Shown: positions 1 through 64,000 of the stretch, piece by piece
Position numbering within the stretch: the stretch's first letter is position 1
How the letters are laid out: the number at the start of each line of letters is the position of its first letter
Assembly: GCA_965202585.1 (NCBI GenBank)
Contig: OZ241826.1
Span: 42,284,001 to 42,348,000, forward strand
DNA length: 64,000 bases
DNA from: Thalia democratica
Lineage: Eukaryota
Reading direction: 5' to 3'
The notes under the pieces: model-generated
Seen by the model: the letters and a program-made list of their open reading frames with translations, nothing else
What the model was told of the DNA's origin: nothing
Databases searched by the model: none
Translations under genes and position numbers: made by a program

Positions 1-386
1 CCATTTAGGTTTGAAAGTTTTACTACTCTGCTTCAAGATGCAAATCATTTTTTTCTCAACTAAAATTTAATCACGTTTGTAAGTTTACCAACAAAATATA
101 AGTTTCAAGGCTAGCAATACCAAAAACAACAGGTACTTTGTTTTTGGTTGAATTTCGTTACTAAACTTTGTAACTTTAAAAACTTTCAGTAAAGGTTTTT
201 ATTTCATTTTGCAGGTTAATTTGAAACAAAAACAACAACAGAGTTAGAAGAAGAAACTATTATAACATAACATTGACTAATTTTGTTAAAAAAATATTGT
301 GAAATAAGTAGACTGTTTATTATCTCTTATTCAACATTTCTAGTAAAAAAACTTTTATGATTTACTTTCATGAACAGGCAACTCAC

Positions 387-483
387 TGTGGTACGAGAAC
401 ATGGAGTGAGGAAGGCCGATTTCAGGATGATTCGGGATCATTCCTGGGTGGTATCCGTTCACTCCCGGTTTCATGTAGCTCAT
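387..483 (-). CDS. otx: First coding exon of a second Otx paralogue (Otx-B); the gene continues beyond the window start
   Basis: Minus strand reads ATG AGC TAC ATG AAA CCG GGA GTG AAC GGA TAC... = MSYMKPGVNGYHPGMIPNHPEIGLPHSMFSYH, 17/32 identical to exon 1 of Otx-A ([31 protein letters not shown]). It ends with the same CAC A|gtgagt phase-1 donor and is preceded by the acceptor tttcag|AAG ATG (AG at 487-488). The homeobox is not in the window, so the call rests on N-terminal paralogy. Confidence 0.85.
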
Positions 484-676
484 CTTCTGAAACAGACTCT
501 GATCACTGTGAACAAAATAAACTGTTTTATTATAGTTTTTTTACACCAACATAAAATATGAGTAAGCAAAAGAAGTTTAACACACAAAGTGTTTATATAT
601 AACAAAAATAAAATTGTTTAATTTTTTGTTATGGTGTTTCTTCTATACATAAGTAGTTAAAAACTGTTGAACTTAC

Positions 677-758
677 TTGGGTGAGTTTGGGTAGTTCATT
701 GCTTCAAGCTTAGTTTTTCCAATTAATAATAAAAACAATGTCTACTTAACTAATAGAC
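677..758 (-). other. Putative 5'UTR exon of Otx-B
   Basis: Acceptor ctcttttgcag|G (AG at 759-760) and donor CAA|gtaagt (671-676). The 190-nt intron to coding exon 1 mirrors the 184-nt UTR intron of Otx-A. Confidence 0.5.
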
Positions 759-3700
759 CTGCAAAAGAGTGTTCGATTTAGTACTTTAAAAATTTGTTAA
801 CGTAAAGGCTTTATACTTAGTTAGAAACAAATATCACAGTAAATTCCAAGTATTAAATGCTTAAAACAATTAAAAATCCAAACTATAAATTTACAAGATT
901 GATATTTGATCTCAAGAATTGCAAGTATATATATCGAAAAGTTTTGAAAATAGTATTTTGGTTTCGTTCTTTAGAAATAAGTTTTCACAGAACTTTGGTC
1001 ACTATAAATAGTGTAAGAATTTAAAACAAAATTCTTTTCATTTTTCCTCCTGCTTTTCCGCATTATAACTCAAGTCACCGACTACTTTGTTTCATTGAGC
1101 GTAACATTAATTAGCTGGAAACTTTTTAAGTGCCTCAAAACCTCATTGGCCGGTGTGCCAAGCGAAGTTATCCTCTTTTGAAGGAAGTGGTGACCGCGGC
1201 ATGCTCGGAATTAACAAACTGACTTTCACCACCATTTACTTACATTGTCTGCGCAGTGCTTCGAGCCCCGTTGGGATTTTCGCTTTTAAAAGCTTTTTAA
1301 TTTGTTTAAACAGCGAAACGTGGAAATCAATGGGCTTAGCTCGCCAAAGAAAATCACGCAGTTTCAGTTGAACTTAGCAAGTTTGAAATTTTTGTTGTCT
1401 ATGTGCGAAGTTGTTTTATAGTTGTAGGTTTGGATATTTAAAAAATACTATAAAATCACGATTTTGGTTTTTGAAATGGTCAAGAAAAGCAATAAAATGG
1501 CCCTAAGAGCACGTCTGGAAGAAACAAAAATCACAAAATCAAACCAGAGCAACAATCAAAACAAGTCAAACTGATATCAAGTTCACCAAACACAAAGTTT
1601 ATCACCTCACAACCGACAGCTTTGTCGTGGAAAAATTCATTTTGTAATCGAACGATGATGCGCGTGATCTGCTGGTGCTAATTGACTTCACAGAAAACAA
1701 ATCAAACTTGAGCCAATCGCTTCAAAGCTCCATTACAACGTCCAACCACGCTTTAGGTGCCTCAGGCTACATTCTAGTGCTTTGATTATTTCGCCTGATG
1801 GTAGCACGCATAAGCTCTTAATTACAAATTTGTTATCTGCTCGGCATCGAAATTCTTTTTACTAAGTGACCGGTTTAACAGATAGGTTGGATTTTGTTGT
1901 GCAAAATATTTTTTTCTGCTTTTTACCTGTGCAGTTTTAAACTAAGAGATGTCCACTAACTTACGATAAGAAAGATTTGACAAAGTATCGAAAGTTTAAG
2001 ACAATTTATAAAAAATCCATATCATAAGGTTTATAGTTTAGTAATTCAAATGATGTCATAGGTATTTGAATGTGGTCAGCATTGGAAAATTAATTTTCAG
2101 TTTTGCATATTTTAGTGTATAAGCCTCGAAGTCACATTCCAAAAACCAAAACGTTACTGATACATTTTGTAAATTTACCAAAACGAAAAACTAACAGCTC
2201 CGAAAATTCTACCAGAAAGTAAAATTAGTTCCACTTATTTTAAAAACACAGGAAACAGCCTTTTACGACAAGTTTATCTTGAAAAGCAAGCGGGTCGCCG
2301 CTTTGAACTGTGGCGAGTGACAACCGAAAACAAAGGTCGGGCAGATAGGCCCAGCGTTTCAGTCGTCTCGCTTATGCGCCGCGGAGACAGCAGAAAAAGT
2401 GGTCGATATTATCGGCTTTTGATGTTGACAGTTGTGAACTCTTTGTATAAACATTGTTTATTAAACACATGAACAACTTGACTTGTTGGAGAATTTAAAG
2501 GAAAGCGAAATTGTTTTAACCCGTTTTGTTAAAGCTTGAGTGAATAAGGGTGGTAGATTATAAAATATAGGTATAAGAAAACTATTGAACTACTTAAAAG
2601 CTTATGAATAAACAATGTAATTATATATCTTTGAATCATCATATTGCTTATTTCACTTTAAATTTAAACCTTAAATTAACAAATTCAACAACTCTTTTCT
2701 AAAGTACTGACAATAAAATTTTTACAAAGCAACAGTCTTTGTTTACATGTTTTAACAAAAACTGTATTATTTAGATAATATTGTAATATAATAAAGACAC
2801 AAACCCATTATTCCTAGTTTAATTTTGTATAATGGCTATATACAAAGAAAAAACACGTTTGATATGAAAGCATCTTTTTAGAAGTTGATTAAATTAGATA
2901 AAACTTGCGTAAAATTTAAAACAAAACTTTGTTAGATGTATTAAATTGGTTCTACAGTTTTTAGTTAAAAAGAACCATACCGTTGGAAACAAACCCTGAC
3001 CCTTTTTAAACAAAGAAAAAAGAAAAAAGTAACAAAATGGCGTCTGGGCGCTCAAGCGGCCAACTGAGTTGAATCGATCGAAAATACAAACAAATTTTGC
3101 GCAGCATGTAAGCCGATTAAAGATGCACTTTGTTTACCAAACTTCATGCTAAATCATTTTCACTTTTTCTTTCAGCTTTTTACGGGAGCTAGCATGGATG
3201 GATGTTTGTTTTTTTATTTCTTAACTAAGTTTCCTAAAGCTAGACGGTTTTTACCTTGCTTAAAACAAAAAAAAACATAATTAACATTGGTAAAATAAGA
3301 TCAGTTAAACTAAATAAAACTGTTAAACTACTTATAAAGAATGTCTTGATTTAAAACTAAGTTTTTTTTAAATTTAGAACATATAACCAAGCCTTTTATA
3401 TTGATGTTATTAAAAAAACTTAAACTTAAAAGTGTTCGTTGTTATTCTAAAATATCCTGTATAGTTGTATATTTAATTAGTGTTTTTGGAAAAAAAAAAC
3501 TATATTATTTTACAACTGAATACAAATAAAATATGCTATTTATTAATAAATGAATTTCACTAAATCTATTGAAAAACATAACTCAATAAACAGAAAACAA
3601 ACAACATTCGAAAAAGTTAATATAGCTTTGTTTTTTCTATCTACTTAAACTTAAATACTATTGAGTGTTTCCAAACTATATTTAAACATAAGCTGAATTA

Positions 3701-6700
3701 ACTTCAGTACCATTTACCTGCTCTGTTAAGTTATTATGACAACATAGCGGTAACCTCCCTACTTCTATCTAGTGACTGGCGATTGTTATAAAAATGAATG
3801 AGAGGTATATGAAGAATACAATATAAATAATGTTTTTGGTCATGGTTAAATACTGATTGCTCCTTTGTTATAAATGCATAAACTTTGTTATCATAGCTGT
3901 TCATCAGTGGTTGGAAAATTGTCTGCTTACAAAGGTTTAGCAATCTTTAAACCTGATATCAAAAACATTCTGACTTTGTCTATTTTATTAAAAATTTAAA
4001 AATGTAATATTTTTTTTATGTTGTTTGATAACAAACAGTCAGTATAAGTAGCTTAAAAAAAGTTACAGATAACAGCTTTTTTAAATGTGCTATACTTTAA
4101 GATTATTTTTATAATTGGTACTAAGGTTTAAACTGAATAAAAAAAGACTTGCAAAGTTTTGCCTTAATAGTATCTGTCTAGCTAAAGTAAAACTAAATAT
4201 AAGTGAATTCTATAAAACAAGGGTTGAACATTTTTTTACTTCCGTGTTGACACTTTTTTATAAATCTTTTTTTTCTTTTTGCATCTTAAGTGTTCACTAA
4301 ACTGCAATTAACTAACAATTTTCAACACCTTCTAATTGATTTAAAAAAAAAATGCTGTATGCAAATACTTAACAGTGGTGCTTCCTTGTGATAATCGGAT
4401 TAAAAATTTTCAGTGGTGTTGTATAAGAAGGGTTTATAATCCAAGCCACTTGAAAAAATCACCCCACAACAGTCTAAAATGCAAGTGTATGCTAATTAAA
4501 ATTATATGATATTTTGCTTTTAATTTCAAGTATGGTTTATTTATGTTTCCCTATGCTTAAGTAGGACTTTTTTAAAAGACTCTTGTTATTTATAATTTCA
4601 AGAAGATTCTTGATACATGTTCTTAACATTTTTGAAAGTTTTGAAAAACTTCAATCACTGGCTGAATTTCTCACAGAACAAATGAAATATTATAGATCAC
4701 AAAGAAAATTATAGAGTATTTGGTTGCTTTGTAAATATTTTAAAATTGATAACGTTTTAAAAACTATCTCCATTTTTAATGTTTGGAAGCATTTATGAGT
4801 AGTTGTTTAAAACTCGAACGAGTAAATTGGTTTAGTGTAAATAGTTAACTTTAAAAAGTACAAGTATAGATTTGCGTACAAACTTGAAAGCTTGACCGAA
4901 AGTTTGAATAAAACAAATTTTTATATCAAAGCCGTTTAGCGCCACTGTGTGGTCAATAAATTTCAATTGAACTAATTGTTTTATTTATTCCGTGAAAACA
5001 GTGCTTGTAAATTTTTTGTTGTTATAAGGACAAAAGTTTGGTATATAGTTATTAAAACTTTTGCTAATGAAATATTTCTTTTATTTTATAAATAAACTAA
5101 TTCGAACTGAGTTGTTAACATGTATTAAAGATTATAAAAAACGAAAACGTCTTAAAGAACAGTAATACTTTTTTAATAAACTTAAGTTTATAAAATATTT
5201 AGTATTATTAAGTTATACATCATTCAAACTTTACAAAAATAAACTGTTTAGTAAAAGTTGCTGATGATAAAACTTATTTAAAATTTAATAAATATATAAA
5301 AAAAAAATTAAGCAACTTTAAACATTTTTAAAAACCTGTTACCATTAAACTTAATCTTTATAAAAACAGATAATAAAAGTTGTTCAAGAAACCTGTAAAA
5401 AATATAGCAAAACAACTTTTTATTTTAACATAATTTTACGTGCTTTTATTTTCTTAAATAAGGATATTTATATTTCAAAACTCATTTGACTTTAAGTTAT
5501 TTACTCATAAAACAAATAACAACTTAAATTTACCTAATAGGTTTTGCTTTTAAGCGTAACAAAATAGTTTTTTAAAATAATTTTTACTTCAACATTTATA
5601 CAAAAGTTTCATTATTGAAACATACGACAAAATAGCTGAAATTTTTTTAATGTTGTTTTTCGACTTATTTACTTGTTGTTTTATTTTTTAATTTTTTAAA
5701 TACTATTGCAACTAACTTATTATTACAAAAATAATTTGGTAGCTTAAAAAAAAATTCTAAATGAAGTACTATTGAATCCTAAAGTTTATATTTTAATTGT
5801 CATTTATTTACAACAGTTCCTTACTCTTACAAAATTTAAATGTAAGTACAATTAAATACCACTGTCAACAAATGTTCAATTAATCTTGTAGTTTAAAACA
5901 AACTGACTTTATTTGATCAGTCAGATTAAAGACAAACTGTGTTCGTAACTTACTTAAGAAAATTAAATATGTATTTTAACCTCACGGTAAACTTAAGTAA
6001 AAGAAAAGTCACTCAGTTTTATATTTTTGATTTTAGCTCTAAGTCCTGCTTTGCTAAGAACTCAACTCGTAAACAAAAAAATAATTGTTATCCAACCTCA
6101 AACTTTTCTGAAGTATTTTTTTTCTAACACTTTATTTTTCAACTCACGATAACACCTCGGCTGTTTTTATAAAAAAGATATCGCATGAGAAGTACCATAG
6201 TTTTTGAAAATATTTTCGGCGCTTTTGCTTTTTACAGAAAGCAATTTGGCAGTGCAATTTTCGGATTAACTTTTTCAACCAGACTCACTTATCAATTCAT
6301 TTTGCTATCTGGTGTCAGTCGTAATAAAAGTCGTTGTAAGGCCCGTGTAACCAGCAACATGTATATATACATAGAGGCCTTTCTATTTTTAACGGGTTAT
6401 ATAAGGGTGCGTTTCAGTTTTTATTTTAAACGTGAGTGTTGTTTAAAAATAGATTTGTTTAAAGTTTTGGTTAAGATGGAAAGTTCTATGGACCAGTGTT
6501 TTAGAAAAATAGCACTGTTGACTAGTAAAGTCAGAATTCATAATTTAGGTAAACTTATAACAAACTTAAGCCTTGAAATCATAAAACCAATGTAAGTAAT
6601 AAAAAAAAATCATATACATCAGTTAAAATGCATTAACACCTCATAATTTTTTTTCAACAAAAATTTATTAAACCTAAATCGAAACGAAAATTACTTAGAT

Positions 6701-9700
6701 CAAAGCTTATTAGTTTAGATTCATGGACAGATAAACTTTTGTATTTAAAAATGTATTCATTTTAATTTATAACTTACTTTCAAATAAACTTACCTTCATG
6801 TGTTCTTGTTTTATATTTTTTGATTGAACAAAAATAATTATCTAGTTGTGCTTAATTAGTGCTTGATTTCAATTGTTTTTACCATAAATAAAACGATTAA
6901 ATGATTAATTATCTTAATGACACTTAAAACTGGTGATTAATTTTTGAAAAGTGATTAATAAGCATCGTAATTTGAGATGAACAAAAAGTTAAACCCCCTC
7001 GAGAAAAACTACGGACGATGGCATCCACGTCTTAAACAGACATCGCTGTGAGCATTATTAATGTTTTGCTTAAACTGTTTACAAAACACTGCGTGGAAAT
7101 TATCTCTGCTTACGCTTAAGCCACGCGCTGCCATTTTGCGGAAAACTTTGCCTCGAAGCAATGTTGGGATAATGACCATAAACAAAAAAATACATTTTCG
7201 TTTAATTAAAATTGATAATTTTATTTTGAAGTTTTTGAAAGATAAACTAAACTTCTTTATTAGTATTTGTCTTTGGTTTTTTAAATATACTAATTATTTA
7301 TAAAACTATGGTGAATATAATTTTGCTGTCAAATCTTCTTTATAGATGCATTCTACCAAATTGTTTTTTTGTTACTTATCTTTTACTAGACTTAAAAATT
7401 ATTACTAAAATAAAACAGTTTTTTTTTTAGTTTTAAATCTTAACCCAACTTTTGTATCACACATACGTTAACAAACACCTCTCTAAAACCTCACTTTTAA
7501 CACACAAGCTGACTGAGCTAACTCGGCGATAACTCGCTTATTTCAAATATTTGATGCGCAACACTTGAACTCAATACATAAGAGTGCTTCAAAAAGAATC
7601 TCACCTTGCGAATGGAGAAACTAATCAGTCAGTTATACCTGCTTGTTTGGTGCAGGCCCGAGCCGAATGAAATCGCATCGCTTTTCAACGCGAACGTTTC
7701 GCTGGCGTCCGTTTTTCTCATTCTCTCGTTTTACTTCTCTCGTTTTCAGATTTGTCCGACACCTGTAGCGCTCCAGTGCCAACACTTTCGACTTGGTTTT
7801 TGCAAGCAAAGTATAATTTACCTAAATTTGATTGTTTTAACTTTAAAGAGTTGAATACAAATTAGCAAGGTTCTTTTGCTGTACCATTCAAAGCAAAAAT
7901 AAAAACTCTTTAGCGAACACTTTGCTTTGATGTTGCTTTTTCAAGAGAGTTTACTTTTATTTAACTTCGAGTCCAATTATATCTGTAGCTATCAATCTTA
8001 CTTATTGTTTGAATGTCTTTGTTTGATCAATAACCAAAAACAAAATAGTAGTAAATAACGGTGCAAAATATGGATAACTATAAACGGGAAAGTAAAGTAA
8101 AATTTACTTTTAAAAACTTGAAGTATTTTATTTAAATAACGTTTTGAGCGTAAATTTAACAATTTTTATAGAACAGTTTCCTTAAGAATTGGTATAATTT
8201 TTTTTTCAACTTTTACTAAGCTTTTAGGAAAACTAATTTTAAGACAAGTTATTAATACTTTATAATGAAAAGTTATTTTCATCATTCTTTCGAATTTACT
8301 TTTACAAGTAACTAGACATAAACACTCAATAAACAGACACAAAACATTAAAAAATCATCCTAAAAAACTTTTTCGAACTGTCCAAGCTCTTTGTGTATGC
8401 TTGACGCCGAAAGGAATGTGAAGAAACCCAAAACAAACTCGTGAAAAAGTTGAAATCTCGCGAAAAACAAGTATGCAAATTAGCGAAATAATTTTGATTA
8501 CGCGCGAATCACCGATTTTAGCGGAAACGCGTAATAATTGTTTGTTGTTAGTCTGGATACACGGTAGCCTGAAAAAGTGCAAATTATTTCGCTTTCGACG
8601 GCTGAATTGACGCTTTTATTGAATTGATGGATGAGTGTCTGCAAAGTATTGCTTAAGTCGTTGTTCTGAATTGTTTAATTGTTTTAAATAGAATTACGAC
8701 GTAGATTGGTAAAAATGTTTTTGCAAACAGTTTTTGTTTCTGTTTTAAAACAAGCTCAAACAAAAACTTTCGTTATTAAAATTTGTAAATAAATGTTTGT
8801 ATAAAAGTGTTACATGTTTTGAAGTCATTGTTCTGATAAGAGAATCAAAATATTATAAGAATGCAAACTAGTTTGAATATATTTAAATAAACAATAATAT
8901 TTATTATAATTCTTTTCAAACTTCGAAAACAATATAGAAGCTTAAATTTAGTTGTAACAGTTTTTCAACTAGTAAACCATTTATTAACTTAAAGTTACTA
9001 AGGTAAAAAAAAGCTTTGATTACATTTAAACTAGCTTCTACTGTACATGGAATTAAATCGAAGCTTAGAAAGATGTAGAATGTTCGAAGCTTATACTTCA
9101 AGTGTTAACAAAAATATTTTAAAAGTATATTGTGTTATTTAGTTTCTAGTTGTCAAGTACTCAAGTAAAAGTTGTATTACAGCATAGTACTACAAAAAAA
9201 AATATTGGTTAGCTGTAAAACTTAAAAAACTACACTAAAACATTTATAAAAAATTTCTTATATTTTTCTAACTTATTTGAAACAAGTAAAATTTATATTT
9301 TTTTAAAAGAATGTTTTTAACATTTACACAAAAAACAAAAATATTTCTAGTTTAAATAATAAAAAATATGAGTTTTACTAAAAGTTTGTAAATAACAATA
9401 AACAGAGTTCTCGAAATAAAAGTGTTATTAACAACTTATATAACTAAGTTTATTTAGAAAAAAAACATTGATTTAAACTTTCTAAAGGCTAAGATTTAAA
9501 CTTTTAGTTTATTAATAAAAAAGTTCCAAATTAAGAAACAATGTTTCAAGTGTTTAAAATAGGAAGTTCTGTAAGAGTTAAAATAGTTATATTAAAACTT
9601 TAGAGCTGGATTAAAGATGTACAACGTACATAAATATCTTATAATGGCCATGTTCAAATAATATTCCAACACCTTACAAGTCTATCAAATCATATAAACT

Positions 9701-12700
9701 TAAATTGTTGCTTATTAACTTAAAGCATTATTACAGCGTTTTTTGCTGTAGTGTTTGATATATAAGACACAAAAAGTATATATATTAAAAAATACACTTA
9801 AGAATAATAGTAATCAATTTTTTTCGTAACAAATAAACTGTAAATAAATCAATAAAACATAAACTGGATCTAACTTTAAATTTTCCTTTAAAAACAAAAT
9901 GCAGATGAAAATATTATGCTTTGTCTTACAACAATTTTAATAAATAAAGTCGACTTACTGAAGCATCCTTTCTGTAATACATTCAGATTAAAACTATTTT
10001 CACTAATTAAATTTTATTGCAAACTAACAGTTTTGTCACATTCAAACGACTTTGATTGATCGTTGGGTTGGCGGTGACCCGCAGACGGGCGGCGTCGCCA
10101 GCAGTGACGTTGCCTAGCAACCAAAACAAGCGTCCTGCCGACGAGCAGCTAATTGGTGCACTTCAAAATGCAACTTCCGCGCTTCTTCCGTCTTTTGTTT
10201 ACGACGAGCGACGACGGCGGCGAGATGAGAATATCGCAAACAATTCAGTTTTGTTTGGAGGCAAACAGCAGCTAAGATGTAGCGAGTCTTAACAGCGGAT
10301 CAGCGATCGAGCGAAATTGCTTTAATTGGCCGGGACCTTTCATGTGCCCGCTTGATAATATACATCAGTCTGCGATGGTTAATTTCTAAATATAGACGTG
10401 TTTGGTTGCGAAACAAACGGATTAATTGCTTCGTGTTTCTAATTTCGTGTGCTTCGTAGAGCAAGTCATGGAGTCACGATTCCTTGTTGGCTCGTGTTTA
10501 CTGTAAACCCGAGTCTTTTCTTTGAACGTCAGTGGTGGTTTTGTTTGTTTGCTACAATTTCGAGGTACATGCGCTGATTTGCAGAGCAACACGAGGGTAG
10601 ATTGGTAAATTAGATTTCGTGATGTTAGTGGTGGATGGAGTCAATAAAATGTCATCTAAAATGTTTTCCCTAAATCGAATGCTGTAAATTTATTTGTTTT
10701 TGTTAGCAAAAAGGAAAAATAAAGTAAGTAAGACAGGCAGTTGATAGTTTTGTATTAATGTTTGTCCTATAAACTTTTATTATTAAAATATTTTCATAGA
10801 AAAAAACTTAATTTTTTTTAACTTTGTATTTAAGTAAACTACTTGGTAATAGCTGAACGTGGCTTTCACACTTGATTTAATATAATTGAATATAATAAGA
10901 AAACAACTCGCAAATAAGACAGTTTAATTTGGGAAAACAAGCCCTTAAAGAATGCACAAAGAACAAAATTGCGTCGCTCATTTCGGCTATCAGTTGCCCT
11001 TGAAAAGACAAATTGTAATAGGATTTAGATTCAAATCAAAAGGACTTTCAACTGTAAGGCAACACTGTTTGTGGCAAGGTTGAATGTTTACTAGTTCACT
11101 TTGTTTAACACTTAGATTGGTCGAAGATAAGCTAAACTAGAAACAAATAAACCTTTTGATGGGTAAGTACTGAAAATAACCCTCTTTGCAACTGCTACTA
11201 AACATTTTAGTACTCAGCTTTAAATAGAAACGATTTACAGATGGATATTATTTACTTACATAGGGTGCTTAAGCCCACAGCTGTTAAAAATATTCAATCA
11301 GTTCAGTACGTCTTAAGTGAAGTATTAAACTTATGCAGGTTAAAGTTTTTAACCAGATTAAATCTTATCTTGGGAAGTGGAACAATCTTTGGTATATTAG
11401 CATATTCAGGAAAACCGCTTTGTCAGCTTAATTTATTAGCGGTTAGTTTTTATACTTTGAAAACTTAGATAATTAATTTTTAAACAGTTTTATAATAAAA
11501 TTAGAATTCTTTGAAAAATATTGATTATGATAGTTTATGTTCCTCATAAAAATTTTGAAATATAAATAGAAACTTTTACATAGCAATAACAGCAAAAAAA
11601 TAACATAATTAAAAGTAGGTTTTTAAAAACACAGTATCTACTTGAAGACTTAGATTTAAACTATTTGTACAAAACTTTATATAGTTTTAAGAAAAAATAG
11701 TGTTAGATTTTAGCTATTAGTAAGTAAAAAACAAAGTTTATATAGAATTAAAATAAATAATCAGCAATCAATATAGTACGAATCAAAATAAAATTTCAAA
11801 AATTAACCTTTGTTTTTTACTCTTATAAACATAAATGTAAACAAAGTTTCATTTACACGTTTAAAGCAACAACATATTAGAGTATTTTTGTAAACTTATT
11901 TCATAGCTAGTACATACTATAGAACAAAGCTAATTTAACAAATTTAAGATAAGATAAAATAAAACAATTAAAGTTTTAATTTACAACTAATAAAATTAGC
12001 TTTTAAGGTGTTGTCAGATAAAGTGTTCAATATTTGAAAGCAGTTGATTTCTGAGAACTTTTTTTTAACACAATAATGAATCAGTTTCAATAGTTTAGAC
12101 CCAGTACATGATTTTTTATCATTATTATTGATCACTTTAATTACACAAAATGTTTATACAAAGTAAAAAAAGTATTTAATGATCAAAAGTCTTACTATTT
12201 AGCTTATTGATTGCTTACTGCAAATCTATTAGAAAAAGGTACAACGCTTTTATTCAAGCCAATACTTTTTTACACACATACTACTTTTCAAATTTCCTTC
12301 TTCGTAAACATTGTTTTTAATAAAAAATATAAAAGATAAGCTTACTAGAATTTAACGAATGTAATTTATATGAAAAAATTTCGGAAAAAATTACTTTTCA
12401 GAAATTTCATGTGAAAGTATGCAAAAGTGTTGAGAATTTTACAAAATTAATTTAGCCCGCTAACACAACACTAAAACAAGATTTTTCTAACCCGCGTGTT
12501 GACGTTGCCACGGCGACTGCATTGGGGCGGAAGCGCACCGCGAAGTTGTGAAATAAAAAAGCAGTTTGAACAAACGGCACTTGATATGTGGAGTCTGCAG
12601 ACAGGCTGGCGCCATCAATGAAAATTGTTGGTTTTCGCTCAACGCCGAGCTCGGCCACCGACTTCAAACGGCGCGATTTGCCGCAAAACACACTCACGGC

Positions 12701-15700
12701 CGTAATGCACTTTAAAAAGGCGAAGTGTACTGATGTGCACATCTATGTGAATTTCAACGAAAAGTTGGTGGCACCGCAGTTTATATTGTATGTGCGTTTT
12801 GCTTTTGGTTTTAGGTGAATGCTTCGAGCCGTTTGTATGTGAGGCTGTTAAGTTTTTTAAGGCGTTGATTTAAGGGTTTCACGGTGTTTGAAAGCATAAC
12901 GCTAACTAAACATGGAATAAAGAATAAAGTAAAAACAGCAATTTAAGCCTTTAGTGGCAAAAATTAAAAGTTTAAGCACTGTTTAACAAACCATAAAAAA
13001 AAAATTAATGCTAAAAATCAAATTTTTAATTCACAGCAAAAAAATTTCACCTGTATCTATTTATACAAAATGCTGACTGCTTTCCCAATAAATATAATGA
13101 CCAAAGAAGTACCCTAAATAAAAACTAAAATTCTCGGTAAATGCTACATAGTTTTAGTAGAGTTTCAATTAAACTCATTGGTTAAATAACTTAACAATTT
13201 CACTACACCGAGTATGTAGAATTTTTTGTTTAACACTCTTTTTCCTAACATGCTAATTTATGAATGATTTCTCTATACATAATTTATCTAAAATCAGTCA
13301 GTACAATTAATAAAACTTCGTCACTCAAAATAAAACAAAAATAGCGAAAGCAAAAGTTTCAATTGTTGTTTTTAAGGTTTCTGCACAACTATAAAGATCG
13401 TACTTTTTTAAACTAGTGCTTTCTTATTTGCCATATACGCATTAATCTTCTCAAAAAGCTACCTTTGCAAAGAACTACTTAATTAATATTTAAATAATAA
13501 AAAAAAATATTCCTATTGCACATTACACACAAGTTCGTGTTGTTTTTGCTTCACACATCCTCATGGTCGCCGAGCGTGTGAAACTTCCAGCTGAAAAGTC
13601 GGCAGAGTGCGTGGTGTGCGTCCACTTGAAGGGGCTCGAGAGCACTTGAAGTCTCCACCATGTCTGGCCCGCGACACCCTTCCATCAGTCAACCACTTTA
13701 GTTGGCACACGTGGCTTTGACGATTTCGCGTGTTTTGTTCTTTTAATTATCGACGGCCTTTTTGTTTAAATTTTTGCAAGATGCTTTTTTGTTCCTCTGT
13801 TAGAAACTTTGTACGTAAAAAATAAACTTGCTAAATATATAAATTTGTATTTAATATAACATTTTGCAGAAAAATACTAAAACGTTATAAAAATCATACT
13901 TCATGTAATTAACAACGAATTAAAGTTTAAAATAAACTATTTGTTAAACTGATGACCAATAAAAGTTATGTTTAAATATTAGTGTTTCACTTAAGAAAAC
14001 AAGCAAAAACCTGAAAACTATTACAACAGGTTAGGATGATTGTTCAAAAATAGCTTAAAAACTTTTTAAAGTTTAGTGTTTTACGGTTTATTGCGTCAAG
14101 AAGCAGGAAAAACTGATATAAATAGTTTGAAATTTTTATGAACAGACTTTAAGTTACATAAAACCAATCATTATATATAACTAGAGTGTTTTAATTGAAA
14201 AATATTAGTAAAAGCTTATTACTTTTAAGTAAGAATTAATAACACTTTGCTTTTATTAAAAAAACGAAACCAATACCGAACATAAGTATTTTTGTCTTTG
14301 TCCTTTTTAAAAAGCTTAACGGTAAAATTAGTTTAGACAAACTGATTTTGATCCTTATACAGATCGCAAAATTGCAACAAAAAGGAGATTAAAAATTAAA
14401 TTTTTTAAACGAAAAAACAAACAGAGTAATTGATTCATTGGTAATCTCGGGAGATGGATTTATCCGGTTTCCGAGCACTGCATCACCAATTCATCTCATT
14501 AAATTCAAGTTTATCTTGTTTGTTTGCCTGTCTTCTAAATGCTTGCCTGTTTGTTTTTTTTTTTACAAAACTTTTGCAATTTATCAAAAGAGACGTATTC
14601 AGCTAAGCACACAACTTTTTACTAGTTGTAATAATTTTTACCCATGCTACAATAAATTGAACAAGTCTGAATAATGCACTTTGAAATGAGCCCAGGCTCG
14701 TTAGTGATACTATTTGCAGTTAAAACAAAGCCATGTAAAAACCGACTGCAGACAGAATGGAAGGTACAAACAAGCCTCACGTGTATCGGCAGACATTGAG
14801 ATTGATGAGCTTGCGAATGTCACTTTTGGGGATTAATTCTGCACCTTTTTGTGTCAGGGTGTCAAACGCAAAGTGTACTCGTTGAGGGTGATGGATGGCT
14901 TTTAATTGAGAACATCGAAATAAGTTTGTCGGAAAATAGAGGTACACACGGTTTTTGTTTATTGCCATCCAGGCTTACCGATTGCTGGTGCTTTAAAGTT
15001 GCTAACAAGTTTTCTGTACGGGTTTAATTTTGATTGATTTAGTATAAATTTTACTATTAGTTTAATAAATCATTTGTAATTTAATTTGTGAATCCTACAA
15101 TAAATTTAAAGAATTAAAGTTAAAGCTAAACTAAACTTTTAAAGTAGTAAAACAGCAAATGTAACTTAAAACATTTCAATTAAATATTAATTAAAGCAAA
15201 TTTTTTAAACTTTTTAAAACGTTTTAAATTGTCAAATTTCATATTTTTAAAACCTTAAAATAGTTACAGAAAATTATAAATTAAAGGATAGGCTGACCTT
15301 TAATTAGATTCACAGAATACGTATCCAGCACTAATACATAAGTTTTTGATTTTTATATTGCACTGTAATATTTTACAAGCTTTTAACAACTGCTACGAAA
15401 TTTAATTTTAGGCCTATATGCAACTAGAAGCACTTAATATGATAAAAGTAGCTAATCTTGCTATTACTAGTAGTATTTAACTTTGTCACGTATTGATAAT
15501 TGTTTTTAAATTATATTCTAACAATCACCCAAATAAAAAAAAGGTTTTATTTCATTATAAACCAGTTTAAAACGCAAGTAGACTTTTAAAAACAACATAA
15601 TTTTAATATAGAATTTAACACTTGTAGCTACCTATGTTTTAAATCATGTCTAAGCCTAAACTTTACGAGCTTTTACAAAATTTCAGATAGTTTTATCGCC

Positions 15701-18700
15701 TAGCAAACGACAAAAAGTCAACAACGACGACCACCTAAGAGCACACAAGAAGATTTAATTAAACTTTCCAAACAAGCATATTTACATCGGTTTAATCATC
15801 GCACAATCATGATGGATTCGACTCGCCGATCGTGCATGTACTTTGCGGGCTTACACCCCTGAAAATCACTTTGTTTGTTTAATCAACTACATCTCGTTAA
15901 ACAAAATCTCATAAGTCTGATTAAACTCAACATACTTGCAACAGAGTTTTTCACGGCAGAAAAGTAAAATTACACTCATTTTTTTTAGTTTTTGTTTTTT
16001 TGGAACTATTTTTTCCAGGAAGGCCTTCGAAGGTGTTTGATTATACTATGAAATAATTTCTTAAACTTAATGTAGTATTGTTATGCTTTTTTATCTTCAA
16101 AATTAAAGAAAAAGTGTTAAGTTGGTTCGTGACATAAGTTTATTTTACTGGCAGAGCATAAAGCTTTTTTACACACTAAACATTACACAATGAAAATACG
16201 ATCTAATGTTCAGTGAGTTTAAACATGAAACTTTCAATTAGCCGTACACCACAAAATATTTAAAATATACTGGAAAACCTTTGAATACTGTGCGGTATTT
16301 GTCAGTTTTATGGTGCACGTGTTTTCAAATATTTAGAAGTAAATGTAATTAAATCAAAACACTTTTGGAATTTTATCAGTTTTCCTCATGAGTTTGAAAA
16401 AGTGAAATACTTAATAAAAAAAATAAGAAACAAAATTTATTTCAAAACATTAATTTCAGTTAAAAACTAATTGAACCTATTATCAGAAAAACTATGAGGA
16501 ATTTATGCAAATGCATTGTTTATTTAAAAAACAAAAATCTTTAAAAATTATACTACAATTTAAAAAACTGTTACAGCTTAACTGTAAAAGTAGAATTTAT
16601 TAGGAAATAAAAACAATTTTGAGTTTAACTAAAACTGCAGAAACTTTTAAAAGCCTTTGAAGTAGATCTATTAGAATTTAATTTATATTTTTTAATGTTG
16701 TATCAATTTTTTTTTTGAAAATACTATTTGGTAAACAGTTTAAACATGAAAAACGCGTAAAAAATATTTTCGTTCGTTTGGTCTAAAAGTGATATTTATT
16801 ATTTAGTCTGGAATAATTTTTAACTCATTTGTCAACTTTAATGCTGTTGCTCAACATGATCAATCTTGTTCTAACTTTGAAGTTCTAATAATGAAACCGC
16901 TTTGAGGTTAACTGTGCTTGCGAGCTGTCTTATTTAGACGTAGTTTAACCTAAACTTTTAATATCGAAAAGTATTAATCAACTGCAAGCAAATACTCTGG
17001 TTAACACTAAACTTAAAACAGGTCTAACATAAGATTTTAAATATCAAAGATAACTTAAGTTTTATAAATACTATGATTCTAGCTAAGCAGAGTTCTAAAC
17101 CTTTTTTTATTTTATAACGTTTTATTTTACTTTAAATTAGCTTATTTCAAAGTATATGAAAAAAAAAGTTATAATCGTTCGAGTTAAACAAAATCTAATT
17201 TCCTTTTTTTCCTTTATTAAAGTTTAATAAAGAAAACTTGAGTAAAATCATATTGATATATAGAGTAGTGGTTTTTGAGAAAACCTTAAGTTCCCAAATT
17301 TACAAGATCTAAGCACATTACAACTGTAAAGAAAACCTCTTAATAATCTTAACTAACCTTAAATTAGATTCAAATATTTGCTTACTAAAAAATACTCTTG
17401 AAAAACATTAAAGTTGGATTTTTTGTAAAGAATATGGAAATATTCTATTGTACAACTTACTCTCAGTAAAATGAATAATTTCAAGCACAAGTTTAGCTTG
17501 TGTTTTTCTATAAAACTATTTCTAATTAATTAAACTAAAAAGTACAATTTTTCTTTTTTAGGACTTTGAATAACTATGTAAACTGTTTTAACTGAACTAT
17601 TACAACATAGAGTACAAAAAATATCTAACTTTGAAAAACATAAAACTAGAATTTTGACGTAAACACTTGCGTTTGATTACAAAAAATGCTTTACTTTGAA
17701 ATTCACTCTAAATGGCTTCTGTTGATGATTGTAAATAAGCATTGTCAATACCTGACATTGTATTTGTTTGAAGTCAGACGTTTAGGATTACCACCACAAC
17801 AAACAAACCTGCCAAAACCAGAACAGGTGGCCCTGAAAATCGAGGCACAGTCTGGCGTCTGTTGCCTAGCAACTGATCACATCGGTCACACTTGTTAGAT
17901 GTTTCCACAACAAAGATGAAAACAAATAATGTTCAAAAAGGCCACTGCTTTTTTAATGTAAAAAGTTGCAACAGCGTTTTTGAAATTTTTGTTATTGTGA
18001 AAACATAATGTTTGTTATTAAGGTTTTTTTGAATAAAATAAAAAGCAAGTAATGAAAATAAATTTCAAACCTAGAGTTTTTTGGTTAAATAAAAGCGTAA
18101 AAATATAAAGTATACGAAAAACCTTTTAATTTATTTAAACTGTTTTTAATTTTTAAACACACTAGAAGATAGCAATTCAAAAGTTCTGTGGTGAAACTTC
18201 AGTTTGCATTAAATTATAAGTATGTAGCTAATGATCAAAGCTTTAAATATTTTCTTAGTGCAGTAATATTTTACACTTTTTTTCAAAAAAAAATCAAATA
18301 CTTGAATCAGGTTCGATATTGATTAAATAAAATTTACTGCACTTACATAAAATATACCTTAATATAGTTTTAATGTGTATAACTTTAAACTTAACACATT
18401 GCTTCTTAGGTACATAGTTCAAATACAATGCTCACGTATGTATGTTCGTGCTAAAAAGTTATATAAGTACTACATAAGACTATAAATTTAAAAGCTTTAT
18501 TTGTATTCGAAACAAAGTTATATACTCTTACAACTTTTCTAAAGCTTGTAAAATGTTAAAAGTACGCAAATGTTAAAATGAAAATTAAAAAGGAAAACCA
18601 ATTTCTTTTTATAACTGGTGTCCATTAAAACCTTATAATACAGACAGTAGCTGTCAAAAACTGATGAGTTATTCCCTGAAAAACCATCTAAAAATACAAG

Positions 18701-21700
18701 TTTCCATACCCACATACGCGTGTGTCAACAGGGAATTACAAGGCTAATTCGCGTCCCCACACAATAGAAACTGTTTATTGCATGGAAGCGGTTTTAATCT
18801 CAACTGTTAACTCCCGCGCTGAACATGATATTTGCGCCTTACAGTTTCTCCTTGTCAAAACTTATATTAGTTTGTGCGACCGGTGACTATATGTGCCAGT
18901 GTTTTATGTTTTATGGCTGAACAATACATCAACATTTTGAGTCGGAGCGACAATAAATTCAAAATAGAACTCGACCACAAAAAGTACAAGCGTATTTGAC
19001 TTCATGTTTTTTAATTTTGGTATAAAGTTTTAAATGTAAAACATACTTGAATTTATGGCTAAAACTAGATGCTTGAAAAAAATAAACTGGTTTGTGTAAA
19101 ACTTTTCTCAGCAGGCTTTGAAATTGGTTAAACCACTTTTTAAACAAAAAAATTTTAGAATTATTTTAAGTAGTTTTAATCAGTTGTAAGTTTATAGTAC
19201 TTTGTTCAAAGATGTTTAGTTACAACAAAAATTTTCTAAACATTTATATGTAAACTATCATCACGTATTTTCAACATAAAGTTCTTATGTCAAAACGTAG
19301 AATGTCAAAAATCAAGCATAATGTGACATGATACGCCGTAAAAACCAAAAATGCCTCTAAAAAATCGAATTAAACTGCATACAAGCAAATTAACAATGTT
19401 TTAACACATCCAAGAAGTTTTAAAACTACTTTGCGGTAATCCTAAATGCTTTAATCTGACATTTTACAAATTCATCCTTACTTACTTTTGTTGATAAATA
19501 TATTCAGCAACATAATACAGACATTAAAAGTTTTAAATGTAAGGGTATTCTCTATTTGTTTTTTACTAAACTGTTAATTTAAATAACATTTAAAACGTTA
19601 ACAACACAGTCAATATTGTTAAACAATCTAACAAAATTGTGTATTACTTTAGGCAAACAAAACCAAAGTATTTAAACTAATTGATGTAAAAAAGTCTTGA
19701 TTATTGGAACTTGGAATAATTTTCAATAAAAGTATATTCAAGCACATAGTTTTAGTATGTTAAAAGTTATGTAGAACAAAGCAAGTAAGTATACAATTTT
19801 TAACTTGTATACAAATGTTTAAATAATCACATTACTTTTGGCTTAGACTGCCTTTAAGATCAAAACTAAAAGAATACAAGAAAATTTTTCACATAATTGA
19901 CTAATAATCCAGGCAAATAAATGTTGACTCAGATGATTTAAAAACTTTCTTCCAATTAGAAAAAGTTACACAAAGAATAATCAGCTCGTATTTCAATAGA
20001 CCGTTTGATTGGCTAATCCAATCAATATTCATTGTGGACGGGGCGTACAGTCTGGCTAAACGACCGACATATCAAAGAATACCCATCAACATAAAACCCA
20101 ATCACTTTAGAATTAAATTATTTTTTGCTTGTTGGCCGAACACACAAACAACTGTTTGAATTGCTTTCTAACAAAAACTGGAAACGTGGCAATTTGTTGT
20201 TCTACACCCACTGCGCGCAGTAAGAAAACACGGAAGACCTCATTGTGAGGCACTGCTTTTTATCGACTTCTTTTGTATCCTTCTATTGTGAGAGGCGGCG
20301 CACAATGCAAATTTGTGAAAATAATCCTGACTGACGGGGCAGATCGCAGCAGTGAGGTTTCTATTGGACGCCTTTTCATTTTTGAAAGCTCGATGTTTTT
20401 TTTTTTGCGACGTCAAAAGGCAATCCAGACTGACCGGTTTCAATTTAGTGAGTTTTGTATTTTGTGCAGTTTCTGTAAAAGCTGACTAATTTCTGATTTG
20501 ACGCTTTGAAACGAGATTATGCTTTGGAAGTTATCTTTTGACAGCAGACGTATGAAAATTATTCTGCATGTGTCTACAATGAACACACTTTAAGTGTCGA
20601 TTTGGTAGAGTCTATAGAATTTATAATGTCGTTTCTAACTTTTATTTAAGAAAAATATTTTAAGCTATTAATATTTAGATTTTTGCAGAAATTTTTTAAG
20701 CTATTTAGAATTGTTTTGCCTTACAAAAAAATTTTACACACGTTTAAAATTAAAACAAGCTGCTGTCTATTATAAAGCAAGATGCTCAAGCTTAAGTTAC
20801 AACCTAAATTTTAAGAACTGTAGCAAAAATACTTGTGTAGAAGAACTTTTTAGAAATTATTTTATAAAATTGTACGAAACAAATACAAGAACTTAACACA
20901 AAAAGAAGCTACTAACACTACTTTGTATGATCCAAAATCGCGCCGAATCGGAAAACTTGCAGCTTACAAGCTCCGAATTAACAACAAAACAAGCAACTTG
21001 CTTTCGAAGATCAACCCGCCCAATCTGCAGCTAACAAAAGGCAATTCCGCTAAACTTTCGATGAGAGAGCAGATAATGCCGATCAAGGAGCGGCTGAGAG
21101 TCTTCTAAGCAGAAGCTGGTAGCAGCCGTGCGGGGACGCTTGACATGCTGACTTTGAGCGGGAGCGATTGAAAAGGAAGAAAATAGTAATTTCCTTGATC
21201 CGCCAGCGCGCGGCCCCTTTCAAACGAGCCGACTTAAGAGCAAATGAATTTATGTATTAAAGGCGAAATGAATAATGCAGGCAAATCCCAATTGATCTCT
21301 CGGGCAAACGCTACTTTGTTGCAGGCTCAAAGCTCCGCGGACGGAACTTAGCGGCGTGTCAGGGAAAGAAAATGGATAAATTTTCAAAACGAAAGTTTGA
21401 TTGAAAATAAATGCTGGCATAAAAAAGTTTTAAGAAGAACTTGAAATCGGATTATTGTATCAGCCTATTAGAATTAAAATCAAAATTATCATTCAGCAGT
21501 GGATGTGAGACCTGTGCGTATTAAATTTTCAAATATTTTTTATATTTAAAAAGTCATTGCTTTTTTTACTAATTAAGGTAAAATATATTCAAACATTTCG
21601 AATTATTTTTATTGACTTTTGAACAATTTTTTTTTCTGATACAATTTCTTAAAATTTTGTTTTAATAAAACGAAAAGTTATAAGTTTGTTAATGTTTGAG

Positions 21701-24077
21701 TTCTAAAATACTTTTGTTAAAGAAGATTAGATACTTTGTTTAAATTGTATAACAAACTTTAACAAAAGCTCCGATATTTAGAAAAGAACGTTGTCTGCGT
21801 ATAAATGTAAAACAATAAACTAACAAAGAATTAGTGACAAACATACTGTGAATGGAAAAATTAAAATAAAAAGATTTAATGTTTTAAATTTTTAACTAAT
21901 ATTAACAGTAGTTCAAAGTAAAAAAAATTGATTGTGTAGATAACTTTAAGTTTTTTTTTCTAGATAGTTTTGTACGTTAACTATAAGAAAGTTGCTATAA
22001 GTAGTATAAAGTGTAAAAAATTTTAAATATCGAGTTTTAGTTAATAAAATATGATATTAAACAAAACTCTTTTTTTCATAAATCTATGAAACAATAGTGT
22101 TTTAGTTAATTTAACCATAAAATTTAATTGCAATCATAGTTTTAAAATGCAGTTTTACTCATTTTAAAACACTTACAACTACTAATAAATATATCTATCT
22201 AACACTTTTAAACTACAGTAAAGTGCAAAACTTAATTAAATTAAAATTTAAGTATAATTGAACAAAAGCTTTACCAAATAAAATAAATTTTTTTTTGAGT
22301 TATAAGCTCATTTGGAAAAAAAATACTAAGCGAAAAAGTATTTTGAATGTTTGATAACTAAAACATAGTTTTGTAAAATAAGGAAATTATTTCAAACTTA
22401 AATAACTGAAATAAAAGAGTATGATTTGAAATTAAATAGCTATTAAGTATTTTATACAACTTATAAACAAAAACTAAAACATATTACACTCTGTACCGCA
22501 TCGATCATACTTTTGTAAAGCGAATTAAGTACGTTTAATTAATTCAAAAAATGATTTATTAAATTATTAAAACTATCTTTTTTAGATATATTTTTACAAA
22601 ATTTTATAAATAAGCATTTAGTATTTATCCAGTGTTATTATATGCCTTGTATCTAAAAAATTCTCGACTTAAGCTGTTGTGTAGATTAGTTTAAACAAAA
22701 ACATTTTTTTGTATTTTCTCTTTGTTGCTTTGATAAAAATCATCACAAAAACTATTTTATGGTATACAATATAAAAGTATTAATGTTTACTAATTACTTT
22801 GCAATATTTAATTAAATCATCTTACATAATATTTTTTATAATCAAGTGTGTATGTTCAGTATTTGTATAGTTAAAAAAAACTACATCTAAATATATTACA
22901 TAATTGTTTTTTCAATCAAAGAACCAACAACTATAAAAACAACTATGTTTTCAATTGAACTTACACCAATTTGCTATCAAAACATTTCAGTTTGTTCGAC
23001 ATTTAAAGGCTTAGTGTTATTTCGCAAGTATAGTTTTAAATGATATTTGCAAAATCAAGAATACCTATGGTACTCACATTGAGAGTTTAATTTTAATTTT
23101 TTAGAGTTAAAGTAAGTATTTAGTAAAAATTAGCTGCTTGTTATGTAAGAACAGCTCATTTTTGAATCAGGAAGCTCAACTACTACAACTATGTCTTTTT
23201 TATAAAGAACTATAATTTGTTAAGCAGCTTATTATACCATTTAACATTTCTCGGCAGAATTTAAGAAAGTTCTAATTTTTAGTTCAGTTGATATGTCAAC
23301 ATAATACATTTTGTTTGAACTAGTTTAGCAATGAACGTTTTATTTAAGTATAATTTTTATTAGTGAAAAGTACAACTAAAAAATAGGTCGATCAAAAATA
23401 AAAAAATAATAAAAAGTAAAACATGCAAAGTTTAAAGGTAATTCTTAGATAGAGCTTTAAAGTTAAATAGAAGGAGAAAAAAAACAAGTAAAAAGATAAT
23501 TTCAACGTTATTTACAATATATTTTGTAATTTAAAATAAATTTTTCGATATAAAGCAAAACAAGAAGTTGTTAGTAAAAGTGAAAATATAACAAAAAAAA
23601 ATTGGATTGGTATAAAATAATCGACAAGTACTTAGCAAAAAAGTTTCAAAAAATCAAATTTTTCCACTTAAATTTAGCTTATAAACGATTAAAAAAGTTA
23701 AAACGTTTGAAAATAAGAATTTGTATTGATGAAAAAGTTAAAGTAAAATACAACAAAAACGTTTTATAAAAGGAAATTTTTGCCCTAGAAAACTCTTATT
23801 TTTAATTTTTTCAAAATAAGGTGAAGTTTTTACAAAAAAGTTGACATAAAATGACAAAAGAAAACACAAAAAGTTTCTCCCTGAAACAAACACAAAGTTT
23901 CAGTCTTTAAGAAAAATTTATCAAAATGTAGTAAAAACCGTCCGCAAAACACTTAAACGCGTATTAAATAAAAGGGCGACAAAATTAAAACTTGCGACAG
24001 TTTTTGCTCCCTGAAGTGTCTCACTTTTTAAGCGTACAACAGTCACATTCGTTAAAAGAAAAAAAAAAAAGAAAAGT

Positions 24078-24983
24078 TTAAGAAAGTACGTGGCACTCCG
24101 ACGAGTTCGAGTATCCGTTGGTCTGGCTGCCCGACAACTGCGCCCCCTGCTGGTACGGGTAACTCGGTTGCGAGCACGGGAAAGTCCCCTGCTGCTGGGT
24201 GGCGGCCAGTTGAGACTGGGCTGCCATCTGAGAGTGCTGGTGGTGGCGGAAGTAGCCCTGGCTCATCATCTCGTCCACTCCCTGGTAGCCCGTTGGCATG
24301 TTGTAGTTTGCGGCCTGGTCCAAGGCGTTGAAGTAGGCCTGGTGGGCGTAGCTGTGAGGGTAACCCCCCGCGTTCATTTGCCCGCCCTGCATGTACTGGT
24401 GGGCGTTGGAGAACTGGTTCACCGCCGCCGCCAGGTACGGAGAGGTGCTGGTCCCGGAAGCGGAGCTGGACATCCCGTAGGCCGACATCGGTGTTCCTGT
24501 GCTCTCGCCGTTCGAGTTCGGAGAAATGGAAGAGTTGTTCCACATGCCGCTCGATGACTGTGACGTCATAGCCATGTTGGCGCTTCCCTGTTGCTGCATC
24601 ATTCTGATCATGTCGTTCTGCGGGCCGACGGAGGAGCTGGTCGGAGGAGGCGGGGTGAGTTTGCTGGTCCCCATGACTTCCGTTCCCAAGGAGAGCTGCA
24701 CGTTGCTAGGGGAGTTGTTTTGGAGGATCTCGGGGCTGCCGGAGACTTTCATCTGATCCTGCTGGGGTTGGAAATCTAGTTCGAGGCTGTCGGCAGGTTT
24801 GCTGGTTGGCTCGAGCCGACCGATGCTGACCGGCGACACCTGCTGGTTTGTTGCCGGCTTGCTGTGCTGCTGTGGCTGCTTCTCAACCTTCTTCTTGCTG
24901 CTGCTTGCCGCAGCTGACTGTTCCTTTTGCTTTTGCTGCTGCGACTGCTGCCTGCACTTTGCGCGACGGTTCTTGAACCAGAC
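24078..24983 (-). CDS. otx: Otx-A coding exon 4 (recognition helix and C-terminal region)
   Basis: Acceptor ctttcag|GTC TGG TTC AAG AAC; 906 nt open to TAA; Gln/Ser/Pro/Tyr/Met-rich with GC-ending codons. Confidence 0.97.
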   Translation of the reverse strand, partial: VWFKNRRAKCRQQSQQQKQKEQSAAASSSKKKVEKQPQQHSKPATNQQVSPVSIGRLEPTSKPADSLELDFQPQQDQMKVSGSPEILQNNSPSNVQLSLGTEVMGTSKLTPPPPTSSSVGPQNDMIRMMQQQGSANMAMTSQSSSGMWNNSSISPNSNGESTGTPMSAYGMSSSASGTSTSPYLAAAVNQFSNAHQYMQGGQMNAGGYPHSYAHQAYFNALDQAANYNMPTGYQGVDEMMSQGYFRHHQHSQMAAQSQLAATQQQGTFPCSQPSYPYQQGAQLSGSQTNGYSNSSECHVLS

Positions 24984-25621
24984 CTGAAAGTACAATCACT
25001 TTAGTTTGGTGTACTCAAAAATTTCTAATCAGAAATTATGTATTTTTAGTTGTGTTTTAGGTTAAATTATTTCCTTGCTCTAACCTGAACGCGAGATTCC
25101 GGAAGATTTATTTTCAAAGCGACCTCTTCTCTCATGAAAATATCCGGATACCTCGTTTTAGCGAACAACTTCTCGAGAATGTCCAGCTGAGATCTGGTGA
25201 AAGTTGTCCTTTCTCTGCGTTGTTTTCTCGAGTTTCCTGAAAAACAAAAACAGTAATAAAAAATATTCCAATGCTTATGAGAAAACATGATGTTCAAGTA
25301 TTTTTCAAACAAGCAACTCACCGTAAACATGTTGTGGCATGAACGCCATTGTTTTAGCCGCTTGAGCATGCATTCCAGGAAACCTTTGGAAGTAGCAGGC
25401 AGGGTCGTCTGAAGAAAATAAAAATTAAACAACTATGCACTAAACAAATAACAACTTTTAAAACAAATAAAACCTTATAATTTCTTAAAATCAACATGAA
25501 ATTAAGACAAATTAAACAACAACTCACTGTGGTAAGGCACGAGAGGATGGGTGAGCGAGATGTCGGGGTGGTTGAGCGAGAGACCGGTGTATCCGTTCAT
25601 TGCGGGTTTCAAATATGACAT
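24078..25621 (-). CDS. otx: Otx homeobox transcription factor (Otx-A), 4 coding exons: 25621-25528, 25408-25322, 25236-25085, 24983-24078; 412 aa
   Basis: Exon lengths 94+87+152+906=1239 nt join in frame through GT-AG introns of 119, 85 and 101 nt. The homeodomain [48 protein letters not shown]|[13 protein letters not shown] is Otx-type with K50 and has the conserved PRD-class intron between Q46 and V47. N-terminus is MSYLKP. Stop TAA at 24078-24080. Confidence 0.97.
25085..25236 (-). CDS. otx: Otx-A coding exon 3 (homeodomain residues up to Q46)
   Basis: Acceptor tttttgtttttcag|GA, donor CAG|gttaga; encodes [12 protein letters not shown]...PESRVQ. Confidence 0.97.
25322..25408 (-). CDS. otx: Otx-A coding exon 2 ([28 protein letters not shown])
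   Basis: Acceptor ttttcttcag|AC, donor G|gtgagt; 87 nt, phase 1-1, in frame with both neighbours. Confidence 0.9.
25528..25621 (-). CDS. otx: Otx-A coding exon 1 ([31 protein letters not shown])
   Basis: ATG at 25621; upstream acceptor tttgccttcag|G (AG at 25639-25640); donor A|gtgagt, phase 1. Confidence 0.92.
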
Positions 25622-25822
25622 TTTGTTGAAAAAAATTCCTGAAGGCAAAGCTGTCGAAAGTAGTTGTTGTAAATTAAACTTGCTACTTGTTTTACGTCAA
25701 CAATAATTGTTCTAAAAAAATATTTTTAACAATTTTAAATTTTTTCATATATTTTTCTGTGAATAAAAATAGAAAACAAGAACATTAAAAAAAAAAATAA
25801 AATAAATTTTAAAAACACTCAC

Positions 25823-25884
25823 CTTTTTCAAATAGTCCACGTGTGCTACGTTTGCTAGTGTTTAAGTGTAATTAAATAAATTAC
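25823..25884 (-). other. Putative 62-nt 5'UTR exon of Otx-A
   Basis: Consensus donor AAG|gtgagt (intron starts at 25822) and acceptor aaatattttttcag|G (AG at 25885-25886). The 184-nt intron leads to the exon-1 acceptor. Confidence 0.6.
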
Positions 25885-28800
25885 CTGAAAAAATATTTAA
25901 ATTATCAACTTGTTCTTTTGAGCTACTTATCAACATAAACAAAACTTAGTAATGATAAAATTCATCTACTGCTGACTATTATATACCAGCAAGAACAATA
26001 ATGAGAAACAAACAAACAAAATATACGGATGCTTTTTCTAATAAAGAAAATGTTGCAACAATACAAAAAATTGAGCAACCTTTTCATTAGATAGCAAAAG
26101 TTAGTTTGTGACGTTTCCACGTTTATTGTCTTTCCTTTGTTAACCATTGTAAAGAAAGTTCTATTCAATGTAAACAACAAAGCAAAAATCAGACAGTGAA
26201 GTAAAACTTTTTAGAAATTTTTGTTTCAAACTTCCGCCTAATTTGCGACAAAATGCATTTTAGTATTTCGCTGTCTCATTTTTTTTAGTTTAGATTATTG
26301 CTTTTTTGTTTCCTTAATTTGTTTATAACTTTATTTAATTATTTGTAATACTATTTAAATTAATAGCTAGTATAACGTTGTAAAAATTAATAAGCTACTA
26401 ATTAATATTGAATTATTTTTCTTAGTTTACTTTAGATCAACTTTAATTGTTTTCTATAGTTGTTACTTCTTTGTCGTATTAAAAAAACAGTTTAGTTTAT
26501 AAAAATCTAAAAGAAAATTAAAACTGCAAAACTTGCATCATGATGTTCAAGAAAAATCTAAATGACTCTAACAGTGATACTAATTAATGGTGGCTTATAA
26601 CAATGAACAAATGTGACAGTTTTTTGAATGCACATTAAACCGATCGATTAGCGAGTATTTAGAAATTATACTTTGAACTGCGTCGTACTTTGGAGTCTGT
26701 CATAAAATGGCACTTTACCCGAGTTAATCTTGCTTAATTTGCAAAAAATAAAGCACGATTCTTAAAAGTTTTGGGCCGAACTGACGGTGTTTGTTTTTGC
26801 ACTAGATTATGATTATCTCGTTCTGTGTGTTTTGGTTAAAATACTTCCAAAAAAAGTTTTTTATGTTGTATGTAGAAAAATATTTACCAACAGCTAGTTT
26901 AAAAGCTGCTTGCTTGATGAAAATTTAATACACAGAATGCCACTTAATGCGAGAACTATGCGAGAACAAAATGAACAAAAGCTTAAATTAAGACTATTAC
27001 AAGTTAATGCTTTTAAAGCTCTAAGAAAAGTTTGCTTTCTAAACTGTTGATCTCGCATTAATAAAGATTTTCTGATGCTTGAGCTAGCAAATCTTTTAAG
27101 TCCGCAAAGTCAATGGAAGATAATAGCTTAAAGACAGTTCGCATTGAAGCGGACATATTTACTTTGCTGGGGATTTAAAAAAGATTTCTTTGGCTTATAT
27201 TTAGCTAAATCTAAAGCTAATGGCTTAGTAGTAAAGCATGTTCTGTAGTATTATAATTCAATGAACTGCATTTTTTCATTGTATAACTTTAAAGCTCGAT
27301 AGTTTTACTTGTATACGTCATTTCAAGTTGAATGTTGTAAAACGAAAACACTAACAAAAACCGCAGTATGATATTTTACAGGTAAAAAGCACAGTTTTTC
27401 AAAATACTTCGTGTTTAAGAGTTTCATCTACACCTGCGCGCTCGCATTGAAGTAGCAAACGGCAAACGGTTAATTCCCTGCTGTTCCCTTTGTGCTGTAA
27501 CAAGGCCAAAGCCAGGCAACACCTGGCCAGTTTCTAACTTTTATGTTGCAAATAGCAGAGGTTTCTGTCTTCGCTTCATAAACGGCCAAATACTTAAACG
27601 CATACAAGTTCGAATTCTTGTTTGTCTAATTTGTTCACATCTCGAAAGCTTCAACCCGTTTTTCTGTTTACACCTGCCTCAAAGGCTACCTTGAACGTGC
27701 CAATTTTTTAGTTTCAACAGCTATTTGCTGACCTAAGAACCTAATTTTACACGAAAACTTCAACGAGCTAGTCTAAAGTATCAATAACAAAACACGAAAA
27801 ACCAACTTTTTTTCAAAGCTTGACCCGAAAATACTCAGCTTTGTTATTCCACTTCCTAAATAAAATAAATCGAAAACAACAAGTTTTGAGTTGATGAGAA
27901 AAGAGCCTTTTCACACTGACAATCAGCCTTGTTTTACAGACAATATTTCCGCACACAATGCCACCCAGCAGCGTTCGCGTGTCGCTTCCTCTTTAACTTG
28001 CCCAGGGTCGACCTTCTACCGACAAACGAACAAGTTAGGTGAAGGCCAGTCTGCTGGTGAAAACGAAACGCAACTCCAAGAATAGAGTCGGCGCCACGCA
28101 TAAGGGCGAAGCGTTAATTAGGAAGCAACAAAAACGACCACACATGGAGCGGTAGCAGCGGCACGCGAATATACTTTTGAGTCTTTTTAAAGTGATTTTT
28201 TGCCGCTGTGACGTAATAATGCTTCGTTTGATATGTCATAAAAACTAATAAAAGTACGCTTTTTAGCATTTTAAGCTTGTTACTGACATAAAAATAGTTT
28301 TATTATCTTATTTGCAGCACCATGTAGAATTGGCAGTTTGAAAAAAAAAACTTTTTCAGCGAGCAAGAATTAAAAGGGTGGATTTTAGTAAATTAGGGAA
28401 AAAAAAAAACTTGATTTTGAAAACAAAAAAAATTTGTTGCGAAAAACGTGCGAAGACTGTAAAATAAAAATGATAAAGAAAAAGTTGGCAAATAAAAAAT
28501 TTAAGCAAACACGTTCGCTCTACTTTACATGAATAAACCAGGGAATATTTGTCGAAAGAATAAACAAATGTTTGTTTCGTGTATTCCACTTCAAAGAGGC
28601 CGCTTCACGCGTTTCTACTTTCATTCTGGCATTTCCCACCCTCAAGGTTGAAAGAACAAGAAATATAAATTATGCAACGAGACCATCGGCTTTTTTTCCT
28701 TTATAAAAGGTCACGGAAACTTTCGAACTTTTTTTTAATATTCTTTTGAGTTATTTGAGGTAATAAAGCTTTGATATACATTGAGACTTTGGTGCAAAAG

Positions 28801-31800
28801 TTTATATCTTAAAGATTTATACCATTTAGTTAATCATAATATAGACGTGCTAAAATGGCGCTTTCGCGTTTAAGCGTAAAGTTTTCAAGTATATCGTTAT
28901 CCAAAAACACATCTGTATTTATAACGTTAGGATTTAATATGTTCTATTTTAAGTTCTAAAAATTAAACAAAAAAATTTGTCAACTTATATTTGATAAAGT
29001 ACTTAATACACTTTACCAAGCGTGATTTAAAAGCAATAGCTTGTTTGCTAAATAATTAACTTCATATAGACTTTTAAATAAACAAAATATATTATATTTT
29101 CCATGCAAATGTCATCATAATCGAATAAACAATATTTGTATTATATAATTATTAATAAACACTTTTTTGTAAAGTAGCAATATATTTTGTTTGCTAAAAT
29201 ATAAGCTTCGTGAAGTTCGTTGGCCTTTATAAATTAAAAAAATTAATTGTATTTTTATAAAAATCATGTAAAATAAAGTAAATTTTTTAAATATTTCATG
29301 ACTGTCAACTGGAAAAAAAAATTAAAATGCTCTAGCTCGTTAATTTATTATAATTATGAAAGTAAATTTCGTATCGTTCAAGTAGTTTAATCATTTAAGT
29401 TGTAAACAAGATAACGAAAACTTTTTAACATACTACAGTAGTTATTAGCCAACAAAAAATATCAATATTTGTACTAGACAGTAAGATAAATTATTTTGTA
29501 AAAAAAACGTTATTAGTTTAGATTTAAAAACCTACGTATCTTATTCAAAAAAACGACTTGCTCACGATATTTCTATCTTGAGAGTTGACTGTTTCGTAGC
29601 ACTAAAATAACATATCAACAAGCTTGTTCAAGCACTAACTTTCACTGCATCAACACTAAACTGACTTTATAAGCTCGTGCTAATCTGGACTGTGCTTGAG
29701 ACTCTGAGGTGTCTCATGCGCTGCGAATCTTCTAATAAACATGTCTCGCAACGTGCTCTCTACTTTTATGTGACACATTCTCTCGCAGACAGCCTGGGAA
29801 TCTCTTTGTCGCCGTTGGTGGATGAGAAGCGAGTGATATCGCAAGTAAGTTTTTGAATTTGGAAAGGGTTTTTGACGTTATTTTTTTAGATGGTCATTTG
29901 GCTGACTAAATATAAAGCTATAGAATAAAGTGACAAAAACATAAAAACAGTTATTGAAACATCAACATGAAAATTAATAAGAGAAGAAGATACAAATTAA
30001 ACTAATAGCTTTTATATGCTATAGGCAGTATATACACTTAAAGTATTTGAACGCTGAAAGGTCTTTTTCCCCACTCAGACCATTTTTATGAGCGTCATTT
30101 TATTTCTTGTATTTGTTACATAGATTAATTACTTTCTTGAACAATAAACTACCTAGTATACTTACTTTTTAAAATTTATAAAGATTTAAAACAGACAAAT
30201 GAAGACTTTGGCATCGAGGTACTCGAACTGTTATGATAAAACATCAACTTTTTTCATTTACAAAATATTTTCAATTAGTATCTTTACAACAAAAACTTAT
30301 AAACTTTCAAAATCAAAAAACGCATCAAAAACTTCTCGCTGAGCAGAATTCATACCGAACAAAAAACGTTTAATGGCGTGTCTGGTTTTTCGCCGACGCA
30401 AGCGGAAGGCAATGTGCCAGGACCGTCTGCCTGGACACTCGAGAAGGGATCTAAACTACGTCACGGCATCAAATTACACGTCCACCTACGTCACACTGCT
30501 TCGATGTTCGCACCGATACGATAAAAGTTAAACGCCCCCGCGCGAAATCCCGTTGCTAAGCAAACAACGGGTCGCCACGCGCCGGTGGGCTGTCGGCTTA
30601 CGGGGGCTGATTCGCCGGGAAATTAATTCGATCGCGGGACCTTGGTTGTCATCACCATGGCAACGTGCTTTCCTTGCCGCCCCTTTTCACGGTGGCCCCG
30701 CCAAGCATTGACGTCACGGGGTAGATAGTCGCGGTGAGGGGAAACCGAAAAGATTTTGCAGAGTCTGCTCTGCTGAAGATGAAGTTGCGCTGAAAGGTAA
30801 ATTGACATTGAAGCTGTGATGCAGACGAATTTGCATGTTGAAAGCGAACTGTAAGTAGCTGCAGTCAATTATGCAGCTTTTAAGCAAATTTTATAAAAAG
30901 TATTTAAATAAAAGTTTAAAAGAAGCTTTGAATTAGAAATATTTGATGCACTTTTAGTGCTTTTGGAAAACTTGTATTTATAATCAAAGTTTTTAGATTG
31001 ATAATTTTGATTTAGTTGCTTAAAGTAATCAAAATTGTAAAAGCTGATAGATAAGAAAAATTCACATAAAAGTTTTTACATTGTAAATGTATAAAAAAAT
31101 ATTTTTACAAATTTTAAGCCGGAAAATCATAAAAAGAAAGAATTAAGTAGGCCAATTAGTAATTATTTTGTTTCCAAACGTAGTTTGTAATAAGAAAAAA
31201 TTAGTCTAGTCTAATTTGACAGGTATTTATCTAATTAAACATCATAACTTCATTTTGAAGTAAATTATTCATTCGAAAACACTTGTTCAAGTACTATAAA
31301 AATTCACAAGTTATTAAAAAAAATTCCACTTGGCTAGAAGACAGGTTCTTAAACGAAAAAAAATAAAAGACTCCAAAAAAATAAATTACTTTAAATAAGC
31401 AAAGTTTTCAACAAAACTTTGAAACAGCTGAATGTCGTAAAACCTCCAAAGCAGCAAATAATCTTTAATAACTTCATACGCTAACAAATTACTACACAAT
31501 CTTTTTCGCATTTTATTTTTGACAAACAAAATTATCTATTCGCGCGCTACCTTTGATCGACGCCGGCTCATTATAAAAAGTCTCATAATATTTTTGTGTG
31601 GAAAACTTCCAACACTTAGTTTGTTTTTTCACTTTCGCCCCACCGAAACAGCTAACTTGTAACAAGATAGTGTTTGCTGTACAAACAGCCGGCCAAAACC
31701 ATGCTCATTTAAATACACAAGCAAACAGTTTGCCCGGTTGCAGTTCTCATGGTTTTCCTGAAATCGTTGAAAAGTGTAACCGATCTGTGTGCCAAGAAAC

Positions 31801-32161
31801 AAAATCACACGGCTGGAAAGAATTATAATCATGACAGCAAACAAACCGTAAGCAATTATCTCGATTTCGAACGGTGAGGGATGGTACAGTGTTCGCGAAA
31901 CAAATGCAAATGTTTAAATTTAAACTGATTTTTAGCAACTGCAGCATCCAAACTCGATTATGCGAGTTTACTAAATACCGCTAATTCGATCTTACGGCGA
32001 ATCTGCGATTTTTCACGCTCTTAATTCGCTCAGCAGCTAACTACCGTCGTATTTCGCGGTGGTCCGAACCTCAAATGAAATTAATTGCAAATCGCCGTGA
32101 CCGCTCTCAATCAAAATTTTTATTTCATCTCGTGATAATTTACGGAAACTAGCCGCCCTCC

Positions 32162-32250
32162 TTGGCAACCAGCTGTTGCTAGCAACCGCCCCGTCGCTTT
32201 CTGGTTGCGAGCGATGACGCGGTTGTCAGGTTTCTGGTTGCCTGGCGACC
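32162..32250. promoter_or_regulatory. Candidate RFX X-box cluster upstream of Otx-A
   Basis: TTGGCAACC (32162), the perfect palindrome GTTGCTAGCAAC (32175-32186) and GGTTGCCTGGCGACC (32236-32250) in a CpG-rich island. Confidence 0.5.
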
Positions 32251-35200
32251 GTGGCGGGGTTTTTGAAGTCTGGCGAGTCCCGCGTGCTGATTGGTTGTTG
32301 GGAGATAAGATTTTATCAGGCCCCGATTAACCGGCATTACAACCCATCGGTTGTTTGAAGTTGTGTTTTGTAAGCAATCAATGAAAAGTATTGTCTCTAA
32401 AATTCAAGTTTTGACTGTTTCAAAAAATAGTTCGTGGATTATAATAAGATATAATTTGAAATTGTGCTTCTTTAGAAAAAAACTTGCTCAAACTTATTTT
32501 TAGAGCTATTGAAAAATATTAATAACAGTTTTACATTTCCATAAGAGCTGCAATAACAGTTTACAAATGAAGTTTTATTTTGAAGAGCTATAACTAAGTT
32601 TTATGTATGCAGCTTAGAACTTCATAATGCAAAACACATTAACTTACCATAAAAAACAACTTTTCTTACACTACAATGCAAAACTAAAAACTCATTTAAA
32701 TGCAAATTTTACGGTATATATACATACATATATACGAATATTGACGTAACTTTATCTTTTTTCACTTAAATTGGAAATTGAGGGTACAATTTCAGGATTA
32801 AAACCATTTTACTTTCAGAGCAGTTTTTGTTTTCTGCGATTGTACAATTTATACCAATTTACGAAGACAATGGACTGAGATTCTGTGATATGATATCTGT
32901 AATAACAAGAAAAATGGATTTCGACCAATTTAAAAATTCTTTTGAAAACTTGGTAAAGTTTAAAGTAAAAAGATGATACGTAAAAATCTATATGGCTAAT
33001 GTTACTGATAAGTTTAATAAAAAAAGAAAACAAATAGTGTTTTTAAACCATCAACAAAATTATTAAATTTATTTACATATACCATAAAATAATTGATTTT
33101 GAATACTAAGTAGTTTAATAGTTTAATGTTTTTTAGATTTATTCCAAAAAATCTGTTAAGTTCTTGAAAAATTATGCATACACTAACTGCGTTTAAAACA
33201 AATAGTCAACAAAAAAAAAAACTATTTCCTAACCATCTATATTTCAGCTGCACTTAAATTAGCATTAAACGTTAATAACGCTGATAATTACAATGCGCTT
33301 GACCTGAAGTCAAAATTGTAATCAAGCCGTAGATGCCTGCAGCCAATTTATAGGAAAATATGAATTTTTTTACGATTTTCTCTCCACTTTTGCGTCTTGT
33401 AGTAATCAAGTTTTGTTTGTAAGTGGTTTTGTAGTAACTAAAGCTGTCTTCTATATTTAGAGTTTTCAGAAATTCTTCACTTGAGTATTGTCGCTTAGTT
33501 GGCTAGTACTGAAACATGAATTCGAGTGGTAAAGCATTTAAAAAATTAAAAAGTTAGTTTGGTAGAAACCTTTTAAGTTTGCAATAAGTTTTAAGCACAC
33601 ATTTGTAAGATAACTTAGTATTGTGTTCTTACATAAATCCGTGTAAGATATTGTACTACAAAGAATTCGTAACATTAAATTAAGCTTGTGTTCTTACAAA
33701 TGCTAAATCTAAACTGCTGTTTTACCAAAACGTTCGAAATTTATCATAAGCTTGCAATAAACGTTTATTCTATTTAGTTTAAATTTTGTAACTATATTTT
33801 AGAAACTTTAAAACTAATAAACTTTATTTCAAACTTATTGTAAAAATTAATACAGCATTTAAGGTAAACAACTAAAAAAAAACCTAAAAAACAGAACAAA
33901 TTAAAAATTGACCACAGACTGTTTGAAATAGCTCTTTCACGAAATGAACTTAGAGGCCGTTACAAAACATACAGCATTATTGTTTGAAGCCAACGTCTGT
34001 TCGATTCACACTTGAAAGCAAACGCATGTTTTAAGCTCACACCTGTAGTAATCACATTTCCGCGTTTTATTTCTAATCGTCGCAATTTCAAGCAGACGCT
34101 TGCTTGTTTTTCAGTTTAACGCGCACCTAAAAGCCCCGCAAACTGAGTGTGTGTTCCAACATATAGCTCTAAATTAACACCGTGAAATTTGTCTTTGATA
34201 AATTATTGAAGGCATCAGCTGGCCACCTCCGTGTTTAGTAACACCAAAACATTCGTCTCAACTTGATTAAAACCAGTTTCAAACAGCGTTCGTTTGCAGA
34301 AAGTGTTCTAGGAGGATTTTTAGAAGTGTGAAAACTTCTTTATTCCTTTGAATTTAAATATATACATCTGAAAATTGTATAAAGTTGTTATATATATTTA
34401 TGTATAAATATTTGTCTACGCAAAAATTTGAAATAATTTTTAAATACAAAAAGTTGTAAAACTATACTTTTGTCAACACAGAAATATATTGAATAAGTAG
34501 AGCTATATTTTTGTATCCAAAAAAATCTCTTAATTAAATGTGTCGTTGAATTCAAAAAAGTCAACTAGAAATCTCTTAAACGCTTCCGAAGCTCGAATAA
34601 ACGATCGCTGTTCAAACTACCGGTAATTTAGAGTCCCGCAGAGCAAGTTTGCAGCTATAAATACTGCTTAAGCGCTATTTCGGAGGTTAAAAACGTTATC
34701 AGTCAACTTAATGAGTGTATTAGCTGTTTATAACCTCGAATTGATATAAGTTTTGCTGAAGCGACGCAATTAATTTAAATTGAAGAACATACTTGTTTTT
34801 GAAATACATAGTAAATTTACTTTTATAAAAACGTAAGACCAGTAGTGTTTTCTAAACAGTAGTTTAGTAGCTATCCGCTGAGTAAAACTTCTACTCGTAG
34901 CTATTGAGTTGACTAGGACAACTTTGTTTAATATTTATTGGGTTCAAAAACTCATTGACTTGCAAAAACTTTACTAATGCTAGCATGGCTAGCATTTTCT
35001 ATTCAAACAACAAGTAACTAAAATTCTTTATTAAAACTGTGCTGGCTTCGTGTGAAAGTCAGGGTACTTCAGGGTGTACGGCCCTTGAACTTGACGGGAA
35101 AACAATAAGGTTGTCAAGTGCTAGCTGTTGTTAGCTGTCATTATTCTAAAAAAAAAACACGGATTTACTACTGCAATTTAAAGATGTTGTAGTAAAGAAA

Positions 35201-38200
35201 ATAATAAAAATTTTAAAGTCGGCTGTTTGCTGTTTTCTCGAGGGTAGATAAGGCTTGGACATCAAAAAACTATATTGCTGACAGTTTTTAGAATAAAAAA
35301 TACTTAAATACTATTATTTATTTGTTCATAAATTGTGGTTTTTTTGTAAAATAAACTAAAAACTTAACTATATAAAGGTAAATACGGCATAATCAATTTC
35401 ATACTTTATTAAAGTCAATTACAAGTAACAAAATGTTTAACTTGGATTGTAAGTTAAATTTTTCTTTTAAGTTTAAACACTAAAATTTTACAAACTTCTC
35501 TAGAATCTTGTAAAACTTAAACTTTTAGTTCGCTAATTTTAATGTTGACAAAATAAGTAAAAAAAAGCGTTTCATGCAAACAAAGGTATCGATCACAACT
35601 TGTAGTTTTTGAGTATATTTTGGTTTTTAATTTTCAACATCATAAGCTTTAATCTGTTTATTGTTTAAAAAACATAACATCTTTTTTATTTCAAAGCTGC
35701 TTTGATTAATTAATTCAGCGTGATAAACCTAACAAGAAGCCCACAACTCAACTTTTTTCTAATTAATCAGACAGCCGTAAAACCGGCAAAGTGTTTACAG
35801 TAAATTGCCTTTCATGATTTGACACGTCGCTATATAAAGCGCTTTAATTTTAGCACAATGTAGTAGTCATAACCGTTTGTTAGGACTCGAACGCAGTAGG
35901 GGGGCTTGAAAGTTGGAAACAGTGAACAATTGAAGTCAAAAGGATTAAAATGGCCATTAATTTTCAGTCATATACTTCTATTGATAGACCGAAACTTTCA
36001 TTGAGTTTTGTGTTGCTTGCGTCAAGATTTGTATGCAGAAAAAACGTCTTTTTAAGCTGCAAAAATACTCAAAACTAAACATCTTAAATAGTGTTAAGCT
36101 GTAAATACGTACATTATTTATCTAACAGTATGGATTTTTAAGTTTCAAAATATAAAAATTCAAACTATTTTGTGACTTGTTTGAGAAAACTATTTGCTAT
36201 GAATTTTACAACACGAAACTCTTACTCAATTTTTACAGTAGCTTTCTTTTGTAGCTACTTGAAACAATTATGAAAATGTCAGATTTAAAAGTTGCATCGC
36301 ACGCGACTATATCCACTTAAAACTATTAAAAAATGCTCGCAACTTAAAAGTGGATCTTTTAAAGGTTATTTCGCGGACCAATTATAAAAAGTAAAACTTC
36401 AAACAAGCTTCATCTATTATGACTACTCAAAAACAAGGCTCCTTATACATCACTTCATGAGTGTGTCATTTTACAAATCATTTAATTGCAACTATTCTTT
36501 GTACAAATTATAAGTTCCTGATGTTTCGAACCATATTATTATAATTTTTTCCAAACGTTATATTTTTTGAACTGACTTTATGTAATCGGCTTTTAATTTA
36601 AAGTTAACATAAAAAGTCCAAAGCGCTTGTTTTGGTTGCTTAGCAACGTGTAACTACTAGCAACGCCACCAGTCTGCGGGTCACAGCCAGCACAACTATC
36701 AATCAACGTCTCTCGAAAGTGACAAGATTCTTGTTTTTGTGACAAGCATGTTTATTGAGTAATCGCACTTTTGGGACTACACCAGTCTATTTTTGTTTAC
36801 GGTTAAATAAAGTTAATTAAACGAAGTATGGTATCGGTTCCAGAGTCGTACGTAATTATTTCCAGTCATTTTAAATTAGTTCTCATTAAGTTTAAAAAAA
36901 GATTTTTGGTAAAAATGAAAAAGATCATTACCAAACTAATTAGAAAAAACACAATTATACTCGCTCTAAAGTTAAAGTTGTTAAGATTAAAGATATTTTA
37001 AAAAATAATAGATAACTTATTTTTCGTGAAAAAATAGCAGGTTATGAAAAATAAGTTATTCTATATAATAATGTAAAGTCAAAAATATCAGTTAAAATAA
37101 ATCATAAAAAATCTGCTAGTATATCAAGCAATTCTAAAAAAAAGTACAACAAAACTTAAATGAAAGCTATCTTGACAATGACTAGTTTAAAAAATTCAAT
37201 TAATTTAAAATTAAAATACTAAAAATATTAAATTCTGCTTAAAAATTTGGCCCTAACTAAAATTTTAAATCTAATAATTTCTATAAATATTCAAAGCAGT
37301 AACATAAAACATGTTTATGATAACTATTAACAAAAATTAAGCTAACATACATTTTATACCTTGTGATTTTTACAATGTACACCATATTTTGTAAACCATT
37401 ACTGATAGCTTTGAAATCAACTTGTAACAATTTTTTTTAAACTAAACTATATTTACAAAAATTTGCATCCTCACTATCTTAGCAAATCAAGCAAAGCAAC
37501 TTTAAAAAAAAACTCACATCAACGAGTACTGGAAAGCAACGAACACACATAGCATGAGAATCGCAGCAGATGCCGCCGTAATGAGCAGCGCAGGCGGCAG
37601 GAGATCTGTTAAATCTCGTTGAGAGGATTAAGAGGTTGAGCATCGTTGAATGCATGGGAGATACTTCGGTTGGCGCGCAACGGTGACCCCTGAGATGTGA
37701 CGCGCGGAATCCCGTTAAAATTGGATTCGAAGCGCAAGATAGCTTTGTCCAGGGATCGCGCGGTTGGAGTAAACAACAAAGGATTGGATTACACGCTCGC
37801 AAAAAATTCCATGTTTTTAGTCTCAGTGTTGAAAATCAATGCGCTCTTGGTTTTCATATTCAGCAGAGTTTTCGGGCAAATTAAGTTTTCTTTGAGTACA
37901 AAACAAAATCTTATTTTGAATACGTCACTTCGAAATGCGCTTCCTTTAACTTTACTGGCTCATGAATGAAATGATTTATTCAAAACAGTTGGGCTAAATT
38001 AGCAGTGTGACTTTAATCCTTTTTATTGATATCTGGTAAAATCCGCAGTGACGCTAAAAAGCTTTTAGGGTGTAAAATCAATTTTACATTTTCAAAACTA
38101 AAAACTTTTCAGCTGAAACTGAAATTAAGCTTTGTGAACCAGTAAGATCTCTTAACATATTTAACTAATCAAGTCTTATTTGTTCTAAGTGCGGAAATAA

Positions 38201-41200
38201 CAATTAAATCTTTAATATAAGTTTGAAAAAAATGACTTTTTAGATTAGCTAGTATGTAACTTTGTCTTGTAAAAGTTTTAATTTACTTTAAAAGTGCAAG
38301 TATTTTGAAAATTTTCAACTATTACCAACTAAACACAAAAACATGAAAAGTTTTTAGTACTAGTGATATTTTAATAAGAACACTTTGATATTTTTTGCTG
38401 AATTGTTTGTTTGAATTGCTAAAATTAAAAGATAAGCTGTGTCATTGTTAAATGTTATATAAAATACTTATTTTTTATTTATTTTGTAAACTAGTTTATT
38501 CACTAAGCATAACTTGTGATTTTCAAAAGTTTAAAACATAACTTTTAATAAAGATTAAACTATCCTTGCGACAGTTTTATAGTATTCAAGCATTTAGACA
38601 AAATAAGTGCGGTATAAGTTCAATTATAAGCTCGATTTTAGCTAAATACAAATAAAAACGAATAAAAAACTTTATAAGACAAATAATCTAGAAAGAAATA
38701 AAACAGCAAACCATGCGTTCTACAACAACAAAAAAAATCTAGCATGAAAGCTAACAGATAGCTCATAAACAAATGAACACATTTTATTATGTGCCACTAC
38801 TACTTTAGAAACTAACAGCATGACTAGAAAAAGCATATATTCAAGAATAAAAACTATAATAAATTTGCCTGGTGCTAAAAGAAGAAGAAAAACTTAATCT
38901 TCAGGGCAAGAGTAATCCGCTCAACCTCACAACTGCCAATGTTTAATTCAGCCAACTCAGTTTGTCATGTTCTACTGAGTTTAGTTTAAACAAAAATAGT
39001 TTGGGCAAGTATCGTTTATTGTTTATTTGATAACCCAAAAGTGTCGCACTAGATAGTTTTGAAAGTTCGATTTTACGTGGTCTTTATCATACACGAATTT
39101 AGTAGTGTTTACAGTCATAAGATTACGCTTTAAGTAAACTTATATAAAAACTAGGATTACACAAATGTTAAAAGTAGTTTAGCTTTGAAATTTCTTTTAC
39201 ATAAAAGGAAAACTGTTAATATTACTGCCTGTTAAAGTTTTAGCCATTTTGTTTGAAAGATATCAAGTTGTACATTTTTTGCTTCTGTGAATCTAGAAAG
39301 AACGTTTTAACTATTTTCTTAATATAAAACTTGTTACACTTACATAAAATAACATTGTGGAACTTTAATATGGTTTATTCAATGATTTTTTGAATTTTGC
39401 AGACGACCTGTGTACATGATTGATACCATGAATATATTAGTACAACAGTTTTCTCAAAATTATTCTTAAAGCACTAAAATTAGTATAGCTTGAACTATTA
39501 AATCATAAGTCTGGACGCTAAAACAAAAAAAAATCAGCATTTTCATTTGAATACTTTGTAATAAGCAAAACAGATAATTTTTATCTAGTTAGTTTAAATT
39601 TTAAAACCTTATGATTTTAGTATTTTTTTTTATTAATGCAAGCCTTACGAAAAAAAATTGCAGGCCGTTTAAAAACTTTAGCATGTTGAAATTTATTAAA
39701 CTTTAAGGTAAACTATATTTTGTACATTAACTCAATAAACTTAAATATCACTCTATGTCAAAACGTTAAAGCAATTAAAAACTTATCTATATGCGAAGAA
39801 TTTTAAGTGATATAATATTTCGATACCCATTGTTAAAGCTAAATGATAACTTGTAAAATTTGTTTTATAAACATTATCATTCAGCCACGAAATCTTTTAA
39901 TTGAAAATTAATTAAAAAACTTTTGTATATTGAATATAAATCAAATACATATTAAAGAAATTACATTTGTTATACTTTAATAAACTAAATTGGCAACTAT
40001 TTTAATTTAATGGTGGTTAGCAATGGTGAATTGATTATACAAAAATTTTAGGTTTGTCATCTTTACTTTCAAGGTTTGTTTTTGTGTTTACAGTATTTTC
40101 CTCGACAGAACCTCATATATTTTATTGAGGTGGTAAACATCATGAGTGACATACGTTGAATATATTCAACTAATTGTTTTAAAAAGGGGTTAAAAGTGTC
40201 AATCTTGCTTAACAGTGCAAGGCACTAAACAGAACAAAGTATCTGGTATTTACATACTTGTGCCATTTCTACCGTTTTAAAAATAATCATTTTATAAATA
40301 AATCCGTGTAACTGGCGTTTTCAAACACTTTAACATGATTAATTTCTATATTTATGTGTATGTGACATTTAACTGTCAAAATTTGTTTAAAATGCATTAA
40401 ATACCGACAAAAATTAGACCGCAAGTGCAAATAAAACACTTTTAATCCTTTATTTTGTGTCCAGCTACCAGTTTGCAAGTTAAAACAAGCTGTTTTTCGA
40501 TATTTCTAAGTATAACGTACTTAGCTAAAGCCATATTTATAAAACTTCTATTTAACCGCAGAGTTCTACCATAAATAAGTTTTAAGATGAAGAAACAACA
40601 AAAGTTTGTAATTAATCAAAATTACCTTAACTGTCCGCAGGTGAAGTGTTGGTAACATAAACATGCGCTTGTCGTGTTTACAAAACTTTTATTTTTTTAT
40701 TTTTTGAGTTGGTTTAAAATGTAACTTTTTTAATTTTTCTTTGAGTTATTACTCATGATAAATGCTTTAAGCACGCTGTAAGATAGTTGAAAAACAGCGT
40801 AAGGATAGTTATTGTTAGATAAAACAAGCAAAAAAAGTTTGGGACACAGTTTTTAGTAAAATTGCAAGATTTAAAATATAAAATTTATAAAGTGCTGTTA
40901 TCAAAATAACTCTGAAGAAACTAAAATCATGACTAATAGACTAGTCTTTTTATGTATTTTTATCAATTTAAAAAATAAAAAAGATTTAACAGTATGAAAC
41001 AGTGCATATTTCATGGTCATTATAAATAAGATATATCAGTCCGATACGATATAGTTTTTTGTATTTTGAAAACAAAACTGGTTTTTGAAATTAAATACAA
41101 AACTCTGTGTGCACACAAATACAAATTGTATTTAAAGCCTTTAATTTTACACTGTTTACGGTTTGTTTTACCGAAAATTAAAAATATATATACATAATTC

Positions 41201-41607
41201 AATTAATAAATTGGGCAAAACAGAGCAGGTTGCAGAACAAAAGGCCTGGCTGTCAAATGAAGTACAAATATAGCGCAATTATCACGAAATTTCAGTTGTA
41301 TCTGTCAATCACCTTGTAATTATGTCTCTTGTTAGGAAAAACTCACTGCGAATTCTCCTCTGAAAACATTGTAGTTACATTTCCACAACAAACAGTTTAA
41401 ACTTTAAAAGTTGCTGTTTAATTTTTGTTCCGAGTAACAATTTTATTTAAAACTAAAGGGCTTGTTTACAATATATGTTTATGTACGTTTTAATTTCTCA
41501 TTGTGTTAATTTAAAACCACACAAATAAAACTTTATATTTGAAATTTTCCTTATAAATTAAAATTGAAAACTACTCACAAATTTACATTAAATTTAACAA
41601 TCAAACC

Positions 41608-41863
41608 TAGGGGTGGGCAGCGTTTTAAGTCAGCGGGCCAGATGTGGAAAAGCTTAATCTTTGGCGAGCAGGATCATTTTAATTTAATTTACGAAAATTG
41701 CTTAACTATCCAATTAATTTCGAAAAAAAAAATTAACTCTAAGTGAATTTTTTACCATGTTTTAAATTTTAATAAATAATAGTATAAGTTAGAAAAACTT
41801 GTTTATCTGGCCAGGTTAAAATGTTTACCAGCCTTAGTTTTACCTTTTGTCGGCACACTCCTA
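41608..41863. mobile_element. Degenerate 256-bp hAT-like MITE
   Basis: Left end TAGGGGTGGGCAG; the right end reverse-complements to TAGGAGTGTGCCG. Subterminal inverted GGCCAGAT (41636-41643) and ATCTGGCC (41805-41812). The 8-bp flanks atcaaacc and gtctaacc match 6/8, consistent with an aged hAT target-site duplication. Confidence 0.6.
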
Positions 41864-42885
41864 GTCTAACCTGATAATTACCTGGATGCGTTTCTCCTGT
41901 GTGATTTTTTTTTAATTCACAAAAGTTACTCAACTGTTCAATTGATTTCGGAAAAATTATTAATTCTATGCGACTCTATTTTTACTATGATTTAAATCTC
42001 TCGTAAACTGTAACTAAGTTTTTCTTTGCTCTTTGTTTTTAATTTCATAGTACCTAGTGTAAGTTTAAAAGATGGTTTATCGGAATGGGTTTTATGTTTT
42101 CGCGGGATGTATATTACCTACTCCTAATCTAAATAAATATAATGTTTATTTACTACTATGAAAATCAATAAACAACTTTAAATCATCTTTTAAATCTTCA
42201 AATAAGCATAATGTTAACCTCATTTTACAAAAAATGTAATACATATTTTTAATAATTTTATTTAAAAGAAGAAGAGCAATTTTTTTTTTGCTTCAATTTT
42301 ATTTTCATATATGACTTTTATCCATGATAAATGCAAACGATTATTAAAAGTATAGAAAAAGAACAAAATAAATTTTAAATAGGAAGTACTTTTAATGTTT
42401 TAAAACTAAATTTGCTCAAAAATATTATTTTCTAAAAGTCACCGGGCATAGTTTTACTTAAAAAGAAATTAGTGAACAATTACTACTAAGTTCAATAAAA
42501 CGGACAGATACGAAAAATAGAACTTTACAAAAACTCACACAAAAATACAAGGTCTAAAAACAAGAAAAATGTATAAAAAATTGCACGGTAAGGCTTATTA
42601 TAAAATCAAATTGAAAATAGAAAAGCCAGTCATACGTTGCGGAAACTTCGTAGCTTGTGAACGGACTACATAAAATTTATTTAAGTTCTTCAATAAAAAC
42701 TTAAATAAATATTTACTGCTCTTTTATTCTCTACTACTTAAATAAAACTGAAAAATTAAAAACATATCTATGTACTAAAAATGGATAAAAATATTAAAAG
42801 TTTATAACTATGTGGGCAAGTATTTCTGGCTTTTGAATTGAAAGCAGCTGATTGGCTCGTTGGCTGATCACGTGGTGTGACCTAA

Positions 42886-42976
42886 TTACATGATGACGCA
42901 GTTCTCCTTTCCCGCCTCCATGTCCATTATGTCCTGGTTGATCATTCCCTGGATGTGTTCTTCCAATTCTGCAGCT
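42886..42976 (-). CDS. ehbp1: Ehbp1-like last coding exon L (AAELEEHIQGMINQDIMDMEAGKENCVIM*) with CaaX box
   Basis: attatcag|A GCT...TGC GTC ATC ATG TAA; stop at 42886-42888; AATAAA on the minus strand at 42723-42728 and 42676-42681. Confidence 0.88.
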
Positions 42977-45900
42977 CTGATAATATTGACAAAATTAATA
43001 AAAACAAATAGCTACTTTAAAATTTCAGCGTATGCCTAATACTTTAATGTTTTTAACAAACTCGCTCTTTTTAAATTCGCTTAAAACGTGATACTAGTTA
43101 TGAAAATAGGTATAAGAAGTATGTTATATGTGAACTACTCTGGATTGGTCAAAATTTCCGAAGAATAATTAAATTACTATAATTTTTAGTTAAAAAAATA
43201 TTAAAAGAAAAAAACCTGAATCTCAAACAAGTATAAAAAAAACTAAATTAAATATCAAGACTAATCTAACCAAAATTATTTTTTTTATTAAAAGCGCAAT
43301 TAAATCGATATTATAGAAACTGACTCTTCCTCCTTCTCGTCGATCCGGTGTATTATTTCGTTCTTCTCGTTGACAAGCGCGATCTTCTTCATGATGAGCT
43401 CCTCCTCCTTCTGCTTCATCGCGTCGCTTTTCATGTGCTCTGTGTGTATTGAGGTACGATAATAAAAAGTATTTGAAAAAATTTTGACGAAATGATGTAA
43501 AATAAAAAAACGGAATACAATTACCATTTGTTACAGGTTTTTGCTGTTCTAAGTCAATTTCATTATTGCAGCAAGATGACTAAATGGAATTAAAATTAAT
43601 CTCACAAGTGATACTGTTATTAAAAAAAAATTATTATACATAAACAAAAGATTTATTCAACAAAATCATATATAATGTGACTTTTTCGACCTACTTTACT
43701 CACTTGAAAAAATAAAAAAACAAAAATTTAAAAAATATATAGTCACTAAGCAATCTAAACAAAATTACAAGCGTTCAATAGTGTGTATGTTATGAAACAA
43801 CATTTTATATTTTCAATGACTTCACGGAATTGACGCTAGTCATAAACTGGAATATCACCCAATAAATCTAAAGAAGTTTTAATGTAAGTGTCAAAATATA
43901 AATGACGCAAATAAACAGTACCAGTACCTGTAAAATGAAGTATCATTTAATTAAATTGTTTGTTTTCCTGTGGCTTTGAAGTATAAACTCAATTAATATA
44001 ATTAATGTGCATAAAAGTTACAGTTTTTTTGTTCTATATAAAAGTTTTTAGACCTTTAATATTATAAAAACTCACTCTATGACGAAATGTTACTTTTTAA
44101 ACATCAATTAAAACCACACCTCAAGATATATAAACTTTTTAGCAAATATTCTAACAAATTTCAAACTCCTTACTTTTGTCGAACTATAATAAAGATATGA
44201 CTAAACATACTAAAAATCAACCTTTAAAAACTTATTGGAATACCAAGACACTTTTAGTCGTAATTTAAAGCACGAAAACATTTAAACCTGTACAAAATTG
44301 AGAGATTTTCTAATTAACCATAGCAACTTAAAAGTACTAAAACCCTCTATCGTTCAAAGAAAGCCGCGTGCAAACCAAATCTTTCTGAAATTCAAAGCAA
44401 AACACAAAGTTCCGGTGTAATTACAAAATATGAATTAATTGCAAATCAACATATTGCAGGTGCTTACGGTGACCACCCTGTGTTGCGACTAGCAGCTGTT
44501 TAATCGATTACTTATAATTGACCTTGATCGTCAATATCAACCCCACTAATCAAATGTGCTTCCGCGTCTAGTCACTAGTTTCAAAAGTCGCGCATTTTTG
44601 ATGCAATTCGTTTTGTAATAAAAACTGAAATACTGAGTTGCATTTGTTTAGCATAGACATTACAGTTTATTTTTAATCAGAGCAAAGGTGTCATATCGGT
44701 TGTTGTGAATGAAATAAAAAGAAGAAAGTAAATATAAGCTAATATAGGTATAATGTAAGTATAAGTTTATAAAGAATTTAAGTTTTTTTTTTTGTGAAAA
44801 AAAATATTTTTATATCAGAAATAATAATTTTGTTTTGAAGCAACAAAATCAAACCTTTCAAAACTGCTAACAATTATTAAAAATTGTAAAAGTTATTGAT
44901 TTATGCTAAAAAGAGCTAATTTATAAAATCAAAAAAATATTGAACATTTTTTTATTAATTACGATTTTACATTAAATATAACTAGTTACGGACTTTTAAA
45001 AAAAATTTATTTCACGGTTAAAAGTTAATTTTCCGTCTAACAACCATTGCAAAATTTAGTTAATTTAACTTTAACCTAGCCAATACATTATGCGATCTAT
45101 CTCTTTAATGCAGCAGTAGAATCTGAACATTTATGATTGAACAGGCAAAAATGTCCATTTATCCAACTAAAACACACAATGTAAAATGAAATAAAAGATT
45201 GTGAATCGAAATAGCAGGTGTATGGTTAAGGCCACCCAATGCAAATTGCGATATTATTGTGATTTATTAATGACATTGTCACGTAATACAGGTGCCTGCA
45301 CTATCAACAACTGAGATTCACACATAAATATTCATAAAAGAGCAAAATGCATTGTTTAATTTGTTTCGCGGCCAAAAACTTGAAATAGCTTAGTTATAAA
45401 CTTGTACACTTCTGTTTAAATTTTAACTTTGCATTCAAGTGGGCAAATAAGACTTATTTGCGTCAGAAAATGCATTAAAAACTGAACATCCACATATATT
45501 ATGTTTTCGCACAACATTGTTATCTTATTCTGGTACAGCTAACCAAAACAAAACTCAAAATGACATAAAGGTTATTAAATTGCACTTATCTGATCACAAA
45601 TGTTTTGTCAGAGTGTTTTTTAATTTAATTTGTTCAATTTAATACACCATGTTTCGTTATCTTCGCACAACGACGCTTTTAAACGTCAACAAACTTATTA
45701 AAACGCGGTTATCTGATCAAAAATGTTTTGTTAACGCGGGTAAGTAACATTTTGTTTAATTAACTCTTGAACTTTGCTAACATTTTAGTATTTTCACTCT
45801 CACAGAGAGTTTAATTAACTTTTGAATGGTAATATTTACGCCGTCAAAACTGTCATGTAAGCAGTGGTAATAAGTGTTACCGATTGTTATTCTGAAAACA

Positions 45901-48900
45901 AAAAAACTTAGTTTGCGAAATAACATCGGTAGCAAGCACGCTTTAATTATTTATTTTATTGTTTCAGCAGATTAAAACAACTTTTTCAGCGAGCGTATTT
46001 GTTGTGACTACCGGCAAATATAAGTTAAGCAAATTAATTAAGCTTCGTGTTTATTTGAAAACACGTTTTTAAATAAACCAACGAAACTGACCGGTTATTT
46101 TTAGACTTTTTTTGCTAACTTCGAATAAAAAGTAGCGGTCTGCATTAAATTTACAATTAAAACGACAGGCCGCTGCAGAATAACAATTAAATTGATTGAA
46201 ATTAACATTAATATCGTCTGCGCGAGCGCGACCGGAAACCTATGAAAGCGAAAAAAAAAAACTGCAATTAAAAATTTCAAAGTCGCCAAACCTTCAACTA
46301 TTTTTGGCCGAACAAAAAGTTGAAGGTAGCGAAATAAATCGGGGTTTCCGATCGCAACTGCCATCGAACGCGGAAGGAACCCCACACGCGCAAGCTGCGC
46401 AGGTGGCTACTACAGTTTGTTTTCAATTCCTCTTATAACATCTGTCGCACTTGTTAGATTGCGCAGGTCGCCACAACAAAGCGATCAAAAAAAGCTTTAA
46501 CGGCAACTGAATTTTTGCGCACAAAAACTACTACTGTGTGCAGTTTTTCTCGAGCGGCGCACTGAAAGGTCTGATCACCAATCAAAGATGACGTTTCATC
46601 GCGTCGGCGCTTCAATCATCGAGAAACAATACATATTCACAACACATGGAGAGACATGATGTAATTTAATTAACTTGGCATTCCAGTGTCTCAAATTGCC
46701 ACCGCAACGAAAACCCAACTTGAATTTCCAACCAAATACATCTCGAATCTCCAGTTCAGACTTGCAGGCGTCTGACAGTGGAAATTTCTCAATCGTTCTG
46801 AATGGCGAACTTGAATCGGGTGAAGTGCAGTTTCAATGGAGGCAGCAGCACAAGTAGGCAAGAGTGACCACTCAAAAAAACTGCAACTTTGCGCACCGAA
46901 CATTTTCTCAAAGCTGCAACAGCACAGAGATGTTTTCACTTGAAAGACAAGTGCTTTGGAAGCGAGCGATTTTCCACCGAATTGTTCTCAATGCGGATTG
47001 ACATTTAAACAATCTTCAAGTTAAATTTTGTTTGTTATTTTCAATGGAAACCATCTCAGTGATTAGACTTGTCGAGCTGTCATGACAAATTTGTAATTAT
47101 TGGATGATCCGAGCCGCTCCGTCAAACATTGTGACGCAACAGCAGTCGATTGTGACGTAAACAACAAATTATTGGATGAGAAGTTGAACAATTGACTTTC
47201 GCGTAACTCGCAAATCGTGTGTATGAGGTTTGTTGGAAATAACAAATCATCGATGTAAAAATTACCTTGAGAAAAGTAAAAAAAATTGAATAATAATCAA
47301 AAAAATAGTTCAGTGATATTAAGTTTTTTTAATAAAACTTGCTTGATTTAGCTTTATGGTGGTAAATTTGCATGCGAAATGAAAAAATTCCGTGCAAAAT
47401 TGAAACGTTACAAAGTTTTGAAGGAAATTTGAAAGAGATTAGTCACGCGCTTAATCTGCTAATTACAAATTTTGTTTACCGTTTGATTAATCGCACGGCC
47501 CAAATAAAAAGTTCAAATGACCCAACACCTTTTGTTTTTCCTTTCCTTGAAATTTTTGAATTTTTTCCTTTGCAGAGTGGGTTCAGAAATTGGTCGAAAC
47601 ACAATGCGAGAACAAAGCATTTAACAGATAAAAATCTTAAACAGAAAATCTAGATGAATTTGTTGTTAAAATGTTTCCCAAAACACCTTTGTCTTAAGAA
47701 ATTACGAAAAACCAAGGCATACTTTAGTATATGTTCATAAATATTCCGTTACAACTTAAAGTAAAAGTTGACAGCTTGACTACTACGTTTGGACAAAATT
47801 TACTATTTTATACTAAAGTACAACCGAAAAAAAAAACAATCATCTAAAAACTTAGTTTAAACTTTACAACTCATTGAGGCAAACTTAAGCGCGAGTATAT
47901 TCTCACACCGAATCTACCTTTCCGTGTGGATTTCCTTCAACAAACAACAAGTGAGTAGGAAAAATAACCTGAAAATCTGTCGAGAAACCAAAGTGGAAAA
48001 CACTGAAACTTTCACACACACATGTGATGGGAATTTTCAAAGAAGAGTCCCACGGTGTTGCAGCGGATTATCCTCGGTTTTGTTTTGAGAACATCTCCAC
48101 TGATCCCGCTAAGCTCCTCTAAACATAACTCGCTAATTGCCGCTCCAATCCAAACAAGACTCTCAATTCAAGTGAATTCAGAACAGTTACTTTTCACTCG
48201 CAATGTTAATAGTTTTAATTAAGATATTCATGTTTGTTTTTTTGTTTTATTTTATAATTTTTAGAGACAGATCAGAAAAGTAAATTTTCAAGGTACTGAA
48301 CTGTGCCTTTAAAACACTGAACTAAGTTTTCTTACTGAGCTACGAGGAAATTGCTAAAAAAATACAAGCACAAACAAAAAATAATACTATACTTCCTTAT
48401 TATTTTACAGACATCGTATTTTACATCATAATAATAATTAAAAATTTTCAAATAATAAGGATGACAATGTAAAAATAAACTAAAAAATTTAATAAATATT
48501 TTGTACACATCCTAAGCACGCTAATTTATGTTTCAAAAACACAAAAATTTTAACTTTGATGCCAAAAAGCCTGTACTTCGCAGGGGGTTATTGTGTGTAA
48601 AAATATTGACACTTTTCCAAGCCAGTCTTTCGAAGATATGTACAAAACAAAGGATTAATTGCTCGTTTGAGGCCGGAATTACGAACTAAAAAGTGTGTTG
48701 CCTGAGCTTAGTAAACTATGGTTTCTGTAATTCCATCAAATCCATTGTGTTTTAAATCGTAATGCTGATGATTTGACATAAAGATTAAACAGTGAATTTC
48801 GTGTTTTACAACGATTATCATTCTAATAATAGACTCACAAAAGACGCTTGTACCATTTACTAGAAGGTTTATTGAAGTACAAAAAGGTTTGGTTTTTAAT

Positions 48901-51900
48901 TGCGACTAAATTCAAAACACAGTAAAGCCTAAAGAGTCTAAAAACCAAGCTTGACAAAAAACTAATATTTTTCAAGATTTTCAGAGGTTTATTAAAAATG
49001 ACGCGTTGTGTTTCTTGCGTTTAAAAATGACGTGTTATGTAAACAAACTCAATTAACACGAGTTTTTCGATTACTATTGATTTTATATAAATTTCTACGT
49101 AGAGTCAAGTAAGCATGTAACAATGCATAGCACGAAGTAACGCAATAAAACTTTTCAGATTTCTATCAAGTGGATAATACAAAAGTCAAATTTAGTATTT
49201 AGCCAACAACTTGTGCCTGTCTCCAAAACTTTGCTTTCAAAAGCCGTTATTGTTGGCAGCTTTTTTATTTATCAAAGCAATAAAAGATCTGAGGAATTAA
49301 GCTGGGTAAAACGATTAACTTTTTCTTAATAAATAGCAGAAGACAACAATTACATCTTTTTTCTTGTAAGCGACAGCTGCTAGCAACTATTTTACTACTT
49401 AATTGATTTAGTGGATTAGGGGATTTGTAAACTTTTTGATCAGCTGTATCTGAACTTTAGCATCTGGATTTTTTGTCAGCAACAAAGACATGATTTATCA
49501 CATTTTGAGATCAAAGAAAAAAACTTTTATTCTTAACAAAGGCCACTCTCATTCCGTTTACAGAAAACCTGTGAAAAAAAAACTGAACAGCGTTTTGAGA
49601 AGGCCCACCTTTTCATAATTTTTCAAGGGGGCTAGCGTATCAAATCGGGTCTGAAAGTATAGCGACGCTGTGTTGCAGATGCTATTGATAAGCGGTGTTT
49701 AGTCAACACGACTGTAACACCTGCCGCGCTGTAACAAGTCGTGTTTCATCTCGAGAAAATTTCCTTTGAAACAAAACAACAAAAGTCACTTCTAAACCCG
49801 CACAAAAACAAATTTCTCAGGGATGAATTTTTTTGGTGATTTTTTTTTTTGAAAATAAAAGCGTGACCGTTTTAAATTAAAACAACCATCAGCAGCAGTT
49901 TTGTAAAGTTTCAACATTCGGCAGGGTCAAGGCGGGCTGCGCGGGCGGCGAAATGAAGAAGCTGATTTTAATTGGTTTGCAGCAGATAAACAGATGTAGA
50001 TGGCAGCGATACGAGCTAGTACCAAATGCAAGTAGAACAATCGAGCGCTAATTACACAAGGGTTTTGTACGTGTTGTTATAATACACAAGTCGTGACAAA
50101 AACAGAACAGAAGATTTATTGATGTGTGTTAAACATGGCTGAATTTATCGAGCTGTATTTTTTTCAGTTTTTTATAAACGGTTTATAGTTAAATTAAAAA
50201 AAAAAATCAACTTTTCATAGCTTGAAATCTTAGGTACTGAAGAAATTATTTGTAGAAATAGGAAATATATGAAACTTATAATCAAAACTAATCAAACCTT
50301 CGATGTTGGCAAACTTGTTGACTTTTCTTTCGATTTCTTCTATTTCATTGATAACTCGCTGTTCATCGTGGCTGTAAATTTAGTTGTCATTTAATATAAA
50401 GAAAATACATATAAACCAATTTGTTTTGTTTAACTTGTTTCCGTGGAGTAAGGCAAAAACTGGCTTTTATTTAACTTATAACAATACACTTATTTACAGT
50501 GTTAAAAAGTAAAATAGTAAAAGCCTAATAGTCTAGTATACATTTTAATCAGTAAATAACACAGCTTTCAGAAGTGGTCACAAAATTTGCATCGTTAAAA
50601 ATTTACAAAACCATAAATTCAAATTTTCGGAAACTTCTATTAATTACAACCCATTAAAACTTTAAATAACTGTATACACTACATATTTATACCACACAGC
50701 TTTTAAAAACCAATTAAGAATTAAGTTACTAAAGTACTTCGGGGTAAAATAACTTTCATGCGGGTTTTGTTTTGAATAATCTAAGATTAAAATCCCTACA
50801 AATCTTAGGAAGCTACAGCTTTGAAAGATAAATGAAAGTTAGGTTTTTAGCACTTACAGTAATGATTAATTATCAATTTATTGTATAAGGTTGGCAATGT
50901 GGTTTAAATACATTTGTTTTGAATTTTAATATACAAAACTTATAACAATAATTTCAAGTTTTTGAAAATCTTGAGTTTCCTCCATTTTATAATCTAAACT
51001 TTGTAATTAAAAACATAATGACGAACTTAAATCTTTAAGAGATTAAATGATAGAAGGCTTCATTGTTTATTAAAAAAAAACTTATCAAACATATCTAGGC
51101 TAAACAACAACAAACAAACTCTTATATAAATCAACAACATGCATTTGTTCACATAAAAGCCCTATTACAACACATAAAACAATAAATTTCAAATGGTAAC
51201 TGACGCCAAGCAAAGCTGATCCTGCTGTATGACCAGCCTGTTTTTCTTGTTGACTATCTGGATCCACTCCCTCGCCAGATCTTCCTCGCGCTGCTTCATC
51301 GCCTGATTGTTCCTTCCGAACACTGTTGATGAGGTTTAAGGTAAAAATAAATTTTTTGAAGTCTATGTTGATCTAGGTTGGTTCGGTGAAACAATTTTTT
51401 TATAAGTTTATCGACGTGTAATATTTTTATGTTTTATAAATAAATGTAAGTAAAGTTTGATGGAAAAAAAAATGGTTAAAATTCTAATTTTCTTCAAACA
51501 AAACGAATGTTATATGTTTAGTACTTATAACTCTTTACTAATAAGTTCTTAGACTTTTTTGAGGAAAAACCAATTTTGTTATGATTACTCAAGAGCACTA
51601 ACAGCGATTAAAAATAAGAAAATTAATTGATTTCACGGTTAATAAACTTTGCAATCAGAACAAGAAATCTTATAAAAAGTAATCTTGCTTTTATATATAT
51701 GAACCTTAGGTTAGTTATTGCTAATGAAGAAAATAAAAGTTCTTTGTTTTAAAATAAGAATAAACATCTTAGTAAGTACAAATTGTGAAGGACAAAATAT
51801 AAATCATTGTGTTTAAGTAATTTCAAATTTATTAATAAAATTGTCAAGTGTAATGTTCTTACCATACATAACACAAGTTTAAATATTTATCTAATTAAAT

Positions 51901-54900
51901 GTTTCTTATGCAAGTACTATTTTTTAATGACAACATAATTCAAATTATAAAATAGTTTTAAAAGTCGTTAAGTTTATTATTTGTTCAAAAAAATATTACC
52001 AAGTACTGTAATTCTTCAAAAACAAAGTCAAACAGTAATAATTCCAGATTAGGCGGGCCGGTCTGTCAACAAAAGTTTAAATGGGAAAGAACCCCGAGAA
52101 AATATTCAATTGAAATTCCAACAAAAGATCAAGTTGATCCCGCATAATCGCCGAGATCACCGCCGATTGTGACGTAACAAGGCCACTCGATACTTTGTGA
52201 CGTCATAAAGCCGACGTGTTAAAACTACCTGTTAGTGAAGCGGTAAGAAATTTTTTTAAACAATTTCTTTAAAACATCATTTTCACATACACATTTGCGC
52301 AGGTAGAATCTCGATTTTTAATTAGAGGAAATCAAGCTTAATTGCAACCAGTTCGATGAGAAAGTTGGAAGAAAATCAAATTAAAGATCTCCGATTGCAA
52401 GCGGAGCGTGTAAGAATTTAATATCAATTTGTAAATTAACTTGTCAGAGTAATTGAGTCAGCAGTTGCAAAAATCAACAGAAAACAATAATACCGGACGA
52501 GAAAACCGGCGATACTTCTGATCAAAGAAGCCTCGTTTGTTCAGCCTCGGTCAACTTAGAAAGCAATTAAAAACAAACGAGGTAGACGTTCAAAAACTAA
52601 GGGTTGGAAGTCGAAAACTACAAAGAGAAAGTCGTGACGTTATCTGGACGCCGGTAGATCGAGATTAAGTTATTATCCGTTCGAATACATCAAACCGTTG
52701 TTGTTGTAAGGATTTCAAAAGCAGATAAAAAATGTGAGCTTTTATTTTCAAAAATGCAAAGCCTATTGCGAGATTGAGAAGCGAGCCGTTTAATTAGGAT
52801 TAAAATATTTAAAATTATTAAATATTTAATTAAAGAGATTATTCACAAACTTATATTTGAAATTAAATCGCGTTATGAACATATACATGATCACCACAAT
52901 ACTACTTTAAAGTGTATTTTTTCAGCTGCCAATAAAATTTAATAAATTTAAAAACTGACAGTCATAAACAGTTTTAAAAAAATTATTTAAATCGTCCAAA
53001 AAAAAATATGAAAAAAACTATACAAGCTATTTCATGAATACCTTTTTACAACCGTTTGCAAAAAACTGACATCATAAATAATCTTACATCAGTCATTTTT
53101 AATTTCAGTCTAAATAAAGCACATAAAGTCTGCTCATTTTTGATTGAAGCCTTGTTATTAACACGAGGGCTGTTTGTTGTGGAAGCTTGTAATTTATATT
53201 GAGTCTGCTTCAAATAGACTGTGAGGTTTACCAACCAACTTACAACGAGTCAATCAGTTTTAATTTGAATGTGTATGCGTGCGGTGGTCAGTTTGGTTTG
53301 AATTGAAATGTTTGATTTGTTGTAAAAAAAATAAATTTTTTGAACCCAGCAAAGGTTTTTGGTTAGCCACAATGACAAATTTAGTAGTAAAACCAATGCG
53401 TTTGTATATTAGTATACATGTTTTTAGTTCGTAACTGTATTTACAAAACAGATCAGTTTGTAAAAGTAACTTAATAACTTACTTACAAAGTAAAAACATA
53501 AGATTTAAGCTTTTTGAATAACGCCACATTCGCAGAATAACGTTTAGCTATTATTTCCAAAACACACTTTTAAAACTAACAAATTCTAATTGTTAATTAG
53601 TATTTTGCGGCTTTCAAAAGCGAACACTTTGACACTGAAGGTTGCTATTTTTACACTCGTGAAATATACAAACACCGATACAGAAGTGTTTTGTGTTGGC
53701 ACTATTGAGTGGCACTTACTGTCGCCCGCGTGTCTGCACGTTGAAACCCATCAACGGCCCTCAATGCTAACAACTACTTGCACGAATAACTGAAGCAAAT
53801 AAAAAAATTGTACACAGTCTTTCTCTTGAAGCTTCAACCAGACTATCAAAGCATCAAAGCTCAACATTTTAAACTGCTTAAAAAAGCCCTTTAGAGTTTA
53901 AATCAGCTGTTAGTTAAATTTAAAGCACGAGCCGCTCGAATGTACCAAGTTCAAATGGATTACAACGCGCACAGATAACTTATCTGCGGGATGAGAACTG
54001 AACTACATTCGTAATCCACCGTCGAATCCACTTTCAACTGCAAACGCGACGAGATAATATTTCTAAGCCAGGCATTAGCGCGGGGCCGGGCGTTAGAAAA
54101 ACGAGCGGATCCGGCGAAAAGGCGCGAAAATCCGGGGCTGCAAGGGGATGATGCCGTGGCAACCATCTACTTTGGGGGGAGATGAGCATAAGGGTCGCGT
54201 GTGATAATCCCGCACATTGAAATCCCACCATACTGATGCGAGTGCAGGGGATTATAGAGGGCGGCACATAAGGCAGATATGCACAAGCAAATAGGATTAG
54301 TTGTTGTGAGCATTATACATCTCTCTCTCTGTATAATATATGCGCAGTGCGAAGCTTTCGCGATGAATGAAAACTGAAAAGGATTAGCGCTTTCAAAGCG
54401 TAACGCAGAAGCTTTCCAACCTTTTTGAGTTTTTCGTTTTGCACACGCCATCGATATGTATGGATTTTTAAGCATATTTTGTTGCAGCGCATTGGGGGTT
54501 GAAGTAATGTAAACTTCTGCCAGCTCAAGGAAACGTTTTTTTTTTTTCACTGAAAGAGTTTTTGTAAAATTTTCTAATGGTAAACAATTTACAGTTTTAT
54601 GAAATTATTAAAGAATCCATTTACTGGCGATACTTATACTTATAAAATACTAATATTTATTTATCTATATATAGCAATGGTAAACTTCATAAAAAAAACT
54701 TCAAGAGGTAACTTCGTAGAAAACACTCTATACAGTGCAAATAAGTATTTAGAGACAGAGCACTTGAGAACGAGTTTCAACTATAAAAAGTATTACGGCA
54801 CCGAGTTATAAATAAACATTTAATATAAAATTTCCAACAATACACACAAGCCAATTACGCTCAGGGCGGCAGTTGCAAGCCAGCCCCGTAACCGGCTTAA

Positions 54901-57900
54901 GCCCGGCCCCGAAGCACAAATATGAAAGAAATCGAAAGTGGATTAACACGACCACATAACCGACGCTATGGGTGGTCTCCATGACGTAACACAGAAGTAT
55001 TGTGACGTCACGTTTGTTAAGGGTTGTGGTGGCGAATCGGATTATAAAAATAGACTGGTAATTAATGGACGTGAAAAACGAAAATTTTCTTATACATATG
55101 CTCCAAACCCTGCCCGAAAGCTGTCCGGCAGTTCATAGAAAGTCGATTGAATGGAAAAGTATGAATGAAACCCGTTAAGGATTAAAGCTAGTAATTTTGA
55201 TTGTTTGGAAAAAAATTATGATTTTCAATAAAGTAAGTTATTTATCATAGCTGAAAAGTAGAACTAAACGGGCGTGACAAGGTAAAAAATTTAAAGGCAA
55301 AAAAAAACTAAATTGGTGCTTAAAATAAATTTCAAACAATTTGCAACTCGAAGCACAAAAGAAAACACTCACAAAAGTCAACGCACTGATGTGTGTGGTG
55401 AAAAAATTTGAAAATTGCGACAGGCAATTTGGGTCGAAATTGCGCGTCGTATAGCCGAAAAGTGGGGGCCATTTAGGGATTTGGTTGGCGAGATGGCAAA
55501 TTGAAAAATTCTGCACGAAAGTCACGACACCGTGGGCACGCAAGCCGTAAATTGCAGCGAAAACAATTGTTTGCGACGTGATGGGGATTATAGGGCAGTG
55601 GCAATTTGCAGTTACTGTTACGAAAATGATAAAGTTTGTTTGTTTGAAAGCGTGGTGAGGTAATGGCAAATCATGCTTTTTGTGAAAAGTGCTGAGATAT
55701 TGTAAGTTGAGATTTTTCAATGTTTTTTAGTTGAAATACAATGGCTTTTTGTTGCGCAGTTTTTATGTTAGAAAACATACAAGTAAAGTTTTATTTGAAT
55801 ATTTGATTTTGTTTCAATAAAGCTGCTTACACAAAACTTGACCAGCAAACACTTCTCGCCGTACAATAGGAAAATAACATATAAAACATTAAAAGCTTGT
55901 TTTATATCGTTGAATTATATATATACATACATATTTTATTAGTGTTTATTAGTATGGAGTATGTAGGTTATCAATTTTCAATGTTTTTACATATTTGTTT
56001 TTCTGTTCATACTTTATTTTACTTTTATTTTCTTATAAATGTCATTACTTGTAAAACTTAAAAACGTCTAATTCAAAACTAAAAAATTAATAAGTATTAC
56101 TTAAGAGTATACTTACTTATAGATAACTATATAACAGCTATTTCAAACTCTTAAAATATTAACTTAACTAATAGAGAGCTTTAAAAGCGTGAGGTAAAAT
56201 TACAAAGCAGATTGCGTAGATTAAGTAATAAGCGGTTATATACTTTCTTAGCTTAACTTATACGTTATAAATTAGATTTAAAACAGCTTATAAATACAAA
56301 ACGCATTAAAAAGCTTTATGCCTGGCTTTTGAAGAAAAAATCTTTCTATGATTGTACGCCACTTAGCGGTTAATAAATTTTACGCCAAGTTTGTATTTAA
56401 TGTTATTATATTAAAAATAAAAAATCAAACTTGCAATTTAGCTGTTTGACAAAGAATTAAATAATAATCAAAGTTTTTTAAATATCCTTGAGTAAGTTTT
56501 AAAAAATAAATCTGTTATGAAGAAGATTCGAAAAAAAGTTTCCTTAATTCTAGATAAAAAAAAAACTAAGCTAGCTCAACAAAAAACTATCTTAAAGATC
56601 TTTAACAGAAGTAATAAACTGAAACAAACTTTTTGGTTGTTTTATTTGCTGCAGTTCCATTTGAACCTCGGCAGACCTTTCTTCTATTTCTTGAAGTTCG
56701 TTGTCTAACTTCTGTTGCTGGGCTTCCAACTGTAAATTATTAATACTTGATAAATATGTAAAAACTAACCAAATGATTATTCAAAAAATTCACAACTAAC
56801 AACACAAAAGAATATCAGCCGTTTGACAAACAGGGTCTTTTATAAAAATAAACTGAAATTTAGTACCATAAAACTTTAAAGACATATAAAAACGGTATCT
56901 TCAACAAAATATTATTCACGCACAGCAGCAACGGGAGTGATGTCGATGTTGGCCTCGTCCTCCATGATTTCCTCCGCGTTCTCGATACCCATGATCCTGC
57001 TCAGCCTCTTCACCAGGTTGGCGTCAGCTTGCGACAGCGGCCTCGATTTACGGACGCTTCCTGTCACAACCGAACATCAGTTATCGGGTGTTGTAAACAA
57101 GCGTGGCAGTGTTGATGGTTTTTATTATTTTACGTATAATAAAAAACTGTTAAAAGGCCATAATAAACTAGTTTTAATTATGCATTTAATATTTTGTATT
57201 CCGTAGAAAAATAACTAATTTACGTATTTGTTTATTTTTTAAGTCCACATTAGGGTGCATCTGTTGCCCTAATGTTGCCCTAACCTTAGAAATTCGCTTA
57301 GTAAAATTTTTTGACGTTGGAAAATCACATAAATAGACAGCACAAAAAAATAGCTTCCTAGCTTTAAGCCTGTTGGAGCAAACTACTTTTGAAAATAGTT
57401 TTAAAAAAATTAGAAATTAAAAAATTTAAAAAAATAAAAAGTAACTTAGTTTTTTTGTTATTTTTGCATAAAATTTTTAATTTATTTTACAATTTTGTTT
57501 ATACAAAATTTTCTAAATATTGCAAGGAACATTTCCTAACCGTTTAAGGAAACTATCTCAAAAAATGTAGGAGAAAATATTTTTTTAGTGAAATAGTCAT
57601 CTTTCCTCTTTTTAAATATACCGATATAAAGCAAAATGTTCAAAAGTAGTTTGCTCCAACAGGCTTAGAGCTAAGAAAATATTTTTTTGTGCTTTTTTAT
57701 GTGATTTCCAAACGTCAAAAAACTTTACTAAGCGAAATTCTAAAATTTTCATTTTCGAGGGACAACATATGCTCCCTAGTACACATAAATGTGCCTTTAC
57801 TTTTTATTTGCAATGTAAATTTTTGAAAATGGTAATAAATATCTAAATATGATTAATTATTATTTCAATGTTTATAAACACTACAAAATAATTATTTTTT

Positions 57901-60900
57901 AGAAGCATTATTTACAAAATTTTCCAAATAAAACATAAACTCAAAAAATCCATGCCAAAATCAAGTTTGACTAAAACTGTAAAAATAGATTGAAAAACAC
58001 TTTTCAGTATTAAAACAAAGCAAAAAAAAAGCTTTCTTTTAAGCATTTAAATAGTTAAACTAAGTTGATAAGTAAATGAAAATAATCTTACTCATTCTTG
58101 GAAGTTTGTCTTCAAATTCAGTATGGACCGGATGATTTCTCATCACAACTTCTGTACCATGCAAAATAATATCAATTAAACGAAACAGCAAAAAATTAAA
58201 TTAAAAAACTTATTGCATGATTTGTAGTTATTATTGCTCAAACTGAAAATAAAAATGATAAATAAGAATTTTTTTAAGTATCATGTGATGTTAAGACATA
58301 TAATAAATAAGTTTAAAACTAAACAGTCATTATATTTAAAAACATAAATAAACTTTAACTTTACTTTAAATTTACACAGTATATTAATAAATGGCAAATA
58401 CAGTTTTTTATTTAATCAAACAATGTAAACGAAATACTATAAATCTAAGAATACAAAAATCATATAAAATTCTGAAACATGCATTTTAAAATTTAACTAC
58501 TTTTGTTTAATTTTCATACTAATTTACTGAAATTTCAAAAACAGCTTTAAACATTATGATTGCTAAAACAGTGCGTATTTTCTTTTGAAAAGTTATAAGT
58601 TTTTATTGATGATGATAAATCTCGGAGGAATATAGTCTAAAGTGGAAAATTACTTTTCTACTTAATTCTAATGTTTAACTCTTTTTATTTTCAAAATAAT
58701 ATTTAATTTTTTTTAAAAACATGTAAACAGCCACACCAAAACTGACCAATTTAGTATTCAAACTTAATTAAAAATTGAAAATCTCAGTTTTATTTGTTAT
58801 AAATACAATGGAAACTAATACAGGGGAGGAAATACGCTTAAACAGCAAGAGCGAGAACAATTAGCAACTGAAACAGAGTTAAGAGCTTGCTTGACGGCAA
58901 AACACAACAAGTTGTAAAGCCATACAGCTGTAAGGCTTAACGTTTTATTTAAAAAAAATTACAAAAAAGCCCTCAATTCTTATACAGGTGCAAAGTGTGT
59001 CGGATCGATTTTGTTTATATGAAAAGTGAAAGGGGGTCTGTTTCAGCGGGGTTTGGTCAACAAAAGCGAAATCGATTACCGACCCGCTTCCATGCTTAAT
59101 GTGGTTAATACGAATAGTCTGCTTGCTATAATTAGTCTGAAAAGTTGCTCTTTTCACAGCTTGTCAATCACTCACACACACACACACAGTGAGAGGTGTT
59201 AGTTTTTTGTTGCCGTCGATAATCGCGCTTCCTCGTTTCAGATTGCAATCTAATTAAACTTGAAATCGAGCGGCGAGATTACCATCGTAATTTACGGTGT
59301 TGTAAACAAATTTGATTTCGATAGTGTTAATTTTGATCATGCACAAGTTGCTATGCAAACTTATCGCCATCAATAAGAAGCATTGTTAGCAGTTTTAGAT
59401 TATTTTTCCAGTAAACAAGCGAATTTCAAAGTAAGTGATTAATAAAACACTAAATTGCACACATTTCTTAAATCAACAGATTCAAAAAAGTACTTAAAAA
59501 CTAATTCAAAAATGCTTAAAAGTTTCCCGATCAAATAAACTTTTAATTTGACTACTAAATTCATGCAGTAAATGTTTCACAAATCACTTCATGCACCGCA
59601 AATTGTATGCGAACCAATGAGAAAGCAGCACACAAACTAATTTCTACTCAAATTCAAAACCTTCTTCTTCGGGTATGGCGAGCTGCTGCGGAGCTCTCTT
59701 CTTCCTCCGCATCTTCACCTGGATCTTCTTGTCCTCCACGTTGAACTCCTGCACCTCCCCGTCCGAATCGTCCTTCAGGTCGATCATGTCCTTCGTCACC
59801 TTGTACGCAGCTTCTCCCGACTGCAAGGCGTCTGCCGCTTCAACCTTTGGAGCTTCTTCTGCTGCTGGTTCTTCCCTGGTTGGCGAGGCTTCCGCTTCAA
59901 CCGTTCCTTCTTCTGTTGCTTCAACTGGCGTGCTGCTACCTGCAGACGAGCATACAGCTTCTTGTACTTCTTTTATTGGTACTGCTTCACAAACTGCTTG
60001 CTGTTCTGCTATTGAAGCCGGTTCTGCTTCGCTTGGTACCGTTTCAGTTTCAACTGTTAATTTTGATAGGTCGCTTGCATCATCCACGCTTGCATCAGTG
60101 TTTTCAACTTTTTCCTCTATTTCAACTATTTCTTTTTCTTCTATGATTGTTATATTGCATTCAGCTTCCGATTGAGGTTCGTCTGCTTGTTCAGAGTTTA
60201 CAGAGCTTCTGTTGCTTACACCGGCTTGCATTGCTGTATGGTCATCGTCAGTTTCCACTGTTGTGTTCTCTAACGGTTTTTCGGACGGTTCTTCCTTGAA
60301 AGTAACAATTTCTTTAGCAGTTTCAATGTTTAAACTATCCAACACGTCATTATTTTGTGCTTCTGTATTCTCGTCGGCAATTTCTGTATCTGAGTCGTCA
60401 GCTTTTGCATCTGATGTAACCCAAGGTTCTTGTTTAGCAACTTCAGTACCTTCAACGCTCGCATTTTCATCCAAGCTTTCAATTTCGTTTCCACAGATTT
60501 CAACGACATCACCACTCGCCCTTTCTGATAAATTTTCCGATGAAGCTTCGCTGGCAAGATTATCATGTTCTTCGGTGTAAACGATTTCGCAAGGAGCTTC
60601 TGCTCGAAGCGAAGTCTCTGAAAGCTCCTCGTTCAAATCCGGTTCTGCTTCATCTGTTTGGTTCACAGACAGGACTTTATCTGCGAGCTCGGTCAGAGAG
60701 GAGTTTATGCTGAACACTTCCAGTATGGAATTGCTCCGGTTCAGATCTCGATTTACCGTCAAGTGTTCAACCGATTCGGTTTTTTGCACTGTTGAATCAT
60801 CCACGTTTTCTTCTACGACGTCGTTTTCAACAAGAGAATGCGCCGAAGACTTGTTGGAGACGCTCTCGAGAATGTTCAAGGCGTTCTTTTGCACGTAGTG

Positions 60901-63900
60901 AGCTTCAAGTATTTCCTCGATCTGATCGTTGGAAACCGAGTTCCTGTTGCTTTTCTCATCAACCTCTGACGCGGTGGCTTGCGAATCCGACTCGAACTCT
61001 TTGCACACCGCCTCCATTTCGCTTATGACGTCATCGCAAGTTAATATTTCCGATGATTTCTCATCACTGACAATCGCATCAGAAGCACTTAATTCAACTT
61101 GCGTGTCGAGCAAAGTTTCGACGCTGTTTTCAATTTCCAAATCTTGGCTGGGAATTGCAACGTGGTCGGGTGACGTTTCACTTTTGAATGGGTTTTCATG
61201 AGTGTCGTTGATTTCAGTTCCTTTCGATTGGCTCTTTACTGAACTTTCGTCGTCAGAAATGTCATCCATATAGGATGTAGCTGCTTTAACATGCTCAGTT
61301 TGACTTTTACACAAAAAATGCGAAAACGTAAAGAACACTTTTACAAACACGTTTATATCACTTTAAGTGTTACGCCAGTACATAAATACTCTTTTTGATG
61401 TGTAACAACATTTAGACGCTATATAATGAAACAAAAAGTAAAAAAAAACATACAAGTATTAACTTAACAACTTACTAGACTCAATTTTATTATCTGTAAA
61501 ATCTTCTTTTTCAATGGATTTCCTTGTTTGTGAAATCAACATGTGCGCTCTTTCTCTTATTTTTCTTTTTCTTTCCAGTTCCTAATTATTAAGTTATATT
61601 AATTTTACTACTGAGGTTAATACAAAAGCTTTATGATTGCAATTCTGTTTACTTTTTACAAAATTTTTTATAACACAAGTTTAATATTTCATAAAATTTT
61701 AAAATACATATATACCAAAAAATATTTAAAAAGATCATATAAAAAATTAGCTTTCAAAATTTATTTCAGGTAATAGGTCAGACATTATTAAGGTAAGAAA
61801 TAATAAAAAATTATCATAACTTTAAAATGTCTTTTAAAAACAAAAACATATTCACTACAATAGAAACAAAAACCTATAAGTTGGTGAAGCGAAAAATTTC
61901 TTAAATAAGTAACTTCATCTATCGACCAAAATGTTCGAAACCGTTACAAAACTTTAAACTGCTAAGAAAAAGTTGTTTCTTTTATGTCGTGTTTTTAATG
62001 AGACTAGTGTCAGGAATAATTTTATAAAAACAGTTCACAGAAATTTACACAAAGTTTTCACGAAATAAAATTATCATATCTTAAGTTTTCTTGACTTTGA
62101 CAGCCAAAATTTATCTGACGCTAATTGCCCGTAACAACCATCAAAGCGATTCTCAACTTCAAAACGTACCAAGCAGACCACCTATTTAAATAAATTAAAG
62201 AGAAAATATTTGAAATGTTCCTTGAAAACAATGTGCTTATTTTGGGAGCTATCGCGATGAAGGTGGCTTATCTGACGACTCTTTGCTTTGGCAGGGCCTT
62301 CAAAAGACCCGCGTTGCTTTTCCCGCGCAAACTCGAGTCGCGCGCACCGCGTCTCAGCAAACAAATTATGCGCTGTTGATTGCGACACTTCAGTGCACTT
62401 TCGCCGACTAATTGGTCACGTGATGTGCGAGCGAAAGCATCCGTGCCCAACTGTAAACATTCCGCGCAGATAAAAATGTATCCATTGTTTCAATTGTAAA
62501 CATTACTGTTGTTTATGGTGAATTCGCGTTAGTAAATGTTTCTAAGCTTAAAAAAAATACTACTATATATTTCATTTTTCAATATGCTAACGTTTACTTT
62601 GTTAGGCGAAACTTATAACAAAAAAATATATATAATCAAATTTAGATTTTAAAACTTTTTACCTCATCATCTATTTCTTCATTATTTTCCTGCAAAGCGT
62701 TAGCTTTCTTAGCTTTTTCTAGAAGTTCCATTATTTTTGATTTTTTTGTTCTTTCTCTTGCTGAGTCCTATAAAAAATATTTTCTTTTTCATAATTAATT
62801 AGATTTTTTAAGTGAAATACTTGTTATAAATATTAATTATAAAGTATTTTTAAATTGGTTTTAACACTGTACATTAATGACAAAACAATGACAAAACTAT
62901 CTCAAAACTTCTAATATGAGTACTTTAAAATATAGTTATCATAAACTAACAATCAAATTGTTCACAGTGTCATCAAACGAGGCATTGGAACAAGTCTCAT
63001 CATTTTTTGAGTTTTCTGAAATATTTTCTGATGATTCAGCGCTATGCACAGATATGGCTTCTTCATTCTTTATAAAATAAGTTTATATAACGTTTGTATG
63101 ATTTTAATTAAATTACGTAAAAAGAACGCTTAACAGCTATTTTCCACGTTTAACAATATCATTTTTATTCATTAACTTTTTTAAACAAAAGCAAAAAGTT
63201 TTTTACCAAGTATGTATTGTGAAAAAAAAACTTACATGGCCATTACGTATAATTGTGCAACTTTCTTTAACATCTAAATTCGTATCTTTATTAGAATCAT
63301 TGATACAAAACGTGCTTAAATTGTTATTTTCTAAATTAGTTTCACTAGTTAAATTATTGTTTTGTTTATCATCTAACTCTTCGTATATACCAACATCTTT
63401 TTCATTAGTTTCAGAAGTTTCAACGTAAGTTTTGGTTTCTTCACCACAATCACCCAGCTCTCTGTCACACTCTAGCGGTTGTACTTCTTCATTTTTATTT
63501 ATTGAAATACTTACAGATTTCAACTCCATACTGACTTCAAGCGGTTGAATTAATTTAATTTTTTCTACCGAAACTTTTTCAGGAATTTCAGGTTTTTCAG
63601 CGGGTTCCGCTAAAATTTCGGGTGGAGTGATTTTTTCAAGCAGATTTACGATATCAGGTTTTTCTTGAACTATTTCTTTATTATTGTATTCAATTTGTTC
63701 ATCAACTGCTGTCGACGGAGACTCTTCAACCTGGCTCTGTGACGTCACGTTCACGGGAGAAAGTCGTTGTGACGTCACTGGCCGGTCGTCGAACGAGTCG
63801 CACTCCTCCTCACTGCACTCGTACCGGAGGAGGGCCGAGTCGAGATCGCGCTCGAATATGTCGTCACAATCGTCGTCGTCATGGTTGCCAGGCAACGTGA

Positions 63901-64000
63901 GATCGGAGGACTGCTGCAGGGTGGCGGCGAGGAGTGACGGGATTCTGTTTGTGACGTCATTTTGAGGTGAATTGACGTCACCAGTTTCAGGTGGTTGACA
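42886..64000 (-). CDS. ehbp1: EH domain-binding protein 1 family gene (EHBP1-like), 3' portion; coding exons >64000-63236, 63067-62951, 62767-62663, 61581-61476, 61280-59661, 58151-58092, 57060-56924, 56729-56630, 51322-51205, 50371-50298, 43439-43325, 42976-42886
   Basis: All 12 exons join in one frame through GT-AG introns with matching phases. The protein contains ELERKRKIRERAHMLISQTR (compare the RERARxLIAEAR-type helix of EHBP1) and a bMERB-like C-terminus (LEAQQQKLDNELQEIEERSAEVQMEL...EEDLAREWIQIVNKKNRLV...EEELIMKKIALVNEKNEIIHRID). It ends in the CaaX box ENCVIM*, as EHBP1 ends in CaaX. The position directly upstream of Otx in the same orientation matches EHBP1-OTX1. NT-C2 and CH domains would lie outside the window. 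Confidence 0.88.
43325..43439 (-). CDS. ehbp1: Ehbp1-like exon K (bMERB: HMKSDAMKQKEEELIMKKIALVNEKNEIIHRIDEKEE)
   Basis: cacacag|AG...GA|gtcagt; 115 nt, phase 1-2. Confidence 0.88.
45506..45730. promoter_or_regulatory. GATA-site cluster within a degenerate tandem duplication (Ehbp1 intron J-K)
   Basis: TTATCT at 45520, 45586, 45657 and 45709; TTATCTGATCA(C/A)AAATGTTTTGT twice; TTCGCACAAC twice. Confidence 0.45.
50298..50371 (-). CDS. ehbp1: Ehbp1-like exon J (HDEQRVINEIEEIERKVNKFANIE)
   Basis: aatttacag|C...GAA G|gtttga; 74 nt, phase 2-1; exactly bridges the phase gap between exons I and K. Confidence 0.8.
51205..51322 (-). CDS. ehbp1: Ehbp1-like exon I (bMERB: FGRNNQAMKQREEDLAREWIQIVNKKNRLVIQQDQLCL)
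   Basis: atcaacag|TG...GC|gtcagt; 118 nt, phase 1-2; EW..+VNKKN motif of bMERB domains. Confidence 0.88.
53957..55590. promoter_or_regulatory. Candidate enhancer: cluster of 10 K50-homeodomain (GGATTA/TAATCC) sites in the Ehbp1 intron H-I
   Basis: Sites at 53957, 54012, 54205, 54249, 54294, 54381, 54940, 55039, 55179 and 55585 lie within the largest GC/CpG-rich island. Function is inferred. Confidence 0.55.
56630..56729 (-). CDS. ehbp1: Ehbp1-like exon H (bMERB helix 1: LEAQQQKLDNELQEIEERSAEVQMELQQIKQPK)
   Basis: atttacag|TTG...AAA A|gtttgt; 100 nt, phase 0-1. Confidence 0.8.
56924..57060 (-). CDS. ehbp1: Ehbp1-like exon G (SVRKSRPLSQADANLVKRLSRIMGIENAEEIMEDEANIDITPVAA)
   Basis: gtgacag|GA...GCT|gtgcgt; 137 nt, phase 1-0, GC-ending codons. 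Confidence 0.8.
57253..57776. mobile_element. 524-bp MITE-like non-autonomous DNA transposon with long terminal inverted repeats and TA flanks
   Basis: Termini ta|GGGTGCATCTGTTGCCCT and AGGGACAACATATGCTCCC|ta are imperfect inverted repeats. The inverted arms run about 140 bp and include a perfect 29-bp block (57365-57393 TAAGCCTGTTGGAGCAAACTACTTTTGAA versus 57639-57667). The core is AT-rich with no ORF. Confidence 0.85.
58092..58151 (-). CDS. ehbp1: Ehbp1-like exon F (VVMRNHPVHTEFEDKLPRM)
   Basis: ggtacag|AA...ATG A|gtaaga; 60 nt, phase 1-1. Confidence 0.65.
59173..59188. repeat. (CA)8 microsatellite
   Basis: cacacacacacacaca read directly. Confidence 0.9.
59661..61280 (-). CDS. ehbp1: Ehbp1-like exon E, 1620-nt Glu/Ser/Ala/Asp-rich exon
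   Basis: Lies within the 568-aa ORF 59644-61350. Acceptor ttaaagcag|CT and donor GAAG|gttttg give phase 1-1 and a length divisible by 3, matching both neighbours. Confidence 0.8.
61476..61581 (-). CDS. ehbp1: Ehbp1-like exon D (ELERKRKIRERAHMLISQTRKSIEKEDFTDNKIES)
   Basis: aattag|GAA...TCT A|gtaagt; 106 nt, phase 0-1; EHBP1-like RERA..LI motif. Confidence 0.75.
62663..62767 (-). CDS. ehbp1: Ehbp1-like exon C (DSARERTKKSKIMELLEKAKKANALQENNEEIDDE)
   Basis: ttttttatag|GAC...GAG|gtaaaa; 105 nt, phase 0-0, open. Confidence 0.7.
62951..63067 (-). CDS. ehbp1: Ehbp1-like exon B (NEEAISVHSAESSENISENSKNDETCSNASFDDTVNNLI)
   Basis: ttttataaag|AAT...ATT|gttagt; 117 nt, phase 0-0, open. Confidence 0.65.
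63236..64000 (-). CDS. ehbp1: Ehbp1-like exon A (5'-truncated by window edge), acidic low-complexity
   Basis: Frame open from the window end (CQPPETGDVNSPQNDVTNR...) to ...IIRNGH|gtaagt, a phase-0 donor. Confidence 0.8.

Follow-up and report, generated by a model that had tools for sequence, protein, structure and literature searches.

The window, that is, the whole 64,000-nt stretch of DNA analysed here, carries on its minus strand one complete Otx gene (Otx-A) and, about 23.3 kb away at the window start, the 5' exons of a second one (Otx-B), whose 3' part lies beyond the window. Assembly of Otx-A from its four exons gives a 412-aa protein; its stop codon ends at 24078, and the ATG at position 483 is 23.6 kb downstream in the same orientation. 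Also on the minus strand, some 17 kb upstream of Otx-A, is the 3' end of a gene that encodes a bMERB domain of the EHBP/MICAL type. Coordinates are collected in Table 1.

Table 1. Features of the Otx-A/Otx-B locus (window positions)
Feature	Position	Strand	Description
Otx-B exon 1	677..749	-	5' UTR, start codon 699-697, MNYPNSP and first 2 bases of the next codon
Otx-B intron 1	506..676	-	171 nt, gtaagt...cacag, phase 2
Otx-B exon 2	387..505	-	119 nt, (N)DQSLFQK then MSYMKPGVNGYHPGMIPNHPEIGLPHSMFSYH, phase-1 end
Otx-B intron 2, first 386 nt	1..386	-	opens gtgagt, continues past the window edge
Otx-A coding exon 1	25528..25621	-	phase-1 end; paralogous to the canonical segment of Otx-B exon 2
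Otx-A coding exon 2	25322..25408	-	model agrees with full-length A-type transcript protein P0002
Otx-A coding exon 3	25085..25236	-	first 46 homeodomain residues; Pfam Homeodomain, E = 3.1e-14
Otx-A coding exon 4	24078..24983	-	remainder of homeodomain, C-terminal region, stop codon
ORF with bMERB domain	43300..43527	-	E = 6.7e-6, above gathering score
~100-nt element, copy 1	36624..36725	+	81% identical to the reverse complement of copy 2
~100-nt element, copy 2	10033..10132	-	

Read on the minus strand, positions 483-387 run ATG AGC TAC ATG AAA CCG ... TCG TAC CAC A, followed by gtgagt, and translate into the 32 residues MSYMKPGVNGYHPGMIPNHPEIGLPHSMFSYH, an Otx-type N-terminus closed by an A/gtgagt donor. 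A tblastn search of the whole window in six frames with this peptide returned one significant non-self match, at 25621-25529 (-) in Otx-A exon 1 (17/32 identical residues, E = 7e-9), the next best match having E = 0.7. The two N-terminal exons share their final 15 nt (TACCACA/gtgagttg) and end in phase 1, different codons specify 9 of the 17 residues that they have in common, and 56/93 nucleotides are identical. The peptide also aligns with the N-termini of Ciona, Phallusia and the proteins P0008 and P0011, with a motif (M)SY[LM]K...NG...HP...Y before the phase-1 intron. A preliminary description of this DNA had already reported the 17/32 identity, the identical CAC A/gtgagt phase-1 end, the differing codons (Ser TCA/AGC, Tyr TAT/TAC, Pro CCC/CCG) and the location 23.6 kb downstream of the Otx-A stop in the same orientation, and our values agree on each point. 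It had also taken 387-483 for the exon and treated it as exon 1; the segment and its peptide are real, but by the spliced RNA contigs and the transcript L001 the exon runs from 387 to 505, and it is most likely coding exon 2, the start codon lying upstream at 699 (L001 and L005).

Splicing of this exon was read from two minus-strand Logan contigs, X1 (259 nt) and X2 (245 nt), of one 2016 marine metatranscriptome sample. Both join exon 1 (724-677 in X1, 711-677 in X2) to 505-383 across a GT..AG intron and then continue for 87 nt off-window; the 505/677 junction, which skips 171 nt and appears as CT..AC on the plus strand (GT..AG on the minus strand), is present in the two RNA contigs and in L001. 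The contigs part from the genome at 383-387 and go on with ...GACCCGAGTCAATACTTTCCAAGGTTTCC, encoding DPSQYFPRFP; the 87-nt overhang starts (GTGA)CCCGAGTCAATACTTTCCAAGGTTTCC, encodes H and, across the junction, S-D-P-S-Q-Y-F-P-R-F-P, has been read as DPSQYFPRFPG, and has its counterpart at the Otx-A exon 1/2 junction, whose splice (25409-25527 skipped) is likewise present in an X1 RNA contig. Since X1 and X2 both skip the 171 nt and carry the off-window 87 nt, splicing takes place on either side of the exon, and the 3' partner lies off-window. The mapping of RNA junctions that the preliminary description had called for thus gives 724-677 spliced to 505-387, followed by an off-window exon that parallels Otx-A exon 2. 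No exon-2-like coding sequence was found in 1-386 (tblastn of P0004 gave no match below 382), no Otx-B homeobox exon lies within the 64-kb window, and genomic Logan contigs reach past the window start by tens of bases.

As a separate observation, window positions 1162-1344, which precede the Otx-B 5' exon by about 400 nt, are matched at ~93% by a 200-nt unspliced contig of the X2 RNA library. This contig overlies a GC-rich patch with a CCAAT motif and may represent an alternative 5' exon, a separate transcript from upstream or carried-over DNA.

Used as a protein query, Otx-A exon 4 recovered two types of protein, all marine: the A-type P0001 and P0002, and a second type comprising P0004 (455 aa) and P0005 (460 aa); P0002, P0004 and P0005 come from JGI marine metatranscriptomes, and P0001 from an ENA assembly contig. 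P0004 opens with MNYPNSPNDQSLFQK, goes on with the 32 residues of the window (32/32, P0004 residues 16-47) and then with NDPSQYFPRFPG, and its residues 83-139 match the Pfam Homeodomain (E = 4.6e-21), with the sequence VWFKNRRAK and Lys50. P0004 and P0005 both end ...DSTYKFTLQ, which fits the Otx-tail pattern W/Y-K-F-x-[VL]-[LQ] and corresponds to WKFQVL in ascidian Otx. L001, the JGI transcript of 2121 nt that encodes P0004, was compared with the spliced genomic sequence (749-677 + 505-387) and matches it at 190/192 positions, both differences being synonymous; its bases 1-73 equal window 749-677 (73/73). From this match, L001 is the mRNA of Otx-B, either of this species or of a very close sibling species. 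The link from exon to homeobox is made by metatranscriptome contigs of unassigned species, which can be chimeric, and none of the species-labelled RNA-seq runs searched contains the Otx-B exon. The homeobox of the B transcript differs from that of Otx-A in three homeodomain residues (ERLF, REDV, KISL) and in about 20% of its nucleotides.

One further protein, P0003 (201 aa, source 'merc'), is identical to the A-type P0002 over its first ~100 residues and has a B-type C-terminus with YKFTLQ as its final residues. Two explanations are a chimeric assembly across a block conserved between A and B and, in another species, gene conversion between the paralogues.

The first AUG of the L001 mRNA corresponds to window 699-697, in the upstream mini-exon, and is preceded by an in-frame stop. 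Between L001 and L005 the 5' UTRs carry indels, while from the AUG onward the extension shows only synonymous changes, its 15 amino acids being identical; on this pattern, translation of Otx-B most likely starts at 699, in a mini-exon that adds 15 residues. A-type transcripts begin at the canonical MSYLK, which makes the extension a feature of B alone. The ancestral Otx initiator is probably the Met at 483, now internal. Position 749 is a lower bound on the transcript start, so the Otx-B 5' end is given as at least 749.

Some Otx genes, for example in sea urchins, use alternative first exons, and the segment might accordingly be taken for an alternative 5' exon of Otx-A, or for that of an unrelated downstream gene resembling the Otx N-terminus. 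Transcripts join it to a homeobox distinct from that of Otx-A, and an exon that follows the Otx-A stop codon in the same orientation cannot feed into Otx-A; we therefore give this explanation practically no weight.

Since the homeobox of Otx-B falls outside the window, we looked for it in genomic reads, aligning DNA runs to the window's Otx-A at 80% likeness and reading paralogous copies from mismatches and loose ends. Runs X3 and X4 belong to the window's own organism (organism A) and match the window elsewhere at 99-100%, e.g. over 534 nt with 0 differences. In these two runs, homeobox exon 3 is covered by exactly two contig types beyond Otx-A itself. The B-type is represented by a 104-nt contig and two allelic 157-nt contigs, which carry the letters specific to L001 (G at 25117, C at 25118), and a separate exon-4 contig continues with 30/30 identity to L001 498-527, encoding the B-specific AAANRKSAAE. 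These exon-3 letters and this exon-4 continuation show that the organism's DNA contains B-type homeobox exons; their depth is about 100, against 68-110 for Otx-A, as for a normal single-copy sequence. L001 is not letter-identical to the sequenced individual: over the 5' half of exon 3, differences from Otx-A number 10-12 in the genomic B-type alleles and 16 in L001. Heterozygosity is very high in this genome, with allelic DNA contigs differing at 15/198 sites at 737-934, and may account for that mismatch. The homeobox intron between residues 46 and 47 (RVQ and VWF) was seen directly in Otx-A and in the ascidian-like locus L002, and indirectly in Otx-B, where the match of the genomic B-type contig stops at 25082-25083 and gives way to unrelated intron-like sequence. 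In organism B, exon 3 and the beginning of exon 4 occur on a single contig, separated by a short spacer.

These data bear on whether the segment belongs to a working gene. At the window edge a single Otx-B coding match is visible, with no more coding sequence in the 386 nt that follow it, as would be the case for an orphan pseudo-exon, the relic of a dead Otx duplicate; the exon is, however, spliced at both ends in RNA contigs, its full-length transcript is open and carries a homeodomain, B orthologues show a dN/dS of about 0.10 and only synonymous changes in the 15-aa extension, and B-type homeobox exons occur in genomic reads, which together make a pseudo-exon very unlikely. The preliminary description had proposed a second Otx gene here and had held a pseudo-exon, with no homeobox exons following or with a disrupted frame and no transcripts, against its own proposal. 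Instead, spliced transcripts were found with an open frame of 455 aa, L001/P0004 carries a complete Otx-type homeodomain, and the organism's DNA reads contain the B-type homeobox exons. A somewhat less remote alternative is that the gene is intact in the sampled relatives or population, and that the present assembly has it truncated, rearranged or mis-assembled on the downstream side, leaving the exon unconnected to a homeobox: the linkage of exon and homeobox does fall beyond position 1, and L001 and the genomic B-type exon 3 differ by several letters. B-type exons 3 and 4 are nevertheless found in contigs of the same organism at a depth comparable to that of Otx-A, with an exact continuation into B-specific sequence, and we consider a downstream defect improbable. 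The reading of the segment as part of an intact Otx-B is thus retained.

To explore the age of the two genes, we used Nei-Gojobori estimates. The B orthologues L001 and L005 gave dN 0.028 and dS 0.274 (dN/dS about 0.10), and the A orthologues, window Otx-A and L004, dN 0.088 and dS about 1.2 (dN/dS about 0.07); between A and B, dN was 0.40 and dS about 1.3, which is saturated, and dN/dS is not meaningful for that pair. At the sequence level, these values indicate that Otx-A and Otx-B are both under purifying selection and that the A/B duplication predates the split of several related species in the marine samples. Identity between A and B is 53% in the N-terminal exon and about 58% over the whole protein. 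The two also part at the C-terminus, where Otx-A, like its orthologue P0002, is without the Otx tail and ends SECHVLS.

Within the C-terminal region, we also observed a block (Otx-A 24235-24575 against L001 906-1264 and L005 901-1083) whose DNA identity of 76-85% equals that of the homeobox.

In a genome this heterozygous, Otx-B might be suspected of being a haplotype left uncollapsed or a copy made recently from Otx-A. Against such an artefact stand the 53% and ~58% identities, the saturated dS, an orthologue of B in other samples (P0005), its private N-terminal extension and different C-terminus, and 23 kb between the genes that, except for one 100-nt element, are unlike the Otx-A surroundings; its probability is negligible. 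The view taken in the preliminary description, of an old duplication under purifying selection and not a recent copy or an assembly artefact, is borne out by the same divergence values and by the dN/dS of the B orthologues.

Two IQ-TREE trees (LG+C20) of 24 and 17 rows, Oikopleura and cnidarian sequences not being among them, gave the same topology: (stolidobranch Otx), ((Ciona, Phallusia, Clavelina), (P0008, (P0011, ((window Otx-A, P0002), (P0004, P0005))))). The clade of P0011, A and B has a support of 100/99 and lies within tunicate Otx, apart from vertebrate OTX/CRX and echinoderm Otx; with all three types in one clade nested in tunicate Otx, the expansion is lineage-specific, as the preliminary description, which had proposed such a tree, supposed. 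Its position beside phlebobranchs and aplousobranchs is that expected for thaliaceans. (Otx-A, P0002) and (P0004, P0005) are sisters with 92-97% bootstrap (92/90 in one estimate); the alternative duplication orders A+C and B+C, where C denotes the P0011-like type, are not rejected (p-AU about 0.09). Coding GC3 of Otx-A and Otx-B is 0.73-0.77 and their CDS GC 0.57-0.58, against a window average of ~30% GC. P0008 was considered as a further paralogue and rejected: with a GC3 of 0.25 against 0.73-0.77 and a homeobox DNA 75% identical to Otx-A, it very likely comes from a different organism. L002, the sole metagenome-contig match obtained with P0004, is an ascidian-like Otx locus of 44% GC and does not come from this organism.

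The other contig type over homeobox exon 3 is a contig of 3.3-3.9 kb in X3, X4 and X5, which aligns at 25083-25225 and differs from Otx-A at 23 positions in 143 nt, with the same exon boundaries. After ...ctacag its exon 3 begins with GATCGCGC, encoding G-S-R-K-Q, where A and B have an additional Asn (G-N-S-R-K-Q); P0011 shares this Asn-less arrangement, and its transcript L003 reads GGATCGCGGAAACAA. From this extra contig type with its GSRKQ start, the genome contains a third, P0011-type Otx-class homeobox exon, and the pelagic tunicate probably carries a third Otx copy, as judged from these reads. The possibility that P0011 is a pre-duplication orthologue from another species is weakened by the P0011-like exon 3 in the DNA of both organisms, A and B. 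GC3 of P0011/L003 is 0.52 versus 0.73-0.77 in A and B, and the L003 transcript itself may derive from another species.

Outside the coding exons, tblastn, Rfam and tRNA scans between Otx-A and Otx-B detected no Otx fragments, tRNAs or Rfam matches, and Rfam and tRNA scans of the entire window gave no match. Comparison of the window with itself revealed the ~100-nt element listed in Table 1, whose two copies, in opposite orientations, each sit 9-11 kb upstream of one Otx gene and both contain an X-box-like palindrome, GTTGCTnnGCAAC; apart from this one element, the 23 kb of intergenic DNA have no similarity to the surroundings of Otx-A. The placement hints at putative regulatory DNA duplicated along with the gene, a dispersed repeat being the other possibility in view of the opposite orientation. 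That the Otx copies share one enhancer landscape, as had been suggested in the preliminary description, is speculation.

Several GC-rich islands lie on both sides of Otx-A (2241-2440, 10001-10380, 12461-12760, 13521-13760, 21001-21380, 27901-28180, 30321-30820 and 32101-32360), with a peak GC of 0.54-0.62 in 120-nt windows against 22-33% GC in the intergenic DNA; tblastn found no coding similarity in them, and each is a candidate conserved non-coding element or unannotated exon. An imperfect palindrome of 460 nt, 69% self-complementary, occupies 57286-57743, in the region of the upstream Ehbp1-like gene.

Taken together, we conclude that the 97-nt segment is very probably the canonical N-terminal part of exon 2 of an intact and transcribed tandem Otx gene with a K50 paired-type homeobox. 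Otx-B would lie head-to-tail, ~23.3 kb downstream of the four-exon Otx-A (24078-25621), which would itself be downstream of the bMERB-domain (Ehbp1-like) gene. Its transcription would begin at position 749 or above and its translation at 699 in the mini-exon, and the remainder, beyond window position 1, would comprise an Otx-A-exon-2-like exon, predicted to open (A/G)TGACCCGAGTCAATAC in phase 1, and then two homeobox exons. The product of ~455 aa would be an ordinary Otx transcription factor, expected from its family to bind TAATCC-type sites via Lys50 and, by family membership, to have an anterior or neural patterning role. The two genes would have arisen by tandem duplication in the pelagic-tunicate (thaliacean-like) lineage and both have been kept by purifying selection.

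A broader reading, which we put forward tentatively and to which we give slightly less than even weight, is that of a three-gene tandem Otx cluster (A, B and a P0011-like C) produced by two successive thaliacean duplications, linked to Ehbp1, with a regulatory element kept and the termini diverged. At least one upstream regulatory element, represented by the 100-nt pair at 36.6 kb and 10.1 kb, would then have been retained separately with each gene, and the termini of the paralogues would have diverged by loss of the Otx tail in A and gain of the N-terminal extension in B. If true, such a cluster would be a compact chordate system for the study of sub- or neofunctionalisation of a head-patterning gene, and might possibly be tied to the unusual calymmocyte-driven embryogenesis of salps.

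Two Otx 'in-paralogs', Otx.a and Otx.b, are known from the transcriptome of the salp Thalia democratica (GenBank PX826397 and PX826398; PLoS Biol 2026, PMC12994792), where a homeodomain tree assigned them to a duplication specific to the lineage and Otx.b was expressed in dorsal calymmocytes (PMC12994792); two Otx genes in a salp are thus already published, which the background given in the preliminary description had left out. In the text of PMC12994792 duplication is not mentioned, 'genome' occurs in the reference list only, and no genomic arrangement is given. As with Otx.a and Otx.b, two expressed paralogues form here a clade nested in tunicate Otx, and Otx-A and Otx-B are likely the published pair. 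New here are the head-to-tail linkage of the two genes, 23 kb apart and beside an Ehbp1-like gene, and the exon model with its extra 5' coding mini-exon, together with the finding that A has lost the Otx tail and the evidence for a probable third copy. The locus supplies a genomic basis for the Otx in-paralogs of salp transcriptomes, and its gene model permits paralogue-specific probes, reporters and regulatory comparisons. In kind it is ordinary, a developmental homeobox gene duplicated in tandem within one lineage, and it is an increment to what is known: a pelagic tunicate keeps two, probably three, intact expressed Otx copies, A and B being probably adjacent.

Otx belongs to the core genes of anterior and neural patterning and occurs as a single copy in ascidians and amphioxus. 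Contrary to ascidians, with their one Otx gene, the organism studied here has at least two and probably three. The Otx of Ciona intestinalis, C. savignyi, Phallusia, Clavelina, Styela and Herdmania shares with the present genes the N-terminal MSYLK motif, the YFQR motif and the K50 homeodomain; Ciona, Phallusia and Clavelina Otx stand next to the A+B+P0011 clade in the tree, as its sister group among ascidians, and the ascidian-like L002 locus has the same four-coding-exon layout as Otx-A. The C-terminal tail is likewise shared with Otx-B (WKFQVL in ascidians, YKFTLQ in Otx-B) and is lost in Otx-A (SECHVLS), and, relative to ascidian Otx, Otx-B has gained the 15-aa N-terminal extension from an extra exon. 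In vertebrates, EHBP1 and OTX1 are neighbours; similarly, a bMERB-domain gene of EHBP/MICAL type lies upstream of Otx-A on the same strand, which, from the one domain fragment compared, is consistent with Ehbp1. Oikopleura dioica has three otx genes and Nematostella vectensis three clustered otx genes in tandem; these too are lineage-specific expansions, but independent events in other lineages.

Follow-up and report, generated by a model that had tools for sequence, protein, structure and literature searches.

For gene order that is held by enhancers embedded in a neighboring gene, the head-patterning gene Otx and the trafficking gene Ehbp1 are the textbook pair, and in human EHBP1 lies 5′ of OTX1 in the same orientation. 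Most ancestral synteny has been scrambled in tunicates, so each block that is retained there is a natural test of the embedded-enhancer model. The Otx-Ehbp1 genomic regulatory block has already been published (Irimia et al. 2012, Genome Res, PMC3514665; Touceda-Suarez et al. 2020, MBE, PMC7530604), and these papers bear out the original prediction that the pair is a recognized ancient microsynteny tied to Otx enhancers in Ehbp1 introns. The linkage extends from placozoans to humans and the introns of zebrafish ehbp1 contain otx1b enhancers, as determined by reporter and 3C assays (PMC3514665), while in amphioxus Otx contacts the Ehbp1 locus (PMC7530604). In a figure legend, where Ciona is among the surveyed genomes, the block is listed as lost only in Drosophila melanogaster, Caenorhabditis elegans, and Nematostella vectensis (PMC3514665). 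A second related system is the pair of salp Otx in-paralogues, Otx.a and Otx.b, that has been described in Thalia democratica (PLoS Biol 2026, PMC12994792).

The window, by which we mean the whole 64,000-nt stretch of DNA that was analyzed, is free of N runs, and for features past base 64000 we carry its numbering on with the prefix "ext". The minus strand of the window contains the 3′ two-thirds of an Ehbp1 orthologue, with the bMERB exons and a CaaX end (CVIM) inside, while the gene is truncated by the window end, and its CH and NT-C2 exons lie 5–13 kb past base 64000. Ehbp1 is upstream of Otx-A in the same orientation, and the distance from the Ehbp1 stop codon (42886–42888) to the Otx-A ATG (25621) is 17,265 bp, which matches the 17.3 kb originally predicted. 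Otx-A has four coding exons (24078–25621, minus strand) with a Pfam Homeodomain match, a homeobox at 25228–25082 that resumes from 24989, and 76–100% identity by tblastn with P0002. The first coding exon of Otx-B (382–483, minus strand) is 95% identical to P0004 by tblastn, and the remainder of this gene is left of the window. Metatranscriptome relatives have both an A-type Otx (P0002) and B-type Otx (P0004, P0005). Further Otx homeobox matches are found at C1:42282884 and C1:42251487, with the third homeobox another 31 kb on. The locus order is thus GH18 gene, Ehbp1, Otx-A, Otx-B, Otx-C, with Ehbp1 head-to-tail upstream of a tandem Otx trio, and the expectation of two Otx genes has to be corrected to three.

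Among named homologues, the GH18 neighbor gene is best matched in Ciona savignyi, Phallusia, and Clavelina, in keeping with the tunicate origin that had been proposed; the genome is probably that of a thaliacean. The Clavelina GH18 homologue lies in a GH18 array adjoining an NSUN2-type gene, not Ehbp1, and the Clavelina Otx gene (isoform X1) with 10 kb on each side contains no Ehbp1 exon, no called neighbor, and no non-coding similarity to our locus. Sequencing run X3 is 99% identical over the whole stretch and is therefore effectively the same species, and identity is about 95% for X4 and X5, two runs from marine metagenomes; none of the three gives deep conservation.

On its domain order and structural matches, the gene in the window is of the EHBP1 type, not a MICAL, and is the single orthologue of vertebrate EHBP1/EHBP1L1. 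As in the vertebrate proteins, the N-terminal NT-C2, the central calponin-homology domain (CH), and the bivalent Rab-binding domain bMERB follow in the same order, and both CH and bMERB are nearest to human EHBP1. The CH exon (Pfam CH, E = 3.4e-13), which lies 5.2 kb past the window end, has its best PDB matches in human EHBP1 (2d89 and 6zsh) at 66 bits versus at most 53 for MICALs, with actinins also behind, and the best PDB matches of exons I and K are human EHBP1 as well (6zsi and 6zsj, respectively). Every library protein with collinear matches to the three regions has the NT-C2+CH+bMERB architecture, and those that carry a name are EHBP1L1. The tunicate gene differs from vertebrate EHBP1 and EHBP1L1 in being a single pre-duplication orthologue, in having very long, acidic, low-complexity linker exons, and in having NT-C2 exons that are too divergent for exon-by-exon Pfam, which gave zero matches on single NT-C2 exons. 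The locus was also absent from the output of whole-genome Pfam searches for bMERB and NT-C2 because the pieces of coding sequence in its exons are short or have diverged too far, and exon-level scans together with a custom profile were therefore required. This NT-C2 profile was built from the N-termini of 19 EHBP1-type proteins and matches two consecutive minus-strand ORFs, one at ext 76920–76681 (positions 54–104, E = 2.4e-7) and the other at ext 76526–76323 (positions 106–155, E = 0.0027). The NT-C2 region is matched by tblastn at E = 3.5e-6, and exons 1 and 2 (at about ext 77700 and about ext 77350) were matched by eye only. For bMERB, P0173, a transcript-derived protein of a relative, carries PF12130.

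NT-C2 is missing from MICAL and MICAL-L, LIM domains are typical of both, and MICALs have an FAD monooxygenase domain. We looked for a LIM-type zinc-finger motif on the minus strand over the gene span and found none, and since NT-C2 is present, the LIM motif is lacking, and the PDB matches favor EHBP1, we reject a MICAL or MICAL-L identity. A distinct gene with CH and bMERB is located elsewhere, at C5:24.61–24.64 Mb. The predicted Ehbp1 identity, for which MICAL/MICAL-L was the named alternative, is upheld by the collinear NT-C2, CH, and bMERB, by EHBP1 as best solved structure, by the lack of LIM, and by the C-terminal prenylation box, a feature shared with vertebrate EHBP1; this box is CVIM in the tunicate gene and CVLQ in human EHBP1.

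All Ehbp1 exons in the window are on the minus strand. Exon A (63236–64000, with its start at about 64027 outside the window) is an acidic linker for which the ORF and splice signals, with a predicted donor CAT/GTAAGT at 63236/63235, were read directly from the sequence. Exons B to D of the original prediction are putative and would lie between 63235 and 61331. From exon E to exon L, every junction agrees with P0173. Exon E (59661–61330) is a large, acidic, disordered exon with an ORF of 568 aa, the last 182 aa of which are 87% identical to P0173; its 3′ end with the donor at 59661/59660 is verified, and the acceptor is placed near 61330 by inference. Exon F (58092–58151) is set by the P0173 junction PEEE/EVVMRNHPVHTEFEDKLPRM/R, and exon G (56924–57060) by mapping of P0173 and by the loose end of a contig from run X6 that links 56924 to 56729. 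The bMERB helices are encoded by exon H (helix 1, 56630–56729, 100% identity to P0173), exon I (helix 2, 51205–51322, Pfam bMERB E = 3.6e-6), and exon K (helix 3, 43325–43439, Pfam bMERB E = 6.7e-6, mapped with P0173). Exons H and I are both in the spliced X6 contig, and a loose end of this contig runs into exon J (50298–50371), which was read directly and agrees with the P0173 junction. The last exon, L (42886–42976), was read directly; it is 100% identical to the P0173 C-terminus and ends in GKENCVIM, the CaaX box, followed by the stop codon.

Two of the introns are long. Intron H-I (51323–56629, minus strand) is 5307 nt with GT..AG ends, and its splice is seen in the X6 contig, where positions 51322 and 56630 are joined, 5307 nt are skipped, and the ends read CT..AC. 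Intron J-K (43440–50297, minus strand) is 6858 nt, with splice sites that were read directly, the frame kept, and the P0173 junction FANIE/EHMKSD. Both lengths are exactly as predicted, given the X6 contig for H-I and the P0173 junctions, and the other verified introns, of 1509 (E-F), 1031, 194 (G-H), 833 (I-J), and 348 nt, fit the range of 168–1509 nt put forward for them.

We defined an island by a GC content of at least 0.40, so that composition is the sole defining criterion. Intron J-K contains islands at 46163–47256, 47861–48225, and 49515–50141, of which the first is the main one (GC 0.42, CpG o/e 1.27), and intron H-I contains islands at 51994–52259, 52439–52726, 53561–54544, 54705–55176, and 55314–55725. 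Islands make up 47.5% of intron H-I and 31% of intron J-K, and they also occupy 25% of the 17.3-kb intergenic region between Ehbp1 and Otx-A (25634–42885), with examples at 27316–28289, 30261–30911, 31534–32449, and 37436–37905. The original prediction had assigned the islands to the two long introns, and both are indeed island-dense; smaller islands are also found in the short introns at 57–63 kb, so it is the whole 3′ half of Ehbp1 that is loaded and not strictly two introns. Within the 124 kb to which all our density and CpG o/e comparisons are internal, 24–48% of the non-coding sequence between the Otx cluster and about 63 kb lies in islands, versus 2–7.5% in the 5′ Ehbp1 introns. Likewise, CpG o/e is 0.9–1.4 up to 64 kb and 0.35–0.86 in most windows further on.

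A vertebrate CpG island has a GC content of at least 0.5, a CpG o/e of at least 0.6, and a length of at least 200 bp, and it stands out from a CpG-depleted background. The islands of this locus, with GC of 0.38–0.48 and CpG o/e of 1.1–1.5, resemble these as local peaks in G+C and CpG density but differ in that the background is not CpG-depleted, that most of them have GC below 0.5, and that they are not promoters. Their high CpG density is due to their GC content, and in both introns only 53901–54350, with a mean GC of 0.48, nears the classic criteria. The "CpG-rich islands" of the original prediction are therefore real and GC-rich, but with a CpG o/e of 1.11 over the whole window they are not CpG islands of the vertebrate type.

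The locus is highly polymorphic, so constraint can be read from two haplotypes; we compared these over a 34-kb alignment with the haplotig (C898) and also used metagenome variants. The islands evolve slowly, with about half the between-haplotype divergence of their flanks: substitution divergence is 2.96% in islands versus 5.31% elsewhere (p = 2e-21), and between the two haplotypes within introns H-I and J-K it is 2.78% versus 4.20% (p = 8e-5). The main J-K island differs at 2.8% versus 3.9–4.5% in the rest of that intron, the intergenic islands between Ehbp1 and Otx-A at 2.9% versus 5.5% for the remainder, and the third codon positions of Otx-A diverge by 5.7%. Divergence is lower in islands at G/C sites and also at A/T sites when each class is taken by itself, and islands have 2.5-fold fewer indels. 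This constraint is at the level of polymorphism, so differences in local coalescence time or mutation rate may contribute to it.

The densest part of intron H-I is a block at 53561–55725 that comprises the last three of its islands and is single-copy apart from the haplotig. The block contains ten TAATCC/GGATTA sites, of the K50 homeodomain or Otx type, at 53957–55590, versus a mean of 1.3 for 6-mers of the same composition (rank 1 of 90), and window-wide there are 35 such sites versus 22.2 ± 4.1 expected. All ten sites are unchanged in the haplotig (60 of 60 bases), which is not significant by itself because only about 1.5 changes would be expected. The block also includes 54792–55449, a run of 658 bp that is identical in both haplotypes and is the longest perfect run in the alignment. 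These sites make the block our leading candidate for an element of auto- or cross-regulation common to the Otx paralogues. When the locus was compared with itself, the islands of the Ehbp1 introns had no paralogous copies at other places in the Otx cluster; a 100-bp element persists in the cluster alone, so non-coding sequence has been retained there after duplication.

The reading that we consider somewhat more probable than its rivals taken together is that Ehbp1 upstream of the Otx trio is the tunicate Otx-Ehbp1 regulatory block, with the islands as Otx cis-regulatory elements. The islands would then be putative enhancers of the Otx genes that happen to lie within a bystander's introns, separation of Ehbp1 from Otx would sever Otx from them, and this loss would be what holds the pair together, with a single block serving three Otx genes. 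It is unlikely, in our estimate, that the islands are instead Ehbp1's own elements, such as intronic enhancers, alternative promoters, or splicing regulators, with the adjacency to Otx passively inherited. The islands do sit inside Ehbp1, which run X6 shows to be expressed and correctly spliced, and constraint is silent on the target gene; but island density in the Otx-proximal introns is at least that of the Otx intergenic DNA and drops steeply in the 5′ introns and near the start of Ehbp1, the domain marked by its CpG o/e extends without a break from the Otx cluster and stops within Ehbp1, the densest block bears the cluster of Otx-type sites, and the homologous zebrafish introns act on otx1b (PMC3514665). 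We give still less weight to the view that the islands are compositional by-products with no regulatory function, whether remnants of ancient mobile elements, stretches shaped by GC-biased gene conversion, or regions with a low mutation rate. Their definition by composition and the lack of non-coding similarity within 10 kb of Clavelina Otx would fit such an origin, but the tested H-I and J-K blocks are both single-copy in the 802-Mb genome, haplotig apart, the reduced divergence at G/C and A/T sites with fewer indels is the opposite of what is expected of a gene-conversion hot spot, the island distribution is non-random and linked to the part of the locus that faces Otx, and the 100-bp element is kept only within the Otx cluster. 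It is just as improbable that some of the islands are transcribed but lack annotation (as alternative exons of Ehbp1, as a non-coding RNA, or as a small nested gene), as might be suggested by long ORFs of 127–160 aa at 54167–55720 and by low-depth unspliced X6 contigs at 52457–52806, since Pfam finds nothing in the ORFs of the block, Rfam and tRNA scans of the window find nothing, the X6 contig splices exon H directly to exon I with no X6 contig over 53.6–55.7 kb, and P0173 has no extra exon.

Returning to the islands as Otx elements, the Otx regulatory and chromatin domain may end inside Ehbp1, to judge from the CpG o/e switch at about 64 kb. Extending this tentatively, and with more doubt than belief, Ehbp1 could be split into two chromatin domains with a sharp boundary near 63–64 kb, where the Otx side, CpG-undepleted and island-dense, would probably be germline-unmethylated and of Polycomb type and would serve all three Otx genes with a shared hub of Otx sites in intron H-I, whereas the CpG-depleted, island-poor 5′ half would be Ehbp1's alone. 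If this is true, the extent of a regulatory block could be read from sequence composition in tunicates.

Candidate elements a few hundred bases long in introns of 5–7 kb make for a compact locus, and together with its polymorphism and its three Otx paralogues this makes it convenient for asking how genes that have been duplicated in tandem come to share embedded enhancers or to divide them among themselves. Like salp Otx.a and Otx.b, it reflects a lineage-specific Otx duplication in a pelagic tunicate, but that description is transcriptome-based, with two copies and no genomic context (PMC12994792), whereas here three tandem copies lie behind Ehbp1. A developmental regulator adjoins an unrelated bystander across phyla, as is characteristic of a genomic regulatory block, with the adjacency seen here and the phylum span taken from PMC3514665. 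Retention of the block in a tunicate, as originally proposed, stands as far as adjacency and orientation, which are demonstrated, but is not new in kind (Irimia et al. 2012). The locus shares with the published block the gene pair, Ehbp1 5′ of Otx in the same orientation, and long bystander introns beside Otx that are full of candidate regulatory DNA. It differs in having three tandem Otx genes downstream instead of one, in its compact scale, with 5–7 kb introns and a 17-kb gap, and in that its elements are known from GC content and haplotype constraint alone rather than from cross-species conservation or chromatin marks. The locus thus represents the published Otx-Ehbp1 genomic regulatory block in a lineage-specific form, leaves knowledge of the block unchanged, and adds a good new case, from a pelagic tunicate, to an arrangement that is already known.

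The assembly totals 802 Mb in 1833 contigs, the largest of which are chromosome-sized (C1, which carries the locus, is 117 Mb). There are no runs of N anywhere in the window, and all of the genes discussed are carried on the minus strand. We added 40 kb of flanking sequence on the right (L012–L015) and 20 kb on the left (L016–L017), with positions outside the window given in continued window numbering (ext), and comparisons of island density and CpG observed/expected ratio (o/e) are internal to these 124 kb. An unplaced 34,508-bp contig, C898, is the alternative haplotype of window 21493–55654 at ~94% identity, and its local substitution divergence of 0.4%–13% from the window indicates very high heterozygosity. 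Contigs ~94–97% identical to window 51150–56750, which spans intron H-I of Ehbp1, are present in marine metagenome runs X4 and X5 (2016 and 2024), so this animal, or one very closely related to it, is common enough in plankton samples to be assembled.

The gene upstream of Otx-A has bMERB matches in ORFs at 51189–51323 and 43300–43527 (Pfam) and a CH exon beyond the window at ext 69244–69405. Among solved structures, the CH exon best matches human EHBP1 (2d89 and 6zsh; 66 bits), followed by actinins (≤60 bits) and MICALs (≤53 bits), and EHBP1 is also first for both bMERB exons, with MICAL1 weak. With the CH exon as the query, a full-library HMMER search returned many long proteins, 15 of which have three collinear matches on the locus, with library residues ~54–104 at ext 76.9 kb, the CH domain at ext 69.4 kb, and the bMERB at 51.3 or 43.4 kb. 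All six of the best-matching library proteins checked have an NT-C2, CH, and bMERB architecture, and two of the four looked up are named EHBP1L1. A profile of 19 EHBP1-type N-termini matched two consecutive minus-strand ORFs in order (E = 2.4e-7 and 0.0027), and exon 1 (MFRSIKNKSKDAYKYKFTV...) was placed by eye at ~ext 77700. The protein ends in GKENCVIM, a CaaX box, and no LIM-type motif was found across the gene span. From the domain matches and their collinearity, the N-terminal profile, and these last two features, we conclude that the gene is Ehbp1, as originally predicted, and does not group with MICAL. Elsewhere, at C5:24615090–24639928 (+), a second gene has both CH and bMERB matches and is presumably this genome's MICAL or MICAL-like gene. 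Exons I (51205–51322) and K (43325–43439), which encode bMERB helices 2 and 3, are 42% identical to each other (tblastn), as expected from the internal repeat known in bMERB domains.

Exons H–L were called on the minus strand from splice sites in the sequence (H, 56729–56630; I, 51322–51205; J, 50371–50298; K, 43439–43325; L, 42976–42886), and the lengths predicted for the two large Otx-proximal introns, 5307 nt for H-I and 6858 nt for J-K, are exact. In sequencing run X6, a 439-nt contig has 51322 directly adjoining 56630 and lacks the 5307 nt between them (CT..AC ends), and its loose ends run on into exons G and J. A close relative is represented by a metatranscriptome contig whose 413-aa protein, P0173, is 87–100% identical and collinear with exons E–L, with all junctions in place. 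Within exons E–L, the structure called from splice sites thus has two independent confirmations. The remaining verified Ehbp1 introns are 1509, 1031, 194, 833, and 348 nt.

The stop codon of Ehbp1 occupies 42886–42888, and the Otx-A ATG is at 25621 on the same strand, a gap of 17,265 bp that agrees with the predicted 17.3 kb. Two Otx genes had been expected downstream of Ehbp1, and we find three. Otx-B has its first coding exon at 483–382, with the rest of that gene left of the window, and Otx homeoboxes lie on the same strand as Otx-A at C1:42282884–42283030 and C1:42251487–42251633, the latter 92% identical to Otx-A across the 49-aa homeodomain exon and ~32.5 kb to the left of where the window starts; together with Otx-A and Otx-B, this last homeobox makes three tandem Otx genes. 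A salp transcriptome study reported two Otx in-paralogues (PMC12994792). On the upstream side of Ehbp1, ~1.1 kb from its start and on the same strand, is an intronless, di-N-acetylchitobiase-like GH18 gene of 377 aa (L013:4846–5976, minus; ext 78846–79976) with a CpG o/e of 0.45. Among named sequences, its best matches are from ascidians (Ciona savignyi, 48%; Phallusia, 46%; Clavelina, 37%), and marine metatranscriptomes contain closer unnamed ones. Taken with the ~95%-identical contigs of the marine metagenome runs, these matches indicate a pelagic tunicate, probably a thaliacean. The Clavelina homologue lies within a tandem GH18 array and adjoins an NSUN2-type gene, and neither Ehbp1 nor non-coding sequence in common with the Thalia locus was found in Clavelina Otx and its 10-kb flanks.

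The islands, GC-rich non-coding stretches that include a block at 53561–55725 in intron H-I and a main island at 46163–47256 in J-K, have a GC content of 0.38–0.48 against a background of 0.20–0.30. They had been described as CpG-rich, but their CpG o/e is 1.1–1.5 versus 1.11 for the window, so they are GC-rich islands and do not qualify as vertebrate-type CpG islands; this label apart, the observations originally made were accurate. In a genome search, the H-I and J-K blocks each matched only themselves and C898. No island matched in Pfam, Rfam, or tRNA scans, and no X6 contigs were found on 53.6–55.7 kb. As a fraction of non-coding DNA, islands occupy 24–26% of the intergenic regions from Otx-C to Otx-B, Otx-B to Otx-A, and Otx-A to Ehbp1, 31% of intron J-K, 47.5% of intron H-I, and 24% of 57–63 kb, and then 2–7.5% of the 5′ Ehbp1 introns (64–76 kb) and 2.7% of 77–90 kb. 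CpG o/e is 0.75–1.37 in all 4-kb windows from -20 kb to 64 kb and 0.35–0.86 past 64 kb, with a single window at 1.07. This drop, at ~63500–64100 inside Ehbp1, coincides with the collapse in island density and may mark a germline methylation or chromatin boundary; it was invisible to the original prediction because the window ends there.

The H-I block contains ten Otx-type TAATCC/GGATTA sites versus a mean of 1.3 for 90 6-mers of the same composition, the next best having 5. The whole window contains 35 versus 22.2 ± 4.1 expected, a count reached in none of 100 shuffles, and the H-I cluster makes up most of this excess. We also observed a GC-rich ~100-bp element with four copies in the 124 kb, at 10047–10148, 36624–36725 (in reverse orientation), ext -11016 to -10915, and ext -5047 to -4941, two of them 95% identical and the others ~80%; in a whole-genome search, all copies were confined to the Otx cluster and its haplotig. 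Each Otx gene has one copy ~10–20 kb upstream of it, and this arrangement suggests an enhancer duplicated together with the Otx genes.

Because the haplotig C898 is available, constraint could be tested between haplotypes. In 200-bp windows of non-coding DNA, divergence decreases with rising GC content, from 6.9% at GC <0.25 to 2.4% at GC 0.40–0.45 (Spearman rho -0.53, P = 1e-12). Pooled divergence is 2.96% in islands versus 5.31% in the rest (P = 2e-21), and within the two large Ehbp1 introns it is 2.78% versus 4.20% (P = 8e-5). Lower island divergence holds at G/C and A/T sites taken separately, G/C sites being the more mutable overall, and indels are 2.5-fold rarer inside islands. For Otx-A, divergence is 5.7% at third codon positions and 1.3% at other positions. 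The longest run identical in both haplotypes in the 34-kb alignment, 658 bp at 54792–55449, lies in intron H-I and includes three TAATCC sites.

The islands may be elements of Ehbp1 itself, but this is made less likely by where they lie, by their constraint, and by the single-copy status of the H-I and J-K blocks. The same three observations make compositional patches without function less likely, and also unannotated transcripts. Linkage of Otx with Ehbp1 is described as extending "from placozoans to humans" (PMC3514665), and among the genomes surveyed there, Ciona included, its loss is given for Drosophila melanogaster, Caenorhabditis elegans, and Nematostella vectensis alone. The zebrafish ehbp1 introns hold otx1b enhancers, as determined by reporter and 3C assays (PMC3514665), and Otx-Ehbp1 contacts have been reported in amphioxus (PMC7530604). 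The Thalia locus matches this published model in all respects visible from sequence alone, and given this fit, we read the islands as, on balance, probable Otx cis-regulatory elements embedded in Ehbp1 as a bystander gene. The original interpretation of a retained block is well founded, and the Otx-Ehbp1 regulatory block itself was already known; the Thalia locus differs from the published block in having three Otx genes instead of one.

What the first reader, a model, noticed from the sequence alone, without database searches (positions are those of the whole stretch)
53845..55593. Ten Otx-type binding sites in one intronic island: candidate auto- or cross-regulatory hub for the Otx pair
Seen: 10 GGATTA/TAATCC hexamers in about 1.65 kb, against roughly 1 expected by a hand estimate at about 42% GC. 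They include the identical 11-mer GGGGATTATAG at 54247 and 55583. The cluster is preceded by tandem ATCAAAG (Tcf-type) sites at 53845 and 53853 and contains a CRE (55003) and an X-box-like site (54150). Known: K50 homeodomains (Otx, Pitx, Gsc) bind TAATCC. Inference: Otx proteins feed back on their own cluster through an element 28-30 kb upstream, buried in the bystander gene.
Basis: partly seen in the sequence, partly recalled or inferred. Interest (0 to 1): 0.7.

Follow-up and report, generated by a model that had tools for sequence, protein, structure and literature searches.

The report
Conserved Otx-site cluster in Ehbp1 intron
A 1.7-kb non-coding stretch inside an intron of the neighbour gene Ehbp1 carries ten binding-site cores for Otx-type proteins, all kept in a related salp, so it is very probably a distal control element of a known kind, most plausibly one through which Otx acts on its own genes, though binding and target are untested.

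Summary
There are ten GGATTA/TAATCC hexamers at 53957-55590, where about 1 is expected. None of 20,000 local shuffles or 1,500 window-wide scan shuffles reached ten. GGATTA is the most clustered of all 2,080 hexamers in the window.

The stretch is single-copy, non-coding and matches no Rfam family. It lies in the middle of a 5.3-kb intron (51323-56629) that splits the bMERB domain of an Ehbp1-like gene. It is 28-30 kb upstream of the Otx-A start codon.

Using chance ORFs in the island as protein queries, I recovered marine-metagenome contigs from two related taxa, about 10% and 12% divergent. All ten hexamers are intact in the nearer taxon and in the second haplotype, and 3 of 4 in the farther taxon (P about 0.012). 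The GC-rich blocks diverge about half as fast as the rest.

A composite, ATGAAWGAAA-N8-GGATTA, occurs three times in the 801-Mb genome, all three here.

Best reading: a three-module distal regulatory region read by K50 homeodomain proteins, inside the known Otx-Ehbp1 regulatory block. Otx as binder, Otx as target and the sign of the effect remain inferences. It is a new member of a known kind. The scan's earlier notes on this window agree on the Ehbp1-Otx setting.

The parts
53845..55593 (.). The island as given: a single-copy, non-coding stretch with ten K50 homeodomain site cores
53950..54475 (.). Module A: a GC-rich (47%) conserved block with 6 GGATTA and 10 GGATT cores, plus an X-box-like site at 54150-54164
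54840..55200 (.). Module B: a conserved block with 3 GGATTA, two CRE-type sites and a TATA-like run. It has no substitutions between the two haplotypes
55400..55625 (.). Module C: a conserved block with GGGGATTA at 55583, an invariant GGGATTTGG at 55475 and repeated GCAAWT/AWTTGC words
53957..53962 (+). K50 site 1 (GGATTA); intact in the haplotig and taxon T
54012..54017 (-). K50 site 2; intact in the haplotig and taxon T
54205..54210 (-). K50 site 3; intact in the haplotig and taxon T (two contigs)
54249..54254 (+). K50 site 4 (GGGGATTA); intact in the haplotig and taxon T
54294..54299 (+). K50 site 5; intact in the haplotig and taxon T
54363..54386 (+). Composite ATGAATGAAA-N8-GGATTA, copy 1 (holds K50 site 6 at 54381). 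Kept in taxon T; the spacer is 1 nt shorter in the haplotig
54922..54945 (+). Composite ATGAAAGAAA-N8-GGATTA, copy 2 (holds K50 site 7 at 54940). Invariant in all four sequences
54982..54989 (.). CRE-like TGACGTAA; invariant in the haplotig and taxa T and E
55003..55010 (.). Palindromic CRE TGACGTCA; invariant in the haplotig and taxa T and E
55039..55050 (+). K50 site 8 (55039-55044), overlapping a TATA-like TATAAAAA (55043-55050) that lies 33 bp after the CRE
55161..55184 (+). Composite ATGAATGAAA-N8-GGATTA, copy 3 (holds K50 site 9 at 55179). Kept in taxon T; both halves are changed in taxon E (ATGAATAAAA and AGATTA)
55585..55590 (+). K50 site 10 (GGGGATTA); the core is invariant in the haplotig and taxa T and E, the 3' flank varies
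53853..53859 (+). Tcf-type ATCAAAG, conserved. Its neighbour at 53845-53851 exists only in the window haplotype
51323..56629 (-). Host intron (5,307 nt) of the Ehbp1-like gene, with a GT donor and an AG acceptor. The flanking exons join in frame (…QQIKQPK-M-FGRNNQAMKQ…)
56630..56729 (-). Ehbp1-like exon upstream of the intron (start of the coiled-coil bMERB region)
51200..51322 (-). Ehbp1-like exon downstream of the intron; matches Pfam bMERB_dom positions 27-63 at 27.1 bits (cut-off 24.6)
24078..25621 (-). Otx-A coding exons: MSYLK start near 25620, K50 homeodomain split over 25085-25222 and the start of the 24078-24995 ORF. This is the presumed target, 28-30 kb away

Best explanation
The island is a compound distal cis-regulatory region. 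It has three conserved GC-rich modules (A 53950-54475, B 54840-55200, C 55400-55625) separated by faster-evolving AT-rich spacers. It sits in the intron that splits the bMERB domain of the bystander gene Ehbp1.

Its dominant input is a homotypic set of ten core sites for K50 paired-type homeodomain proteins. Conserved bZIP/CRE, Tcf-type and RFX-like sites accompany them.

The most likely readers are the products of the two adjacent Otx genes. The most likely target is the Otx-A promoter 28 kb downstream, and possibly also Otx-B at about 53 kb, reached by looping within the ancient Otx-Ehbp1 regulatory block. That would make the element a maintenance (auto- or cross-regulatory) enhancer.

**Shown:** site excess; uniqueness in the genome; non-coding status; intronic position; retention of all ten cores in a relative about 10% divergent; lower divergence of the modules.

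**Inferred:** who binds; which promoter responds; whether the element activates or represses.
For: **Site excess.** Ten sites against about 1 expected; 0 of 20,000 shuffles and 0 of 1,500 scan shuffles reach ten. GGATTA is the top k-mer of the island in an unbiased enrichment test. All GATTA pentamers in the island are GGATTA, which is the K50-specific form.

**Not a repeat.** The island is single-copy in the 801-Mb genome apart from a 96%-identical haplotig. The modules are not duplicates of one another.

**Not coding and not a known RNA.** There are frameshifting indels between taxa, no bias in substitutions by codon position, no Pfam hit and no Rfam hit.

**Conservation.** 23 of 24 site-by-lineage comparisons are intact, P about 0.012. 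Modules diverge less than the rest: 7.1% against 12.7% in taxon T, 1.4% against 4.9% between haplotypes, and 9.1% against 14.4% in taxon E.

**Genomic setting.** The host gene has a CH domain and a bMERB domain and lies next to a K50 Otx gene.

**Precedent.**
- A zebrafish ehbp1-intron enhancer drives an otx1b-like pattern and contacts the otx1b promoter (PMC3514665).
- Ciona enhancers with 3-5 GGATTA in 273-392 bp are Otx-dependent and Otx-bound (PMC4133040).
- OTX2 activates its own distal enhancer (PMC4157845).
Against: - There are no occupancy, accessibility, contact or expression data for this organism.
- The relatives recovered are close (10-12% divergence), so the conservation test is only modestly powered. 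I drew the module boundaries partly after seeing the divergence profile.
- The flanks of the sites show no preference for the Otx optimum as I recall it (YTAATCC): 4 Y, 4 A and 2 G.
- Other K50 proteins share the core. By default, intronic enhancers often serve their host gene.
- K50-motif-rich elements can be silencers as well as enhancers (PMC8492058).
- Chance alone predicts roughly 0.2-1.3 such clusters somewhere in 800 Mb. The argument therefore leans on the cluster's position next to Otx.
Confidence: 0.45

Rival explanations
1. It is a K50-responsive enhancer, but not an Otx feedback element. Either another K50 homeodomain protein reads the sites (Pitx, Gsc or Dmbx, listed from my own knowledge of tunicate homeobox sets), or the sites control the host gene Ehbp1 or another neighbour as an ordinary downstream target.
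For: - The core GGATTA does not discriminate among K50 proteins. 3 of 10 sites are GGGATTA, the Pitx- and Bicoid-favoured form, and the flanks show no Otx optimum.
- The element lies inside Ehbp1.
- The conserved RFX-like and CRE sites would also fit a terminal sensory-cell enhancer.
Against: - Retention of Otx-Ehbp1 linkage from placozoans to humans is attributed to Otx enhancers inside Ehbp1, and zebrafish ehbp1 and otx1b expression differ (PMC3514665).
- Nothing else in this 64-kb window is K50-enriched, so the one cluster sits in the Otx landscape.
Confidence: 0.25
2. It is a K50-dependent silencer, or a negative-feedback element. Many homotypic K50 sites with few partner motifs would recruit Otx-class proteins to dampen Otx or Ehbp1 transcription.
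For: [quoted passage not shown]
- Here the K50 core dominates the motif content, and GATA and ETS words are not enriched.
Against: - Conserved CRE, Tcf-type and RFX-like sites and the composite ATGAAWGAAA partner word add motif diversity.
- Ascidian GGATTA clusters tested so far are activators (PMC4133040).
Confidence: 0.12
3. Module B is a promoter for an unannotated transcript (a non-coding RNA or enhancer RNA) on the + strand. It has two CRE sites followed 33 bp later by TATAAAAA, which predicts a start near 55075. On this reading the K50 sites are promoter-proximal inputs.
For: TGACGTAA (54982), TGACGTCA (55003) and TATAAAAA (55043) are arranged like a CRE-TATA promoter, as I recall that architecture, and are conserved in all taxa.
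Against: - No conserved ORF lies downstream, and the candidate frames carry frameshifting indels.
- There is no Rfam match.
- TATA-like runs are common in a 30% GC genome.
- No listed sequencing run that holds this stretch is on record as RNA.
- This reading explains only 3 of the 10 sites.
Confidence: 0.1
4. It is a chance or compositional cluster with no function.
For: A Poisson estimate allows roughly 0.2-1.3 such clusters per 800 Mb by chance. Genome-wide, co-oriented GGATTA triplets are no commoner than the reversed control pattern.
Against: - It lies within about 30 kb of a K50 gene, where the prior chance is about 1e-4.
- All ten cores are retained at about 10% divergence (P about 0.01), and the modules diverge half as fast as their surroundings.
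- The composite motif is unique in the genome and occurs three times here.
Confidence: 0.05

Closest known systems
Ciona Otx-dependent enhancers msxb-b6.5 and delta2-b6.5 (Roure et al. 2014, PMC4133040)
   Same: Both are tunicate non-coding elements recognised by clustered GGATTA cores (3-5 in 273-392 bp; module A here has 6 in 430 bp). In Ciona such elements are bound by Otx in vivo and lose activity when the cores are mutated.
   Different: The Ciona elements lie within a few kb of downstream target genes and combine Otx with Fox and Smad sites. This element is 28 kb from Otx itself, inside another gene, has CRE, Tcf-type and RFX-like partner sites, and has not been tested.
Zebrafish ehbp1-intronic otx1b enhancer in the Otx-Ehbp1 genomic regulatory block (Irimia et al. 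2012, PMC3514665)
   Same: The gene pair and the logic are the same: an Otx regulatory element housed in an intron of the bystander gene Ehbp1.
   Different: The zebrafish element was defined by H3K4me1, a transgenic reporter and 3C. The passages I read do not mention Otx sites in it or any autoregulation. I could not test sequence homology between the two.
OTX2 autoregulatory distal enhancer DHS 4 (PMC4157845). From my own knowledge, not checked here: the sea-urchin otx beta1/2 module and the mouse Otx2 FM enhancer
   Same: An Otx protein binds a distal element of its own locus and maintains its own transcription.
   Different: DHS 4 depends on a single high-scoring OTX2 motif and has ChIP and knock-down support. 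Here there are ten core sites and no functional data.
Homotypic K50 clusters: Bicoid-dependent enhancers such as hunchback P2 (my own knowledge) and CRX-bound photoreceptor elements (PMC8492058)
   Same: Several TAATCC cores within a few hundred bp are read by a K50 homeodomain protein.
   Different: The proteins and tissues differ. In the CRX case the same motif content can give either silencers or enhancers, so the sign of the effect here is open.

Membership tests
Homotypic K50-homeodomain site cluster (cis-regulatory module) | Site density far above the compositional expectation | tested here: met
   Ten sites against 0.9-1.1 expected. No shuffle reached ten. GGATTA ranks first of 2,080 hexamers.
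Homotypic K50-homeodomain site cluster (cis-regulatory module) | Unique, non-coding, non-repeat DNA | tested here: met
   Only the haplotig matches in 801 Mb. Frameshifting indels, no Pfam hit and no Rfam hit. The modules are not duplicates of each other.
Homotypic K50-homeodomain site cluster (cis-regulatory module) | Sites retained in related species beyond the neutral expectation | tested here: met
   10 of 10 intact in taxon T, 10 of 10 in the haplotig, 3 of 4 in taxon E; P about 0.012. Only close relatives (10-12% divergence) were available.
Homotypic K50-homeodomain site cluster (cis-regulatory module) | Occupancy by a K50 protein and site-dependent reporter activity | not testable with these tools
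   No ChIP, ATAC or reporter data are available.
Otx-Ehbp1 genomic regulatory block: enhancer in the bystander gene | Otx adjacent to Ehbp1 | tested here: met
   A K50 Otx gene lies at 24078-25621. The neighbour has a CH exon (Pfam 3e-13) and a bMERB exon (27.1 bits) on the same strand. An NT-C2 domain was not confirmed.
Otx-Ehbp1 genomic regulatory block: enhancer in the bystander gene | Element lies in an Ehbp1 intron | tested here: met
   Intron 51323-56629 has GT/AG boundaries and an in-frame exon join.
Otx-Ehbp1 genomic regulatory block: enhancer in the bystander gene | Physical contact with the Otx promoter and an Otx-like expression pattern | not testable with these tools
   Needs 4C or Micro-C and a transgenic reporter.
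Otx auto- or cross-regulatory element | Otx protein binds the element, and Otx transcription depends on it | not testable with these tools
   The only support is that the local Otx has K50 ([13 protein letters not shown]) and that the sites carry the K50 core.
Transposable element or satellite carrying GGATTA | Multiple copies in the genome | tested here: not met
   Single-copy. By contrast, most genome-wide GGATTA triplets belong to repeat families such as the GGATTAGCGAGG... family.

The most novel reading that the evidence does not exclude
The K50 cluster may be the constraint that keeps Otx and Ehbp1 linked: an Otx autoregulatory element locked inside the bMERB intron. On this reading its thrice-repeated composite, ATGAAWGAAA-N8-GGATTA, encodes fixed-spacing cooperative binding of Otx with an unidentified partner. 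That composite is found nowhere else in the 801-Mb genome. In taxon E one copy has both halves changed.
Probability: 0.1. Interest if true: 0.7.

Novelty: new member of a known kind. Interest (0 to 1): 0.4.

Why it matters
Salps develop very differently from ascidians, and their Otx genes are expressed mainly in maternal calymmocytes (PMC12994792). No cis-regulatory element has been described in the thaliacean literature I searched.

This island is a sharply delimited candidate of about 1.7 kb, with a clear mutational design: ten cores, three modules and one composite word. It could be tested by cross-species electroporation in Ciona.

If it proves to be Otx-dependent and to contact Otx, it would give a concrete mechanism, feedback housed in a bystander intron, for why Otx-Ehbp1 linkage survives even in fast-evolving tunicate genomes. 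If not, it is one more predicted enhancer.

Tried and rejected
**Reads.** So there is no read-level evidence for transcription or for population variants. No listed run that holds the stretch is on record as RNA.

**Metagenome scans.** Both scans of the JGI contigs found nothing: one with the 160-aa chance ORF, one with a 30-nt invariant block.

**Deeper comparison.** A search with the Otx last exon returned only short ENA and JGI contigs, plus Ciona savignyi OTX without genomic context. The orthologous Ehbp1 intron of ascidians could therefore not be examined. The Ehbp1 exons are too short, or too poorly conserved, to serve as queries under the length rule.

**Readings rejected.**
- Repeat or transposon.
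- Internal duplication of modules.
- Protein-coding exon.
- Known RNA family.

**Uninformative or not significant.**
- CpG observed/expected is about 1.1 across the whole window, so it says nothing about methylation protection.
- The strand bias, 8 of 10 sites on +, is not significant (two-sided binomial about 0.11, my arithmetic).
- GATA and ETS words, the inputs of the early Ciona Otx a-element as I recall it, are not enriched.
- Genome-wide, co-oriented GGATTA triplets (1,118) are no commoner than the reversed control (1,273) and are mostly repeat families.


Full report
**1. Observation**

A pattern search finds 35 GGATTA/TAATCC hexamers in the 64-kb window. Ten of them fall between 53957 and 55590, eight on the + strand and two on the - strand.

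The island 53845-55593 is 39.5% GC, and mononucleotide content predicts 1.1 sites. Twenty thousand dinucleotide-preserving shuffles of the island give 0.91 +/- 0.95 sites, with a maximum of 7. In 1,500 shuffles of the whole window, done in 2-kb blocks to keep local composition, the densest 1.65-kb cluster held at most 6 sites. GC-matched tiles elsewhere in the window carry 0.98 sites per 1.65 kb.

Among all 2,080 strand-collapsed hexamers, GGATTA is the most clustered in the window. In an unbiased comparison of the island with the rest of the window, AATCC (16 against 2.0) and GGATTA (10 against 0.76) are the top 5-mer and 6-mer.

Every GATTA pentamer in the island is preceded by G. Only 25 of 162 are elsewhere, and AGATTA is absent. 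That is the K50-specific form of the homeodomain core.

A Poisson estimate puts the chance number of such clusters in the whole 801-Mb genome at roughly 0.2-1.3. The cluster is therefore remarkable mainly because it lies next to a K50 gene.

- The shared 11-mer is not kept beyond GGGGATTA in the other haplotype or in the relatives.
- The first of the two ATCAAAG words is private to this haplotype.

**2. What the stretch is**

*Single-copy.* It matches only itself and a 3.3-kb alternative-haplotype contig at 96% identity in the whole assembly. It is therefore not a transposon or a satellite. Most GGATTA triplets elsewhere in the genome, by contrast, belong to repeat families. The three conserved blocks share only short words with each other, so the sites did not arise by internal duplication.

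*No known RNA or tested domain.* There is no Rfam match in 52000-57300. The four longest tested ORFs have no Pfam match.

*Intronic.* On the minus strand the exon 56630-56729 ends at a GT. The exon 51200-51322 follows an AG and joins it in frame. The latter exon matches Pfam bMERB_dom positions 27-63 above the curated cut-off. A CH-domain exon lies upstream on the same strand, just beyond the window. The host is therefore a CH + bMERB gene of the Ehbp1 type; I could not confirm the NT-C2 domain. The island sits mid-way in its 5,307-nt intron.

*Next to Otx.* An Otx gene lies at 24078-25621 on the same strand. It has an MSYLK start and a K50 homeodomain (…[13 protein letters not shown]). The island is thus 28.2-30.0 kb upstream of its ATG.

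Earlier notes of this scan describe the genome as that of a pelagic tunicate, with a second Otx gene at the window's start. Two Otx in-paralogues are reported for the salp Thalia democratica (PMC12994792).

**3. Comparative evidence obtained here**

No eukaryote genome collection was available. I therefore used the two long chance ORFs in the island (160 aa and 127 aa) as protein queries and fetched the contigs that carry the hits.

- Three contigs belong to one taxon, which I call T (98-99% identical to each other). Two come from one Tara Oceans run and one from another ENA assembly. Together they cover window 53419-55893 at about 10% divergence.
- A fourth contig comes from a second taxon, which I call E. 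It covers 54805-55891 at about 12% divergence.

The ORFs are not conserved as reading frames. Indels that are not multiples of three separate the taxa, and substitutions are spread evenly over the three codon positions.

All ten GGATTA cores are intact in taxon T and in the second haplotype. Three of the four cores covered by taxon E are intact; 55179 reads AGATTA there. Only 61-65% of hexamer positions in the region are intact in T. This gives P about 0.007-0.014 for 10 of 10, and P about 0.012 for the joint result of 23 of 24.

The GC-rich blocks diverge about half as fast as the spacers and flanks:

| Comparison | Blocks | Spacers and flanks | Fisher P |
|---|---|---|---|
| Taxon T | 7.1% | 12.7% | 5e-6 |
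| Second haplotype | 1.4% | 4.9% | 2e-6 |
| Taxon E | 9.1% | 14.4% | 0.008 |

The caveat is that I chose the block limits partly after seeing the profile.

The CRE pair (54982, 55003), the X-box-like site and a GGGATTTGG word at 55475 are invariant in every sequence that covers them.

**4.

The word ATGAAWGAAA lies exactly eight bases before GGATTA at 54363, 54922 and 55161. Genome-wide this 24-nt composite has five matches: these three plus two on the haplotig. The reversed control pattern has four. So every unique occurrence in 801 Mb is in this island.

In taxon E the third copy has changes in both halves. This fits a fixed-spacing composite site for a K50 protein and a partner, but I cannot name the partner.

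**5. Mechanism**

The anatomy is that of a distal enhancer region with homotypic K50 input.

- In Ciona, GGATTA clusters of comparable density identify enhancers that are Otx-bound and Otx-dependent (PMC4133040).
- Otx and Ehbp1 are linked from placozoans to humans. A zebrafish ehbp1-intron element drives an otx1b-like pattern and contacts the otx1b promoter (PMC3514665).
- OTX2 maintains its own expression through a distal enhancer (PMC4157845).

Putting these together, the most likely reading is an Otx-responsive element serving the Otx gene or genes from within the bystander intron.

The steps from 'K50 cluster' to 'Otx binds', 'Otx is the target' and 'positive feedback' are inferences. The core does not distinguish Otx from Pitx, Gsc or Dmbx. 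The flanks show no Otx optimum. The host gene is an alternative target. K50-rich elements can also be silencers (PMC8492058).

**6. Verdict**

The element is a new member of a known kind: a K50-site cluster enhancer inside the known Otx-Ehbp1 block. My confidence in the full feedback reading is 0.45. Summing the best explanation and the first two rival readings puts about 0.8 on its being a functional K50-responsive regulatory element of some sort.

Noticed in passing
window 54363-54386, 54922-54945, 55161-55184: The composite ATGAAWGAAA-N8-GGATTA occurs only three times in the 801-Mb genome (plus two haplotig copies), and all three are in this island. The reversed control pattern has four hits.
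   Followed up: partly
window 53845-53851: The first Tcf-type ATCAAAG exists only in the assembled haplotype, where it comes from a 1-nt difference. The haplotig and taxon T read TCCAAAG.
   Followed up: yes
window 19437-20322 and 37625-39154: There are two lesser GGATTA groups. Four sites, all on the minus strand, lie within 886 bp, 3.7-4.6 kb beyond the Otx-A stop codon. Five sites lie within 1.5 kb of the Ehbp1-Otx intergenic region.
   Followed up: no
L008:4846-5985 (G000:C1:42362846-42363985, about 19 kb beyond the window end), minus strand: An intronless 380-aa ORF matches glycosyl hydrolase family 18 (Pfam E 5e-16). It lies just upstream of, or nested near, the 5' exons of the Ehbp1-like gene.
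   Followed up: partly
L002 (G000:C898, 3,333 nt) = window 52352-55654, reverse strand: An unplaced haplotig, 96.2% identical. In the AT-rich spacer it shares many variants with metagenome taxon T against the window haplotype. That suggests deep shared polymorphism.
   Followed up: partly
window 10001-10500, 12251-13000, 21001-21500, 27751-28250, 30251-32500, 37501-38000, 46001-46750, 62001-62750: About ten GC-rich islands (40-49% GC against a 25-30% background) dot the Otx-Ehbp1 landscape. None of the others is K50-enriched.
   Followed up: no
P0006 (425 aa, JGI contig 1,516 nt): A full-length Otx-like protein is 75% identical to the Otx-A last exon over 99% of its length. It could be the paralogue, or an orthologue from another thaliacean in a marine data set.
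   Followed up: no
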